Source: Selaginella moellendorffii (lineage: Eukaryota; Plantae; Lycopodiophyta). From it: a stretch of 64,000 nt of DNA. The stretch's first letter is position 1, and the number at the start of each line of letters is the position of its first letter. The position numbers and the translations under genes were made by a program. The notes below the pieces were generated by a model, which did not search any database, was not told the origin of the DNA, and saw only the letters and a program-made list of their open reading frames with translations. The stretch lies in assembly GCF_000143415.4 (NCBI RefSeq), contig NW_003314339.1, forward strand, positions 737,751 to 801,750. Direction: 5' to 3'. Shown here one piece after another: positions 1-64,000 of the stretch.

Positions 1-134
1 TCCTTGGTTCGCCTAGCCGCTGCACCGTTAGTCCGGCTTGCCGGACTATGTCTGCAGCCACAAAATTATCTGAAGCACCCGTGTCAATAAGGATCTTAAC
101 ACAGCTACCTCCGAGCTTCCCTCGGAGGGCTAGT
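1..134 (-). pseudogene. pol: Ty3/Gypsy (family A) aspartic protease fragment flanking DNA transposon copy 1
   Basis: Reverse complement encodes LALRGKLGGSCVKILIDTGASDNFVAADIV (DTG protease motif). It is near-identical to 63916-64000 and homologous to 29208-29329. Confidence 0.9.
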
Positions 135-158
135 AAGCTCTATTTCGTTAAAGTGGGA
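135..158 (+). repeat. Terminal inverted repeat (transposase-side end), copy 1
   Basis: AAGCTCTATTTCGTTAAAGTGGGA. Confidence 0.95.
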
Positions 159-794
159 TTTATTCAGTAAAATGGGACTAGGTACAAATTTTCAAGTATT
201 TGAAAATGACGTGAAATTATATGTTTTTTGTCCAGGGGCTAGACATATCTGGGGCATGGTGACTAGCGCGGTGACCTTATGTCCAGACTGAGTCCATCTA
301 GTTGTATAATAAATCTCATTGTCAAGGTGAACAAGCCGAATCTGAAGCTAAAGAAGAGCGATGGCATGCGCGCACACACTATTTGTTTGTTCATTGAGCG
401 TGTGGTGAGCTTTCCAAGATGAACATCATTCCTATTAGCCAGACATATAACTTAATGGTGAGAACATTTAGATATTATTCAATGTTATCTTTTTCTAACG
501 AATCTAATTGTGAAGGTGTAGCAAGAGGCATTGCTAGTCTGGAGAAGTCATTTAACTCATTTGACCCTTAGTGTATTTTCATGAAACTAAATAACATTCA
601 TATTATTAAGGAATTTCTCTAGTACCTTTTTTTTACGACATAGAGGCTTGCATTTCTTTCAAAGGTGATTTAGTAAAAGGCCTGAGGGCACATGCCATTC
701 TATTTCTCAGACCGGTATTAAGATATACTAGTGCAAAGGGAAAAAGGTATTTGGTGATCAAGTAAATGGCATGAGGGCACACGCCATTATAAGC

Positions 795-1154
795 CTAAGC
801 GCTAGTGGACACCTCCTTTTTGGTACTCTCAGCGGTACTATCATCCTTCTCCGGGTCAATTGTTTTGCTTTGGATTGTTGTCTCTGACGTTACTGGGGCG
901 TTCTCGATAGTTGTTAATGTTGCCGTTTGTTCAGAAAAATGATCACCTGGAGTATAGTACGGGGAGTTTGGAAGACTTATATATTCTACATCTTCACGTA
1001 TCTCCTTGTCCGTCTCCTTTTCTGCCTCACTTACAGATTTTGTGCTTGCCATGAGAACGCTCTTCACCCTAAAATATGGAGTTCGTTGTGTTATAAAAGG
1101 AAACCAACACACACGCTGCAAGGGAATGATGGTACATAAAGCACGTAAGCCCAC
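795..1154 (-). CDS. Small acidic/Thr-rich ORF or exon of unknown function downstream of the transposase
   Basis: ORF is open in all three copies (29990-30349, 62896-63255), with a TTTTAG acceptor-like site upstream of MASTKS. The copies are young, so conservation is weak evidence. Confidence 0.25.
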   Translation of the reverse strand: MGLRALCTIIPLQRVCWFPFITQRTPYFRVKSVLMASTKSVSEAEKETDKEIREDVEYISLPNSPYYTPGDHFSEQTATLTTIENAPVTSETTIQSKTIDPEKDDSTAESTKKEVSTSA

Positions 1155-1340
1155 AATATGGGTTTATGTGCCATTAATATGGGCCACACGCCATATTATT
1201 AGATTTATGCACGTGTGATTGGTAAATGCATATGTCACATCATCTTTGTTTTACCTCACACACTATATCAAGCCTCCTCTGATTCAGATTCGGATTGTTC
1301 ACCTTGAAATAAAATACATTAGAAACTTTGTAAAGGAATA

Positions 1341-4300
1341 TTAATGAATCTCACCTTGAACCCGAGTTATGAATGCTCTTGCTGCATCTCTTGCATGGTC
1401 TGGCAAGGTGATGGTGGCACTCTGCTTCCGCATCCAACCATGCACAACATTATCCACCGATATGCTCATGCTGGGATCCCTTGGATTCAGCACCCATCTC
1501 TTTTCTAGGCAATCCTTCGTATATCCGGAACTTGGCTTGAACCACTCCACAGTTACATTGAAGGAGTTAGTTTCCGCGTCCTCCTTTGCATCAGTGATGC
1601 AGCACCCCACCCATATCATTTGTTTTTTATTACTGGGTCTGACAAGCACGACCATTCCTTTGCAGACCTGTACTGGATTGAATGCTGAATCCGGCTTCTT
1701 GTTCCTCGGCCCACAATAGTGATCCTCAACATCGTTATCTGTCACTGCATTTCCAGAGGACATTGTTCCGCTACTATCTGGTGCTCTGGGTTCTGGCCAA
1801 AAGGACTCTTCCAATTCTTCATATACAACCGGCCCATTTTGGATAGCAGATATAATCTTCTCCCAGTATTCAAGCAAAGGCTTGCACCTCTTAAAATAGG
1901 ATTCTCCACCAAACACCAACCCCCTCTTCCAGAAGGCAATATGCTGTCTAATCCCGGCCACTATACTTTCCTGGTCTTTGAGTCCATCCGGGTGCATCGG
2001 CCGTGGGGAACCCTGAGGAATCATAGGTTCCCCAGTTATGGGATCTCTTTTGAAGAGTTCAATGCCGTCCACTGGCAGCCACACTGTGTCCCATTCTCTC
2101 ATCTTGTACCTCATCACTGGAGCACCGTCACACATGCTGAAATGAAACTGAAGAGGCTTGGAGTGGCCAATCAGCGTTTCGGATCCATCCCTGATGTAGC
2201 CTCTTACAAACCCCTTAAAGTCTGGAACCTCTGTCAGAAGTGCAGCTTCAACAGTGCCTTTGATGCAATTTTGGAATTCATCGTAGAGTTGTGGGAGGGT
2301 GAGGACATTGGATCGCCGGAGGGACTCTGCCAGGTGACTGAACATGGCATCGACGTCTTCATGAGTGTGCCCAACCATGAGAAAGCCAAGTGTAACCGTT
2401 TCAAATATGCCTTTGGCAACAAGCATCGCCAAGTACGCGAAGACGTACATGTTTTTGTTCTCACTGCCAGCATTGTCTGTTTGGAGCAGAAGATGGGGTG
2501 GAAGGCCACATCGGCCGCAAGAACTTCCTTGAGATTCTGCTTCGTTTGGATGAGGCTGTGCATTCACCGGGCGACCAGCCTCGTCGGAATGGCATGAGGC
2601 CTCACGTGATAACCCTACAATCTGACGGCCAACATATTCACTGGGATGGCATGGGGCCCCACGCGATACTGCAAGCCTTTGCTCCTCCTCCAGCTGAACC
2701 CTGTATGGGGTTCGATCGACAAGGGCCTTATGCAAGGGTTGGCCGTTCAGCTCAGTCTGCGCACTTTGCAGAGACCTTAAGTGTTTTGCTAGGGACGCAA
2801 TCATCATGTTTGCACCCCCGCCACCCCATAGAGGTACAAAGAAGTTCCCATAGTTCTGGGCACCATGCCCATGAGCGATTATGCCAAACAAAGACACAGG
2901 CAGCTGCATGGATGAAGAGATTGCCTTGGGGGCAGGATTGAGTCGAGGTAAGCACGTCTTTTTCTGGTCCATTTTGTCGTGGATGATGCAGAGGTAAGAG
3001 TCAGGTCTCTCCATGGAGAGAATCCTGTTATGATAATATGCAGTCCTGCAGCTTCTCTGCTCGATGTTGTGGTCGAGCCGCCTTCTAACCAACGTCTCTC
3101 GCTCTTGAGCGCTGCAAGAATTCTTCGACAAAGCCATTTTGATAGCAGTGCACTCGTCACACTTTGAAAAGCTGGAGTACTTTCCTATACTCACATCCCT
3201 GAACCTGTTGCTCCACAATCTACTAAATCTAGATTGGCTCAGCTTCCTGTAGCCATTACTCTGGAGTTCCCGATTCACATCTTCCAATATGGCCCCCTTG
3301 GTATACATGGAAGGGAGAACTCGTTGGGTGTCTCGTGTTCCATCTTCCAAGAGGCGGGTTTTATGTGGTTGCTGCTCGCTACATGTCTCGACAAACCTCT
3401 TGAAGATTGCCTCTCCATATACAACATGACCCCTGGTTTTGTGCGTACCGTCGTTCCCATGGACTGCCTGTTGAACCCTTTGTTCCTCGAACTCAGTTTT
3501 GATTCTGTAGAATGTGGTTCGAGGGACTCCATAAATGATTCTCCATGCCTTCATGCAGACCAAACCCCTCTGGAAGACCATGCCCCCCACCTGATGTTCT
3601 GAAGCATCAACAGATGACCGTAATGCCTCATACACAAAATTGCGAGCTGCCTTCCAGGACAATGTCTTGTATCTTGCTCTCTCCTCTTCAATAGCATCCC
3701 AATCAGCATGTTGACAGCACCTCCTCTTGCAACAAGCAACTGTCGAGACCATTCGAACCTCCATCGCCATTTTCTGCCTTTTCGGTTCGTTGCTCAGATC
3801 CCTTTGGCTGCGCTTTAGGAAGGTGTACTTTCTTTTCCCATGAAGAGATGTTCTGTCATCAGTTGTAGTGGTGTTTGATTGTGAATCCTTCACATTCTCA
3901 AACACTAAGTGCCTCAATTTCCACCGCACAATGCGTCCACTAGTCAGATTGTTTTCTTCTGTGTCAACAACCTCTAAAATCGCAACTCCAATATCATCCC
4001 AGCCCAATTCTTGATTAGCAACCGCATCTCTTGGATCGACAACTGTGGCTAAGCCCTCAGCTACCACCTCCCCCTCGGGGTTGTTTAGAAACACCTTTGC
4101 CTGAATCCATGTAGCACGGTTTTTAAGATCCACGGAGGGAACATGCGTCGCACTTGCGCTGTCCCCAACATCTGCTTTCTTCTGAAGATTTTTCAAGGCA
4201 ACAACAACATTTACCCCGATGACCATCTCTCCTTGTTCAATAGCGACCACATTCCCATCGAAGACAGTCTCTACTGATACAGCAGCATTGCCTTCCCCAA

Positions 4301-4409
4301 GCCTTTGACAGTGTATAACAAAGTTCCGATCCATAGACACAAGGGTCCCTTTTGCAACTCTCTTCCCACCATTCAAAATGTAAACCTTTTCCCCAACCCT
4401 GAAGGCCAT
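1341..4409 (-). CDS. Sola-like DDD transposase, 1022 aa (probably ends in a spliced last exon 1268-1302, GEQSESESEEA*)
   Basis: Motifs CCxxxCC, VCxxAWxxIYG, HGN, FSKCDEC, IIHDKMDQ, QTDNAGSENKN and FLMVGHTHEDVDAMFS, typical of Sola-type transposases. Lies inside a TIR element with 4-bp TSDs. GT-AG intron at 1303-1354. Confidence 0.85.
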   Translation of the reverse strand: MAFRVGEKVYILNGGKRVAKGTLVSMDRNFVIHCQRLGEGNAAVSVETVFDGNVVAIEQGEMVIGVNVVVALKNLQKKADVGDSASATHVPSVDLKNRATWIQAKVFLNNPEGEVVAEGLATVVDPRDAVANQELGWDDIGVAILEVVDTEENNLTSGRIVRWKLRHLVFENVKDSQSNTTTTDDRTSLHGKRKYTFLKRSQRDLSNEPKRQKMAMEVRMVSTVACCKRRCCQHADWDAIEEERARYKTLSWKAARNFVYEALRSSVDASEHQVGGMVFQRGLVCMKAWRIIYGVPRTTFYRIKTEFEEQRVQQAVHGNDGTHKTRGHVVYGEAIFKRFVETCSEQQPHKTRLLEDGTRDTQRVLPSMYTKGAILEDVNRELQSNGYRKLSQSRFSRLWSNRFRDVSIGKYSSFSKCDECTAIKMALSKNSCSAQERETLVRRRLDHNIEQRSCRTAYYHNRILSMERPDSYLCIIHDKMDQKKTCLPRLNPAPKAISSSMQLPVSLFGIIAHGHGAQNYGNFFVPLWGGGGANMMIASLAKHLRSLQSAQTELNGQPLHKALVDRTPYRVQLEEEQRLAVSRGAPCHPSEYVGRQIVGLSREASCHSDEAGRPVNAQPHPNEAESQGSSCGRCGLPPHLLLQTDNAGSENKNMYVFAYLAMLVAKGIFETVTLGFLMVGHTHEDVDAMFSHLAESLRRSNVLTLPQLYDEFQNCIKGTVEAALLTEVPDFKGFVRGYIRDGSETLIGHSKPLQFHFSMCDGAPVMRYKMREWDTVWLPVDGIELFKRDPITGEPMIPQGSPRPMHPDGLKDQESIVAGIRQHIAFWKRGLVFGGESYFKRCKPLLEYWEKIISAIQNGPVVYEELEESFWPEPRAPDSSGTMSSGNAVTDNDVEDHYCGPRNKKPDSAFNPVQVCKGMVVLVRPSNKKQMIWVGCCITDAKEDAETNSFNVTVEWFKPSSGYTKDCLEKRWVLNPRDPSMSISVDNVVHGWMRKQSATITLPDHARDAARAFITRVQGEIH

Positions 4410-4775
4410 TCTGAAAGTGTAGAAAAGAAGTTAAGACCATACAAAAAATAATTGGAGAATGGCCTAAATCATAACATACCAAACAACCTCAATAGCATGA
4501 GGCCACATGCCATTATTCAAACATGCTATTGACACCCACGTGAAATTTCGCATTCACAAAATTGGCATGAGGCCTCATGCCATCTTGATATACACACAGC
4601 TGCAGGCAAGTAAAAACATACATGACAATACGCTAGCCATGAAATTGCAAGGGCCCAAGATGGCATGTGGCCTCATGCCATTTCTAAATGTGGTCCTAAG
4701 CCATTCCATGGTGAACATACCAGGAAGCACAAGTGCCGAATATCAAGAGGAAGCGGTAGCCACACCAAAGACAGT

Positions 4776-4850
4776 GCCGCTCGCAACACCGCAACTACTC
4801 GTAGCGCCGCTCACAACACCGCAACTGCTCGTAGCGCCGCTCGCACAAAC
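4776..4850 (+). repeat. 30-bp tandem repeat (~2.5 units) upstream of the transposase
   Basis: GCCGCTCRCAACACCGCAACTRCTCGTAGC repeated; also present in copies 2 and 3. Confidence 0.8.
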
Positions 4851-5321
4851 TGCCACTCGCATAAACTGCCGCTCGCAATGGCGCTCGCAATGCCGCAACC
4901 GCTCGTAGACGCATAAACCACAGCCCACAACGCCGCTTACACAAGCAGCGCTCACTGCGCTCAGCGGAACCAAGAACACGGCGCACAAAAATGATAGACC
5001 TAGGAATGAGTTCGAGAATTCAAAAATAACACACGCTTGAACGTCACATCAAATCCTCTGACAAACCAGATCTTATGATTCCTCTGACAAATTTCAAACT
5101 GAGTAGCTTCTAGACTTTGCTGTCGGAGGTTGAACTTTGTCACATCATGTCCTTGCCTCGATCCAGCTGTGCCATGTCAGTGATTCGAACTTTGCCATGC
5201 CATGTCAGCGATCCGCGCCAAGATTATTCGCCGTGTAAAGGAATAATTACGCTGTGTGTGTACGTCCATTTATGGCAATATAAGGCCACACGCCATTCAA
5301 AGAATAATGCTAGTCGAGCAT

Positions 5322-6590
5322 TTTTTGGTGCATTTTTGGGTTCAAAATTGCATGAGCCCACACGCTATAAAGTTTACCTGTACCAAAAATAGAAACAGCT
5401 TTATTTACTTGGGAATTTAAGTGGTTGAGGCATTTTTAAACTTACAAACACATGCCCTACTTACATTCCTTTGGTTGCCTAAAATTCAAAAATATTATAA
5501 ACCTTTCTTTTTGCATTTTCAATGTTTTCAATTATGGTTTTTGATTTTCGTAGGACCAGCCTAGTAATCTATTTGCATCCCGTCATGTTTATAGCTAGCT
5601 TTCGTTTGTCCCCTTCGCTAGCCTGAGATACATCTGCTCGGCATCTGCCTCTTACAGCATTTGCCCAGAAAGGGCATCTTTCTTCACGCAGCATTTGCCA
5701 CATGTTTAGGGTTTAGGGTTTAGGGTTTAGCAATTCAGTAGCTTGATAAACATGCAAATACAAAACTTGATGCAAAATCCTTTGATATGTCACAATGCCC
5801 CTAGGACCATAAACACATTTCAATAGAGAGGGTCCTTTCATTTCATAACTCCTTACGTAGATCTTGGTGAAACCAGAGTTAGTGAAGTTAGTTTCTTGTG
5901 ATCCCGCATCTGATTGTGATGTCCCTTTGCAGTTTCGATGGAAAGGTCAATGCACACCAAACTGTAAAATCTTGGAGCAAAATAACGGTCGGATCTATGG
6001 CAAATGCCCCTGAAACATTGTAAGGCTCGTGTGGTCTCATGTGGTGTCCGATCGAGATGCTTCTTTGCAGGGTCATCAAGAAAGACATTGTATACCATTC
6101 TGTAAAATCTAGTTGGATCTCCAGAAAACTCAAAAAAATCTCGCGCGTGTCAGAATATCCTAGGAATATACTCCTATGTGCCCCTGAAAATGGCATGCGG
6201 CCCCACGCCATTCAAGAGATAATGCCAGATGACGCCGAGAATTTTTTGGTGCATTTTTTGGGTTCAAAATTGCATGAGCCCACACGCTATAAAGTTTATC
6301 TTTGCCAAATAGAGAAAAGTTTATCTGTGTCATGTGAAGTAGTTACAGTCCTTTGTGCTCGGCATCTGCCTCTTGCAGCATTTGCACTGAAAGGGAATTT
6401 TTCTCCATTCAGCATTTGGCCCTGAAAATGGCATGCGCCCACACGCCATTCAAGGAATAACGCCACAGGACGCCTGGATTTTTGGGTTTAAAATGTTTAG
6501 GGTTTTTTGGGTTTTTTCAAAATATTTTGGGTCCAACGTTTTTTGGGTTTCTTTGGTTCAAAATTGCATGAGCCCACACGCTATAATATT
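5322..6590 (+). repeat. Three dispersed ~50-bp direct repeats in the divergent intergenic region
   Basis: TTGGGTTCAAAATTGCATGAGCCCACACGCTATAA-like block at ~5335, ~6258 and ~6553. Confidence 0.8.
5705..5730 (+). repeat. Plant telomere-type (TTTAGGG)n tract / telo-box cluster
   Basis: TTTAGGG x3 plus TTTAG; one unit longer in copy 3 (~56726-56759) and one unit mutated in copy 2 (~32923-32948). Confidence 0.85.
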
Positions 6591-7299
6591 GATTTGAGAG
6601 AAAAATAGAAACAGATAGAATTTCTTTATTTAGCTGAACATCTGCCATTTTTGGAAATACAAGATGCTTTGGAATATCCAATCATGCATGGTATAAATAT
6701 AGCGAGGGTATTAAATGATATCCCAATCATGATCTTTCTTTTGGATTTCGCGTGCATGCAGTCCGAGGAATGATGACGTTGCGGATTTCTTTTGGATTTT
6801 GCGTGCTTGCATGCGCGCGGCAATCCAGAAATTAATGGTGGCGCCCAAGTTCGAGGAATGATGACGTGGCGGGATTACCAACCGTTGTGACATTTCGCGC
6901 GTGTGAGGTTAGGTTTTGCATTTTGCTTCGTACTCGCGCTCGCGCTCGCATCACACTCGCGCTCCCGCTCGCATCGCGCTCCCACTCGCGATCACGCTCA
7001 CTTCTCTACAGGTTTCTCGTGTGCATCGGCGTCCACTCGTGCTTGCATCACACTCGCGCTCGCATCGCGCTCGTGTGCATCGGCGTCCACTTCAAGACAC
7101 ACCCAGTTTGTAACTTCGCCGCCAACTCCGCCGCCCACTCCACCACCCACACGCAGCCCACTTGGCGTCCCGGGAGATTTCAACACCACTCTCCAACTGT
7201 AAGTGGCAGAGTAGCCTTGCTGCTACGATCCGCTGCACACACAGTGCACATTCGCCAGCGAGTCCGGCCTCGATTGTCACGGCCTCCATTCGGCTTCAA

Positions 7300-10200
7300 A
7301 TGGTAAGTCTTTTAGACCAAGTAGAAAATGGCATGAGGCCACATGCCATTCAGTAGCAACATTGGCATGCACCGATTGGGCTCTCGAGTGCAGTCCGGTT
7401 ACAGATGGCGTGTAGCCTCACGCCATCTTAGGATGCAGCCTCAAGACATCTGATGCAGTGGTGAATGGCGTGTGGCCTCACGTTATTTCCAGCTGCTAGC
7501 TTTTCATCTGTCAGCTCTAATTGTTGTGCATTTTTGAACAGGCGAGGAATTGCGTTCTTCTTCCAGCCACTGTCAATGTGGATGCAGAGAAGGGGGAGGA
7601 GCTCACCAGTTGGACTTTCGGGATGGAAGGCGAGGATCTGATGCTGTACAACACAGATGGTGGGAGAAAAGAATGCATGGGGATCCTCATCCAAGTGACA
7701 GACACTCCATGCAGTTCCATGCAAGAATATGGACTGGCACTTGTGGTAGAGACAGCGTCCGCCTTCAAGATCCACCTTGCACATCCTAGCGGCTTCCCGG
7801 AGGGGGGCAGCAGCTATGAGGAATTCCTAGAGGGAGCTAGGGAGAGGTTGTCCAGGAGGCCCACAATTTCAAAGACGCTGCGGGTCTATGAAGATCACAT
7901 GGAATCCACGGACCTCACCTGCGGCGATGTTCAAAAACTATATTCCAACATTGAGCCGTTGAGAGTGCCTCCAGTTTGCGAAGCGAAGGGGAAGGGGGTC
8001 GATCTGGAAACTACCCCGAAGCAGAAAAGGGTGGTCAAGCTCAAGCCGACGTCCGACTCTGCTGCTCCAAAAAAGAAGCTACTCGGTGATGCCATTGCCT
8101 CGGGTTCGAACACTACACCCACCAAAAAGAAGAGCCGCAAAGAGCAGAAAGAGCAAGAAGAGGCAGCAAAAATCGTCGCAGATAATAGTACTTGTTACTA
8201 TTCCAACAAAGTATATACAATCGACGTGAGCCGTATCGAGATCCAAAGCAAATACAACCACAGGCTAGTATCTGATGAGTGGGTGGAGAAACTGAAGCAG
8301 AAGATGCTGGCAAGTCCAGTAACACCCGACATCGCAGACGTGATCCCCTACTACCAAACAATGAAGGGCGAGACGAGGTTTCCAGACTTGATCAATAGGA
8401 AGGTGTTGGACGATCAGAACATCCGGTTCTATGCCGTCTCCAGGCAGCATTCTAGCTTGGCGATGCAACAGATAGTTGTGGATATTATGGTGGGCGAGGA
8501 GGTGAAGAAAGTCTTCAAGACAAGAGTTGTCCACCTGATAAAAGGCAACTCGCCCCTCCGATCTATCATATACATCTCCCACGCGCAGAATGTCAAGCAA
8601 GAAACGTGCTACAAATCGGGTCTGCACGAGACATTGGCATGAACACGGAAGCTCTGGGTTCAACTGAAGAAGCCACAAAAACCAGGACAAGGACGTGCAC
8701 TAGCAACTAGCGCCTGGCAGGTAAGCCTCGTTGCATGTGGCATAGCATGTGGCCTCACGCCATTTCCATTGCAGGAATTCTCGAGTCTTCTCTCGAAAAC
8801 ACTGGGGGTCAATGACACACTCAGCATCCATAACATTCTACTCGCGACAAAAGTTGTTTTTGACAAATGGGTAGATGTGCTAAGGAGGTACCATGACGGG
8901 GAGTTGCTAAACTCAATGGGTGTGGAGGACGGCCGGAAGCCCAATGATTTGAAGCTCAACGCCTTGCGTTTCTCGCGGTCTCTAGACGACGACGACCTTT
9001 TGACAGTGGCTAATACTCTTCTACGTAGTGAAGTAGTCTTCAACAAGACCAAAATGACTCCCGGCCATATTGTGACATACGAGGACTTGTGCACGACTTT
9101 GAGAGCTCGTGCGCTATTGAAGGATTGGATCTTCGAGCAAGTGGCCGTGGCGAGGGTGAGCATCGACACCACGCAAGAGATGATGGAAGAGCTGGACTTG
9201 TCAAATGAAGACATCGACGAGTACGTGAAGGGGGCCCCCAAGTTCATCGATCTGCTGCGGGATGCCACGAAAAGTAAAGCTGAGAAGTTGGATCAGTATC
9301 CAAATTTCATTAAGAGGGATGTCGACCGCCGGCTTCAGAAACAGCTCGACCCCGCAGCAGAGGCCTATCGAGAACCTTACCGGGTATACGTGAATTCGGA
9401 TGAGGATCAAAGGTGGAGGAGCATCGTTTCCCGCGGAGATGAGCAGGTCAAGAACATCTTTTGTGTGATGGACTTCACAAACGAGGAGATCACTCATGTA
9501 GACGAAGTCAGCTCCATCATTGACTTAATGGTGGGACTTGCGGAGGTGGAATCTTCAGTCCACTATATGATCTACGACTCCGAATCCTATCACAAGTTTT
9601 GGAAGGCCTTGAACGAGGTGAAGGATCGGTTGAAAGGCAAGGAGATGCGGGAGATCCATGGGATAATGGCTAAGAAGAAGATACCGACGAATGTCCGCAT
9701 CTTCACAGTCGCCCTTGTTATTGGTCCTGCAGCAGAGTGGGACTGGAGTGACTTCCCAGCTTCGTTCAACAAAGCCGATCGAATTGATCTGAGGGAGGTC
9801 AATTTACCCGTGCCTGAGGAACTGAAGACGGCTATGGAGCTTTCGAATCCAAGGAAAGCTCCAGGTGCAGCATGGGAAATGCTCAGCTGGGTCTTCAACG
9901 CAATAGCGGGTGACTCCAAGGGCAAATGCGTTGTCGAGTACAACTGCGGCGGACTATTCTTTCGAGCCGCACTACTCAAGGGTGTCCCGTGTGTTGCGGT
10001 GACAAACTCCATTGAAGAGGTGACTTCAATGGAGCATATAATTACAGTTGCCAAAGAAAAACAGTATCTTCTCTACGAACCTGGTGAGTACGCACTTTAA
10101 GTTTAAATGTTATCTCACAAGCTCTGTATGCAGGTGCGTGGCCACCCCCAGATGCTGAAACGGCGTTAACAGCTACTGATGTTAGGCCGAGGTCACAACC

Positions 10201-12908
10201 TGCACAAGGTAAGGTCACGTGAGGCCTCACGCCATTTTGATTATAGATCGTTGTGAATATTCAGACACGAGGACTGAAAAGCGCACTGGTGGCGCGTCGA
10301 AGAAGGACAAACAGACAAGCAATAGGAAAAAAGGAGGTACAAATTATATTTGCAATGGCGTGTGGTCTCATGCCATTCCTTGCAGGAGACACTTCTTCAA
10401 AGGCAAAACAGGCAAGCACCAGCCAAGCTCAAACTGACAGTGGTCATAAAAAGCGAAAGCACGTTGGACAGTCGTCGGGATCAGAGGCGTTTGATTCGAA
10501 AAGGAAGAAGGGCAACGAAAAGATGATAGGTAATGCCTCGCGGTTATGGCGTGTGTGCTCATGCCATTCATTGCAGATCAAGGGCTGAGTGAAAGGAGCC
10601 AGTCACCACCTTCTTACTCAGATTCCTATGGCGGACTCCCCTTCCCCAATCTCAATGGAGAGGTACAATGGATGAGGGATGCTTTTCAAGTCAGGGCCAC
10701 GTTTTTCTCATCTCGTCGTCTTCGAAGGGTGCAAGAACGTGCAGAAACCATGTTAAGACAGTCGGGTGAGGATACGGTCCTAGGTCACGCACTAAAACAG
10801 GCTATGGATGTCTTGTATTTTGAGATGGAGACTCGGCTAGATGATTTTTCCAAGATGGTCCTGGAAAAACAAGCCATCCAGCCTGAGCAGCCTATGGAAG
10901 AAATGCAAGAGGGGGATGAGGAGCCAGAGAAAGATAATGAGCAGGAAGAGCAGAAGGACGAAGAGGAGGACAAAGAAGAGGAGGACGAAGAAGAGGAGGA
11001 CGAAGAAGAGGAGGACGAAGAGGACTTGGATGGTCCTCACAATGGTGACGATCACAATAACGACGATGACGATGATGACGATGATGGCCAGCCTGAGGTG
11101 GCCAAAGAGCAGCGGAGGAAGGTCATACAAGACAAACCATCAGGTAAATAATAGTACATCCATTCCTAACCTTTTACCATTTCTAACATTGTCCATGTAG
11201 GTCGCAGAAGAAATGGTAAGTAGAGATTATTCAGTTGAATTAAGATACAAACTCTAGCCTTTAGTGTCGAGGAAGGATAGTGCCAAGCAAGGGTCGAAAC
11301 GTATGTCCAATCCTTCAGAATCAGCAGTGCGCCCAAGTGATATCGGTCCTAGTTCCTCAATAGCAGTTGATGGTAAATACAGTATAGTCGATTCAATGTG
11401 CTAATGAGTTTGTTTTTAGTAGCCAGTAGGGAGGATACCATCTCAATTGAAGGGAGATATTTGGACATGCATATGGATCCGCCAGTGGACTCTACTTGCC
11501 TGCAAGAGTCATCAGAGCTGGTGGAGGCTACTATCCATATCAACGCCAAGCAAGCTGACCACGCTCCACTTGATGCTACCCATACCACTGAGTCAATCTT
11601 GTCCACATATCCAACTGACGGTGACCAGGCGCCATTGGACCCGCATGAGGCCGCCCCAGCCGCCGAGCCGGTCGTATCCTCATTTCCAACGTGTGCCCAA
11701 TCGTCTGACTACGCGCCGTTGGAACCTCCCTACACCGCCCCTGCTGCCTGTTCGGTCATGTCCACTTTGCCAACGGAGGCACCAGCTGAAATGGCGTGTG
11801 ATCACACGCCATCGGAACCACCCCATGCCACTGTTGAGCCAGTTGTACCAGAGTCTACAGCTGAAATGGCATGTGCCCACACGCCATCGGATGCGATTGA
11901 CCCCACATTGCAGAGGAGAGTATTTCCGCCCTTCACGTTTCCTCGACAAAAACCCTCTGAACGACCATCGGGAGCACCATTCGCTAATATTGTAGATGGT
12001 AAAATTGACTTGTACCATTTTTTATGCTAACGCATTTCATTTCAGAGTCACGGCGAAAGTACTGTATCGTTTTTGATCTGAACGGTGTCCTTTTCTCCCA
12101 TGAGCGTGGCTCGTCCTCAAATGTCACTGCACCTTCCAAAGCCTGCGGTCGCAAGTTGGTCAAAAGAGACAGATTCACATTAATCACACGGGAGAAACTG
12201 CGGGATCTAATAATGACCATGCGACACTTAAAACAGAGGGCCGGGTTCAATTTGCAATTGGGAGTTTGGACATCCATGATGCGCCACAATGCATTAACGT
12301 TGCTACAGATGATGCACGATCAGACGCGAGTAATATTACCATTTGACTTTCTCCTAACGCAGGAGGATTGCTTGACTATGGTCCATGTGAGGGGTAGCAA
12401 GCCCATCTTCGTCAAGGCAGAGGCTGTAGTGATGAACCGGACTGCTAGGTCAAGTGAAATCCTCATCATCGATGACTCGCCGATTAAAACTGCAGCGAAC
12501 ACGCACACATATGCAGTGCACCCCATCTCTTGCAGTATGGAAACTAGGGAGAAGAAACCGTATGTTCTGGGGGACCTTGCAAAATGGCTTGAAGCGATGG
12601 TGATAGAGAACCGGCCAGTCCAGGAGGTGGCTGCAGAAATCAACCAAATGGCAGATGGAACGGTATATCAAAAGCCATTTGATCGGACAGACACCAGTCA
12701 TCATTTATGGCATGTATATTGTCTAGCCAAGCACTATCCGCATCTCCATAATCTGCTCAACCGGATGGGTTCTTCGACCACTGAACATGAGCGTGGACGT
12801 ATTAGAGAAGAGATGGCATTACTATTGGGTTTAAATCCTGATAGTGTGGAGAGTGATGAAATTCCAAGATTATTGTATAGGCGTTGGAGGCAAAAAATAA
12901 CAGTCTGA
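7300..12908 (+). pseudogene. 11-exon cargo gene (~1637 aa): ParB/DGQHR-like + degenerate amino-MTase-like + acidic linker + FCP1/NIF-like HAD phosphatase; one premature stop at 8640-8642
   Basis: Exons 7300-7302, 7542-8720, 8775-10083, 10134-10208, 10265-10336, 10386-10529, 10577-11143, 11201-11215, 11265-11372, 11420-11998 and 12046-12908 join in frame through GT-AG introns. The TGA at 8640 is CGA in copies 2 and 3. The first exon is the least certain. Confidence 0.82.
12046..12908 (+). CDS. Terminal exon encoding an FCP1/NIF (NLI-interacting factor)-like HAD phosphatase domain
   Basis: CIVFDLNGVL (motif I), GVWTS (motif II), KPIFVK (motif III), ILIIDDSPIKTAAN (motif IV). Confidence 0.85.
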
Positions 12909-13315
12909 GATGGCATGTATTTATTTAAAAATGTAACTTATTATGGCATGGGGTTCCATGCCATTGTATTAATATTAAAAGACAATTCTTTGAGAGGATT
13001 TGCATTATACTAGAAGTGTTACAGCATGTTATTGGAAGTCTACGAAGTTGTTTTATTAATAAGGGGAAAGTAAAGATTGAATGGGGACTTGGGCTCCACC
13101 TAGACTCGGAGCAACTGAGCCAATATTAAAAGGATGGAAAGAAATTGGACGACGATGACAAGGAGAAGAGAGAGGTGAAGCAGTGAGAAGTGATTGAGTA
13201 GACATTTCCTTGTTTAAAATAAAATGGCATGTGCCTCAATGCAGTTGAATTTTGTTATATTTATATACTATATAAAGGTTTGGAAACCTTATTTTACAAG
13301 TGGGATAATGACAAT

Positions 13316-13339
13316 TCCCACTTTAACGAAATAGAGCTT
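13316..13339 (-). repeat. Terminal inverted repeat (cargo-side end), copy 1
   Basis: TCCCACTTTAACGAAATAGAGCTT. Confidence 0.95.
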
Positions 13340-14735
13340 ATGCCCATTTACCTTGGTCACACTGGTGGTCCAACACCACCTACATTCCAATCCCGTCTCT
13401 CGAAGACTGGGTCATCCATCCATGAGTGGTCATCCCAGATCCACTCCTTAACATCCTTAGGATGCCTACAGACATGGAGAATAGCCTTCCCAAATATCTC
13501 TGTTTCGGTCCCCACCAAGTCCCTTTCTGTCCTTGGCTGTGTTCGCCAACACTGCCACTGGATCGAGGCCCACCGGCCCGACCACTAAGTCCCACTATCC
13601 TCTAGGACTTCCTCACTGTGTGACTGTGTCCTTGGTCACCACACCGGAGGGCTACCCCTCTTCCTTTCCACAGTCTGGGACTTTGGGACACCATTTCGGA
13701 ACACCGTGGCCTTACGCAAGCCTCATGGGTACTTTCCCCGCCTTTCGTCTTTAGGTGCTCTAGCCATGGGCTTAGAGCGAGGTTCCGTTGAGCCACACCA
13801 GGTATCCAAGTAGGTAGTGCCACCCACACTTGGACTGGGAGCATCGGCCAGTCGATCTCTTGGGGGAACTAGAGCCGGCTCTTGAACACTTCACCAAGCT
13901 ACCCCGCTTGTCGGTCCGTGTTCACTCTAGTCTTGGACTTCCCAGTGGGCAGCTCATCACCCAACACTGGGTCCGGCCTTCCTGGGCCAAACTGGCCTTT
14001 CCTGGCCAAACTGGCTCCACTGCAGTCCTCCCCCTACTATACTTTTGGAGCTCACCAAACCCCCCAGGGTCTGGGAGACGAACGCTTTGGGCTTTCACCC
14101 TCTCAGGCTTCGAACTCGGACTCGGACTCGGACTCGGACTCGGACTCGGACTCGGACTCGGACTCGGACTCGGATTTGGACTCGGACTCGGCCTCGGCCT
14201 CGGCCTCGGTCTCGGTCTCGGTCCCGATCTCGGTCTCGGTCTCGGTCCCGGTCTCGGTCTTGGTCCCGGTCTCGACTTCGGACTCCATCTCGGGTCCATC
14301 TCGGACTCCATCTCGGACTCCACCTCGGACTCCATCTCGGGTCCTTCTCGGACTCCATCTCGGACTCCATCTCGGGTCCATCTCGGGTCCATCTCGGACT
14401 CCATCTCGGACTCCATCTCGGGTCCATCTCGGGTCCATCTCGGACTCCACTTCGGGTCCATCTCGGACTCCAACTCGGGTCCGCCTCGAACTCCATCTCG
14501 GACACTTCCATGTGTCATGTGTTGGTCTTTTTTGGGTCCCTTTTTGAAGCCTCGCTTATTGCTCTCTTTGTGCTTGTTCCTCGAGCACTTCGTTGGGAGT
14601 TCCACTCCCGCTCTTGACTTTTCAAGTCGGAGCTTTTGGTCCAAACGTGTTACCCTCGTTTGGCTCTCGCTTCGGCCACTACCATGTGGCGCCCTTCCGG
14701 CTCCACTTTGGGGCCTAGGGATTTTGTGTCTCACA
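13340..14735 (-). mobile_element. Family B LTR, truncated exactly at the TIR of copy 1
   Basis: Ends with ...GGATTTTGTGTCTCACA like other B LTRs, but lacks the first ~230 bp (TGTAAGCGACT...GGCC) seen on the + strand of complete copies. Confidence 0.9.
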
Positions 14736-17170
14736 CCTAGTTCCTCCCCATTGCCAAGTCCTCTCACTTGACAAGTTGGTGATCATGCATGGACTCCTCC
14801 ATGCTTGGCCCCATGGCCCACCCTTTTTGAAGTTATCACCTTCAACTAGGGTATTTGTTCCCTTGACTTGCCAATCTCACTTTGGCAAGTCCTCCGACCA
14901 CTGTAACATGGTTCCTGCACAAGCGTGAAAGCCCTTAATCATCAAATTTCGTTCAAAGCCCTCTCTTTGAACACTCGGGAACTACTTCCCTAACCTTGAT
15001 AGCCTTGCCCCATGGCAAGCTTCAAGACCACGCTTCTGTTGCGCCATTCTGATTTTGCGCGTTCCTTGAACCATTTACGCTTGGCCTTTCTAGGTACTAA
15101 GCTACCTAGAATCTTTTTTGGGAACCTTGAAAGAACTCTATCCCTTAGTTTGCTAAGGCCTCCCTTTTTGCAAGCTTTCCAATTGCCATATAGTCTAACA
15201 TGGACAATTCCATATTTTAGACTCTCCATAGCATCACGGTTGCTAGCGGTAACACCCTCGAGCCCCCACTCAATTCTCCACTCCCAGTTGGCATAACCAA
15301 CCTTGGTTATGCCCTTCGATTCTTATGGTTCGGTTCTATCCCTTTACTTCTTGCTTTTGGCTTCACACCTTTCCTTTGGTCATTCTCCTCCAATCCAGGA
15401 GGATAGCTTTGCACTTTCTATCATGCCTTAGCAAGTATTCTTAGGGATGAACCTACCCGATAGCCTAGGGAGTGGTTCCTCAATCCAGGTATGTTCACCT
15501 TATAATCCCACACACCGGGATTACGTTGTTGCTTATGGGCCTTTGCATGCCCATTGCTAGCCTTGCCAAAATTCCATTTTTGGCTTTGTCCAATTCGAGT
15601 AGACAGTCTTCTCCTGTTTCCGCCACCTTGGACATTTGGATAGCACCTACTATCCATCATTCGCTAGGGACTTAGTCCCTTGGGCCTTATCTACTACCCT
15701 CGCGATATCAAACACCACCTTCTGGTGTTCTAGAGTGTTCGGGTGTCCCAATGACGGCTTCCTTGACAATGAGTATTTCCTTTTATGACATTGACTTACT
15801 ATATCGCAACATAAGCAACTTATCCCCCGCAAGGGTATATCCACTTCCCTATGCCATTAAGAAGGCTTGGGTAGCTACCTTCTACCCGTATAACCAATTA
15901 TTTTGCACCTCTTGCTTAGTTGCTTCGTAGTTGTCAAGTCCTACAACTCATTGCTGGTGCTTCCACACCTCCATCATTATCTGGGTCACCATACTCCAAC
16001 CGCATGCCTTCCAGCTTAGGCCATGCCATTCCCATTTCTATTAGGATTCCTTTGGCAAGGGGTTCTCATGAACCCACCAACATAGCCTCAAGGTATCACA
16101 CCTTGGCACATTTGGTGTCTCCACACCATCAGCTCCACGAGCCTACCTCTATGACACTTCTTCCTTGTGTCTAAGTCTTTGCTAAGACCAATACCACTCT
16201 TTCTCATGCCAACCATCCGTTAGCACTGTACCATAGAGGTCACACACAACTTTATGTCAAAGTTGTTTTCTTTTTGGGAACACCTTTCCCACGACTTTAG
16301 CATGGCACATATTGCCATCGATGAGATACCCTCTGTTCTCATCCTTGGATCCTATGATCCCCCCCCATCCTTCGTGGGGTACAACACACCTCAGTCCAAA
16401 TGCTTCCATCAGTCCTTTTAGGACCATCCCTTGACTCTACTTGAGTCATCCAGTAGTTTTGGACTTGGTTAATCCACAGACCTGTAAGGTTCTACTTGTG
16501 AGGCACTAGCTCACTGAAATACACTTTTTGCATTCCTGTCCTACTCAAAAGGACTATTTTCACAAGTTTTACTCTGACACTTGATTTTGTTCTCTGGGGC
16601 AACCTTTGCCCCTTAGGACTACTTGTCCATGTGATGAGAATACCAACTCATCTCTAAGTACACCCCCCAACTCCTTGGGTTGTTCCAGCATTTATTAGAG
16701 GTAGCCCCGGCTACCATTTCAAGGACTTGAGTCCTCTTCCATATTTGACCTCCCACAGTCATTACCTCTGGTCTCACATTCATGAGCACCAACCTCAACT
16801 ATATGAGGAAAATCTTGTGACTCCTTTATTGTTTTGGAGCCTAAATCTTTCCCGTGATCCCAACTATAGTTCTTTATCACAACTACGTTAGCCCATTTGT
16901 TGCGTCAAACGCTCATCTGGATCACATCCTCAGCTCTCTGAGGAGACCTTATACTGTTCCCAAGATCCCAAAGTCGTTCCATTATTGGCCCTTTTATATC
17001 CATCACATTGTGCCCAAGTTCACGCATAAACTTGAGTGGAGAGCCATGTCCTCTCGACATGCTACTCCTCCAGGATAGGCCCACTCCTAGGACTTTCCAA
17101 TGCCAACATCAATGGTGATATACTTGAGCACCAATAAAAGTTGGACTAAGGAACAGCTCCGATACCAAAT
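14736..17170 (-). mobile_element. Non-coding internal region of family B LTR element (LARD-like)
   Basis: Homologous to 26159-26714 plus 46227-46655; no long ORF; ends at a PBS next to the LTR at 17171. Confidence 0.75.
17156..17167 (-). promoter_or_regulatory. Primer-binding site (tRNA-iMet type) of family B element
   Basis: Minus strand reads ...TTACA-ATT-TGGTATCGGAGC, the same PBS as family A. Confidence 0.85.
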
Positions 17171-17815
17171 TGTAAGCAACTAATTTTTCGATTTTACTTT
17201 AGTCACTTAACTGTACCTCCGACCACTTGGAGGAGTCTTATTCACAACCTCCATAAGTCCCAGTTCAGACTTGGGGTTTGCCAGCCCTGAGAATGGCATC
17301 CATGCCACTCAACCTTTGCACTTAGTCCAAGTGCTCCACGTGTCCGATCCCATGACCGACACTCCAAGGTACCACCGACATGGCAGCCCGTTACGCTAAG
17401 GCCATGCCCAATCACCTTTGCCACACTGGTAGTCTAATACCACTTGTATCACAGTCTTGGCTCTCCAAGACTAGGCAAACCATCCATGAGTGGTCATCTC
17501 AAATCCACTCCTTAGCATCCTTAGGATGCCCACCGACAAGGGGAATAGCCTTCCCCAATATCCCTCTATCAGTCCCCACTAAGTCCTTTTCTACCCCTGG
17601 CTGTGTTTGCCAACACTGCCACTGGATCGAGGCCCACAAGCCCGACCACTAAGTCCCACTATCCTTTGGGACTTCCTCACCATGTGACCGTATTCTTGGT
17701 CACTGCATTAGAGGCCTACTCCTCTTCCCTTTCACCGTTTGGGACTTTGGGACAACATTTTGAAACACTGTGGCCTTACGTAAGCCTCATGGGTACTCTC
17801 CCCGCCTTTCGCCTT

Positions 17816-20448
17816 TGTGAGACACAAAATCCCTAGGCCCCAAAGTGGAGCCGGAGGGGCGCCACGTGGTAGTGGCCGAAGCGAAAGCCAAATGAGCGTA
17901 ACACGTTTGGACTAAAAGCTCCGCCTTGAAAGGTCGAGAGCGGGATTGGAACTCCCAACGAAGTGCTCGAGAAACAAGCACAAAGAGAGCAATAAGCAAG
18001 GCTCCAAAAAGGGACCCAAAAGGACCAACACATGACACATGGAAGTGTCCGAGATGGAGTTCGAGGCGGACCCGAGTTGGAGTCCGAGATGGACCCGAAG
18101 TGGAGTCCGAGATGGACCCGAGTGTGGAAGTGTCCGAGATGGACCTAAGTTGGAGTCCAAAGTGGAGTCCAAGAAGGACCCCGAGATGGAGTCCAAGGTG
18201 GAGTTCGAGATGGACCCGAGATGGACCCGAAATGGACCCAAGATGGGACCCGAGATGGAGTTCGAGATGGAGTCCGAGATGGAGTCCGAGAAGGAATCCG
18301 AGATGGACCCGAGATGGAGTCCGAGATGGAGTCCGAGATGGACTCAAGATGGACCCGAGATGGACCCGAGATGGAGTCTGAGATGGAGTTCGAGAAGGAC
18401 CCGAGATGGAGTCCGAGGTGGAGTCCGAGATGGAGTCCGAAGTCGAGACCGGGACCAAGACTGAGACCGGGACCGAGACCAAGACCGAGATCGGGACCGA
18501 GACCAAGGCCGAGGCCGCGGCCGAGTCCGAGTCCGAGTCCAAATCCGAGTCCGAGTTCGAGCCTGAGAGGGTGAAAGCCCAAAGCATTCGTCTCCCAGAC
18601 CCTGGGGGGTTTGGTGAGCTCCAAAAGTATAGTAGGGGGAGGACTGCAGTGGAGCCAGTTTGGCCAGGAAAGGCTAGTTTGGCCCAGGAAGGCCAGACCC
18701 AGTGTTGGGTGATGAACTGACCACTGGGAAGTCCAAGACTAGAGTGAATACGGACCGACAAGCGGGGTAGCTTGGTGAAGTGTTCAAGAGCCGGCTCTAG
18801 TTCCCCCGGGAGATCGACTGGCCGATGCTCCCAGTCCAAGTGTGGGTGGCACTACCTACTTGGATACCTGGTGTGGCTCAACAGAACCTCGCTCTAAGCC
18901 CATGGCTAGAGCACCCAAACGCAGAAGGCGAGGAGAGTACCCATGAGGCCCGCATAGGGCCACGGTGTTCCGAAATGTTGTCCCAAAGGCCCAGACTGTG
19001 GAAAGGAGGAGGAGTAGTCCTCTAGTGTAGTGACCAAGGATACAGTCGAGTGGTGAGGAAGTCCCAAAGGACCGTGGGACTTAGTGGTCAAGCCTGTGGG
19101 CCTCGATCCAGTGGCAGTGTAGGCGAACACGGCCATGGGCAGAAAGGGACTTGGTGAAGACCGGAAAAGGGATATTGGGGAAGGCTATTCCCCATGTCTG
19201 TGGGCATCCTAAGGATGCTAAGGAGTGGATCTGGAATGATCACTCATGGACGGATGGCCCAGTCCTTGAGAGATGGGACTGTGATGCAGGTGGTGTTATG
19301 TAAGCGACTAAATTTTCCATTCTACTTTAGTCACTTAACCACACCTCTGACCACTTGGAGGAGTCTCATTCACAACCTCCATAAGTCCCATCCAGGACTT
19401 GGGACTTGCTAGCCCCGAGAATGGCATCCATGCCACTCAACATTTGCACTTGGTCCAAGTGCTCCACGTGTCCGATCCCATGACCGACACTCAAAGGTAC
19501 CACCGACATAGCAGCCCGTTACGCTAAGGCCATGCCCAATCACCTTTGCCACACTGGTAGTCCAATACCACTTGCATTACCGTCTTGGCTCTCCAAGACT
19601 AGGCAAACCATCCGTGAGTGGTCATCTCAGATCCACTCCTTAGCATCCTTAGGATGCCCACCGACAAGGGGAATAGCCTTCCCCAATATCCCTCTGTTAG
19701 TCCCCACTAAGTCCCTTTCTGCCCCTGGCCGTGTTTGCCAACACTGCCACTGGATCGAGACCCACAGGCCCGACCACTAAGTCCCACGGTCCTCTGGGAC
19801 TTCCTCACCACACGACTGTGTCCTTGGTCACTACCCCAGAGGACTGCTCCTCTTCCTTTCCACAGTCTGGGCCTTTGGGACAACATTTCGGAACACCGTG
19901 GCCTTACGCGAGCCACCTGGGTACTCTCCTCGCCTTCTGCCCTTGGGTGCTCTAGCCATGGGCTTAGAGCGGGTTCCGTTGAGCCACACCAGGTATCCAA
20001 GTAGGTAGTGCCACCCACACTTGGACTGGGAGCATCGGCCAGTCGATCTCCCGGGGGAACTAGAGCCGGCTCTTGAACACTTCACCAAGCTACCCCGCTT
20101 ATCGGTCTGTGTTCACTCTAGTCTTGGACTTCCCAGTGGGCAGCTCATCACCCAACACTGGGTCCGGCCTTCCTGGGCCAAACTGGCCTTTCCTGGCCAA
20201 ACTGGCTCCACTGCAGTCCTCCCCCTACTATACTTTTGGAGCTCACCAAACCCCCCAGGGTCTGGGAGACGAACGCTTTGGGCTTTCACCCTCTCAGGCT
20301 CCGGATTCGGACTCGGACTCGGACTCGGACTCGGACTCGGACTCGGACTCGGACTCGGACTCGGACTCGGACTCGGACTCGGACTCGGATTCGGACTCGG
20401 ACTTGGGCTCGGGCTCGGTCTCGGCCTCGGCCTCGGTCTCGGTCCCGA

Positions 20449-20480
<32 letters not shown>

Positions 20481-21355
20481 CCGGTCTCGGTCTCGACTTC
20501 GGACTCCATCTCGGACTCCATCTCGGACTCCATCTCGGGTCCATCTCGGACTCCATCTCGGACTCCATCTCGGACTCCATCTCGGGTCCACCTCGGACTC
20601 CATCTCGGACTCCATCTCGGACTCCATCTCGGACTCCATCTCGGGTCCATCTCGGACTCCACTTCGGACTCCAACTCGGGTCCATCTCGGGTCCACCTCA
20701 GACTCCACTTCGGACTCCAACTCGGGTCCATCTCGGGTCCACCTCGGACTCCACTTCGGACTCCATCTCGGGTCCATCTCGGACTCCACTTCGGACTCCA
20801 ACTCGGACTCCATCTCGGACTCCACTTCGGACTCCAACTCGAGTCCATCTCGGACACTCCCACGTGTCATGTGTTGGTCCTTTTGGGTCCCTTTTTGGAG
20901 CCTCACCTTTTGCTCGCTTCGTGCTCGTTCCTCGAGCACTTCGTTGGGAGTTCCACTCCCGCTCTTGACTTTTCAAGTCGGAGCTTTTGGTCCAAACATG
21001 TTACGCTCGTTTGGCTCTCGCTTCGGCCACTACCATGTGGCGCCCTTCCGGCTCCACTTTGGGGCCTAGGGATTTTGTGTCGCACATGTTAGTCCACCGG
21101 TGTGACCCAGGGTAAAGGGGCATGGCCTTAGCGTAACAGGCTGATATGTTGGTGGTACCTTGGGGTGTTGGTCATGGGATCGGACACGTGGAGCACTTGG
21201 ATCAAGTGCATAGGTTGAGTGGCGGGGATGCCATTCTCGGGGCTAGCAAGCCCAAGTCTGAAATAGGACTTATGGAGGTTGTGAGTGAGACTCCTCCATG
21301 CCGTTGGAGGTAAGGTTAAGTGACTAAAGTAGAATGGAAAAATTAGTCGCTTACA
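17816..21355 (+). mobile_element. Family B solo LTR (opposite orientation), TSD GCCTT
   Basis: TGTGAGACAC...AGTCGCTTACA; GCCTT at 17811-17815 and 21356-21360. Confidence 0.9.
19299..21086 (-). mobile_element. Family B solo LTR nested in a solo LTR, TSD TGTTA
   Basis: TGTAAGCGACT...TGTCGCACA; TGTTA at 19294-19298 and 21087-21091. Confidence 0.9.
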
Positions 21356-22247
21356 GCCTTTAGGTGCTCTAGCCATGGGCTTAGAGCGAGGTTTCGTTGA
21401 GCCACGATAGGTATCCAAGTAGGTAGTGCCACCCACACTTGGACTGGGAGCATCGGCCAGTTGATCTCCCAGGGGAACTAGAGCCGGCTCTTGAACACTT
21501 CACCAAGCTACCCCGCTTGTCGGTCCGTGTTCACTCTAGTCTTGGACTTCCCAGTGGGCAGCTCATCACCCAACACTGGGTCCGGCCTTCCTGGGCCAAA
21601 CTGGCCTTTCCTGGCCAAACCGGCTCCACTGCAGTCCTCCCCCCCACTATACTTTTGGAGCTCACCAAACCCCCCAGGGTCTAGGAGATGAACGCTTTGG
21701 GCTTTCACCCTCTCAGACTATCTCGGGTCCATCTCGGGGTCCATCTCGGACTCCATCTCGGGTCCATCTCGGACTCTATCTCAGGTCCATCTCGGACTCC
21801 ATCTTGAACTCCATCTCGGGTCCATCTCGGACTCCATCTCGGGTCCATCTCGGGTCCATCTCGGACTCCATCTCGGGTCCATCTTGGACTCCATCTCGGA
21901 CTCCATCTCGAGTCCATCTTGGGTCCATCTCGGACTCCATCTCAGGTCCATTTCGGGTCCATCTCGGACTCCATTTCGGGTCCGTTTCGGACTCAATCTC
22001 GGATCCATCTCGGACATTTCCACGTGTCATGTGTTAGTCCTTTTTGGGTCCCTTTTTGGAGCCTCGCTTATGGCTCGCTTTGTGCTCATTCCTCAAGCAC
22101 TTTGTTAGGGGTTCCACTCCCGCTCTCGACCTTTCAAGGCAGAGCTTTTAGTCCAAACGTGTTACGCTCGTTTGCCTTTCGCTTCAGCCACTACCACGTG
22201 GCACCCCTCCGGCTCTACTTTGGGGCCTAGGGATTTTGTGTCTCACA

Positions 22248-22684
22248 CGGACATATCGGGTGCCCGACATGTCCGGGGCCGGATATATCGGGGCCTGGAC
22301 ATGTCTGGGTGCCTGATATGTCCGGGGCCCGACATATCGGGTGCCCGACATGTTCGGGGCAGGATATATTGGGGCCCGGACATGTCCGGGGCCCGACGTA
22401 TCGGGTGCCCGACATGTCCGGGGCCCGATATATCTGGGGCCCGGACATGTCTGTGGCCCGACGTATCGGGTGCCCGACATGTCCGGGGCCCGATATATCT
22501 AGGGCCCGACATATCGGGTGCCTGACATATCCGGGGCCCGACATGTCTGGGGCCAGATATGTCGGGGCCCAGATATGTCTGGGTGCCCGACATTTCCGGG
22601 GCCGGACATGTCCGGGGCCCGATATATCTGGGGCCAGACATATCGGGTGCCCGACATATCTAGGGCCCGACATATCCAGGGCCT
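22248..22684. repeat. GC-rich, quasi-palindromic tandem repeat (16-18-bp units)
   Basis: Alternating GCCCGACATGTCCGGG / GCCCGATATATCTGGG / GCCCGACATATCGGGT units. Confidence 0.85.
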
Positions 22685-22816
22685 AAGGTATGCCACATGG
22701 CATACAAGTGCAGAAGAGGTACCTTCCAATGTCATGTCACGTGGCATGCAACCTCAAAGGTGCCACCTCTCCAAGGGTTTGTCACGTGGCATGCAACCTC
22801 CAAGATGCCACCTTTC

Positions 22817-24543
22817 TGTAAGCGACTAATTTTTCCATTTTACTTTAGTCACTTAACTGCACCTCCGACCACTTGGAGGAGTCTCATTCACAACCTCCAT
22901 AAGTCCTAGTTAGGACTTGGGGCTTGCCAGCCCTGAGAATGGCATCCATGCCACTCAACCTTTGCACTTAGTCCAAGTGCTCCATGTGTCCGATCCCATG
23001 ACCGACACCCCAAGGTACCACCGACATACCAGCCCGTTACGCTAGGCCATGCCCATTCACCTTGGTCACACCGGTGGTCTAACGCCACCTGGATCATAAT
23101 CCCGTCTCTCAAAGACTGGGCCGTCCGTCCATGAGCGATCATCCCAGATCTACTCCTTAGCATCCTTAGGATGCCCGCAGACATGGGGAATAGCCTTCCC
23201 CAACAACTCTTTTCCAATCCCCACCAAGTCCCTTTTAGTCTATGGCCGTGTTCGCCAACACTGCCACTGGATCAAGGCCCGCAGGCTTGACCGCTAAGTC
23301 CCACTATCCTTTGGGACTTCCTCACCATGTGACCGTATCCTTGGTCACTGCATTAGAGGCCTACTCCTCTTCCCTTTCAACGTTTGGGACTTTGGGACAA
23401 CATTTCGGAACACCGTGGCCTTTCGCAAGCCTCATGGGTACTCTCCCCGCCTTTCGCCTTTATGTGCTCTAGCCATGGGCTTAGAGCGAGGTTCCGTTGA
23501 GCCACGACAGGTATCCAAGTAGGTAGTGCCACTCACACTTGGACTGGGAGCATCGGCCAGTCGATCTCCCGGGGAAACTAGAGCCAGCTCTTGAACACTT
23601 CACCAAGCTACCCCGCTTGTCGGTCCGTGTTCACTCTAGTTTTGGACTTCCCAGTGGGCAGCTCATCACCCAACACTGGGTCCGGCCTTCCTGGGCCAAA
23701 CTGGCCTTTCCTGACCAAACTGGCTCCACTGCAGTCCTCCCCCCACTATACTTTTGGAGCTCACCAAACCCCCCAGGGTCTGGGAGACGAACGCTTTGGG
23801 CTTTCACCCTCTCAGACTCGAACTTGGACTCGGATTCGGACTCGGACTCGGACTCGGACTCGGACTCGGATTTGGACTCGGACTCGGACTCGGACTCGGA
23901 CTCGGACTCGGGCTCGGGCTCGGGCTCGGTCTCAGCCTCGGCCTCGGTCTTGGTCTCAGTCCCGATCTCGGTCTTGGTCTTGGTCCCGGTCTTGGTCCCG
24001 GTCTCGGTCTCGACTTCGGACTCCATCTCGGGTCCATCTCGGACTCCATCTCGGACTCCATCTCGGGTCCATCTCGGACTCCATCTCGGACTCCATCTCG
24101 GGTCCATCTCGGACTCCATCTCGGACTCCATCTCGGGTCCATCTGGGGTCCATCTCGGACTCCATCTCGGGTCCATTTCGGGTCCATCTCGGACTCCATC
24201 TCGGGTCCGTCTCGGACTCAATCTCAGATCCATCTCGGTCCACCTTGGACTCCACCTCGGACTCCACTTCGGACTCCACATCGGACTCCAACTCGGGTCC
24301 ATCTCAGACACTTTCACGTGTCATGTGTTAGTCCTTTTTTGGGTCCCCTTTTTGGAGCTTCGCTTATGGCTCGCTTTGTGCTCATTCCTCAAGCACTTTG
24401 TTAGGGGTTCCACTCCCGCTCTCAACCTTTCAAGGCGGAGCTTTTAGTCCAAACGTGTTACGCTCGTTTGGCTTTCGCTTCGGCCACTACCACGTGGTGC
24501 CCCTCCGGCTCTACTTTGGGGCCTAGGGATTTTGTGTCTCACA
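22817..24543 (-). mobile_element. Family B 3' LTR
   Basis: Full ~1.7-kb LTR with TG...CA ends; a purine-rich GGGTGGTGGAAT precedes it on the minus strand (24544-24555, PPT-like). Confidence 0.88.
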
Positions 24544-26714
24544 ATTCCACCACCCATAGATGAAGTTCGATGTCCTCATCGAACGGTAAACCCTTTCATA
24601 AAGTAACACCCTTATGTGTTACCATTTCCATCCTTGGCACCCAGCCAATATCTGTCTATGGTTTGACATCAAAGGCTCACCATGCCTTGTCCATCCTCTA
24701 AGGAGCATAGCCTCTCCAACTTAGAGGCTCATTTGACCACTTGTGGTGGTTCTCTCCTTTTATTGGTTTAGTTCTCACTAAACTTGTTAAAGACACCTTC
24801 TCTAACTCGATCCCACTACTCGTTCTCAAGTGGTCTCACTTTCCAGCACTATAACCCTTGCATTTTGGAACTTTTAATTCTGACTTCTCGAAGTCAATTT
24901 CCTAGGTGTCTCCGACACCTTGCATTGCACATATTGTGCAACTCCACTTCCTCATCCTAAGAAGTTCTCCACTTGAGGGCACCATCATCCTCTGTTCGAT
25001 TTCATGCCACCTTTGGGCACGGAGTTCCAGTTATCATATTGTGTGCTAGGGCTGTCCATGGCCCTATCTTTTGGCTACTTTGCTGCTCCCTCACCGTGAG
25101 TTTTACTTCGCCAAATTAGAGCACTTAGGAATCCATTCTTGGAAGTTCCCTTCCTTTCCCACAAGCCGTTAGCATCAAAAACATTAGTGTTCCTTGGCTA
25201 ACTTTGCCATTTGGATCCCTTTCATTAAATTCTATGGCCCAAACTTGGCCACTAGTCCTTTGCTCCTATCCTTGATTGTTGCACCCAACAACATAGGATC
25301 GCTAACTCCATTTTTGAGGTATCCTTTCGGTTCCATAGCAAAGACTCTTCTTTGCCAAGTCCGGAGGACGTTCACCTCTAGTACGTCTCTTTAGCATCTT
25401 CTGCTATGGGCTCTATCCACGGCCCAACTTCGTGACCCTCCCATGGGTCTCTTATAGAGACTACTTTCCTTGGACACACTATGCCATCGCACGGACATAG
25501 TTTATTTCCCTTAGGTGCTCTTCCCACTTGGTCATCATGACTAAGCCACACCACTTTAAATAGTTCAATTTCAACATTTTGAACCAGGAACTTCATTCCT
25601 TAGCCAACCAAGGACCTTGTCCTTATTTGGCCATACGATCACCTAGTGATCTCACCTTGGCACCTTAATAGAGTTGCCAAGAGGTACTTGGTCTTCTAGA
25701 CCTTCAAATTGTTGACTATAACCCCGGGGGCATCCCCCACACTTGGCGGTGCACCCAAGCCAACCCTTACGGCCAAGGGTTCATAGCAACTGAGATTAAG
25801 TGTCCCCATCTCACTCACCACGTCCTTGGTGCCACTTGCACCAAAGCATTCAAGTTAGATATGCCGAGCTTTCACACTAAGCAATCTAATCGTGCATCAT
25901 GACTCCGAGGCATCCCTCGCTTGGCGGTGTGCCCAAACCAATCTCCACACTGAGAGTCCATGACCACCGAAATATGAGTATCCTTATATTCCAAACCATC
26001 ACCACGCCCTAGTGATTTGGGACTCGAACCCAAGCACTAGAGGGTTGGGACTCGAACCCAACCTCCGTATATGCATCTACGGACGGCATCACCCAGGATG
26101 CCTGGCGTGCGGTGCACCAACTTATACTCAAAGCGCGCTATAGATCACAGCTTAGGAACCTAGTTCCTCCCCACTGCCAAGTCCTCTCACTTGACAAGCC
26201 TGTGATCATGCATGGACTCCTCCATGCTTGGCCCCATGGCCCACCCCTTTTGAAGTTATCACCTTCAACTAGGGTATTTGTTCCCCTGACTTGCCAATCT
26301 CGCTTTGGCAAGTCCTCCGACCACTGTAACATGGTTCCTGCACAAGCGTGAAAGCCCTTGATCATCGACTTTCATTCAAAGCCCTCTCTTTGAACACTCG
26401 GGAACTATTTCCCTAACCTTGATAGCCTTACCTCATGGCCAGCTTCAAGACCACGCTTCTGCTGCGCCACTCTGATTTTGCGCGTTCCTTGAACCATTTA
26501 CGCTTGGCCTTTCTAGGTACTAAGCTACCTAGAATCTTCTTTGCGAACCTTGAAGGAATTTTGTCCCTTAGCTTGCTAAAGCCTCCCTTTTTGCAAACTT
26601 TCCAATTGCCATATAGTCTAACATGGACAATTCCATATTTTAGACTCTCGGTTGTTAGCGGCAACACCCTCGAGCCCCCACTTGATTCTCCACTCCCAGT
26701 TGGCATAACCAACC
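24544..26714 (-). mobile_element. Family B internal region (continues at 46227-46655), host of two chromovirus insertions
   Basis: Sequence resumes after TSD CAACC and is colinear with 14736-15726. Confidence 0.8.
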
Positions 26715-27874
26715 TGTAAGGAACCAACTCGCCGAGGTGTCGCAGGCTAAAGGAACCCCGAAAGCATGACCAAAATGACAAAGAGTTCATCGGATGGGAC
26801 CAAGTCGAGGATCGAGTCCAAGACCGACTCTAGGACCGAGTTCAAGATAGAGTCCGGAATCGAGTCCGAGACCGACTCGGGGACCGAGTTCGAGTCCGAG
26901 TTCGAGACCGAGTTCGAGACGGAGTCCGAGATCCAAAATCGGGTCCGAGACCGAGTCCGAGGTCGAGTCCGAGGTCGGGTCCAAGATCGGGTTCGAGATC
27001 GAGTCCGAGATCGAGTCCGAGACCGAATCCGAAGTCGGATCTGAAATCGGGTCCGAGATCGAGCCAGAGATTAAGTCCAAATACTAATACGGGTCAAAGG
27101 GTGAAAGCCCAAAGCGTGTGTCTCCCAGAGGGGGGGGGGGGCTGCAGGGGGTTCCAAAAGTATAGTAGGGATAGTGAGGTCCAGGAACCAGTTTAGAAGG
27201 GACTCTCCAGTGGGGCTCCCAAACTGACTTGAGGTTGGGACTGGGACCGAGGGGCCTTGGGTGGGAGTGAGCATGGACTTGGTTGGTGCCGGAGGGGCCA
27301 TCCAAGGAAGTGCTCAAGAGCAGCTCCCACTCCCGAAAGGGAAACCGATTGCGGTGCTCCCGGCTCATGTGGAGTGGTGCCCCACTTGAGTACCATGCGG
27401 CTCATTGGTCCTCGCCCTTCCTAGGGGCTTGGGCCTTCCTTCGGCATGGAAGTGGGGGGGGTAAAGGTACCCATACCGGGCCGCTAGGCCACGGTGTTTT
27501 GCCCCGGTGTCCCGAAGCAAGTGTTGCACTCAAGACTTGGGATTTAGAGGGTCCCATGATCAAGTCTTGTGGTACCAAGGGAAGTTAGGAACCTGAAAGC
27601 TTGGTGTGCTTGGCTGCTTGTGCTTGCGGGGAGTGTAGCCGAACCTTAAGTCCAGTCTAAGCCGGGGAGGGGGATTGGGAGAGAGTGGGAATCCGTGGAT
27701 GGTGGCTAACACTCCGTTGCTCGTGCAGTGAGTAGCTGAAAGCAAGTAGGACCAAGTAGGAGCTGGTACTATAGGCGAGAACCTTGGCGAGGAAACTTGG
27801 CAAAAGCCAAGGCAGTGTCGGACGGATAGACGAGGTGAGCTAGCAAATTGGAAAGGAAAAATTTGTGGCTTACA
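26715..27874 (+). repeat. Family A 5' LTR (1160 bp)
   Basis: TGTAAGG...GGCTTACA, followed by PBS TGGTATCGGAGCC at 27878-27890. Confidence 0.9.
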
Positions 27875-27933
27875 ATTTGGTATCGGAGCCTTTTCCTCAG
27901 TTCTAGCGAAGGATAGAGGCGGATTGCTGGGAG

Positions 27934-29329
27934 ATGGCAAGGGCAGGGCGTAAGCGAACCCAGGCGGAGACGGAACCTCCGCCAGAGCTAGAGCCTCCGG
28001 TTGAACAAGAGGCTATGGATGAGGAATCCTTGCACGAGGAGGACTCCAGTGAGGAAACTTCCAAACAGGAGTCCGGTGGCGAGGTTCGGTCATCCAAGGC
28101 TTGATTGGACGTGCTAGAAGGACAGTTGGCACAGACCAATGCCCTGCTGGAGACTCTCGTACGCAAGTTAAAGCGTGACGAGAAGCGAAAGAAAAAGCGA
28201 AAGACTGCGGATGCTGGCAGCGCAGAAGGTGCGGACCCTTCGGCAGGGACTGAGGCAAAACCAGACAAGGTCGAACAGACCGAAGTGGAATCAGTCCCTC
28301 AGGCAGTTCCCAAGTACAAACCAAAGCCCCCACCGGTGTTCAAGGGAGTGAACGACTATAAGGTTGTGGAGGATTGGTTTTACGATATGGAGAACTACTT
28401 CCAAGCGTTGCGGTTACCGAGCTTGGAGAAGGTCCTATGTGCAAAACCATACTTGGCAGATAATGCCAAGTCTTGGTGGAGAACAACGGAGGCCAACGAA
28501 GGACCGGTGGCCACCTGGGACATGATGAAGGCGAGAATCCGCGCAACATACGTTCCTCCGAATGCCACTCTGCATCTGAGAGATGAGCTGAGTAGGCTGA
28601 AGCAAACTGGAACCATCCAGGAATATGTGCATGGGTTCATGGCAAAGAGGATACTTGTCACGGACATGGGGGATATGGATGCGTTCCATGCCTTTATATC
28701 AGGTTTGCAAACCTGGGCTCGCGGTGAGGTGATGCGCTGGAACCCGACCAACTACAAGGAAGCGTTGGATGCGGCCATCAAGGTGCATTTCAACGATAAC
28801 CTGCGAAAGGGGAACACGACGGGGTCGGGATCCACGTTTAGCAAAGGGGCCAAACCAAGGGGAACGTATAGCAAGGGGAAATTCAAGAAGAGTTTTTCTA
28901 AGAATGAGTCCTCGGGGTTCCGGAAAGGCAAATCCAGTGGCCAGCGAGCGAGTACGTGGGGGAGTCAAGCGAAAAAAGACAAACCCACGGATAAGAAGGT
29001 CAAGTTGTATAGCAGCGTGGGAAACAACGTATGCTACAACTGCGGCGAAGCGGGACACTTCTCGAGGGAATGTCCCTACCCGAAGAAGGCCAGAGCCAAT
29101 ATGGGCATCAAGTCGGGTGAAGTCCAAACTGAGGTATGTGATCCAGTCCCTAACTCAAAGTTACTCATTACACGAGCAACTTTGGTAGAGAGTCGTTCGC
29201 GACATCTACTAGCCCTCCGAGGGAAGCTCGGAGGTAGCTTTGTTAATATCCTTATTGACACGGGTGCTTCGGATAATTTTGTGGCTGCAGACATAGTCCA
29301 GCAAGCCGAACTAACGGTGCAGCGGCTAG
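27934..29329 (+). pseudogene. gag: Gag (capsid + CCHC zinc knuckle) and N-terminal half of aspartic protease
   Basis: CYNCGEAGHFSREC, LKQTGTIQEY, ILIDTGASDNFV; CGA>TGA stop at 28102; cut by the TIR at 29330. Confidence 0.92.
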
Positions 29330-30994
29330 AAGCTCTATTTCGTTAAAGTGGGATTTATTCAGTAAAATGGGACTAGGTACAAATTTTCAAGTATTTGAAA
29401 ATGACGTGAAATTATATGTTTTTTGTCCAGGGGCTAGACATATCTGGGGCATGGTGACTAGCGCGGTGACTTTATGTCCAGACTGTGTCCATCTGGTTGT
29501 ATAATAAATCTCATTGTCAAGGTGAACAAGCCGAATCTAAAGCTAAAGAAGAGCGATGGCATGCGCGCACACACTATTTGTTTGTTCATTGAGCGTGTGG
29601 TGAGCTTTCCAAGATGAATGTCATTCCTATTAGCCAGACATATAACTTAATGGTGAGAACATTTAGATATTATTCAATGTTATCTTTTTCTAACGAATCT
29701 AATTGTGAAGGTGTAGCAAGAGGCATTGCTAGTCTGGAGAAGTCATTTAACTCATTTGACCCTTAGTGTATTTTCATTAAACTAAATAACATTCATATTA
29801 TTAAGGAATTTCTCTAGTACCTTTTTTTTACGACATAGAGGCTTGCATTTCTTTCAAAGGTGATTTAGTAAAAGGCCTGAGGGCACATGCCATTCTATTT
29901 CTCAGACCGGTATTAAGATATACTAGTGCAAAGGGAAAAAGGTATTTGGTGATCAAGTAAATGGCATGAGGGCACACGCCATTATAAGCCTAAGCGCTAG
30001 TGGACACCTCCTTTTTGGTACTCTCAGCGGTACTATCATCCTTCTCCGGGTCAGTTGTTTTGCTTTGGATTGTTGTCTCTGACGTTACTGGGGCGTTCTC
30101 GATAGTTGTTAATGTTGCCGTTTGTTCAGAAAAATGATCACCTGGAGTATAGTACGGGGAGTTTGGAAGACTTATATATTCTACATCTTCACGTATCTCC
30201 TTGTCCGTCTCCTTTTCTGCCTCACTTACAGATTTTGTGCTTGCCATGAGAATGCTCTTCACCCTAAAATATGGAGTTCGTTGTGTTATAAAAGGAAACC
30301 AACACACACGCTGCAAGGGAATGATGGTACATAAAGCACGTAAGCCCACAATATGGGTTTATGTGCCATTAATATGGGCCACACGCCATATTATTAGATT
30401 TATGCACGTGTGATTGGTAAATGCATATGTCACATCATCTTTGTTTTACCTCACACACTATATCAGGCCTAATGAACCATATCACATGTGCGCACATGCT
30501 ATATATATGGAGAAGTATTATGCAAGGATAGAAAAATTCAATGCATGATTGTGGAGAGCAATGGCATGAAGCCACATGCTAAATAACATTTTAGAGAAAG
30601 AATTAAAATAAAAACATGCAAACAGTACTAAGTGGACCAAGACTTAGAAGTGCACAATTGAATGAGGTATTTCTAATAAATATTTCACTCACCTCATATA
30701 GGAATGGCTACCACTCTCAAATGGCGTATTGCCTCATGCCATCACCTCGCAATTTGTTATAACAATCCGATGAATTCATATTCAGCTTGTTCACCTTAAA
30801 CTTTAAGTAAGATTTGCTAGAACAACTAAGAATTTATACTTGTTATTTGTATCATCTCACCTAGGAATGGCGTAAGGCCACATGCCATCACGCCTCCTCT
30901 GATTCAGATTCGGATTGTTCACCTTGAAATAAAATACATTAGAAACTTAGTAAAGGAATATTCATGAATCTCACCTTGAACCCGGGTTATGAAT

Positions 30995-31446
30995 TGTAAG
31001 CGACTATATTTTCCATTCTACTTTAGTCACTTAACCACACCTCTGACCACTTGGAGGAGTCTCATTCACAACCTCCATAAGTCCAATCCAGGACTTGGGA
31101 CTTGCTAGCCCCGAGAATGGCATCCATGCCACTCAACATTTGCACTTGGTCCAAGTGCTCCACGTGTCCGATCCCATGACCGACACTCAAAGGTACCACC
31201 GACATAGCAGCCCGTTACGCTAAGGCTATGCCCAATCACCTTTGCCACACTGGTAGTCCAATACCACTTGCATCACCGACATAGCAGCCCGTTACGCTAA
31301 GGCTATGCCCAATCACCTTTGCCACACTGGTAGTCCAATACCACTTGCATCACCGACATAGCAGCCCGTTACGCTAAGGCTATGCCCAATCACCTTTGCC
31401 ACACTGGTAGTCCAATACCACTTGCATCACCGTCTTGGCTCTCCAA
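30995..31446 (-). mobile_element. Truncated family B LTR with a 77-bp triplication, replacing most of the transposase
   Basis: Starts TGTAAGCGACT; repeat units begin at 31199, 31276 and 31353; joins the transposase 5' remnant (31444-31628) through CAA microhomology. Confidence 0.88.
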
Positions 31447-34400
31447 CTCCAATATCATCCCAGCCCAATTCTTGATTAGCAACCGCATCTCTTGGATCGA
31501 CAACTGTGGCTAAGCCCTCAGCTACCACCTCCCCCTCGGGGTTGTTTAGAAACACCTTTGCCTGAATCCATGTAGCACGGTTCTTAAGATCCACGGAAGG
31601 AACATGCGTCGCACTTGCGGAAGCCATTCTGAAAGTGCAGAAAAGAAGTTAAGACCATACAAAAAATGATTGGAGAATGGCCTAAATCATAACATACCAA
31701 ACAACCTCAATAGCATGAGGCCACATGCCATTATTCAAACATGCTATTGACACCCACGTGAAATTTCGCATTCACAAAATTGGCATGAGGCCTCATGCCA
31801 TCTTGATATACACACAGCTGCAAGCAAGTAAAAACATACATGACAATACGCTAGCCATGAAATTGCAAGGGCCCAAAATGGCATGTGGCCTCATGCCATT
31901 TCTAAATGTGGTCCTAAGCCATTCCATGGTGAACATACCAGGAAGCACAAGTGCCGAATATCAAGAGGAAGCGGTAGCCACACCAAAGACAGTGCCGCTC
32001 GCAACACCGCAACTACTCGTAGCGCCGCTCGCAACACCGCAACTGCTCGTAGCGCCGCTCGCACAAACTGCCACTCGCATAAACTGCCGCTCGCAATGGC
32101 ACTCGCAATGCCGCAACCGCTCGTAGACGCATAAACCACAGCTCACAACGCTGCTTACACAAGCAGCGCTCACTGCGCTCAGCGGAACCAAGAACACGGC
32201 GCACAAAAATGATAGACCTAGGAATGAGTTCGAGAATTCAAAAATAACACATGCTTGAATGTCACATTAAATCCTCTGACAAACCAGATTTTATGACTTC
32301 TCTGACAAATTTCAAACTGAGTAGCTTCTAGACTTTGCTGTCGGAGGTTGAACTTTGTCACATCATGTCCTTGCCTCGATCCAGCTGTGCCATGTCAGTG
32401 ATTCGAACTTTGCCATGCCATGTCAGCGATCCGCGCCAAGATTATTTGCCGTGTAAAGGAATAATTATGCTGTGTGTGTACGTCCATTTATGCCAATATA
32501 AGGCCACACGCCATTCAAAGAATAATGCTAGTCGAGCATTTTTTGGTGCATTTTTGGGTTCAAAATTGCATGAGCCCACACGCTATAAAGTTTACCTGTA
32601 CCAAAAATAGAAACAGCTTTATTTACTTGGGAATTTAAGTGGTTGAGGCATTTTTAAACTTACAAACACATGCCCTACTTACATTCCTTTGGTTGCTTAA
32701 AATTCAAAAATATTATAAACCTTTCTTTTTGCATTTTCAATGTTTTCAATTATGGTTTTTGATTTTCGCAGGACCAGCCTAGTAATCTATTTGCATCCCG
32801 TCATGTTTATAGCTAGCTTTCGTTTGTCCCCTTCGCTAGCCTGAGATACATCTGCTCGGCATCTGCCTCTTACAGCATTTGCCCAGAAAGGGCATCTTTC
32901 TTCACGCAGCATTTGCCACATGTTTAGGGTTTAGGGTTTCGGGTTTAGCAATTCAGTAGCTTGATAAACATGCAAATACAAAACTTGATGCAAAATCCTT
33001 TGATATGTCACAATGCCCCTAGGACCATAAACACATTTCAATAAAAAGGGTCCTTTCATTTCATAACTCCTTACGTAGATCTTGGTGAAACCAGAGTTAG
33101 TGAAGTTAGTTTCTTGTGATCCCGCATCTGATTGTGATGTCCCTTTGCAGTGTCGATGGAAAGGTCAATGGACACCAAACTATAAAATCTTGGAGCAAAA
33201 TAACGGTCGGATCTATGGCAAATGCCCCTGAAACATTGTAAGGCTCGTGTGGTCTCATGTGGTGTCCGATCGAGATGCTTCTTTGCAGGGTCATCAAGAA
33301 AGACATTGTATACCATTCTGTAAAATCTAGTTGCGATCTAACGGTTGGATCTCCAGAAAACTCAAAAAAATCTCACGCGTGTCAGAATATCCTAGGAATA
33401 TACTCCTATGTGACCCTGAAAATGGCATGCGGCCCCACGCCATTCAAGAGATAACGCCAGATGACGCCGAGAATTTTTTGGTGCATTTTTTGGGTTCAAA
33501 ATTGCATGAGCCCACACGCTATAAAGTTTATCTTTGCCAAATAGAGAAAAGTTTATCTGTGTCATGTGAAGTAGTTACAGTCCTTTGTGCTCGGCATCTG
33601 CCTCTTGCAGCATTTGCACTGAAAGGGAATTTTTCTCCATTCAGCATTTGGCCCTGAAAATGGCATGCGCCCACACGCCATTCAAGGAATAACGCCACAG
33701 GACGCCTGGATTTTTGGGTTTAAAATGTTTAGGGTTTTATGGGTTTTTTCAAAATATTTTGGGTCCAACGTTTTTTGGGTTTCTTTGGTTCAAAATTGCA
33801 TGAGCCCACACGCTATAATATTGATTTGAGAGAAAAATAGAAACAGATAGAATTTCTTTATTTAGCTGAACATCTGCCATTTTTGGAAATACAAGATGCT
33901 TTGGAATATCCAATCATGCATGGTATAAATATAGCGAGGGTATTAAATGATATCCCAATCATGATCTTTCTTTTGGATTTCGCGTGCATGCAGTCCGAGG
34001 AATGATGACGTTGCGGATTTCTTTTGGATTTTGCGTGCTTGCATGCGCGCGGCAATCCAGAAATTAATGGTGGCGCCCAAGTCCGAGGAATGATGACGTG
34101 GCGGGATTACCAACCGTCGTGACATTTCGCGCATGGTAGGTTAGGTTTTGCATTTTGCTTCGTACTCGCGCTCGCACACTCGCGCTCGCATCGCGCTCCC
34201 ACTCGCGATCACGCTCACATTCGCACTCATCTACCTTCTCTACAGGTTTCTCATGTGCATCGGCGTCCACTCACGCTTGCATCACACTTGCACTCGCATC
34301 GCGCTCGTGTGCATCGGCGTCCACTTCAAGACACACCCAGTTTGTAACTTCGCCACCAACTCCGCCGCCCACTCCGCCACCCACACGCAGCCCACTTGGC

Positions 34401-34532
34401 GTCTCGGGAGATTTCAGCGCCACTCTCCAACTATAAGTGGCAAAGTAGCCTTGCTGCTACGATCCACTGCACACACAGTGCACATTCGCCAGCGAGTCCG
34501 GCCTTGATTGTCACGCCTCCATTCGGCTTCAA

Positions 34533-37500
34533 ATGGTAAGTCTTTTAGGCCAAGTAGAAAATGGCATGAGGCCACATGCAATTCAATAGCAACATTGGCA
34601 TGCACCGATTGGGCTCTCGAGTGCAGTCCGGTTACAGATGGCGTGTAGCCTCACGCCATCTTCGGATGCAGCCTCAAGACATCTGATGCAGTGGTGAATG
34701 GCGTGTGGCCTCACGTTATTTCTAGCTGCTAGCTTTTCATCTGTCAGCTCTAATTGTTATGCATTTCTGAACAGGCGAGGAATTGCGTTCTTCTTCCAGC
34801 CACTGTCAATGTGGATGCAGAGAAGGGGGAGGAGCTCACCAGTTGGACTTTTGGGATTGAAGGCGAGGATCTGATGCTGTACAACACAGATGGTGGGAGA
34901 AAAGAATGCATGGGGATCCTCATCCAAGTGACAGACACTCCATGCAGTTCCATGCAAGAATATAGACTGGCACTTGTGGTAGAGACAGCATCCGCCTTCA
35001 AGATCCACCTTGCACATCCTAGCGGCTTCCCGGAGGGGGGCAGCGGCTATGAGGAATTCCTAGAGGGAGCTAGGGAGAGGTTGTCCAGGAGGCCCACAAT
35101 TTCAAAGACGCTGCGGGTCTATGAAGATCACATGGAATCCACGGACCTCACCTACGGCGATGTTCAAAAACTATATTCCAACATTGAGCCGTTGAGAGTG
35201 CCTCCAGTTCGCAAAGCGAAGGGGAAGGGGGTCGATCTGGAAACTACCCCGAAGTAGAAAAGAAGCTCAAGCCGACGTCCGACTCTTTTGCTCCAAAAAA
35301 GAAGCTACTCGGTGATGCCATTGCCTCGGGTTCGAACACTACACCCACCAAAAAGAAGAGCCGCAAAGAGCAGAAAGAGCAAGAAGAGGCAGCAAAAATC
35401 GTCGCAGATAATAGTACTTGTTACTATTCCAACAAAGTATATACAATCGACGTGAGCCGTATCGACATCCAAAGAAAATACAACCACAGGCTAGTATCTA
35501 ATGAGTGGGTGGAGAAACTGAAGTAGAAGATGCTGGCAAGTCCAGTAACACCCGACATCGCAGACGTGATCCCCTACTACCGAACAATGAAGGGCGAGAC
35601 GAGGTTTCCAGACTTGATCAATAGGAAGGTGTTGGACGATCAGAACATCCGGTTCTATGCCGTCTCCGGGCAGCATTCTAGCTTGGCGATGCAAGAGATA
35701 GTTGTGGATATTATGGTGGGCGAGGAGGTGAAGAAAGTCTTCAAGACAAGAGTTGTCCGCCTGATAAAAGGCAACTTGCCCCTCCAATCTATCATATACA
35801 TCTCCCACGCGCAAAATGTCAAGCAAGAAACGTGCTACAAGTCGGGTCTGCACGAGACATTGGCACGAACACGGAAGCTCTGGGTTCAACTGAAGAAGCC
35901 ACAAAAACCAGGACAAGGACGTGCACTAGCAACTAGCGCCTGGCAGGTAAGCCTCGTTGCATGTGGCATAGCATGTGGCCTCATGCCATTTCCATTGCAG
36001 GAATTCTCGAGTCTTCTCTCAAAAACACTGGGCGTCAATGACACACTAAGCATCCATAACATTCTACTCGCGACAAAAGTTGTTTTTGACAAATGGGTAG
36101 ATGTGCTGAGGAGGTACTATGACGGGGAGTTGCTAAACTCAATGGGTGTGGAGGACGGCCGGAAGCCCAATGATTTGAAGCTCAACGCCTTGTGTTTCTC
36201 GCGGTCTCTAGACGACGACAACCTTCTGACAGTGGCTAATGCTCTTCTACGTGGTGAGGTAGTCTTCAACAAGACCAAAATGACTCCCGGCCATATTATG
36301 ACATACGAGGACTTGTGCACGACTCTGAGAGCTCGTGCGCTATTGAAGGATTGGATCTTCGAGCAAGTGGCCGTGGAGAGGGTGAGCATCGACACCACAC
36401 AAGAGATGATGGAAGAGCTGGAGTTGTCAAATGAAGACATCGACGAGTATGTGAAGGGGGCCCCCAAGTTCATCGATCTGCTGCGGGATGCCATGAAAAG
36501 TAAAGCTGAGAAGTTGGATCAGTATCCAAATTTCATTAAGAGGGATGTCGACCGCCGGCTTCAGAAACAGCTCGACCCCGTAGCAGAGGCCTATCGAGAA
36601 CCTTACCGGGTATACGTGAATTCGGATGAGGATCAAAGGTGGAGGAGCATCGTTTCCCGCGGAGATGAGCAGGTCAAGAACATCTTTTGTGTGATGGACT
36701 TCACAAACAAGGAGATCACTCATGCAGACGAAGTCAGCTCCATCATTGACTTAATGGTGGGACTTGCGGAGGTGGAATCTTCAGTTCACTATATGATCTA
36801 CGACTCCGAATCCTATCACAAGTTCTGGAAGACCTTGAACGAGGTGAAGGCTCAGTTGAAAGGCAAGGAGATGCAGGAGATCCATGGGATAATGGCTAAG
36901 AAGAAGATACCGACGAATGTCCGCATCTTCACACTCGCCCTTGTTATTGGTCCTGCAGCAAAGTGGGACTGGAGTGACTTCCCAGCTTCGTTCGACAAGG
37001 CCGATTGAATTGATCTGAGGGAGGTCAATTTACCTGTGCCTGAGGAACTGAAGATGGCTATGGAGCTTTCGAATCCAGAGAAAGCTCCAGGTGCAGCATG
37101 GGAAATGCTCAGCTGGGTCTTCAACGCAATAGCACCTGCTTCCGACTCCAAGGGCAAATGCGTTGTCGAGTACAACTGCAGCGGACTATTCTTTCGAGCC
37201 GCACTACTCAAGGGTGTCCCGTGTGTTGTGGTGACAAACTCCATTGAAGAGGTGACTGTAAGGGACTAAATTTTCCATTCTACTTTAGTCACTTAACCAC
37301 ACCTCTGACCACTTGGAGGAGTCTCATTCACAACCTCCATAAGTCCAATCCAGGACTTGGGACTTGCTAGCCCCGAGAATGGCATCCATGCCACTCAACA
37401 TTTGCACTTGGTCCAAGTGCTCCACGTGTCCGATCCCATGACCGACACTCAAAGGTACCACCAACATAGCAGCCCGTTACGCTAAGGCCATGCCCAATCA

Positions 37501-40500
37501 CCTTTGCCACACTGGTAGTCCAATACCACTTGCATCACCGTCTTGGCTCTCCAAGACTAGGCAAACCATCCGTGAGTGGTCATCTCAGATCCACTCCTTA
37601 GCATCCTTAGGATGCCCACCGACAAGGGGAATAGCCTTCCCCAATATCCCTCTGTCAGTCCCCACTAAGTCCCTTTCTGCCCCTGGCCGTGTTTGCCAAC
37701 ACTGCTACTGGATCGAGACCCACAGGCCCGACCACTAAGTCCCACGGTCCTCTGGGACTTCCTCACCACACGACTGTGTCCTTGGTCACTACCCCAGAGG
37801 ACTGCTCCTCTTCCTTTCCACAGTCTGGGCCTTTGGGACAACATTTTGGAGCACCGTGGCCTTACGCAAGCCACCTGGGTACTCTCCTCGCCTTCTGCCC
37901 TTGGGTGCTCTAGCCATGGGCTTAGAGCGGGTTCCGTTGAGCTACACCAGGTATCCAAGTAGGTAGTGCCACCCACACTTGGACTGGGAGCATCGGCCAG
38001 TCGATCTCTCGGGGGAACTAGAGCCGGCTCTTGAACACTTCACCAAGCTACCCCGCTTGTCGGTCTGTGTTGACTCTAGTCTTGGACTTCCCAGTGGGCA
38101 GCTCATCACCCAACACTAGGTCCGGCCTTTCTGGGCCAAACTGGCCTTTCCTGGCCAAACTGGCTCCACTGCAGTCCTCCCCCTACTATACTTTTGGAGC
38201 TCACCAAACCCCCCAGGGTCTGGGAGACGAACACTTTGGGCTTTCACCCTCTCAGGCTCTGGACTCGGACTCGGACTCGGACTCGGACTCGAATTCGGAC
38301 TCGGACTCGGGCTCGGCCTCGGGCTCGGCCTCGGTCTCGGTCTCGGTCCCGATCTCGGTCTCGGTCTCGGTCTCGGTCCCGGTCTCGGTCTTGACTTCGG
38401 ACTCCATCTCGGACTCCATCTCGGACTCCATCTTGGACTCCATCTCAGACTCCATCTCGGACTCCATCTCGGGTCCATCTCGGGTCCATCTCGGACTCCA
38501 TCTCGGACTCCATATCGGGTCCATCTCGGACTCCATCTCGGACTCCATTTCGGGTCCATCTCGGGTCCACCTCGGACTCCATCTTGGACTCCATCTCGGA
38601 CTCCATCTTGGACTCCATCTCGGGTCTATCTCGGACTCCACTTCGGACTCCAACTCGGGTCCATCTCGGGTCCACCTCGGACTCCACTTCGGACTCCATC
38701 TCGGGTCCATCTCGGACTCCACTTCGGACTCCAACTCGGGTCCATCTCGGACTCCACTTCGGACTCCAACTCGGGTCCATCTCGGACTCCACTTCGGACT
38801 CCAACTCGAGTCCATCTCGGACACTCCCACGTGTCATGTGTTGGTCCTTTTGGGTCCCTTTTTGGAGCCTCACCTTTTGCTCGCTTCGTGCTCGTTCCTC
38901 GAGCACTTCGTTGGGAGTTCCACTCCCGCTCTTGACTTTTCAAGTCGGAGCTTTTGGTCCAAACGTGTTACGCTCGTTTGGCTCTCGCTTCGGCCACTAC
39001 CATGTGGCGCCCTTCCGGCTCCACTTTGGGGCCTAGGGATTTTGTGTCTCACAGTGACTTCAATGAAGCATATAATTACAGTTGAAAAGAAAAACAGTAT
39101 CTTCTTTGCGAACCTGGTGAGTACGCACTTTAAGTTTAAATGTTATCTCACAAGCTTTGTATGCAGGAGCGTGGCCACCCCCAGATGCTGACATGGCATT
39201 AACAGGTACTGTTGAAGATACCCATGTTGGGCCGAGCTCACAACCTGCACAAGGTAAGGTCACGTGAGGCCTCACGCCATTTTGATTATAGATTGTTGTG
39301 AATATTCAAACACGAGGACTGAAAAGCGCACTGGTGGTACGTCGAAGAAGGACAAACAGACAAGCAATAGGAAAAAAGGAGGTACAAATTATATTTGCAA
39401 TGGCGTGTGGTCTCATGCCATTCCTTGCAGGAGACACTTCTTCAAAGGCAAAGCAGGCAAGCACCAGCCAAGCTCAAACTGACAATGGTCATAAAAAGCG
39501 AAAGCACGTTGGACAATCGTCGGGATCAGAGGCGTTTGATTCGAAAAGGAAGAAGGGCAACAAAAAGATGATAGGTAATGCCTCGCGGTCACCACCTCCT
39601 GACTCAGATTCCTATGGCGGACTCCCCTTCCCTAATCTCAATGGAGAGGTACAATGGATGAGGGATGCTTTTCAAGTCAGGGCCACGTTTTTCTCATTTC
39701 GTCGTCTTCGAAGGGTGCAAGAACGTGCACAAACCATGTTAAGATAGTCGGGTGAGGATACGGTCCTAGGTCACGCACTAAAACAGGCTATGGATGTCTT
39801 GTATTTTGAGATGGAGACTCGGCCAGATGATTTTTCCAAGATGGTCCTGGAAGAACAAGCCATCCAGCCTGAGCAGCCTATGGAAGAAATGCATGAGGGG
39901 GATGAGGAGCCAAAGAAAGATAATGAGCAGGAAGAGCAGAAGGACGAAGAGGAGGACAAAGAAGAGGAGGACGAAGAAGAGGAGGATGAAGAGGACTTGG
40001 ATGGTCCTCACAATGGTGACGATCACAATAACGACAACGACGATGATGACGACGATGGCTAGCCTGAGGTGGCCAAAGAGCAGCGGAGGAAGGTCATACA
40101 AGACAAACCATCAGGTAAATAATAGTACATCCATTCCTAACCTTTTACCATTTCTAACATTGTCCATGTAGGTCGCAAAGCAAATGGTAAGTAGAGATTA
40201 TTCAGTTGAATTAAGATACAAACTCTAGCCTTTAGTGTCGAGGAAGGATAGTGCCAAGCAAGGGTCGAAACGTATGTCCAATCCTTCAGAATCAGCAGTG
40301 CGCCCAAGTGATATCGGTCCTAGTTCCTCAATAGCAGTTGATGGTAAATACAGTATAGTCGATTCAATGTGCTAATGAGTTTGTTTTTAGTAGCACGGGA
40401 GGATACCATCTCAATCGAAGGGAGATATTTGGACATGCATATGGATCCGCCAGTGGACTCTACTTGCCTGCAAGAGTCATCAGAGCTGGTGGAGGCTACT

Positions 40501-41885
40501 ATCCATATCAACGCCAAGCAAGCTGACCACGCTCCACTTGATGCTGCCCATACCACTGAGTCAATCTTGTCCATATATCCAACTGACGGTGACCAGGCGC
40601 CATTGGACCCGCATGAGGCTGCCCCAGCCGCCGAGCCGGTCGTATCCTCATTTCCAACGGACTCAACGTGTGCCCAATCGTCTGACTATGCGCCGTTGGA
40701 ACCTCCCTACACCGCCCCTGCTACCGGTTCGGTCATGTCCACTTTGCCAACGGAGGCACCAGCTGAAATGGCGTGTGATCACACGCCATCGGAACCACCC
40801 CATGCCACTGTTGAGCCAGTTGTACCAGAGTCTACAGCTGAAATGGCATGTGCCCACACACCATCGGATGCGATTGACCCCACATTGCAGGGGAGAGTAT
40901 TTCTGCCCTTCACGTTTCCTCGACCAAAACCCTCTGAACGACCATCGGGAGCACCATTCGCTAATATTGTAGATGGTAAAATTGACTTGTACCATTTTTT
41001 ATACTGACGCATTTCATTTCAGAGTCATGGCGAAGGTACTGTATCGTTTTTGATGTGAACGGTGTCCTTTTCTCCCATGAGCGTGGCTCGTCCTCAAATG
41101 TCACTGCACCCTCCAAAGCCTGCGGTCGCAAGTTGGTCAAAAGAGACAGATTCACATTAATCACACGGGAGAAACTGCGGGATCTAATAATGACCATGCG
41201 ACACTTAAAACAGAGGGCCGGGTTCAATTTGCAATTGGGAGTTTGGACATCCATGATGCGCCACAATGCATTAACGTTGCTACAGATGATGCACGATCAG
41301 ACGCGAGTAATATTACCATTTGACTTTCTCCTAACGCAGGAGGATTGCTTAACTATGGTCCATGTGAGGGGTAGCAAGCCCATCTTCGTCAAGCCAGAGG
41401 CTGTAGTGATGAACCGGACTGCTAGGTCAAGTGAAATCCTCATCATCGATGACTCGCCGATTAAAACTGCAGCGAACACGCACACATATGCAGTGCACCC
41501 CATCTCTTGCAGTATGGAAACTAGGGAGAAGAAACCGTATGTTCCGGGGGACTTTGCAGAACGGCTTGGAGCGATGGTGATAGAGAACCGGCCAGTCTAG
41601 GAGGTGGCTGCAGAAATCAACCAAATGGCAGATGGAACGGTATATCAAAAGCCATTTGATCGGACAGACACCAGTCATCATTTATGGCATGTATATTGTC
41701 TAGCCAAGCACTATCTGCATCTCCATAATCTGCTCAACCGGATGGGTTCTTCGACCACTGAACATGAGCGTGGACGTATTAGAGAAGAGATGGCATTACT
41801 ATTGGGTTTAAATCCTGATAGTGTGGAGAGTGATGAAATTCCAAGATTATTGTATAGGCGTTGGAGGCAAAAAATAACAGTCTGA
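34533..41885 (+). pseudogene. Cargo gene, copy 2 (several stops, small deletions, solo LTR insertion)
   Basis: Colinear with 7300-12908; FYAVSGQHSSLA retained; stops at ~35255, ~35523, ~37006, ~39745, ~40060 and ~41598. Confidence 0.88.
37257..39053 (-). mobile_element. Family B solo LTR, TSD GTGAC
   Basis: GTGAC at 37252-37256 and 39054-39058; TG...CA ends. Confidence 0.92.
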
Positions 41886-42327
41886 GATGGCATGTATTTA
41901 TTTAAAAATGTAACTTATTATGGCATGGGGTTCCATGCCATTGTATTAATATTAAAAGACAATTCTTTGAGAGGATTTGCATTATACTAGAAGTGTTACA
42001 GCATGTTATTGGAAGTCTACGAAGTTGTTTTATTAATAAGGGGAAAGTAAAGATTGAATAGGGACTTGGGCTCCACCTAGACTCGGAGCAACTGAGCCAA
42101 TATTAAAAGGATGGAAAGAAATTGGACGACAATGACAAGGAGAAGAGAGAGGTGAAGCAGTGGCAGGGGGAGGAGAAGTGATTGAGTAGACATTTCCTTG
42201 TTTAAAATAAAATGGCATGTGCCTCAATGCAGTTGAATTTTGTTATATTTATATACTATATAAAGGTTTGGAAACCTTATTTTACAAGTGGGATAATGAC
42301 AATTCCCACTTTAACGAAATAGAGCTT

Positions 42328-45045
42328 CTAGGCGAACCAAGGACTATAGAGTTTGTTCAAGGTAGCCAAAGCACCGATGAGGTACTTCGACAAGCGAAAG
42401 TCGAAGTAGGGACATGGAAAGTAGACATGAATTTCACCGTCTTGGACATGGCGGGATTTGACGTGATCTTCGGAATGGATTGGTTTAATCGGTTCGTGGT
42501 AGCCCTGCATGGACAAGGTAGGAACCTTGTGGTATTGGCGAATGCCCAAAGAAGAAGATCTAGGGTGGAGGCCCAGGATCTAAAGGTAGGGCAAAGCAAG
42601 GCCAAAGAGTCATGCTTAAACCTGGTGTCCACGAGAGGACAACTCACTAAAGGAACTAAGGCAGCCTCTTTGTGCTTACTCTCGGTGAAGAGTGACAAAA
42701 AGACAAGAACGGAAGAAGTACCTTTAGTGATCTAGCGGGTACTGGACCAATTCCAAGATACCATGCCGGAGGAGCTACCGGCGGGGTTGCCCCCCGCACG
42801 ACCGATAGAACATAAGATTGAGCTGGTCGAGGGTGCTGAGGCGGTGGTTCGTCCACCCTATCGATTGAACGAAAAAGAACTCGCGGAGCTCAAGCGCCAA
42901 CTAGAGGAGTTGGTGGACAAAGGGTATGTTAGGTTGAGCAAGTCGCCATATGGGGCGCCGGTGCTATTTGTGAAAAAGAAAGATGGATCTATGCGCATGT
43001 GTATAGACTACCGGTTGCTCAACAAGTATACCAAGAAGAACAAGTACCCTTTGCCAAGGATCGAGGACCTGTTCGATAGGTTGGGAAAAGCAAAATACTT
43101 CTCGAGGATTGACCTAAGGTCAGGATACTACCAGATCAGGGTAGCTGAGGAAGATGTCGAGAAGACAACCTGTCGAACGAGGTATGGGAGCTTTGAGTTT
43201 CTGGTGATGCCTTTTGGGCTGTGCAATGCGCCGGCAACGTTTTCGGTGTTGATGAACCACATCTTTGTACCCTATCTAGATCATTTTGTGGTCGTCTATA
43301 TCGACGACATCCTAATCTATAGCGAGACGCTAGAGGAGCATGCCAAACACTTGGCGAAGGTGTTTGAGAAACTAAGGGAACACAAACTGTATGCTAAAGA
43401 GAGCAAATGTGACTTTGCTCAACAAGAGGAAAAGTTTCTCAGGCATGTGGTGGGTCAGGACGGGCTCAAGGTGGACCCGGAGAAGGTCCAAGCGATCTAG
43501 GAATGGGAACGACCATCGAATGTACACGAGTTAAGGGCATTCTTGGGGCTATGCAACTACTACCAAAAGTTTATCAGACACTATTCGAGAGTAGCCCTGC
43601 CCTTAACGGACCAAACAAGAAAAGGGAAGATGGTATGGACAGCAGAATGCGAGGCGGCATTTGTCCACCTCAAAAGGAAGTTGAGGAAGGCTCCAGTGTT
43701 GGCATTACCAGACTTTGGTAAGGACTTTGAGGTAGAAACGGATGCTTCGGACTTTGCGTTGGGCACAGTTTTGAAGCAAGACAACCATCCAGTAGCGTTC
43801 ATCCAAGGCTAGTGGGGGCTTGTTGCAAAGCATCCCAATTCCAGATCGTCCGTGGAAGTGTCTCACGATCGACTTCATCACGGGACTGCCCCCAAGCGAG
43901 GGGTTCGATGCGATATTCGTGGTGGTGGACCGATTTTCAAAGATGGCACATTTCATACCCACCACAACGGAAGTGGATGCGGAAGGTGTGGCGAAGCTGT
44001 TCTTCGAACAAGTGGTTCGAGTGCGGGGAAGGCCGGAAGAGATTATCTCAGATCGAGATAAGATCTTCACCAGTAGGTTCTGGAGGACACTCCTAGAACA
44101 GTATCACACGAAGTTGAAATTCAGCACAGCCTATCACCCACAGACAGGTATGGGGTATTAAGTCAAGTTGATGGCACTAACACTTCTTGACAAACGGACA
44201 AACGGAAAGGGTGAATAGGCAGTTGGAGGATTATTTGCGATGCTATGTCTCAGGAGACCAGACCAATTAGGTAAGTCATTTGGGACTTGCAGAAATGTGT
44301 TATAACAACTCACCACATTCGAGCATCGGGGTGAGTCCATGGGAAGTCATCAATGGGCGAGCTGTTGAAGGTCCTGTGGAACTCGGCGTGGCCGAGTATC
44401 ATGGAGAGTTACCCGCAGTGGAGGCATTCACGGCGGAAAGACTCAACATTTGGAATCTAGTGAGGGATTCCTTGGAACGGGCTCAACAAAGGCAAACTAA
44501 GTATGCGAACCAAAAGCGTCGGGATGTGGAGTTCCAAGCTGCGGAGAAGGTGTGGCTGAACACCAAGAACCTTAGGCTACCAAGTGGGATCAGACGGAAG
44601 TTGACCCAAAGGTAAAAATGCATGTATTCCTGTAAATGAATTGATCTTGAGTTCCTTAAGTAGGTTCGCGGGGCCTTATGAGATTGAGGCTCGAATCGGT
44701 AAAGTGGCTTACCGTCTCCGACTTCCTCGAGAGATGGGGAAGATGCATCCCGTGTTCCACGTGAACTTGCTCAAGCCTTATTTTGAGGATCTGCTTCGCA
44801 AGGACCAAGTAAGACCTTTACCTAAGGTTATCCAAGGGGAGGAGGAATACGAAGTCGAGGCCATCCTCAATGCACGCAAGAGCAAGCGACAAGGACGCGA
44901 GGTGAGAGAGTTCCATGTGAAGTGGAAAGGATTTCCACACTGCGAAGCAACATGGGAACCGGAGGAGAACCTACTGAACGCGCGAGATCTAGTGGAGGAA
45001 TTTCTGCATGGCAAAACTCTATATACTTATGCAAAGTTCAATTAA
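42328..45045 (+). pseudogene. pol: Chromovirus pol: protease C-half, RT, partial RNase H, integrase core and chromodomain
   Basis: RMCIDYR, YPLPRI, MPFGL and YIDD (RT); ETDAS (RNase H); IDFITGLP, ISDRD and HPQT-GQTE (IN); GPY motif; YEVEAIL...VKWKG...TWEPEENL (chromodomain). Has several stops and a deletion near 43800 that removes the RNase H end and the HHCC. Confidence 0.95.
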
Positions 45046-45242
45046 AAGTATCAATTTGAGAAGTTGAGCAATGGCATATGTTGGGACCCAAAGGCGCACC
45101 GAAGGTAAGCTAATTAGCATGGGTTAGCTAGGTCGACCAGGCGTAGGGAGCTACGCTCGACTCCCTGCGCGGATGTCAAATCCGTAGACGTATTCTACGG
45201 AGGTTGGGTTCGAGTCCCAACCCCCTAGTAAAGCAAGGCTAG

Positions 45243-46226
45243 GTTTGAGACGGAGTTCGAGACGGAGTCCGAGATCCGAAATCGGGTCCGAGACCGAGTC
45301 CGAGGTCGAGTCCAAGGTCGGGTCCGAGATCGGGTCCGAGATCGGGTCCGAGATCGAGTCCGAGATCGAGTCCGAGACCGAATCCGAAGTCGGATCCAAA
45401 ATCAGGTCCGAGATCGAGCCAGAGACTAAGTCCAAATACTAATACGGGTCAAGGGGTGAAAGCCCAAAGCGTGCGTCTCCCAGGGGGGGGGGAGCTGCAG
45501 GGGGTTCCAAAAATATAGTAGGGATAGTGAGGTCCAGGAACCAGTTTAGAAGGGACTCTCTAGTGGGGCTCCCAAACTGACTTGAGGTTGGGACTGGGAC
45601 CAAGGGGCCTTGGGTGGGAGTGAGCATGGACTTGGTTGGTGCCGGAGGGGCCATCCAAGGAAGTGCTCAAGAGCAGCTCTCACTCCCGAAAGGGAAACCG
45701 ATTGCGGTGCTCCCGGCTCATGTGGAGTGGTGCCCCACTTGAGTACCATGCGGCTCATTGGTCCTCGCCCTTCCTAGGGGCTTGGGCCTTCCTTCGGGAT
45801 GGAAGTGGGGGGGTAAAGGTACCCATACTGGGCCGCTAGGCCACGGTGTTTTGCCCCAGCGTCCCGAAGCAAGTGTTGCACTCAAGACTTGGGATTTAAA
45901 GGGTCCCATGATCAAGTCTTGTGGTACCAAAGGAAGTTAGGAACCTGGAAGTTTGGTGTGCTTGGCTGCTTGTGCTTGCGGGGAGTGTAGCCGAACCTTA
46001 AGTCCAGTCTAACCCGGGGAGGGGGATTGGGAGAGAGTGGGAATCCGTGGATGGTGGCTAACGCTCCGTTGCTTGTGCAGTGAGTAGCTAAAAGCAAGTA
46101 GGACCAAGTAGGAGCTGGTACCATAGGCGAGAACCTTGGCGAGGGAACTTAACAAAAGCCAAGGCAGTGTCGGACAGATAAACGAGGTGAGCTAGCAAAT
46201 TGGAAAGGAAAAATTTGTGGCTTACA
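45243..46226 (+). repeat. Family A 3' LTR lacking its first ~185 bp
   Basis: Aligns to ~26900-27874 only; ends GGCTTACA. Confidence 0.85.
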
Positions 46227-47862
46227 CAACCTTGGTTATGCCCTTCGATTCCTATGGTTTGGTTCTATCCCCTTACTTCTTGCTTTTGGCTTCACACCTT
46301 TCCTTCGGTCATTCTCCTCCAGATCAGGAGGATAACTTTGCACTTTCTATCATGCCTTAGCAAGTATTCTTAGGGATGAACTTACCTGATAGCCTAGGGA
46401 GTGGTTCCTCAATCCATGTATGCTCACCCTATAATCCCACACACCAAGATTACGTTGTTGCTTACGGGCCTTTGCATGCCCATTGCTAGCCTTGCCAAAA
46501 TTCCATTTTTGGCTTTGTCCAATTCGAGTAGACAGTCTTCTCCTGTCTCCGCCACCTTGGACATTTGGATAGCACCTACTATCCATTATTCGCTAGGGAC
46601 TTAGTCCCTTGGGCCTTATCTACTGCCCTCGCGACATCAAACACCACCTCCTGGTTGTAAAGAACCAACTCGCCGAGGTGTCGTAGGCTAAAGGAACCCC
46701 GAAAGCATGACCAAAATGACAAAGAGTTCATCGGATGGGACCAAGTCGAAGATCGAGTCCAAGACCGACTCTAGGACCGAGTTTGAGATAGGGTCCGGAA
46801 TCGAGTCCGAGACCGACTCGGGGACCGAGTTCGAGTCCGAGTTCGAGACCGAGTTCGAGACGGAGTCCGAGATCCGAAATCGGGTCTGAGACCGAGTCCG
46901 AGGTCGAGTCCGAGGTCGGGTCCGAGATCGGGTCCGAGATCGAGTCCGTGATCGAGTCCGAACCCGAATCCGAAGTCGGATCCGAAATCGGGTCCGAGAT
47001 CGAGCCAGAGACTAAGTCCAAATACTAATACGGGTCAAGGGGTGAAAGCCCAAAGCGTGCGTCTCCCAGGGGGGGGGGGGCTGCAGGGGGTTCCAAAAGT
47101 ATAGTAGGGATAGTGAGGTCCAGGAACCAGTTTTGAAGGGACTCTCCAGTTGGGCTTCCAAACCAACTTGAGGTTGAGACTGGGACCGAGGGGCCTTGGG
47201 TGGGAGTGAGCATGGACTTGGCTGGTGCCGGAGGGGCCATCCAAGGAAGTGCTCAAGAGCAGCTCCCACTCCCGAAAGGGAAACCGATTGCGGTGCTCCC
47301 GGCTCATGTGGAGTGGTGCCCCACTTGAGTACCATGCGGCTCATTGGTCCTCGCCCTTCCTAGGGGCTTGGGCCTTCCTTCGGGATGGAAGTGGGGGGCG
47401 AGAGGTACCCATACCGGGCCGCTAGGCCACGGTGTTTCGCCCCGACGTCCCGAAGCAAGTGTTGCACTCAAGACTTGGGTTTTAGAGGGTCCCATGATCA
47501 AGTCTTGTGGTACCAAGGGATGTTAGGAACCTGGAAGCTTGGTGTGCTTGGCTGCTTGTGCTTGCGGGGAGTGTAGCCGAACCTTAGTCCAGTCTAACCT
47601 GGGGAGGGGGATTGGGAGTGATTTGGGAATCCGTGGAAGGATGGCTAACACTCCGTTGCTCGTGCAGTGAGTAGCTGAAACCAAGTAGGAGCTGGTACTA
47701 TAGGCGAGATCGTTGGCAAGGGAACTTAGCAAAAGCCAAGGCAGTGTTGGACGGATAGACGAGGTAAACTGGCAAATTGGAAAGGAAAAATTTGTGGCTT
47801 ACAATTTGGTATCGGAGCCTTTATCTCAGTTCTAGCGAAGGATAGAGGCGGATTGCTGGGAG

Positions 47863-49140
47863 ATGGCAAGGGCAGGACGTAAGCAAACCCAGGCGGAGAC
47901 GGAACCTCCGCCGGAGCTGGAGCCTCCGGTCGAACAAGAGGCTATGGATGAGGAATCCTTGCATGAGGAGGACTCTAGTGAGGAAACTTCCAAGCAGGAG
48001 TCCGGTGGCGAGGTTCGGTCGTCCAAGGCTCGATTGGACGTGCTAGAAGGACAGTTGGCACAGACCAATGCCCTGCTGGAAACTCTCGTACGCAAGCTAA
48101 AGCGTGACGAGAGGCGGAAGAAAAAGAAAAAGACTGCGGATGCTGGCAGCGCAGAAGGTGCGGATCTTTCGGCCGGGACTGAGGCAAAACCAGACAAGGT
48201 CGAACAGACCGAAGTAGAATCAGTCCCTCAGGCAGTTCCCAAGTACAAACCAAAGCCCCCACCGGTCTTCAAGGGAGTGAACGACTATAAGGTGGTGGAG
48301 GATTGGTTTTACGATATGGAGGACTACTTCTGAGCGTTGCGGTTACCAAGCTCGGAGAAGGTCCCATGTGCAAAACCATACTTGGCAGATAATGCCAAGT
48401 CTTGGTGGAGAACAACGGAGGCCAACGAAGGACCGGTGGTCACTTGGGACATGATGAAGGCGAGGATCCGCGCAACATATGTTCCTCCGAATGCCACTCT
48501 GCATCTGAGAGATGAGCTGAGTAGGCTGAAGCAGACTGGAACCATCCAGGAATATGTGAATGGGTTCATGGCAAAGAGGATACTTGTCACGGACATGGGG
48601 GATATGGATGCGTTCCATGCCTTCATATCAGGTTTGCAAACCTGGGCTCGCGGTGAGGTGATGCGGTGGAACCCGACCAACTACAAGGAAGCGTTGGATG
48701 CGGCCATCAAGGTGCATTTCAACGATAACCTACAAAAGGGGAACACGACGGGGTCGGGATCCACATTTAGCAAAGGGGCCAAACCAAGGGGAACGTATAG
48801 CAAGGGGAAATTCAAAAAGAGTTTCTCTAAGAATGAGTCCTCGGGGTTCCGGAAAGGCAAATCCGGTGCCCAGCGAGCGAGTACGTGGGGGAGTCAAGCG
48901 AAAAGAGACAAACCCACGGATAAGAAGGTCAAGTCATATAGCAGCGTGGGAAACAACGTATGCTACAACTGCGGTGAAGCGGGACACTTTTCGAGGGAAT
49001 GTCCCTACCCGAAGAAGGCCAGAGCCAATATGGCCATCAAGTCGGGTGAAGTCCAAAATGAGGTATGTGATCCAGTCCCTAACTCAAAGTTACTTATTAC
49101 ACGAGCAACTTTGGTAGAGAGTCGTTCGCGACATCTACTA
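47863..49140 (+). pseudogene. gag: Gag with CCHC zinc knuckle; stop at 48331
   Basis: ORFs 47863-48333 and 48337-49191 are in the same frame and homologous to 27934-29211. Confidence 0.9.
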
Positions 49141-49571
49141 AAGCTCTATTTCGTTAAAGTGGGAATTGTCATTATCCCACTTGTAAAATAAGGTTTCCAA
49201 ACCTTTATATAGTATATAAATATAACAAAATTCAACTGCATTGAGGCACATGCCATTTTATTTTAAACAAGGAAATGTCTACTCAATCACTTCTCACTGC
49301 TTCACCTCTCTCTTCTCCTTGTCATCGTCGTCCAATTTCTTTCCATCCTTTTAATATTGGCTCAGTTGCTCCGAGTCTAGGTGGAGCCCAAGTCCCCATT
49401 CAATCTTTACTTTCCCCTTATTAATAAAACAACTTCGTAGACTTCCAATAACATGCTGTAACACTTCTAGTATAATGCAAATCCTCTCAAAGAATTGTCT
49501 TTTAATATTAATACAATGGCATGGAACCCCATGCCATAATAAGTTACATTTTTAAATAAATACATGCCATC

Positions 49572-52500
49572 TCAGACTGTTATTTTTTGCCTCCAACGCC
49601 TATACAATAATCTTGGAATTTCATCACTCTCCACACTATCAGGATTTAAACCCAATAGTAATGCCATCTCTTCTCTAATACGTCCACGCTCATGTTCAGT
49701 GGTCGAAGAACCCATCCGGTTGAGCAGATTATGGAGATGCGGATAGTGCTTGGCTAGACAATATACATGCCATAAATGATGACTGGTGTCTGTCCGATCA
49801 AATGGCTTTTGATATACCGTTCCATCTGCCATTTGGTTGATTTCTGCAGCCACCTCCTAGACTGGCCGGTTCTCTATCACCATCGCTTCAAGCCGTTTTG
49901 CAAGGTCCCCCAGAACATACGGTTTCTTCTCCCTAGTTTCCATACTGCAAGAGATGGGGTGCACTGCATATGTGTGCGTGTTCGCTGCAGTTTTAATCGG
50001 CGAGTCATCGATGATGAGGATTTCACTTGACCTAGCAGTCTGGTTCATCACTACAGCCTCTGCCTTGACGAAGATGGGCTTGCTACCCCTCACATGGACC
50101 ATAGTCAAGCAATCCTCCTGCGTTAGGAGAAAGTCAAATGGTAATATTACTCGCGTCTGATCGTGCATCATCTGTAGCAACGTTAATGCATTGTGGCGCA
50201 TCATGGATGTCCAAACTCCCAATTGCAAATTGAACCCAGCCCTCTGTTTTAAGTGTCGCATGGTCATTATTAGATCCCGCAGTTTCTCCCGTGTGATTAA
50301 TGTGAATCTGTCTCTTTTGACCAACTTGCGACCGCAGGCTTTGGAGGGTGCAGTGACATTCGAGGACGAGCCACGCTCATGGGAGAAAAGGACACCGTTC
50401 AGATCAAAAACGATACAGTACTTTCGCCGTGACTCTGAAATGAAATGCGTTAGCATAAAAAATGGTACAAGTCAATTTTACCATCTACAATATTAGCGAA
50501 TGGTGCTCCCGATGGTCGTTCAGAGGGTTTTGGTCGAGGAAACGTGAAGGGCGGAAATACTCTCCTCTGCAATGTGGGGTCAATCGCATCCGATGGCGTG
50601 TGGGCACATGCCATTTCAGCTGTAGACTCTGGTACAACTGGCTCAACAGTGGCATGGGGTGGTTCCGATGGCGTGTGATCACACGCCATTTCAGCTGGTG
50701 CCTCCGTTGGCAAAGTGGACATGACCGAACAGGCAGCAGGGGCGGTGTAGGGAGGTTCCAACGGCGCGTAGTCAGACGATTGGGCACACGTTGGAAATGA
50801 GGATACGACCGGCTCGGCGGCTGGGGCGGCCTCATGCGGGTCCAATGGCGCCTGGTCACCGTCAGTTGGATACGTGGACAAGATTGACTCAGTGGTATGG
50901 GCAGCATCAAGTGGAGCGTGGTCAGCTTGCTTGGCGTTGATATGGATAGTAGCCTCCACCAGCTCTGATGACTCTTGCAGGCAAGTAGAGTCCACTGGCG
51001 GATCCATATGCATGTCCAAATATCTCCCTTCGATTGAGATGGTATCCTCCCGTGCTACTAAAAACAAACTCATTAGCACATTGAATCGACTATACTGTAT
51101 TTACCATCAACTGCTATTGAGGAACTAGGACCGATATCACTTGGGCGCACTGCTGATTCTGAAGGATTGGACATACGTTTCGACCCTTGCTTGGCACTAT
51201 CCTTCCTCGACACTAAAGGCTAGAGTTTGTATCTTAATTCAACTGAATAATCTCTACTTACCATTTCTTCTGCGACCTACATGGACAATGTTAGAAATGG
51301 TAAAAGGTTAGGAATGGATGTACTATTATTTACCTGATGGTTTGTCTTGTATGACCTTCCTCCGCTGCTCTTTGGCCACCTCAGGCTGGCCATCATCGTC
51401 ATCATCGTCATCGTCGGTATTGTGATCGTCACCATTGTGAGGACCATCCAAGTCCTCTTTGTCCTCCTCTTCTTCGTCCTCCTCTTCCTCGTCCTCCTCT
51501 TCTTTGTCCTCCTCTTCGTCCTTCTGCTCTTCCTGCTCATTATCTTTCTCTGGCTCCTCATCCCCCTCTTGCATTTCTTCCATAGGCTGCTCAAGCTGGA
51601 TTGCTTGTTTTTCCAGGACCATCTTGGAAAAATCATCTGGCCGAGTCTCCATCTCAAAATACAAGACATCTATAGCCTGTTTTAGTGCGTGACCTAGGAC
51701 CGTATCCTCACCCGACTGTCTTAACATGGTTTCTGCACGTTCTTGCACCCTTCGAAGACGACGAGATGAGAAAAACGTGGCCCTGACTTGAAAAGCATCC
51801 CTCATCCATTGTACCTCTCCATTGAAATTGGGGAAGGGGAGTCCGCCATAGGAATCTGAGTCAGAAGGTGGTGATTGGCTCCTTTCACTCAGCCCTTGAT
51901 CTGCAATGAATGGCATGAGCACACACGCCATAACCGCGAGGCATTACCTATCATCTTTTCGTTGCCCTTCTTCCTTTTCGAATCAAACGCCTCTGATCCC
52001 GACGACTGTCCAACGTGCTTTCGCTTTTTATGACCACTGTCAGTTTGAGCTTGGCTGGTGCTTGCCTGTTTTGCCTTTGAAGAAGTGTCTCCTGCAAGGA
52101 ATGGCATGAGACCACACGCCATTGCAAATATAATTTGTACCTCCTTTTTTCCTATTGCTTGTCTGTTTGTCCTTCTTCGACGCGCCACCAGTGCGCTTTT
52201 CAGTCCTCGTGTCTGAATATTCACAACGATCTATAATCAAAATGGCGTGAGGCCTCACGTGACCTTACCTTGTGCAGGTTGTGACCTCAGCCTAACACCA
52301 GTAGCTGTTAACGCCGTTTCAGCATCTGGGGGTGGCCACGCTCCTGCATACAGAGCTTGTGAAATAACATTTAAACTTAAAGTGCGTACTCACCAGGTTC
52401 GTAGAGAAGATACTGTTTTTCTTTGGCAACTGTAATTATATGCTCCATTGAAGTCACCTCTTCAATGGAGTTTGTCACCGCAACACACGGGACACCCTTG

Positions 52501-55142
52501 AGTAGTGCGGCTCGAAAGAATAGTCCGCCGCAGTTGTACTCGACAACGCATTTGCCCTTGGAGTCACCCGCTATTGCGTTGAAGACCCAGCTGAGCATTT
52601 CCCATGCTGCACCTGGAGCTTTCTTTGGATTCGAAAGCTCCATAGCCGTCTTCAGTTCCTCAGGCACGGGTAAATTGACCTCCCTCAGATCAATTCGATC
52701 GGCTTTGTTGAACGAAGCTGGGAAGTCACTCCAGTCCCACTCTGCTGCAGGACCAATAACAAGGGCGACTGTGAAGATGCGGACATTCGTCGGTATCTTC
52801 TTCTTAGCCATTATCCCATGGATCTCCCGCATCTCCTTGCCTTTCAACCGAGCCTTCACCTCGTTCAAGGCCTTCCAGAACTTGTGATAGGATTCGGAGT
52901 CGTAGATCATATAGTGGACTGAAGATTCCACCTCCGCAAGTCCCACTATTAAGTCAATGATGGAGTTGACTTCGTCTGCATGAGTGATCTCCTCGTTTGT
53001 GAAGTCCATCACACAAAAGATGTTCTTGACCTGCTCATCTCCGCGGGAAACGATGCTCCTCCACCTTTGATCCTCATCCGAATTCACGTATACCCGGTAA
53101 GGTTCTCGATAGGCCTCTGCTGCGGGGTCGAGCTGTTTCTGATGCCGGCAGTCGACATCCCTCTTAATGAAATTTGGATACTGATCCAACTTCTCAGCTT
53201 TACTTTTCGTGGCATCCCGCAGCAGATCGATGAACTTGGGGGCCCCCTTCACGTACTCGTCGATGTCTTCATTTGACAAGTCCAGCTCTTCCATCATCTC
53301 TTGCGTGGTGTCGATGCTCACCCTCGCCACGGCCACTTGCTCGAAGATCCAATCCTTCAATAGCGCACGAGCTCTCAGAGTCGTGCACAAGTCCTCGTAT
53401 GTCACAATATGGCCGGGAGTCATTTTGGTCTTGTTGAAGACTACCTCACCACGTAGAAGAGCATTAGCCACTGTCAGAAGGTCGTCGTCGTCTAGAGACC
53501 GCGAGAAACGCAAGGCGTTGAGCTTCAAATCATTGGGCTTCCGGCCGTCCTCCACACCCATTGAGTTTAGCAACTCCCCGTCATGGTACCTCCTTAGCAC
53601 ATCTACCCATTTGTCAAAAACAACTTTTGTCGCGAGTAGAATGTTATGGATGCTGAGTGTGTCATTGACCCCCAGTGTTTTCGAGAGAAGACTCGAGAAT
53701 TCTTGCAATGGAAATGGCGTGAGGCCACATGCTATGCCACATGCAACGAGGCTTACCTGCCAGGCGCTAGTTGCTAGTGCACGTCCTTGTCCTGGTTTTT
53801 GTGGCTTCTTCAGTTGAACCCAGAGCTTCCGTGTTCGTGCCAATGTCTCGTGCAGACCCGATTTGTAGCACGTTTCTTGCTTGACATTCTACGCGTGGGA
53901 GATGTATATGATAGATCGGAGGGGCGAGTTGCCTTTTATCAGGCGGACAACTCTTGTCTTGAAGACTTTCTTCACCTCCTCGCCCACCATAATATCCACA
54001 ACTATCTGTTGCATCGCCAAGCTAGAATGCTGCCCGGAGACGGCATAGAACCGGATGTTCTGATCGTCCAACACCTTCCTATTGATCAAGTCTGGAAACC
54101 TCGTCTCGCCCTTCATTGTTCGGTAGTAGGGGATCACGTCTGCGATGTCGGGTGTTACTGGACTTGCCAGCATCTTCTGCTTCAGTTTCTCCACCCACTC
54201 ATCAGATACTAGCCTGTGGTTGTATTTGCTTTGGATCTCGATACGGCTCACGTCGATTGTATATACTTTGTTGGAATAGTAACAAGTACTATTATCTGCG
54301 ACGATTTTTGCTGCCTCTTCTTGCTCTTTCTGCTCTTTGCGGCTCTTCTTTTTGGTGGGTGTAGTGTTCGAACCCGAGGCAATGGCATCACCGAGTAGCT
54401 TCTTTTTTGGAGCAGCAGAGTCGGACGTCGGCTTGAGCTTGACCACCCTTTTCTGCTTCGGGGTAGTTTCCAGATCGACCCCCTTCCCCTTCGCTTCGCA
54501 AACTGGAGGCACTCTCAACGGCTCAATGTTGGAATATAGTTTTTGAACATCGCCGTAGGTGAGGTCCGTGGATTCCATGTGATCTTCATAGACCCGCAGC
54601 GTCTTTGAAATTGTGGGCCTCCTGGACAACCTCTCCCTAGCTCCCTCTAGGAATTCCTCATAGCCGCTGCCCCCCTCCGGGAAGCCGCTAGGATGTGCAA
54701 GGTGGATCTTGAAGGCGGACGCTGTCTCTACCACAAGTGCCAGTCCATATTCTTGCATGGAACTGCATGGAGTGTTTGTCACTTGGATGAGGATCCCCAT
54801 GCATTCTTTTCTCCCACCATCTGTGTTGTACAGCATCAGATCCTCGCCTTCCATCCCGAAAGTCCAACTGGAACGCAATTCCAAGAACGCAATTCCTCGC
54901 CTGTTCAAAAATGCACAACAATTAGAGCTGACAGATGAAAAGCTAGCAGCTGGAAATAACGTGAGGCCACACGCCATTCACCACTGCATCAGATGTCTTG
55001 AGGCTGCATCCTAAGATGGCGTGAGGCTACACGCCATCTGTAACCGGACTGCACTCGAGAGCCCAATCGGTGCATGCCAATGTTGCTACTGAATGGCATG
55101 TGGCCTCATGCCATTTTCTACTTGGTCTAAAAGACTTACCAT
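49572..55142 (-). pseudogene. Cargo gene, copy 3 (stops at ~53889 and ~49857, rearrangement near 54870-54890)
   Basis: Reverse complement of 7300-12908 with the same splice sites. Confidence 0.88.
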
Positions 55143-57219
55143 TTGAAGCCGAATGGAGGCCGTGACAATCGAGGCCGGACTCGCTGGCGAATGTGCACTG
55201 TGTGTGCAGCGGATCGTAGCAGCAAGGCTACTCTGCCACTTACAGTTGGAGAGTGGTGCTGAAATCTCCCGGGACGCCAAGTGGGCTACGTGTGGGTGGT
55301 GGAGTGGGCGGCGGAGTTGGCGGCGAAGTTACAAACTGGGTGTGTCTTGAAGTGGACGCCGATGCACACGAGCGCGATGCGAGCGCGAGTGTGATGCAAG
55401 CACGAGTGGACGCCGATGCACACGAGAAACCTGTAGAGAAGTGAGCGTGATCGCGAGTGGGAGCGCGATGCGAGCGGGAGCGCGAGTGTGATGCGAGCGC
55501 GAGCGCGAGTACAAAGCAAAATGCAAAACCTAACCTCACACGCGCGAAATGTCACAACGGTTGGTAATCCCGCCACGTCATCATTCCTCGGACTTGGGCG
55601 CCACCATTAATTTCTGGATTGCCGCGCGCATGCAAGCACGCAAAATCCAAAAGAAATCCGCAACGTCATCATTCCTCGGACTGCATGCACGCGAAATCCA
55701 AAAGAAAGATCATGATTGGGATATCATTTAATACCCTCGCTATATTTATACCATGCATGATTGGATATTCCAAAGCATCTTGTATTTCCAAAAATGGCAG
55801 ATGTTCAGCTAAATAAAGAAATTCTATCTGTTTCTATTTTTCTCTCAAATCAATATTATAGCGTGTGGGCTCATGCAATTTTGAACCAAAGAAACCCAAA
55901 AAACGTTGGACCCAAAATATTTTGAAAAAACCCAAAAAACCCTAAACATTTTAAACCCAAAAATCCAGGCGTCCTGTGGCGTTATTCCTTGAATGGCGTG
56001 TGGGCGCATGCCATTTTCAGGGCCAAATGCTGAATGGAGAAAAATTCCCTTTCAGTGCAAATGCTGCAAGAGGCAGATGCCGAGCACAAAGGACTGTAAC
56101 TACCTCACATGACACAGATAAACTTTTCTCTATTTGGCAAAGATAAACTTTATAGCGTGTGGGCTCATGCAATTTTGAACCCAAAAAATGCACCAAAAAA
56201 TTCTCGGCGTCATCTGGCATTATCTCTTGAATGGCGTGGGGCCGCATGCCATTTTCAGGGGCACATAGGAGTATATTCCTAGGATATTCTGACACGCGCG
56301 AGATTTTTTTGAGTTTTTTGGAGATCCAACCGTTAGATCGCAACTAGATTTTACAGAATGGTATACAATGTCTTTCTTGATGACCCTGCAAAGAAGCATC
56401 TCGATCGGACACCACATGAGACCACACGAGCCTTACAATGTTTCAGGGGCATTTGCCATAGATCCGACCGTTATTTTGCTTCAAGATTTTACAGTTTGGT
56501 GTGCATTGACCTTTCCATCGAAACTGCAAAGGGACATCACAATCAGATGCGGGATCACAAGAAACTAACTTCACTAACTCTGGTTTCACCAAGATCTACG
56601 TAAGGAGTTATGAAATGATAGGACCCTCTCTATTGAAATGTGTTTATGGTCCTAGGGGCATTGTGACATATCAAAAGATTTTGCATCAAGTTCTGTATTT
56701 GCATGTTTATCAAGCTACTGAATTGCTAAACCCTAAACCCTAAACCCTAAACCCTAAACATGTGGCAAATGCTGCGTGAAGAAAGATGCCCTTTCTGGGC
56801 AAATGCTGTAAGAGGCAGATGCCGAGCAGATGTATCTCAGGCTAGCGAAGGGGACGAACGAAAGCTAGCTATAAACATGACGGGATGCAAATAGATTACT
56901 AGGCTGGTCCTACGAAAATCAAAAACCATAATTGAAAACATTGAAAATGCAAAAAGAAAGGTTTATAATATTTTTGAATTTTAGGCAACCAAAGGAATGT
57001 AAGTAGGGCATGTGTTTGTAAGTTTAAAAATGCCTCAACCACTTAAATTCCCAAGTAAATAAAGCTGTTTCTATTTTTGGTACAGGTAAACTTTATAGCG
57101 TGTGGGCTCATGCAATTTTGAACCCAAAAATGCACCAAAAAATGCTCGACTAGCATTATTCTTTGAATGGCGTGTAACCTTATGTCGAGCATTATTCTTT
57201 GAATGGCGTGTGGCCTTAT

Positions 57220-58765
57220 TGTAGGCGACTAAATTTTCCATTCTACTTTAGTCACTTAACCACACCTCCGACCACTTGGAGGAGTCTCGTTCACAACCTC
57301 CATAAGTCCAATCCAGGACTTGGGACTTGCTAGCCCCGAGAATGGCATCCATGCCACTCAACATTTGCACTTGGTCCAAGTGCTCCACGTGTCCGATCCC
57401 ATGACCGACACTCAAAGGTACCACCGACATAGCAGCCCATTACGCTAAGGCCATGCCCAATCACCTTTGCCACACTGGTGGTCTAATACCACTTGCATCA
57501 CAGTCTTGGCTCTCCAAGACTAGGCAAACCATCCGTGAGTGGTCATCTTAGATCCACTCCTTAGCATCCTTTGGATGCCCACCGACAAGGGGAATAGCCT
57601 TCCCCAATATCCCTCTGTCAGTCCCCACTAAGTCCCTTTCTGCCCCTGGCCGTGTTTGCCAACACTGCCACTGGATCGAGACCCACAGGCCCGACCACTA
57701 AGTCCCATGGTCCTTTGGGACTTCCTCACCACTCGACTGTGTCCTTGGTCACTACCCCAGAGGACTGCTCCTCTTCCTTTCCACAGTCTGGGCCTTTGGG
57801 ACAACATTTCGGAACACTGTGGCCTTACGCGAGCCACCTGGGTACTCTCCTCGCCTTCTGCCCTTGGGTGCTCTAGCCATGGGCTTAGAGCGAGGTTCCG
57901 TTGAGCCACACCTGGTATCCAAGTAGGTAGTGCCACCCACACTTGGACTGGGAGCATCGGCCAGTCGATCTCCCGGGGGAACTAGAGCCGGCTCTTGAAC
58001 ACTTCACCAAGCTACCCCGCTTGTCGGTCCGTGTTCACTCTAGTCTTGGACTTCCCAGTGGTCAGTTCATCACCCAACACTGGGTATGGCCTTCCTGGAC
58101 CAAACTGGTCCTTCCTGGGCCAAACTGGCCCTTCCTGGCCAAACTGGCTCCACTGGGCTCCAACCCCCACACTCTCCCTACTATACTTTTGGAACCCCCC
58201 ACAGCCCCCCCCCCCTGGGAGACGCACGCTTTGGGCTTTCACCCCTTGGCCCGTATTAGTATTTGGACTTAGTCTCTGGCTCGATCTCGGATCCGATTTC
58301 GGATCCGACTTCGGATTCGGTCTCGGACTCGATCTCAGTCCCGGTTCCATCTCGGACTCCATCTCGGGTCCATCTCGGACTCCATCTCGGACTCCATCTC
58401 GGACTCCATCTCGGACTCCATCTCGGACTCCATCTCGGATTCCATCTCGGGTCCATCTCGGACTCCATCTCGGACTCCATCTCGGACTCCATCTCGGGTC
58501 CATCTCGTGTCCATCTCGGACTCCATCTCGGACACTTCCACGTGTCATGTGTTGGTCCTTTTGGGTCCCTTTTTGGAGCCTCACTTTTTGCTCGCTTCGT
58601 GCTTGTTCCTCGAGCACTTCGTTGGGAGTTCCACTCCCGCTCTTGACTTTTCAAGTCGGAGCTTTTGGTCCAAACGTGTTACGCTCGTTTGGCTCTCGCT
58701 TCGGCCACTACCACGTGGCACCCTTTCCGGCTCCACTTTGGGGCCTAGGGATTTTGTGTCTCACA
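57220..58765 (-). mobile_element. Family B solo LTR containing a family-A-like segment, TSD CTTAT
   Basis: CTTAT at 57215-57219 and 58766-58770; TG...CA ends. Confidence 0.92.
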
Positions 58766-59640
58766 CTTATATTGCCATAAATGGACGTACACACACAGCG
58801 TAATTATTCCTTTACACGGCGAATAATCTTGGCGCGGATCGCTGACATGGCATGGCAAAGTTCGAATCACTGACATGGCACAGCTGGATCGAGGCAAGGA
58901 CATGATGTGACAAAGTTCAACCTCCGACAGCAAAGTCTAGAAGCTACTCAGTTTGAAATTTGTCAGAGGAATCATAAGATCTGGTTTGTCAGAGGATTTG
59001 ATGTGACGTTCAAGCGTGTGTTATTTTTGAATTCTCGAACTCATTCCTAGGTCTATCATTTTTGTGCGCCGTGTTCTTGGTTCCGCTGAGCGCAGTGAGC
59101 GCTGCTTGTGTAAGCGGCGTTGTGGGCTGTGGTTTATGCGTCTACGAGCGGTTGCGGCATTGCGAGCGCCATTGCGAGCGGCAGTTTATGCGAGTGGCAG
59201 TTTGTGCGAGCGGCGCTACGAGCAGTTGCGGTGTTGCGAGCGGCGCTACGAGTAGTTGCGGTGTTGCGAGCGGCACTGTCTTTGGTGTGGCTACCGCTTC
59301 CTCTTGATATTCGACACTTGTGCTTCCTGGTATGTTCACCATGGAATGGCTTAGGACCACATTTAGAAATGGCATGAGGCCACATGCCATCTTGGGCCCT
59401 TGCAATTTCATGGCTAGCGTATTGTCATGTATGTTTTTACTTGCCTGCAGCTGTGTGTATATCAAGATGGCATGAGGCCTCATGCCAATTTTGTGAATGC
59501 GAAATTTCACGTGGGTGTCAATAGCATGTTTGAATAATGGCATGTGGCCTCATGCTATTGAGGTTGTTTGGTATGTTATGATTTAGGCCATTCTCCAATC
59601 ATTTTTTGTATGGTCTTAACTTCTTTTGTGCACTTTCAGA

Positions 59641-62600
59641 ATGGCCTTCAGGGTTGGGGAAAAGGTTTACATTTTGAATGGTGGGAAGAGAGTTGCAAAA
59701 GGGACCCTTGTGTCTATGGATCGGAACTTTGTTATACACTGTGAAAGGCTTGGGGAAGGCAATGCTGCTGTATCAGTAGAGACTGTCTTCGATGGGAATG
59801 TGGTCGCTATTGAACGAGGAGAGATGGTCGTCGGGGTAAATGTTGTTGTTGCCTTGAAAAATCTTCAGAAGAAAGCAGATGTTGGGGACAGCGCAAGTGC
59901 GACGCATGTTCCCTCCGTGGATCTTAAGAACCATGCTACATGGATTCAGGCAAAAGTGTTTCTAAACAACCCCGAGGGGGAGGTGGTAGCTGAGGGCTTA
60001 GCCACAGTTGTCGATCCAAGAGATGCGGTTGTTAATCAAGAATTGGGCTGGGATGATATTGGAGTTGCGATTTTAGAGGTTGTTGACACAGAAGAAAACA
60101 GTCGGACTATTGGAAGCATTGTGCGGTGGAAATTGAGGCACTTAGTGTTTGAGAATGTGAAGGATTCACAATCAAACACCACTACAACTGATGACAGAAC
60201 ATCTCTTCATGGGAAAAGAAAGTACACCTTCCTAAAGCGCAGCCAAAGGGATCTGAGCAACGAACCGAAAAGGCAGAAAATGGCGATGGAGGTTCGAATG
60301 GTCTCGACAGTTGCTTGTTGCAAGAGGAGGTGCTGTCAACATGCTGATTGGGATGCTATTGAAGAGGAGAGAGCAAGATACAAGACATTGTCCTGGAAGG
60401 CAGCTCGCAATTTTGTGTATGAGGCATTACGGTCATCTGTTGATGCTTCAGAACATCAGGTGGGGGGCATGGTCTTCCAGAGGGGTTTGGTCTGCATGAA
60501 GGCATGGAGAATCATTTATGGAGTCCCTCGAACCACATTCTACAGAATCAAAACTGAGTTCGAAGAACAAAGGGTTCAACAGGCAGTCCATGGGAACGAC
60601 GGTACGCACAAAACCAGGGGTCATGTTGTATATGGAGAGGCAATCTTCAAGAGGTTTGTCGAGACATGTAGCGAGCAGCAACCACATAAAACCCGCCTCT
60701 TGGAAGATGGAACACGAGACACCCAACGAGTTCTCCCTTCCATGTATACCAAGGGGGCCATATTGGAAGATGTGAATCGGGAACTCCAGAGTAATGGCTA
60801 CAGGAAGCTGAGCCAATCTAGATTTAGTAGATTGTGGAGCAACAGGTTCAGGGATGTGAGTATAGGAAAGTACTCCAGCTTTTCAAAGTGTGACGAGTGC
60901 ACTGCTATCAAAATGGCTTTGTCGAAGAATTCTTGCAGCGCTCAAGAGCGAGAGACGTTGGTTAGAAGGCGGCTCGACCACAACATCGAGCAGAGAAGCT
61001 GCAGGACTGCATATTATCATAACAGGATTCTCTCCATGGAGAGACCTGACTCTTACCTTTGCATCATCCACGACAAAATGGACCAGAAAAAGACGTGCTT
61101 ACCTCGACTCAATCCTGCCCCCAAGGCAATCTCTTCATCCATGCAGCTGCCTGTGTCTCTGTTTGGCATAATCGCTCATGGGCATGGTGCCCAGAACTAT
61201 GGGAACTTCTTTGTACCTCTATGGGGTGGCGGGGGTGCAAACATGATGATTGCGTCCCTAGCAAAACACTTAAGGTCTCTGCAAAGTGCGCAGACTGAGC
61301 TGAACGGCCAACCCTTGCATAAGGCCCTTGTCGATCGAACCCCATACAGGGTTCAGCTGGAGGAGGAGCAAAGGCTTGCAGTATCGCGTGGGGCCCCATG
61401 CCATCCCAATGAATATGTTGGCCGTCAGATTGTGGGGTTATCACGTGAGGCCTCATGCCATTCCGACGAGGCTGGTCGCCCGGTGAATGCACAGCCTCAT
61501 CCAAACGAAGCAGAATCTCAAGGAAGTTCTTGCGGCCGATGTGGCCTTCCACCCCATCTTCTGCTCCAAACAGACAATGCTGGCAGTGAGAACAAAAACA
61601 TGTACGTCTTCGCGTACTTGGCGATGCTTGTTGCCAAAGGCATATTTGAAACGGTTACACTTGGCTTTCTCATGGTTGGGCACACTCATGAAGACGTCGA
61701 TGCCATGTTCAGTCACCTGGCAGAGTCCCTCCGGCGATCCAATGTCCTCACCCTCCCACAACTCTACGATGAATTCCAAAATTGCATCAAAGGCACTGTT
61801 GAAGCTGCACTTCTGACAGAGGTTCCAGACTTTAAGGGGTTTGTAAGAGGCTACATCAGGGACGGATCCAAAACGCTGATTGGCCACTCCAAGCCTCTTC
61901 AGTTTCATTTCAGCATGTGTGACGGTGCTCCAGTGATGAGGTACAAGATGAGAGAATGGGACACAGTGTGGCTGCTAGTGGACGGCATTGAACTCTTCAA
62001 GAGAGATCCCATAACTGGGGAACCTATGATTCCTCAGGGTTCCCCACGGCCGATGCACCCGGATGGACTCAAAGACCAGGAAAGTATAGTGGCCAGGATT
62101 AGACAGCATATTGCCTTCTGGAAGAGGGGGTTGGTGTTTGGTGGAGAATCCTATTTTCAGAGGTGCAAGCCTTTGCTCGAATACTAGGAGAAGATTATAT
62201 CTGCTATCCAAAATGGGCCGGTTGTATATGAAGAATTGGAAGAGTCCTTTTGGCCAGAACCCAGAGCACCAGATAGTAGCGGAACAATGTCCTCTGGAAA
62301 TGCAGTGACAGATAACGATGTTGAGGATCACTATTGTGGGCCGAGGAACAAGAAGCCGGATTCAGCATTCAATCCAGTACAGGTCTGCAAAGGAATGGTC
62401 GTGCTTGTCAGACCCAGTAATAAAAAACAAATGATATGGGTGGGGCGCTGCATCACTGATGCAGAGGAGGACGCGGAAACTAACTCCTTCAATGTAACTG
62501 TGGAGTGGTTCAAGCCAAGTTCCGGATATACGAAGGATTGCCTAGAAAAGAGATGGGTGCTGAATCCAAGGGATCCCAGCATGAGCATATCGGTGGATAA

Positions 62601-62709
62601 TGTTGTGCATGGTTGGATGCGGAAGCAGAGTGCCACCATCACCTTGCCAGACCATGCAAGAGATGCAGCAAGAGCATTCATAACTCGGGTTCAAGGTGAG
62701 ATTCATTAA
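59641..62709 (+). pseudogene. Sola-like transposase, copy 3, with a TGG>TAG stop at 62185-62187
   Basis: Near-identical to 1341-4409; ORFs 59626-62187 and 62236-62709 are in the same frame. Confidence 0.9.
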
Positions 62710-64000
62710 TATTCCTTTACAAAGTTTCTAATGTATTTTATTTCAAGGTGAACAATCCGAATCTGAATCAGAGGAGGCTTGATATAGTGTGTGAGGTAAA
62801 ACAAAGATGATGTGACATATGCATTTACCAATCACACGTGCATAAATCTAATAATATGGCGTGTGGCCCATATTAATGGCACATAAACCCATATTGTGGG
62901 CTTACGTGCTTTATGTACCATCATTCCCTTGCAGCGTGTGTGTTGGTTTCCTTTTATAACACAACGAACTCCATATTTTAGGGTGAAGAGCGTTCTCATG
63001 GCAAGCACAAAATCTGTAAGTGAGGCAGAAAAGGAGACGGACAAGGAGATACGTGAAGATGTAGAATATATAAGTCTTCCAAACTCCCCGTACTATACTC
63101 CAGGTGATCATTTTTCTGAACAAACGGCAACATTAACAACTATCGAGAACGCCCCAGTAACGTCAGAGACAACAATCCAAAGCAAAACAACTGACCCGGA
63201 GAAGGATGATAGTACCGCTGAGAGTACCAAAAAGGAGGTGTCCACTAGCGCTTAGGCTTATAATGGCGTGTGCCCTCATGCCATTTACTTGATCACCAAA
63301 TACCTTTTTCCCTTTGCACTAGTAAATCTTAATACCGGTCTGAGAAATAGAATGGCATGTGCCCTCAGGCCTTTTACTAAATCACCTTTGAAAGAAATGC
63401 AAGCCTCTATGTCGTAAAAAAAAGGTACTAGAGAAATTCCTTAATAATATGAATGTTATTTAGTTTCATGAAAATACACTAAGGGTCAAATGAGTTAAAT
63501 GACTTCTCCAGACTAGCAATGCCTCTTGCTACACCTTCACAATTAGATTCGTTAGAAAAAGATAACATTGAATAATATCTAAATGTTCTCACCATTAAGT
63601 TATATGTCTGGCTAATAGGAATGATGTTCATCTTGGAAAGCTCACCACACGCTCAATGAACAAACAAATAGTGTGTGCGCGCATGCCATCGCTCTTCTTT
63701 AGCTTCAGATTCGGCTTGTTCACCTTGACAATTAGATTTATTATACAACTAGATGGACTCAGTCTGGACATAAGGTCACCGCGCTAGTCACCATGCCCCA
63801 GATATGTCTAGCCCCTGGACAAAAAACATATAATTTCACGTCATTTTCAAATACTTGAAAATTTGTACCTAGTCCCATTTTACTGAATAAATCCCACTTT
63901 AACGAAATAGAGCTTACTAGCCCTCCGAGGGAAGCTCGGAGGTAGCTGTGTTAAGATCCTTATTGACACGGGTGCTTCGGATAATTTTGTGGCTGCAGAC

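What the first reader, a model, noticed from the sequence alone, without database searches (positions are those of the whole stretch)
135..13339. 13-kb two-gene Sola-like transposon: transposase + multidomain cargo + its own dispersed palindromic sites
Seen: a TIR/4-bp-TSD element in three copies with a divergent gene pair and more than 20 copies of one fixed-geometry palindrome. Known: Sola elements are DDD transposons with 4-bp TSDs, usually described with only a transposase. Some plant TEs (VANDAL/VANC, Spm TnpA) encode a second protein that binds motifs scattered through their own sequence to counter silencing. Inference: this is a self-regulating or anti-silencing transposon system built from ParB-like, MTase-like and CTD-phosphatase-like parts, a combination I do not recognise from described families.
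Basis: partly seen in the sequence, partly recalled or inferred. Interest (0 to 1): 0.92.

Follow-up and report, generated by a model that had tools for sequence, protein, structure and literature searches.

The report
Two-gene DNA transposon with private palindromes
This is a real 13-kb cut-and-paste transposon carrying a transposase, a large mostly unrecognisable second gene and about 25 copies of its own 24-bp palindrome; related transposons carry different palindromes of their own, which suggests a private protein-DNA recognition code belonging to the transposon family rather than to the extra gene.

Summary
The element (135-13339) has perfect 24-bp terminal inverted repeats. Two further copies are in the window. 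Their 4-bp target duplications (CTAG, TAGT) are each confirmed by an uninterrupted paralogous site. The gene pair is divergent.

- **Transposase:** an intact 1022-aa ORF matching Pfam DUF7869, with invariant D/D/D-type motifs.
- **Second gene:** 9 coding exons and 8 short introns give one 1610-codon frame with a single CGA>TGA stop.
- **Palindrome:** AATGGCRTG-NGGCCN-CAYGCCATT occurs 25 times in the element, and 36 core matches in the window against 0.2 expected. It is essentially absent outside the copies and avoids coding sequence (P=9e-6).

The NIF/CTD-phosphatase-like domain is real but atypical (DxN). "ParB-like" and "MTase-like" got no support from Pfam, NCBIfam, PDB, an exhaustive 1.8-billion-protein search or a custom MTase HMM. 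"Sola-like" fits (TIR, 4-bp TSD, three acidic motifs), but no reference sequences were available to test it.

New finding: at least seven relatives with 27-36% identical transposases carry their own 18-24-bp palindrome arrays upstream of the transposase, and no cargo homologue was detected beside any relative. The palindromes are therefore more likely a clade trait, bound by the transposase, than cargo sites. All three copies are decaying. This is a new variant of a known kind.

The parts
135..158 (+). Left terminal inverted repeat (24 bp). Contains the inner motif AAAGTGGGA (150-158), repeated as AAAATGGGA at 169-177.
   Evidence: exact reverse complement of 13316-13339.
13316..13339 (-). Right terminal inverted repeat (24 bp). 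With AAGTGGGA at 13298-13305 it forms an inverted pair of the inner motif.
1341..4409 (-). Transposase CDS, 1022 aa, intact in copy A. Motifs: CC-x3-CCQ, an HTH-like segment, IIHDKMDQKKT, LQTDN-x4-NKN, GHTHEDVD.
   Evidence: ORF. (Pfam DUF7869, E=6e-42). (invariant D478/D481, D645, E684/D685/D687 across 6 homologues).
4411..4479 (-). Putative 5'-UTR intron of the transposase gene (GTATGT...TTTCAG), ending 1 nt before the ATG. Inferred only.
   Evidence: An acceptor in the same position is seen in relative L002.
4410..7622 (.). Intergenic and leader region between the divergent genes. It holds 12 palindrome sites, (CCCTAAA)3 at about 5705-5731, a 125-bp internal duplication (5284-5404 and 6199-6324), and two ACGT-box repeats (6763-6790 and 6850-6876).
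7623..12908 (+). Second gene (cargo) CDS. 9 coding exons give 1610 codons. Introns: 8721-8774, 10084-10133, 10209-10246, 10337-10385, 10530-10576, 11144-11264, 11373-11419, 11999-12045.
   Evidence: All introns are GT..AG. Splicing gives one frame of 4833 nt with a single in-frame stop.
8640..8642 (+). Premature TGA in the cargo of copy A. Copies B and C have CGA here.
12046..12908 (+). Last cargo exon, encoding a NIF/FCP1-type HAD phosphatase-like domain. Motif I is FDLNGV (D-x-N, not D-x-D) and motif IV is IIDDSP.
   Evidence: PF03031, E=4.7e-6, above the gathering score. (cellular homologue P0021 shares the FDxNGVLF, WTxMMRHNA, LLTQEDCL and DDSP motifs).
676..699 (.). Palindrome site, downstream of the transposase stop.
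765..788 (.). Palindrome site.
2645..2668 (.). Palindrome site inside the variable linker of the transposase CDS. A weaker site lies at 2588-2611.
   Evidence: the linker is unalignable among homologues.
4491..4514 (.). Palindrome site, transposase leader.
4561..4584 (.). Palindrome site (perfect core).
4659..4682 (.). Palindrome site (perfect core).
6189..6212 (.). Palindrome site. Variant sites (TGCATG...CACGCT) lie at 5346-5369, 6268-6291 and 6562-6585.
6427..6450 (.). Palindrome site.
7327..7350 (.). Palindrome site in the cargo leader, inside a GT..AG segment (7303-7353).
7404..7427 (.). Palindrome site in the cargo leader. A weaker site lies at 7464-7487.
8741..8764 (.). Palindrome site in cargo intron 1, ending 10 nt before the 3' splice site.
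10213..10236 (.). Degenerate palindrome site in cargo intron 3.
10354..10377 (.). Palindrome site in cargo intron 4.
10545..10568 (.). Palindrome site in cargo intron 5.
11790..11813 (.). Palindrome site inside the Pro-rich repeat of the cargo exon, translated as AEMACDHTPS.
11865..11888 (.). Palindrome site inside the Pro-rich repeat of the cargo exon.
12942..12965 (.). Palindrome site just after the cargo stop codon. Weaker sites lie at 13223-13246 and 360-383.
29330..42327 (+). Copy B. TSD is CTAG. Most of the transposase is deleted (about A-coordinates 1276-3982 and 4159-4400). A solo LTR is inserted at 37258-39053 with TSD GTGAC. The cargo has 6 stops and frameshifts.
49141..63915 (-). 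Copy C. TSD is TAGT. A solo LTR is inserted at 57184-58765 with TSD CTTAT. The transposase has W>stop at A-coordinate 1865. The cargo has stops at A-coordinates 8586 and 12621 and one splice-acceptor change.
29195..29215 (.). Uninterrupted paralogous target (empty site) for the A/C insertion: ACTA at 29208-29211. The reciprocal empty site for copy B is CTAG at 13-16.

Best explanation
**What it is.** The feature is an autonomous-type cut-and-paste DNA transposon with 24-bp TIRs and 4-bp TSDs. Its transposase belongs to Pfam DUF7869 and has three conserved acidic motifs. It is best described as Sola-like. It sits as three decaying copies nested in Ty3/gypsy retrotransposons of a methylating, probably plant-lineage, genome.

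**The palindromes.** The roughly 25 copies of the 24-bp palindrome are double-stranded DNA recognition sites for a dimeric protein encoded by the element. The most likely binder is the transposase itself, through its N-terminal Cys-rich/HTH region. The sites fill every tolerated non-coding niche: subterminal regions, both leaders, the shared intergenic region, short introns and two disordered coding linkers.

Their probable job is to concentrate that protein on the element's own copies, for transpososome assembly, for activating its own transcription, or for countering silencing. Known parallels are Spm TnpA sites, VANDAL VANC motifs and Mutator transposase sites.

**The second gene.** It encodes a lineage-specific 1610-aa accessory protein. 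This protein is nuclear-type, largely disordered or orphan, and ends in an atypical NIF/FCP1-type phosphatase domain. It was under selection in the active lineage. It is not what defines the palindrome system.

**Shown.** The anatomy, copy structure, gene models, motif statistics, the occurrence of such palindromes in several related lineages, and the NIF domain.

**Inferred.** Who binds the palindromes, and what that binding or the cargo does.
For: **Transposon identity.**
- TIRs, TSDs and empty sites.
- DUF7869 at E=6e-42, and invariant HDKMDQ, DN-x4-NKN and GHTHEDxD motifs in 6 homologues.

**Palindromes are specific to the element and non-random.**
- 36 matches against 0.2 expected, all inside the copies.
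- 25 sites in copy A, one weak site elsewhere and none in the LTR inserts.

**They behave as DNA sites rather than pairing elements.**
- The centre GGCC is conserved.
- The flanking AAT/ATT extends the dyad to 24 bp.
- The R/Y positions of the two arms vary independently: A-T 5, G-C 2, A.C 6, G.T 2.
- Sites avoid coding sequence: 4 of 25 against 60% expected, P=9e-6. Within non-coding DNA they are not significantly concentrated in introns (P=0.1).
- They vary less among copies than other non-coding DNA: 4/504 against 98/4698, P=0.04.

**Recurs in several related lineages.** Arrays of different 18-24-bp palindromes sit just upstream of the transposase gene in several relatives.
- L002: CCTATGGCC-N4-GGCCATAGG
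- L006: ATTTGGCCATATGGCCAAAT
- L003, L007, L008, L009, L010: GGCTCAAAC...GTTTGAGCC
- L018: GTTTACGGACGCGCGTCCGTAAAC
- L021: CACGGGT-N4-ACCCGTG
- L035: TACGAACG-NN-CGTTCGTA

Six of 84 loci had at least 3 exact recurrences, against 0 of 84 shuffled controls. Three palindrome types coexist in one assembly, JAEIGA01, which argues for recognition private to each element rather than by the host.

**Cargo absent from relatives.** No homologue was found in 85 related loci. The shared repeat unit in the moss-like contigs is only 5.2-5.7 kb.

**Cargo is a real gene.** Nine exons splice into one 4833-nt frame with a single stop, which is CGA in the other copies.

**Precedents.** VANC (PMC5735166). TnpA and transposases as sequence-specific regulators (bioRxiv 10.64898/2026.08.24.746577).
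Against: **Binding untested.**
- No binding data exist.
- The TIR inner motif (AARTGGGA) only loosely resembles the palindrome half-site (AAATGGCRTG), so the TIR-binding specificity of the transposase may not be the one that reads the palindromes.

**Limits of the comparison with relatives.**
- Contigs of the closest relatives are only 4-6 kb, so a neighbouring second gene cannot be excluded for them.
- Most distant relatives in long contigs show no recurrent palindrome. The trait is recurrent but not universal.

**Cargo function.** Cargo copies show dN/dS of 0.63-0.73, not distinguishable from neutral, and all three cargo copies are broken. Current function is therefore unproven.

**Other gaps.**
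- The lower variability of the palindromes is only marginally significant and is partly an ascertainment effect.
- Sola membership rests on architecture only.
Confidence: 0.45

Rival explanations
1. The cargo protein binds the dispersed palindromes, in a ParB/parS-like or VANC-like manner. It then modifies chromatin or polymerase through its MTase-like and phosphatase-like parts to keep its own copies active.
For: - Cargo and palindromes co-occur in this element.
- Palindromes are densest around and inside the cargo gene: 7327-7487, and introns 1, 3, 4 and 5.
- The cargo has basic, NLS-like stretches and a genuine NIF domain.
- The precedent is VANC (PMC5735166).
Against: - Palindrome arrays occur in relatives where no cargo homologue is detectable.
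- No ParB, MTase or other DNA-binding domain could be detected by any method used.
- The cargo has no similarity to the transposase DNA-binding region.
Confidence: 0.15
2. The palindromes are binding sites for a host factor, such as a dimeric transcription factor or a chromatin or insulator protein. The element has accumulated them as promoter or enhancer modules or to shape local chromatin.
For: - Arrays lie upstream of the transposase start in all lineages where they are seen, and in the shared intergenic region here. Both are promoter-like positions.
- ACGT-box repeats nearby show that the region has promoter character.
Against: - The sequences differ completely between lineages, even within a single assembly or a single metagenome sample (L021 against L035). 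This is unexpected for one conserved host factor.
- Sites also lie at the 3' ends of both genes and in introns.
- There is essentially none in the other 21 kb of the window.
Confidence: 0.15
3. The palindromes act as RNA or single-strand hairpins. Possible roles are intron-definition or branch-site modules, introner-like mobile mini-introns, or small-RNA or terminator structures.
For: - Four of eight cargo CDS introns (38-54 nt) and three GT..AG segments in the leader carry the palindrome 3-10 nt before the 3' splice site.
- The right arm contains a CTCAY sequence that could serve as a branch site.
- Two introns share GTAA(T)GCCTCG at their 5' ends.
Against: - There is no covariation between the arms, and the conserved GGCC lies where a loop would be.
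- Most sites are not in introns, and two are translated.
- Enrichment in introns relative to other non-coding DNA is not significant (P=0.1).
- Mismatches are not biased towards G.U on the transcribed strand (read from the list).
- No Rfam family matches.
- No TSD-like repeats flank the introns.
Confidence: 0.07
4. The cargo is a passenger. It would be a captured or chimeric host-derived gene carried along as in Pack-type elements, with no role in the element's life cycle. The palindromes in its introns would then reflect only long residence in the element.
For: - The cargo is absent from all detectable relatives.
- dN/dS between copies is near neutral.
- A cellular family with the same DxN-type NIF domain exists (P0021).
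Against: - A 4.8-kb, nine-exon frame with only one stop in copy A and two in copy C implies purifying selection in the lineage that produced these copies.
- Residues 1-339 found no genuine homologue in an exhaustive search of 1.84 billion proteins. The 443-aa piece found none in a word-based search. This is unlike a recently captured conserved host gene.
- It has its own leader and promoter-like region.
Confidence: 0.2

Closest known systems
Sola superfamily of eukaryotic DNA transposons (Sola1/2/3). Description as summarised in PMC10741241.
   Same: TIRs, 4-bp TSDs, and a transposase with three conserved acidic motifs (DDD type). Described sizes run from 2-9 kb up to more than 15 kb. Reported in non-seed plants such as moss. 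Relatives of this transposase are abundant in contigs I take (from recollection of the sample series, not checked) to be peat-moss and bog metagenomes.
   Different: Sola elements are described with a transposase only. This element has a 1610-aa second gene and a private palindrome repeated about 25 times. Sequence homology to reference Sola transposases could not be tested here. The only library match is Pfam DUF7869.
VANDAL21 and VANC anti-silencing system of Arabidopsis (PMC5735166, PMC10398659)
   Same: A protein encoded by the element works on short motifs accumulated in the non-coding and intronic DNA of its own family. The motifs differ between related lineages.
   Different: VANDAL belongs to a different superfamily (Mutator-like). 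Here the motifs are 24-bp dyads rather than VANC's short motifs. No protein resembling VANC is present. Binding and hypomethylation are untested here.
En/Spm (CACTA) TnpA and its subterminal 12-bp motifs (bioRxiv 10.64898/2026.08.24.746577)
   Same: Multiple copies of a motif recognised by an element protein, arranged in subterminal and promoter regions. There is a second element-encoded product besides the catalytic transposase. That preprint proposes sequence-specific transcriptional regulation as an intrinsic property of transposases.
   Different: The transposase family is different (not CMC). There are no CACTA termini and the TSD is 4 bp rather than 3 bp. The sites are spread over the whole 13 kb, including introns. 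The cargo is unrelated to TnpA and to the transposase.
Bacterial ParB/parS systems and ParB-MTase fusions
   Same: Only the idea of a palindromic site repeated on the replicon that encodes its binder.
   Different: No ParB or MTase similarity was detectable by any profile method.
FCP1/SCP (NIF) CTD-phosphatase family of the HAD superfamily
   Same: The last cargo exon matches Pfam NIF above the gathering score. It has HAD motif I, motif II (WTS) and motif IV (DDSP) in the right order.
   Different: Motif I is D-x-N rather than D-x-D. From general knowledge of HAD enzymes, this suggests altered or lost phosphatase chemistry. The domain is fused to about 1300 residues of orphan sequence inside a transposon.

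Membership tests
Class II TIR (cut-and-paste) DNA transposon | Terminal inverted repeats at both ends | tested here: met
   24-bp perfect TIR in all three copies.
Class II TIR (cut-and-paste) DNA transposon | Target-site duplication with a matching empty site | tested here: met
   CTAG for copy B and TAGT for copy C, each with an uninterrupted paralogous site (13-16 and 29208-29211). Copy A lacks a TSD.
Sola superfamily | 4-bp TSD | tested here: met
Sola superfamily | DDD catalytic triad in an RNase-H-like transposase | tested here: inconclusive
   Three invariant acidic motifs (D478/D481, D645, E684/D685/D687) in 6 homologues. The fold was not modelled, and which residues are catalytic was not established.
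Sola superfamily | Sequence or profile homology to reference Sola1/2/3 transposases | not testable with these tools
   No Repbase or Dfam library or Sola reference sequences were available. The only hit is Pfam DUF7869.
ParB/Srx-fold domain | Profile match to a ParB/Srx N-terminal domain | tested here: not met
   No Pfam or NCBIfam hit at E<=10. PDB phmmer found nothing relevant. The exhaustive search found nothing genuine. The AlphaFold model was unusable.
SAM-dependent DNA methyltransferase (beta class, PF01555-like) | Motif IV (DPPY) and motif I (FxGxG) in a profile-detectable domain | tested here: not met
   No Pfam hit. A custom HMM of 7 MTases with filters off gave no hit at E<=1000. hhalign probability was 0.13%. 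There is only a loose resemblance to motif I.
NIF/FCP1-like HAD phosphatase | Pfam PF03031 match above the gathering score | tested here: met
   26.8 bits against a cut-off of 21.8, E=4.7e-6.
NIF/FCP1-like HAD phosphatase | Catalytic DxDx(T/V) motif I | tested here: not met
   The sequence reads FDLNGV, with Asn at the second acidic position. The same is true of the cellular homologue P0021.
VANC/TnpA-type sequence-specific self-regulation | An element-encoded protein binds the dispersed motif and changes methylation or transcription | not testable with these tools
   Only the cis side (lineage-specific motif arrays) could be shown.
Introner-like elements | A mobile unit with its own ends or TSD that creates introns | tested here: not met
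   No TSD-like repeats were seen. Only the 24-bp dyad is shared between sites (information content is below about 0.5 bit per position beyond it). Most sites are not intronic.

The most novel reading that the evidence does not exclude
Several lineages within a clade of plant-lineage DUF7869 (Sola-like) transposons run a private cis-code. Each lineage would have its own 18-24-bp palindrome that co-diversifies with the DNA-binding part of its transposase or another element protein, marking "self" copies for activation or protection from silencing. In this lineage the code has colonised even the 40-50-nt introns of an orphan 1610-aa accessory gene. The only recognisable module of that gene is an atypical FCP1/NIF-type phosphatase domain. 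This raises the possibility of a transposon-encoded modulator of RNA-polymerase CTD or silencing-pathway phosphorylation that is recruited to its own copies.
Probability: 0.15. Interest if true: 0.8.

Novelty: new variant of a known kind. Interest (0 to 1): 0.55.

Why it matters
Transposons that carry their own sequence-specific "self-recognition" system are known in only a few well-studied plant families (Spm TnpA, VANDAL VANC, Mutator).

This case suggests the same logic in a poorly studied superfamily, with three features of interest:
- **Large dyad sites.** The recognition sites are unusually large perfect palindromes.
- **Rapid turnover.** The sites differ completely between lineages, even within one genome.
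- **An unexplained accessory gene.** One lineage has added a huge orphan gene ending in a CTD-phosphatase-like domain.

This gives a tractable system of motif swaps between lineages for studying how transposon-private DNA recognition evolves. It also gives a candidate for a new kind of transposon-encoded host-manipulating protein. If the palindromes are merely subterminal transposase sites, the element is an ordinary, well-annotated new family.

Tried and rejected
**Cargo homology and structure.**
- Pfam, NCBIfam and PDB sequence searches of the two large N-terminal cargo exons gave only noise.
- The word-based homologue search of the 443-aa exon found nothing.
- The exhaustive phmmer search of residues 1-339 gave only a yeast repeat protein, whose score is inflated by repeats, and a 95-aa fragment.
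- AlphaFold2 single-sequence models of both exons had pLDDT of 32-35, so no fold search was run.
- I built a custom beta-class MTase HMM from YhdJ and six plasmid methylases to test the "motif IV then motif I" idea. It found no hit, and hhalign gave a probability of 0.13%.
- Cargo against transposase showed no similarity, so the cargo is not a TnpA-like offshoot of the transposase.

**Relatives.**
- tblastn of the cargo against 85 related loci found no hit, even at E<=5.
- I tried to define TIRs and TSDs of the moss-like relatives from pairwise copy boundaries. The boundaries were too eroded (82-89% identity) and I abandoned this.

**Host and RNA.**
- Host identification failed. The exact-protein look-up found nothing on record. 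Literature searches for the accession numbers returned nothing.
- Plant-lineage affinity is inferred only from TTTAGGG-type repeats, a C>T and CpG decay spectrum, ACGT-box repeats, and relatives in what I recall to be moss and bog metagenomes.
- Rfam and tRNA scans were empty.

**Literature.** Full-text searches for DUF7869, and for Sola together with palindromes, found nothing relevant.

**Rejected reading.** I considered that the window's 12-nt minisatellites belong to the element. They lie in the LTR-type repeat.

Full report

A self-BLAST of the first 13.7 kb against the window, together with direct reading of the ends, shows one element family in three copies.
- Copy A spans 135-13339 on the + strand.
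- Copy B spans 29330-42327 on the + strand.
- Copy C spans 49141-63915 on the - strand.

All three end in the same perfect 24-bp inverted repeat, AAGCTCTATTTCGTTAAAGTGGGA.

Copy B is flanked by CTAG on both sides and copy C by TAGT on both sides. Both insertions lie in the gag-protease region of paralogous Ty3/gypsy elements. The window therefore supplies the empty sites itself. CTAG is uninterrupted at 13-16, in the gypsy copy to the left of A. ACTA (= TAGT) is uninterrupted at 29208-29211, in the gypsy copy to the left of B. The 4-bp TSD is well supported.

Copy A is the exception. Its left flank is the same gypsy site as copy C (50-134 matches the reverse complement of 63916-64000). Its right TIR abuts the interior of a solo-LTR-type repeat, with no TSD. 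A and C are therefore probably one insertion followed by an inverted duplication or rearrangement whose breakpoint lies exactly at the transposon end.

B and C each carry a later solo-LTR insertion with TG..CA ends and 5-bp TSDs of GTGAC and CTTAT. B has also lost most of the transposase. A deletion derivative of the B type, 97-98% identical, exists in an independent public read set (L001).

**2. The genes**

The - strand carries an uninterrupted 1022-aa ORF (4409 to 1341) that matches Pfam DUF7869 at E=6e-42. The word-based search found only six homologues. Two are near-identical (97-98%). The others are 27-36% identical.

Aligned, the six homologues share several invariant motifs:
- CC-x3-CCQ
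- an HTH-like "G(I/V)xxxTFYR" segment
- C-I-I-H-D-K-M-D-Q-K-K-T
- L-Q-x-D-N-x4-N-K-N
- M-V-G-H-T-H-E-D-x-D-A

This is the three-acidic-motif layout expected of a DDD/E RNase-H-type transposase.

On the + strand the apparent string of ORFs resolves into one gene. The ATG is at 7623 and there are eight GT..AG introns of 38-121 nt. The nine exons splice into a single 4833-nt frame of 1610 codons ending at 12908. The only interruption in copy A is a TGA at 8640, which is CGA in B and C.

Copy C has two other nonsense changes and a splice-acceptor change. B has six nonsense changes plus frameshifts. The transposase of C has one nonsense change.

Substitutions between copies are dominated by C>T, with CpG sites about 2-4.5 times more mutable. 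That is the signature of a methylated, silenced repeat. dN/dS between copies is 0.63 for A against C and 0.73 for A against B. This is what neutral post-insertion decay gives, so it says nothing about the active ancestor. The near-intact 4.8-kb frame does show that the ancestor's gene was under selection.

**3. What is the second gene?**

Only the last exon is recognisable. It is a NIF/FCP1-type HAD domain (PF03031, 26.8 bits against a cut-off of 21.8).
- Motif I reads FDLNGV, which is D-x-N rather than D-x-D.
- Motif IV reads IIDDSP.

One weak cellular homologue has the same motif set (P0021, 31% identity, in a compact eukaryotic contig). A cellular D-x-N branch of the family therefore exists.

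The rest of the protein comprises an N-terminal 120 residues, basic NLS-like stretches, about 600 residues of mixed alpha/beta sequence, an acidic tract and a Pro-rich repeat. All of it is orphan. The evidence is as follows.
- No Pfam, NCBIfam or PDB match, even at E<=10.
- No hit for the 443-aa exon in the 5.8-billion-cluster search.
- No genuine hit for residues 1-339 in an exhaustive phmmer scan of 1.84 billion representatives. The top hit is a yeast tandem-repeat protein.

I could see what probably prompted "ParB-like" (an FYAVSRQHSSLA segment) and "MTase-like" (VVEYNCGG...CVAVTNS, about 167 residues after VMDFTN). I therefore built an HMM from E. coli YhdJ and six plasmid beta-class methylases. 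With all filters off it finds nothing in the cargo, and hhalign gives 0.13% probability. AlphaFold models without an alignment were unusable, with pLDDT of 32-35. Those two labels are therefore not supported.

**4. The palindrome**

The core GGCATG-N6-CATGCC with up to 1 mismatch occurs 36 times in the window against 0.20 expected. Every hit lies inside a copy. With R/Y degeneracy there are 25 sites in copy A (16 strong), one weak site in the remaining roughly 21 kb, and none in the LTR inserts.

The logo is AAT-GGC-R-TG-N-GGCC-N-CA-Y-GCC-ATT, a 24-bp dyad whose centre GGCC is itself conserved.

Three properties point to a double-stranded site for a dimeric protein rather than a hairpin.
- The would-be loop is conserved.
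- The R and Y positions of the two arms vary independently: A-T 5, G-C 2, A.C 6, G.T 2. These are simply CpG/TpG alternatives.
- Mismatches show no bias towards G.U on the transcribed strand.

Sites avoid coding sequence: 4 of 25 against 60% expected, P=9e-6. The four coding sites lie in an unalignable transposase linker and in the Pro-rich cargo repeat.

Four of the eight cargo introns consist of little more than splice sites plus the palindrome, which ends 8-10 nt before the acceptor. Three GT..AG segments in the leader look the same. Relative to other non-coding DNA, however, introns are not significantly enriched (P=0.1). The simplest reading is that the sites occupy every niche that tolerates them, at about 4 per kb of non-coding DNA.

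Palindrome positions differ less among the three copies than other non-coding positions do: 4/504 against 98/4698, P=0.04. This is a weak result and partly an ascertainment effect.

**5. Relatives change the interpretation**

Contigs encoding the 27-36% identical transposases carry their own palindromes in arrays within about 1.5 kb upstream of the transposase start, and sometimes downstream too.

| Locus | Palindrome | Copies seen |
|---|---|---|
| L002 (and L012) | CCTATGGCC-N4-GGCCATAGG | about 15 in 1.6 kb of L002 (1 in L012) |
| L006 | ATTTGGCCATATGGCCAAAT | at least 5 |
| L003, L007, L008, L009, L010 | GGCTCAAAC...GTTTGAGCC | 1 to 4 per locus |
| L004 | AACTCGAAC-N5-GTTCGAGTT | 2 |
| L018 | GTTTACGGACGCGCGTCCGTAAAC | 8 |
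| L021 | CACGGGT-N4-ACCCGTG | 10, on both sides of the gene |
| L035 | TACGAACG-NN-CGTTCGTA | 9 |

Under a strict criterion (exact 7-nt arms), 6 of 84 loci have at least 3 recurrences, against 0 of 84 shuffled controls. Three different palindrome types coexist in one assembly, JAEIGA01. Two coexist in one bog metagenome. That is hard to reconcile with a single host factor.

Many older and more distant copies in long moss-like contigs show no such arrays, so the trait is recurrent rather than universal.

The cargo has no detectable homologue in any of the 85 loci, including those with 10-kb flanks. The shared repeat unit of the moss-like family is only 5.2-5.7 kb, which leaves room for one gene. 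The caveat is that the closest relatives sit on contigs of 4-6 kb.

**6. Most likely mechanism**

The palindrome arrays recur with the transposase in several lineages where no cargo homologue was detected, whereas the cargo is seen only here. The palindromes are therefore best explained as recognition sites for an element protein common to the clade, most probably the transposase acting as a dimer. They would serve in transpososome assembly at the subterminal regions, in sequence-specific self-activation, or in anti-silencing.

The documented parallels are Spm TnpA sites, VANC motifs in VANDAL non-coding DNA (PMC5735166) and Mutator transposase sites (bioRxiv 10.64898/2026.08.24.746577).

The TIR inner motif AARTGGGA shares AA-TGG with the palindrome half-site. 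It occurs at 150-158 and 169-177, and as an inverted pair at 13298-13305 and 13316-13323. This is a hint and no more.

The cargo is a lineage-specific accessory gene. Its phosphatase-like module invites speculation about polymerase-CTD or silencing-pathway targets, but nothing here tests that.

I put this composite explanation at about 0.45. The rivals are cargo binding (0.15), a host factor (0.15), an RNA or introner role (0.07), and the cargo as a functionless passenger (0.2, which is compatible with the palindrome part of the main model).

**7. Comparison and novelty**

In architecture the element fits the Sola superfamily: TIR, 4-bp TSD, DDD-type transposase, sizes up to more than 15 kb, and presence in moss (PMC10741241). 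Homology to reference Sola transposases could not be tested.

In function it most resembles the VANDAL/VANC and Spm/TnpA systems, but it belongs to neither family.

I found no description of DUF7869, or of palindrome arrays in Sola-type elements, in the searchable literature.

I rate it a new variant of a known kind. The anatomy is solid. The comparative observation of lineage-specific palindromes is new and testable. The more exotic domain story (ParB and MTase) does not hold.

The host is unidentified. Several features suggest a methylating, plant-lineage genome:
- TTTAGGG-type heptamer repeats
- the C>T and CpG decay spectrum
- ACGT-box repeats
- introns of about 50 nt
- relatives in contigs that I recall, without having checked, to be peat-moss and bog metagenomes

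Noticed in passing
window 13340-25000; also 30995-31444, 37258-39053, 57184-58765: A repeat of about 1.6-1.8 kb with TG..CA ends and 5-bp TSDs, so a solo LTR. It carries long 11-12-nt minisatellites of the GGACTCCATCTCG type. It is present as a cluster of copies at 13.3-25 kb and as later insertions in element copies B and C.
   Followed up: partly
window 131-135 and 13339-13345, compared with 63916-64000: Copy A has intact TIRs but no TSD. It shares its left flank with the inverted copy C, while its right end abuts the interior of an LTR. A breakpoint exactly at the transposon end suggests an adjacent deletion, alternative transposition, or recombination between copies.
   Followed up: partly
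L003 5300-5315, L006 5170-5185, L008 4429-4444, L011 2128-2143, L012 3620-3635, L013 4029-4044: A second palindrome, GGTGTTTAT(A/T)AACACC, lies roughly 110-380 nt downstream of the transposase gene in six relatives. It is conserved across lineages whose upstream palindromes differ. It is not found in that position in the window element.
   Followed up: partly
window about 5705-5731; L058 2650-3750 and 20300-20340: Plant-type telomere-like heptamers, (CCCTAAA)n, lie inside the element's intergenic region, with copy-number variation between copies. Degenerate arrays of the same repeat occur in a relative's contig.
   Followed up: no
window 6763-6790 and 6850-6876: Two copies of GAGGAATGATGACGT(T/G)GCGG, an ACGT-core motif that looks like a bZIP site, lie about 750-850 bp upstream of the cargo ATG. 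They are followed by a CG-rich leader and look like a promoter.
   Followed up: no
copies A, B and C, whole length: Differences between copies are dominated by C>T, with CpG sites 2-4.5 times more mutable. Most gene-breaking changes are CAG>TAG, CGA>TGA or TGG>TAG. This fits methylation-driven decay of silenced copies.
   Followed up: yes
L087 2146-2793 (protein P0021): A 215-aa cellular protein in a very gene-dense eukaryotic contig shares the unusual D-x-N NIF motif set with the cargo's last exon. This points to an uncharacterised cellular branch of the FCP1/NIF family.
   Followed up: partly
window 4159-4400, compared with copy B 31619/31620 and L001 position 204: The same 242-bp deletion, which removes transposase codons 4-84, is present in copy B and in an independent read-set contig. 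A B-type deletion derivative has therefore itself been copied.
   Followed up: partly
window 8721-8774 and 10530-10576: Two palindrome-bearing cargo introns also share GTAA(T)GCCTCG at their 5' ends. This hints that these introns may be paralogous to each other.
   Followed up: no

What the first reader, a model, noticed from the sequence alone, without database searches (positions are those of the whole stretch)
7300..12908. Fragmented ORFs splice into one ~1637-aa ParB-like / MTase-like / FCP1-phosphatase fusion
Seen: ten GT-AG introns join the pieces in frame, and each stop codon is repairable from another copy. The N-terminal third has NHRLVSDEWVEKLKQKML...FYAVSGQHSSLA (SRQH in copy 1), matching the R...V..L and hydrophobic-GxH signature of ParB/Srx/DGQHR domains. 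The last exon has all four FCP1/NIF HAD motifs, with DLNG in place of DLDE. Inference: a DNA-clamp-like module tethered to a Pol II CTD-type (pseudo)phosphatase could act on transcription at the element.
Basis: partly seen in the sequence, partly recalled or inferred. Interest (0 to 1): 0.85.

Follow-up and report, generated by a model that had tools for sequence, protein, structure and literature searches.

The report
Plant transposon's ParB pseudoenzyme accessory gene
A 13-kb jumping-DNA element, likely from a moss-, liverwort- or clubmoss-type plant, carries a broken, predicted ten-intron gene whose protein is predicted to join a bacterial ParB-type fold to methylase-like and phosphatase-like parts that lack key active-site residues, and this protein likely binds the 24 copies of a DNA palindrome spread through the element to regulate it.

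Summary
Ten GT-AG introns join 11 exons into 1,637 codons with one stop. No spliced RNA read was seen. The gene lies head-to-head with a DUF7869 (Sola1-type) transposase inside a 13.2-kb element with 28-bp TIRs and 4-bp TSDs; the three window copies are all damaged. A ParB/Srx fold is supported for 8190-8615 (Z 9.4-10.4), a beta-class methylase fold for 9372-10083, and Pfam NIF for the last exon. A Riccia gene model has the same ParB-methylase-NIF order. All three active sites look eroded: GQH[S/T] instead of GxxR (14 of 14 rows), no PPY (0 of 9 rows), DLNG instead of DxD. The clamp and Pol II CTD ideas are unproven; no ParB HTH match was found. Best reading: a self-recognising DNA-binding scaffold of pseudoenzymes that regulates its own element. 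A ParB-methylase gene on a Sola1 element is published for Ectocarpus; the NIF fusion, eroded sites and palindrome array in a land plant were not found in my searches.

The parts
135..13339 (.). Copy 1 of a 13.2-kb TIR DNA transposon (Sola1-type)
   Evidence: Self-BLAST shows three copies; TIRs at 135 and 13339
135..161 (+). Left terminal inverted repeat
   Evidence: 28-nt arms 134-161 / 13313-13340, 96% complementary; found at 6 places = both ends of 3 copies
13313..13339 (-). Right terminal inverted repeat; copy 1 has no matching TSD at this end
1341..4409 (-). Transposase gene, open in copy 1 (1,022 codons from the first Met), head-to-head with the accessory gene
   Evidence: DUF7869 E 5.8e-42; HDKMD, QTDN and GHTHEDVD motifs
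7300..12908 (+). Accessory gene, 11 predicted exons, 1,637 codons, one stop at 8640-8642
7542..8189 (+). N-terminal beta-rich stretch and basic linker, weakly conserved, fold not tested
   Evidence: W, G, Y and K invariant in 9 rows, 14-20% identity
8190..8615 (+). ParB/Srx-fold domain; Box II reads GQHS (RQHS in copy 1, codon at 8442)
   Evidence: pLDDT mostly 84-92; PadC Z 9.4 rmsd 3.2 over 100 aa; Caulobacter ParB Z 10.1 rmsd 2.4 over 97 aa
8622..9347 (+). Conserved all-helical domain (interrupted by intron 2), candidate DNA-binding part; no clear fold match
   Evidence: homologues 20-27% identical; model pTM 0.74; best Z 4.3
9372..10083 (+). Degenerate beta-class N4C/N6A methyltransferase-like domain (motif IV MDFT at about 9468; motif I YNCGG at about 9939)
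   Evidence: CcrM Z 8.4 rmsd 5.0 over 184 aa, M.RsrI 7.8, MboIIA 7.7, PvuII 7.5 (from a low-pLDDT part); homologue profile 26.1 bits, best of 500 shuffles 5.7
10134..11998 (+). About 520-residue polar/acidic low-complexity linker in seven exons
   Evidence: 70% polar or charged, 19% hydrophobic
12060..12506 (+). FCP1/NIF-family HAD domain, motif I DLNGV
   Evidence: Pfam NIF 26.7 bits, cut-off 21.8; motifs in 3 of 3 copies, DVNG in copy 2
361..13245 (.). 24 copies of a 22-bp palindrome ATGGCRTG-N6-CAYGCCAT (11 perfect): 13 outside the genes, 7 in introns, 4 in coding DNA
   Evidence: 0 in 23 kb outside the elements, at most 2 in 100 simulated sequences; 4 of 24 in coding DNA that is 60% of the element, p 1.4e-5
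29330..42327 (+). Copy 2, TSD CTAG, internally deleted, with an insertion at about 37257-39053
49141..63915 (-). Copy 3, TSD TAGT, with an insertion at about 57184-58765

Best explanation
This is the second gene of a Sola1-type cut-and-paste transposon, predicted to splice into one protein that likely works as a non-enzymatic, sequence-specific DNA-binding scaffold regulating its own element. Shown: the element's anatomy, the open spliced frame, the palindrome array, the Pfam NIF match and the eroded motifs. Predicted by models: ParB/Srx and beta-class methylase folds. Inferred steps: (1) the ParB-helical-pseudomethylase half, descended from a phage-type ParB-methylase fusion, would bind the 22-bp palindrome as a dimer, one subunit per half-site; (2) because the site accepts C or T at its one variable CpG position, binding would likely tolerate methylcytosine and so reach silenced copies; (3) the NIF domain on a long flexible linker would act as a phosphoprotein-binding or weak phosphatase module and bring host transcription or chromatin proteins to the shared promoter and introns, as VANC does for VANDAL elements. 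Whether the net effect is anti-silencing or self-repression cannot be told. The three window copies are dead and drifting.
For: Head-to-head layout with a DUF7869 transposase, TIRs and 4-bp TSDs, as in Sola1-1_Ec32. Same domain order in Riccia KAL3675584.1: ParB part E 1e-12, helical 3e-4, methylase 0.004 by pairwise BLAST; N6_N4_Mtase E 5.8e-4 and NIF above cut-off. Family in Selaginella, Calypogeia and Riccia. Catalytic loss is family-wide: GQH[S/T] 14 of 14 rows; motif IV Asp kept in 9 of 9 rows that reach it, PPY in 0 of 9. The palindrome behaves like a double-stranded binding site rather than a hairpin: its two variable positions vary independently (A-C 11, A-T 6, G-C 4, G-T 2; Fisher p 1.0), a loop position is conserved (G in 45 of 48 half-sites), and C5 is kept in 47 of 48 half-sites while position 6 is A 26 / G 21. 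It avoids coding DNA and 11 of 24 sites lie between the two start codons or in intron 1.
Against: Nothing here shows that this protein, rather than the transposase or a host factor, binds the palindrome. The helical domain has no HTH match. No homologue's DNA neighbourhood could be fetched, so co-occurrence of gene and palindrome across families was not tested here. About 12% of three RNA-seq runs gave almost no reads on the gene and no joints. pN/pS between copies is 0.74 and 0.83, no sign of selection at this depth. The window's NIF and the Riccia NIF do not match each other directly (BLAST E 0.69; 33 shuffles score as well), and Selaginella models end after the methylase part.
Confidence: 0.5

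Rival explanations
1. The protein is a transposition helper like CACTA TnpA or bacterial TnsC/D: it binds the palindromes to fold the 13-kb element and bring the short ends together, or to choose targets, with no role in transcription.
For: TIRs are only 28 bp on a 13-kb element; sites run from 361 to 13245; two insertions lie about 120 bp apart in the same retroelement protease region.
Against: Sites are not concentrated at the ends; 11 of 24 lie around the shared promoter and intron 1. A NIF domain fits a transposition role poorly (inference).
Confidence: 0.18
2. The HAD exon is a separate gene or a captured passenger; the real protein is ParB-methylase-like only.
For: No spliced read. Selaginella models stop after the methylase part. 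The two NIF domains do not match directly. The last exon has in-frame Met codons.
Against: Eight consecutive phase-1 introns keep the frame to the last exon, which starts 9 codons before the DLNG motif with no Met upstream inside it. The Riccia model has both in one frame, though it too is a prediction.
Confidence: 0.14
3. One reading: an active nucleotide-gated ParB clamp that loads at the palindromes, slides, and carries an active Pol II CTD phosphatase (or marks the element with 4mC/6mA).
For: ParB fold with best matches among true ParB/Noc/KorB proteins; invariant Arg and Asn near the pocket could stand in; the HAD nucleophile Asp, Thr, Lys and DD are kept; palindromes resemble parS/OB sites.
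Against: Box II Arg absent in 14 of 14 rows; PPY absent in 9 of 9; second Asp of DxD is Asn; no HTH match; no solved FCP1/SCP match.
Confidence: 0.13
4. The gene is functionless debris hitch-hiking on the element.
For: All three copies are broken, pN/pS near neutral.
Against: Motifs and one intron position are kept in homologues only 20-30% identical across liverworts and a lycophyte; the frame is nearly open over 1,637 codons; another run's contig has a sense codon at the copy-1 stop.
Confidence: 0.05

Closest known systems
Sola1-1_Ec32 of Ectocarpus (PMC12477816; passages, two supplement rows and two parts of the reference list seen)
   Same: Large Sola1 element with 4-bp TSD; accessory gene on the strand opposite the transposase; ParB-like domain plus N4C/N6A methyltransferase domain; proposed to bind and modify its own element.
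   Different: Brown alga, 21.5 kb, 282-bp TIR, 1,104-aa protein described as a methyltransferase. No NIF domain or palindrome array in what I saw (0 hits for FCP1 and palindrom in the main text; 0 for FCP1 and phosphatase in 5 supplements). Here the catalytic motifs are eroded and a NIF domain is added.
Phage ParB-N6_N4_Mtase fusions (PMC12704722; passages and section 7; PMC4738411 passages)
   Same: ParB fold followed by a beta-class amino-methyltransferase; likely ancestral architecture (inference).
   Different: Intron-rich, in a plant transposon, GxxR and DPPY lost, helical domain, linker and NIF added.
ParB/Noc/KorB clamps with palindromic sites (PMC11790492 abstract; PMC12704722 passages)
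   Same: Fold of the N-terminal domain; a dispersed palindromic site on a mobile element; KorB regulates plasmid genes at a distance.
   Different: No Box II Arg, no detected HTH, no ParA partner, 9-16% identity.
VANC anti-silencing proteins of VANDAL transposons (PMC5735166; passages)
   Same: Works-like model: an element-encoded accessory protein and a short motif accumulated in introns, intergenic and terminal non-coding DNA.
   Different: Unrelated protein (DUF1985/DUF287), Mutator superfamily, 9-bp non-palindromic motif in tandem repeats.
DUF3723 of fungal Starships (bioRxiv 10.1101/2021.12.13.472469; passages)
   Same: Conserved accessory protein of eukaryotic mobile elements; nearest cluster by language-model features for the Riccia homologue P0015 (0.87, a lead only).
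   Different: Fungal, tyrosine-recombinase elements; homology to this family is not established.
FCP1/SCP (NIF) HAD phosphatases
   Same: Pfam NIF above cut-off; four HAD motifs in order.
   Different: DLNG instead of DxDx(T/V). Recalled, not tested: DLNG with DDSPxKxxxNP marks an uncharacterised plant/fungal NIF subfamily (C1271.03c-like) rather than the CTD phosphatases proper.

Membership tests
Sola1-type DNA transposon | 4-bp target-site duplication | tested here: met
   CTAG around copy 2, TAGT around copy 3; copy 1 lacks it on the right. 4 bp is listed for Sola1-1_Ec32.
Sola1-type DNA transposon | Terminal inverted repeats | tested here: met
   28-nt TIR at both ends of 3 of 3 copies.
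Sola1-type DNA transposon | Transposase groups with Sola1 transposases | tested here: inconclusive
   DUF7869 E 5.8e-42. The link DUF7869 = Sola1 is recalled and echoed by earlier scan notes; no Repbase Sola1 sequence was compared and the defining paper was not held.
ParB/Srx superfamily (fold) | ParB/Srx N-terminal fold | tested here: met
   Z 10.1 rmsd 2.4 over 97 aa to ParB 7bm8; PadC, KorB, SerK and Srx among the top 8 of 48,161 chains; Foldseek viral E 7.6e-5. No Pfam, PHROG or NCBIfam sequence match.
Canonical ParB CTPase clamp | Box II GxxR arginine | tested here: not met
   GQH[S/T] in 14 of 14 rows.
Canonical ParB CTPase clamp | Central HTH DNA-binding domain | tested here: inconclusive
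   Whole-model alignments to ParB/Noc run into the helical part (model 13-311) but at rmsd 10-13; the helical domain alone lists no ParB chain, best Z 4.3.
Canonical ParB CTPase clamp | NTP binding, dimer closure and sliding from a palindromic site | not testable with these tools
   Needs biochemistry; a candidate site exists.
Beta-class N4C/N6A DNA methyltransferase | Fold with motif IV before motif I | tested here: met
   The methylase rows among the best matches are beta class (CcrM Z 8.4, RsrI, MboIIA, HpyAVI, PvuII), from a low-confidence part of the model; the Riccia homologue hits PF01555 at E 5.8e-4, below cut-off; order of motifs as in PMC10406627.
Beta-class N4C/N6A DNA methyltransferase | Catalytic (D/S/N)PP(Y/F) motif IV | tested here: not met
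   MDFT here; Asp in 9 of 9 rows that reach it, PPY in 0 of 9 (the 9 rows stand for the window and 5 clusters).
Beta-class N4C/N6A DNA methyltransferase | SAM-binding FxGxG motif I | tested here: inconclusive
   YNCGG here; YGCGG, INTGG and FFSGG in homologues, one residue short against M.RsrI.
FCP1/SCP (NIF) family | NIF domain above Pfam cut-off | tested here: met
   26.7 bits against 21.8.
Active CTD phosphatase | DxDx(T/V) motif I (recalled definition) | tested here: not met
   DLNGV in copies 1 and 3, DVNGV in copy 2.
Active CTD phosphatase | Binds or dephosphorylates Pol II CTD | not testable with these tools
   Needs an assay.

The most novel reading that the evidence does not exclude
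Non-seed land plants harbour transposons with a eukaryotic parS/ParB-like system: a nucleotide-gated protein loads at the element's own methylation-tolerant palindromes, spreads along the 13-kb element and carries a phosphatase-type module that resets RNA polymerase II or chromatin there, so the element escapes silencing on its own DNA only; the palindrome is even woven into the branch sites of the gene's own introns, allowing feedback on its splicing.
Probability: 0.12. Interest if true: 0.9.

Novelty: new variant of a known kind. Interest (0 to 1): 0.55.

Why it matters
Few transposon accessory proteins have a known mechanism, and ParB-type DNA regulators are known almost only from prokaryotes. 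This element supplies both halves of a direct test: a candidate protein and a sharply defined 22-bp site. It also suggests a route by which a phage-type ParB-methylase turned into a scaffold of pseudoenzymes and picked up a eukaryotic phosphatase-like module. The basic design is published for an alga and was noted repeatedly by this scan in other genomes, which lowers surprise but widens relevance.

Tried and rejected
No genome is held for the window. Word-indexed homologue searches at near, longer and shorter lengths found nothing; only the full HMMER scan did (17 hits), of which I dropped 2 repetitive, unrelated proteins (P0003, P0008). DNA neighbourhoods of homologues could not be fetched: metagenome scans, a viral scan, a prokaryote genome scan (alignment too variable) and phage tblastn were blank. 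Pfam, PHROG, NCBIfam and PDB sequence searches do not see the ParB or methylase parts of the window protein. No RNA holder was listed. The helical domain gave no fold match: not evidence of a new fold. No dimer prediction was obtained, so dimerisation stays open. One search is circular (the target is in the profile) and is not used; one search repeats the test without that flaw. Codon counts used a wrong exon-10 start and are replaced. A hairpin role for the palindrome (they fold, z about -3 to -4) is less favoured because the arms do not covary. Rfam found nothing in the element. I first passed over PMC12477816 in the listing and read it only after earlier scan notes pointed to it. Not held: Iyer 2011, Petroll 2025, Bao 2009 and a ParB/Srx paper, and two wrong ids; these may already describe land-plant members or the NIF fusion. 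The N-terminal stretch, the NIF domain and the transposase were not folded.
Full report
1. Observation. The region 7300-12908 holds an ATG exon and ten further exons joined by ten GT-AG introns; spliced, they give 1,637 codons with one internal stop at codon 368. Nine introns are 47-57 nt, and nine have a branch-site-like YTVAY 14-24 nt from the end, against 33 of 127 exonic YAG sites. Intron 2 is in frame and has no stop, yet its 18 codons align to a gap in the Selaginella model P0019, and several homologues called on unspliced DNA end at or near the same place. Each stop in each copy is a sense codon in another copy. It is not confirmed by RNA: about 12% of three RNA-seq runs (9.2 million records each) gave 198, 121 and 257 laid reads, nearly all on a 40-nt piece at 7196-7235 that belongs to another abundant RNA, with no joints; contigs of two runs guessed to be RNA cross intron boundaries unspliced.

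2. Context. The gene lies in a 13.2-kb element (135-13339) present three times in the window, with a 28-nt TIR at all six ends and 4-bp duplications around copies 2 (CTAG) and 3 (TAGT). Head-to-head with it is an open 1,022-codon gene with DUF7869 at E 5.8e-42. These features fit Sola1; the tie of DUF7869 to Sola1 is recalled, not tested. Three other runs cover 30 of 30 bins of the element and show internally deleted forms. Copies 2 and 3 have frameshifts, insertions and damaged acceptors; pN/pS against copy 1 is 0.83 and 0.74. The window copies are dead; the family was recently active (96-99% identity). The host is likely a non-seed land plant: named homologues are from Selaginella moellendorffii, Calypogeia fissa and Riccia sorocarpa, and TTTAGGG repeats occur at 5705-5725.

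3. Domains. Profile libraries see only NIF in the last exon (26.7 bits, cut-off 21.8; blank). A full HMMER scan with the 642-residue core found 17 proteins; 15 were kept and 2 repetitive ones dropped. A model built on 26 rows had block pLDDT mostly 84-92 over the ParB-like part and mostly under 60 over the methylase-like part. Against 48,161 representative chains the best matches were PadC (Z 9.4, rmsd 3.2, 100 aa), CcrM (8.4, 5.0, 184), KorB and SerK (8.2), M.RsrI (7.8), MboIIA and sulfiredoxin (7.7); a second look gave ParB Z 10.1, rmsd 2.4, 97 aa. Foldseek ranked Noc, ParB and Srx near the top in the PDB but only at E 4e-3 or weaker, and phage ParB proteins at E 7.6e-5. The Atlas model of a Riccia homologue also met ParB clusters, under its naming bar. 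The methylase call rests on a weak model but is backed by sequence: a profile of five homologue parts scores the window part 26.1 bits (best of 500 shuffles 5.7), and one of them hits PF01555 at E 5.8e-4. The helical domain between them folds with confidence (pTM 0.74) but matches nothing clearly (best Z 4.3). Riccia KAL3675584.1 has ParB, helical, methylase and NIF parts in the same order in one model, though its NIF does not match the window's directly, and Selaginella models lack both the ParB front and NIF.

4. Active sites. Box II is GQH[S/T] in 14 of 14 rows; PMC12704722 (passages) reports that changing the Box II arginine abolished nucleotide binding. An invariant Arg and Asn nearby leave some doubt. 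Methylase motif IV keeps Asp in 9 of 9 rows and PPY in none, whereas DPPY/SPPY forms the active site in CcrM and N4CMT (PMC10406627 passages). HAD motif I is DLNGV; from recall, this marks an uncharacterised NIF subfamily and not the CTD phosphatases, and no solved FCP1/SCP chain was matched. The losses in the first two domains are shared by diverged homologues, so they are features of the family and not decay of these copies.

5. The palindrome. ATGGCRTG-N6-CAYGCCAT occurs 24, 25 and 24 times in the three copies (up to 3 mismatches; 11, 8 and 11 perfect), never in the 23 kb between them, and at most twice in 100 simulated sequences. Only 4 of 24 lie in coding DNA, which is 60% of the element (p 1.4e-5); 11 lie between the start codons or in intron 1. 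In introns 2, 5 and 6 its right arm supplies the branch-site-like sequence. The two variable positions do not covary, a loop base is conserved, and only one of the two possible CpG-decay changes is common. This is what a site read by a dimer on double-stranded DNA would look like, and tolerance of T in place of C suggests tolerance of methylcytosine (inference).

6. Mechanism. Most likely (0.5) the protein is a scaffold of pseudoenzymes that recognises its own element through these sites and recruits host transcription or chromatin machinery by the NIF domain, working like VANC on VANDAL elements (PMC5735166 passages) or KorB on RK2 (PMC11790492 abstract). Binding, dimerisation and the NIF partner are all inferred. 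Rivals: transposition helper (0.18), separate or passenger HAD exon (0.14), active clamp or enzymes (0.13), debris (0.05).

7. Known versus new. [quoted passage not shown] ParB-methylase fusions are common in phages. The NIF fusion, the eroded sites and the palindrome array were not found in print by searches on ParB/methylase/transposon/eukaryot/Selaginella, Sola/transposon/ParB/methyltransferase, FCP1/transposon/liverwort/ParB, DUF3723/ParB and ParB/Srx/DGQHR/eukaryot (listing only), in a library that lacks most subscription papers; supplements of preprints and of the unheld papers were not seen. Unchecked notes of this scan report similar elements in a liverwort, other plants and animals; they are leads, not support. 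Other papers seen as passages only: PMC4738411, PMC4455052, bioRxiv 2021.02.12.428880, bioRxiv 2021.12.13.472469, PMC9033089, PMC13547354. Verdict: a real feature, a new variant of a recently described kind, interest 0.55.

Noticed in passing
window 7196-7235 (also near 34429 and 55250): A 40-nt piece in the likely 5' UTR matches an abundant RNA (about 100-240 reads per run with loose ends on both sides); by recall it is the 3' end of large-subunit rRNA, in the same sense as the gene. It is in all three copies. Rfam did not call it.
   Followed up: partly
window 5705-5729: Three and a half TTTAGGG plant telomere units inside the element's shared promoter region.
   Followed up: no
window 1267-1275 versus 30471-30886: Copies 1 and 3 lack about 416 bp just past the transposase stop that copy 2 and a contig of run X3 have.
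   Followed up: partly
window 50-5284 and 58766-64000; 13340: Copies 1 and 3 share their left flank and are 99.3% identical over 5.2 kb in inverted order, and copy 1's right end abuts a repeat without a TSD: a rearrangement or duplication, not two independent insertions.
   Followed up: partly
window about 29205-29329 and 49141: The two TSD-bearing insertions hit the same Gypsy-type gag/protease region about 120 bp apart, and both TSDs contain TAG: target preference or local hopping.
   Followed up: no
joints 178-13298 (run X5) and 606-6501 (run X3): Contigs suggest a miniature derivative with only the element's ends and a derivative without the transposase; single contigs, short sides.
   Followed up: no
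window 2589-2667, 11791-11887: Four palindromes sit in frame inside coding DNA, two within an insertion between the transposase's catalytic motifs and two in exon 10.
   Followed up: no
window 13340-14735 and similar at 17171-24543, 37257-39053, 57184-58765: Many copies of a repeat with hexamer arrays (GGACTC-type), two of them inserted in copies 2 and 3; probably LTR-derived.
   Followed up: no
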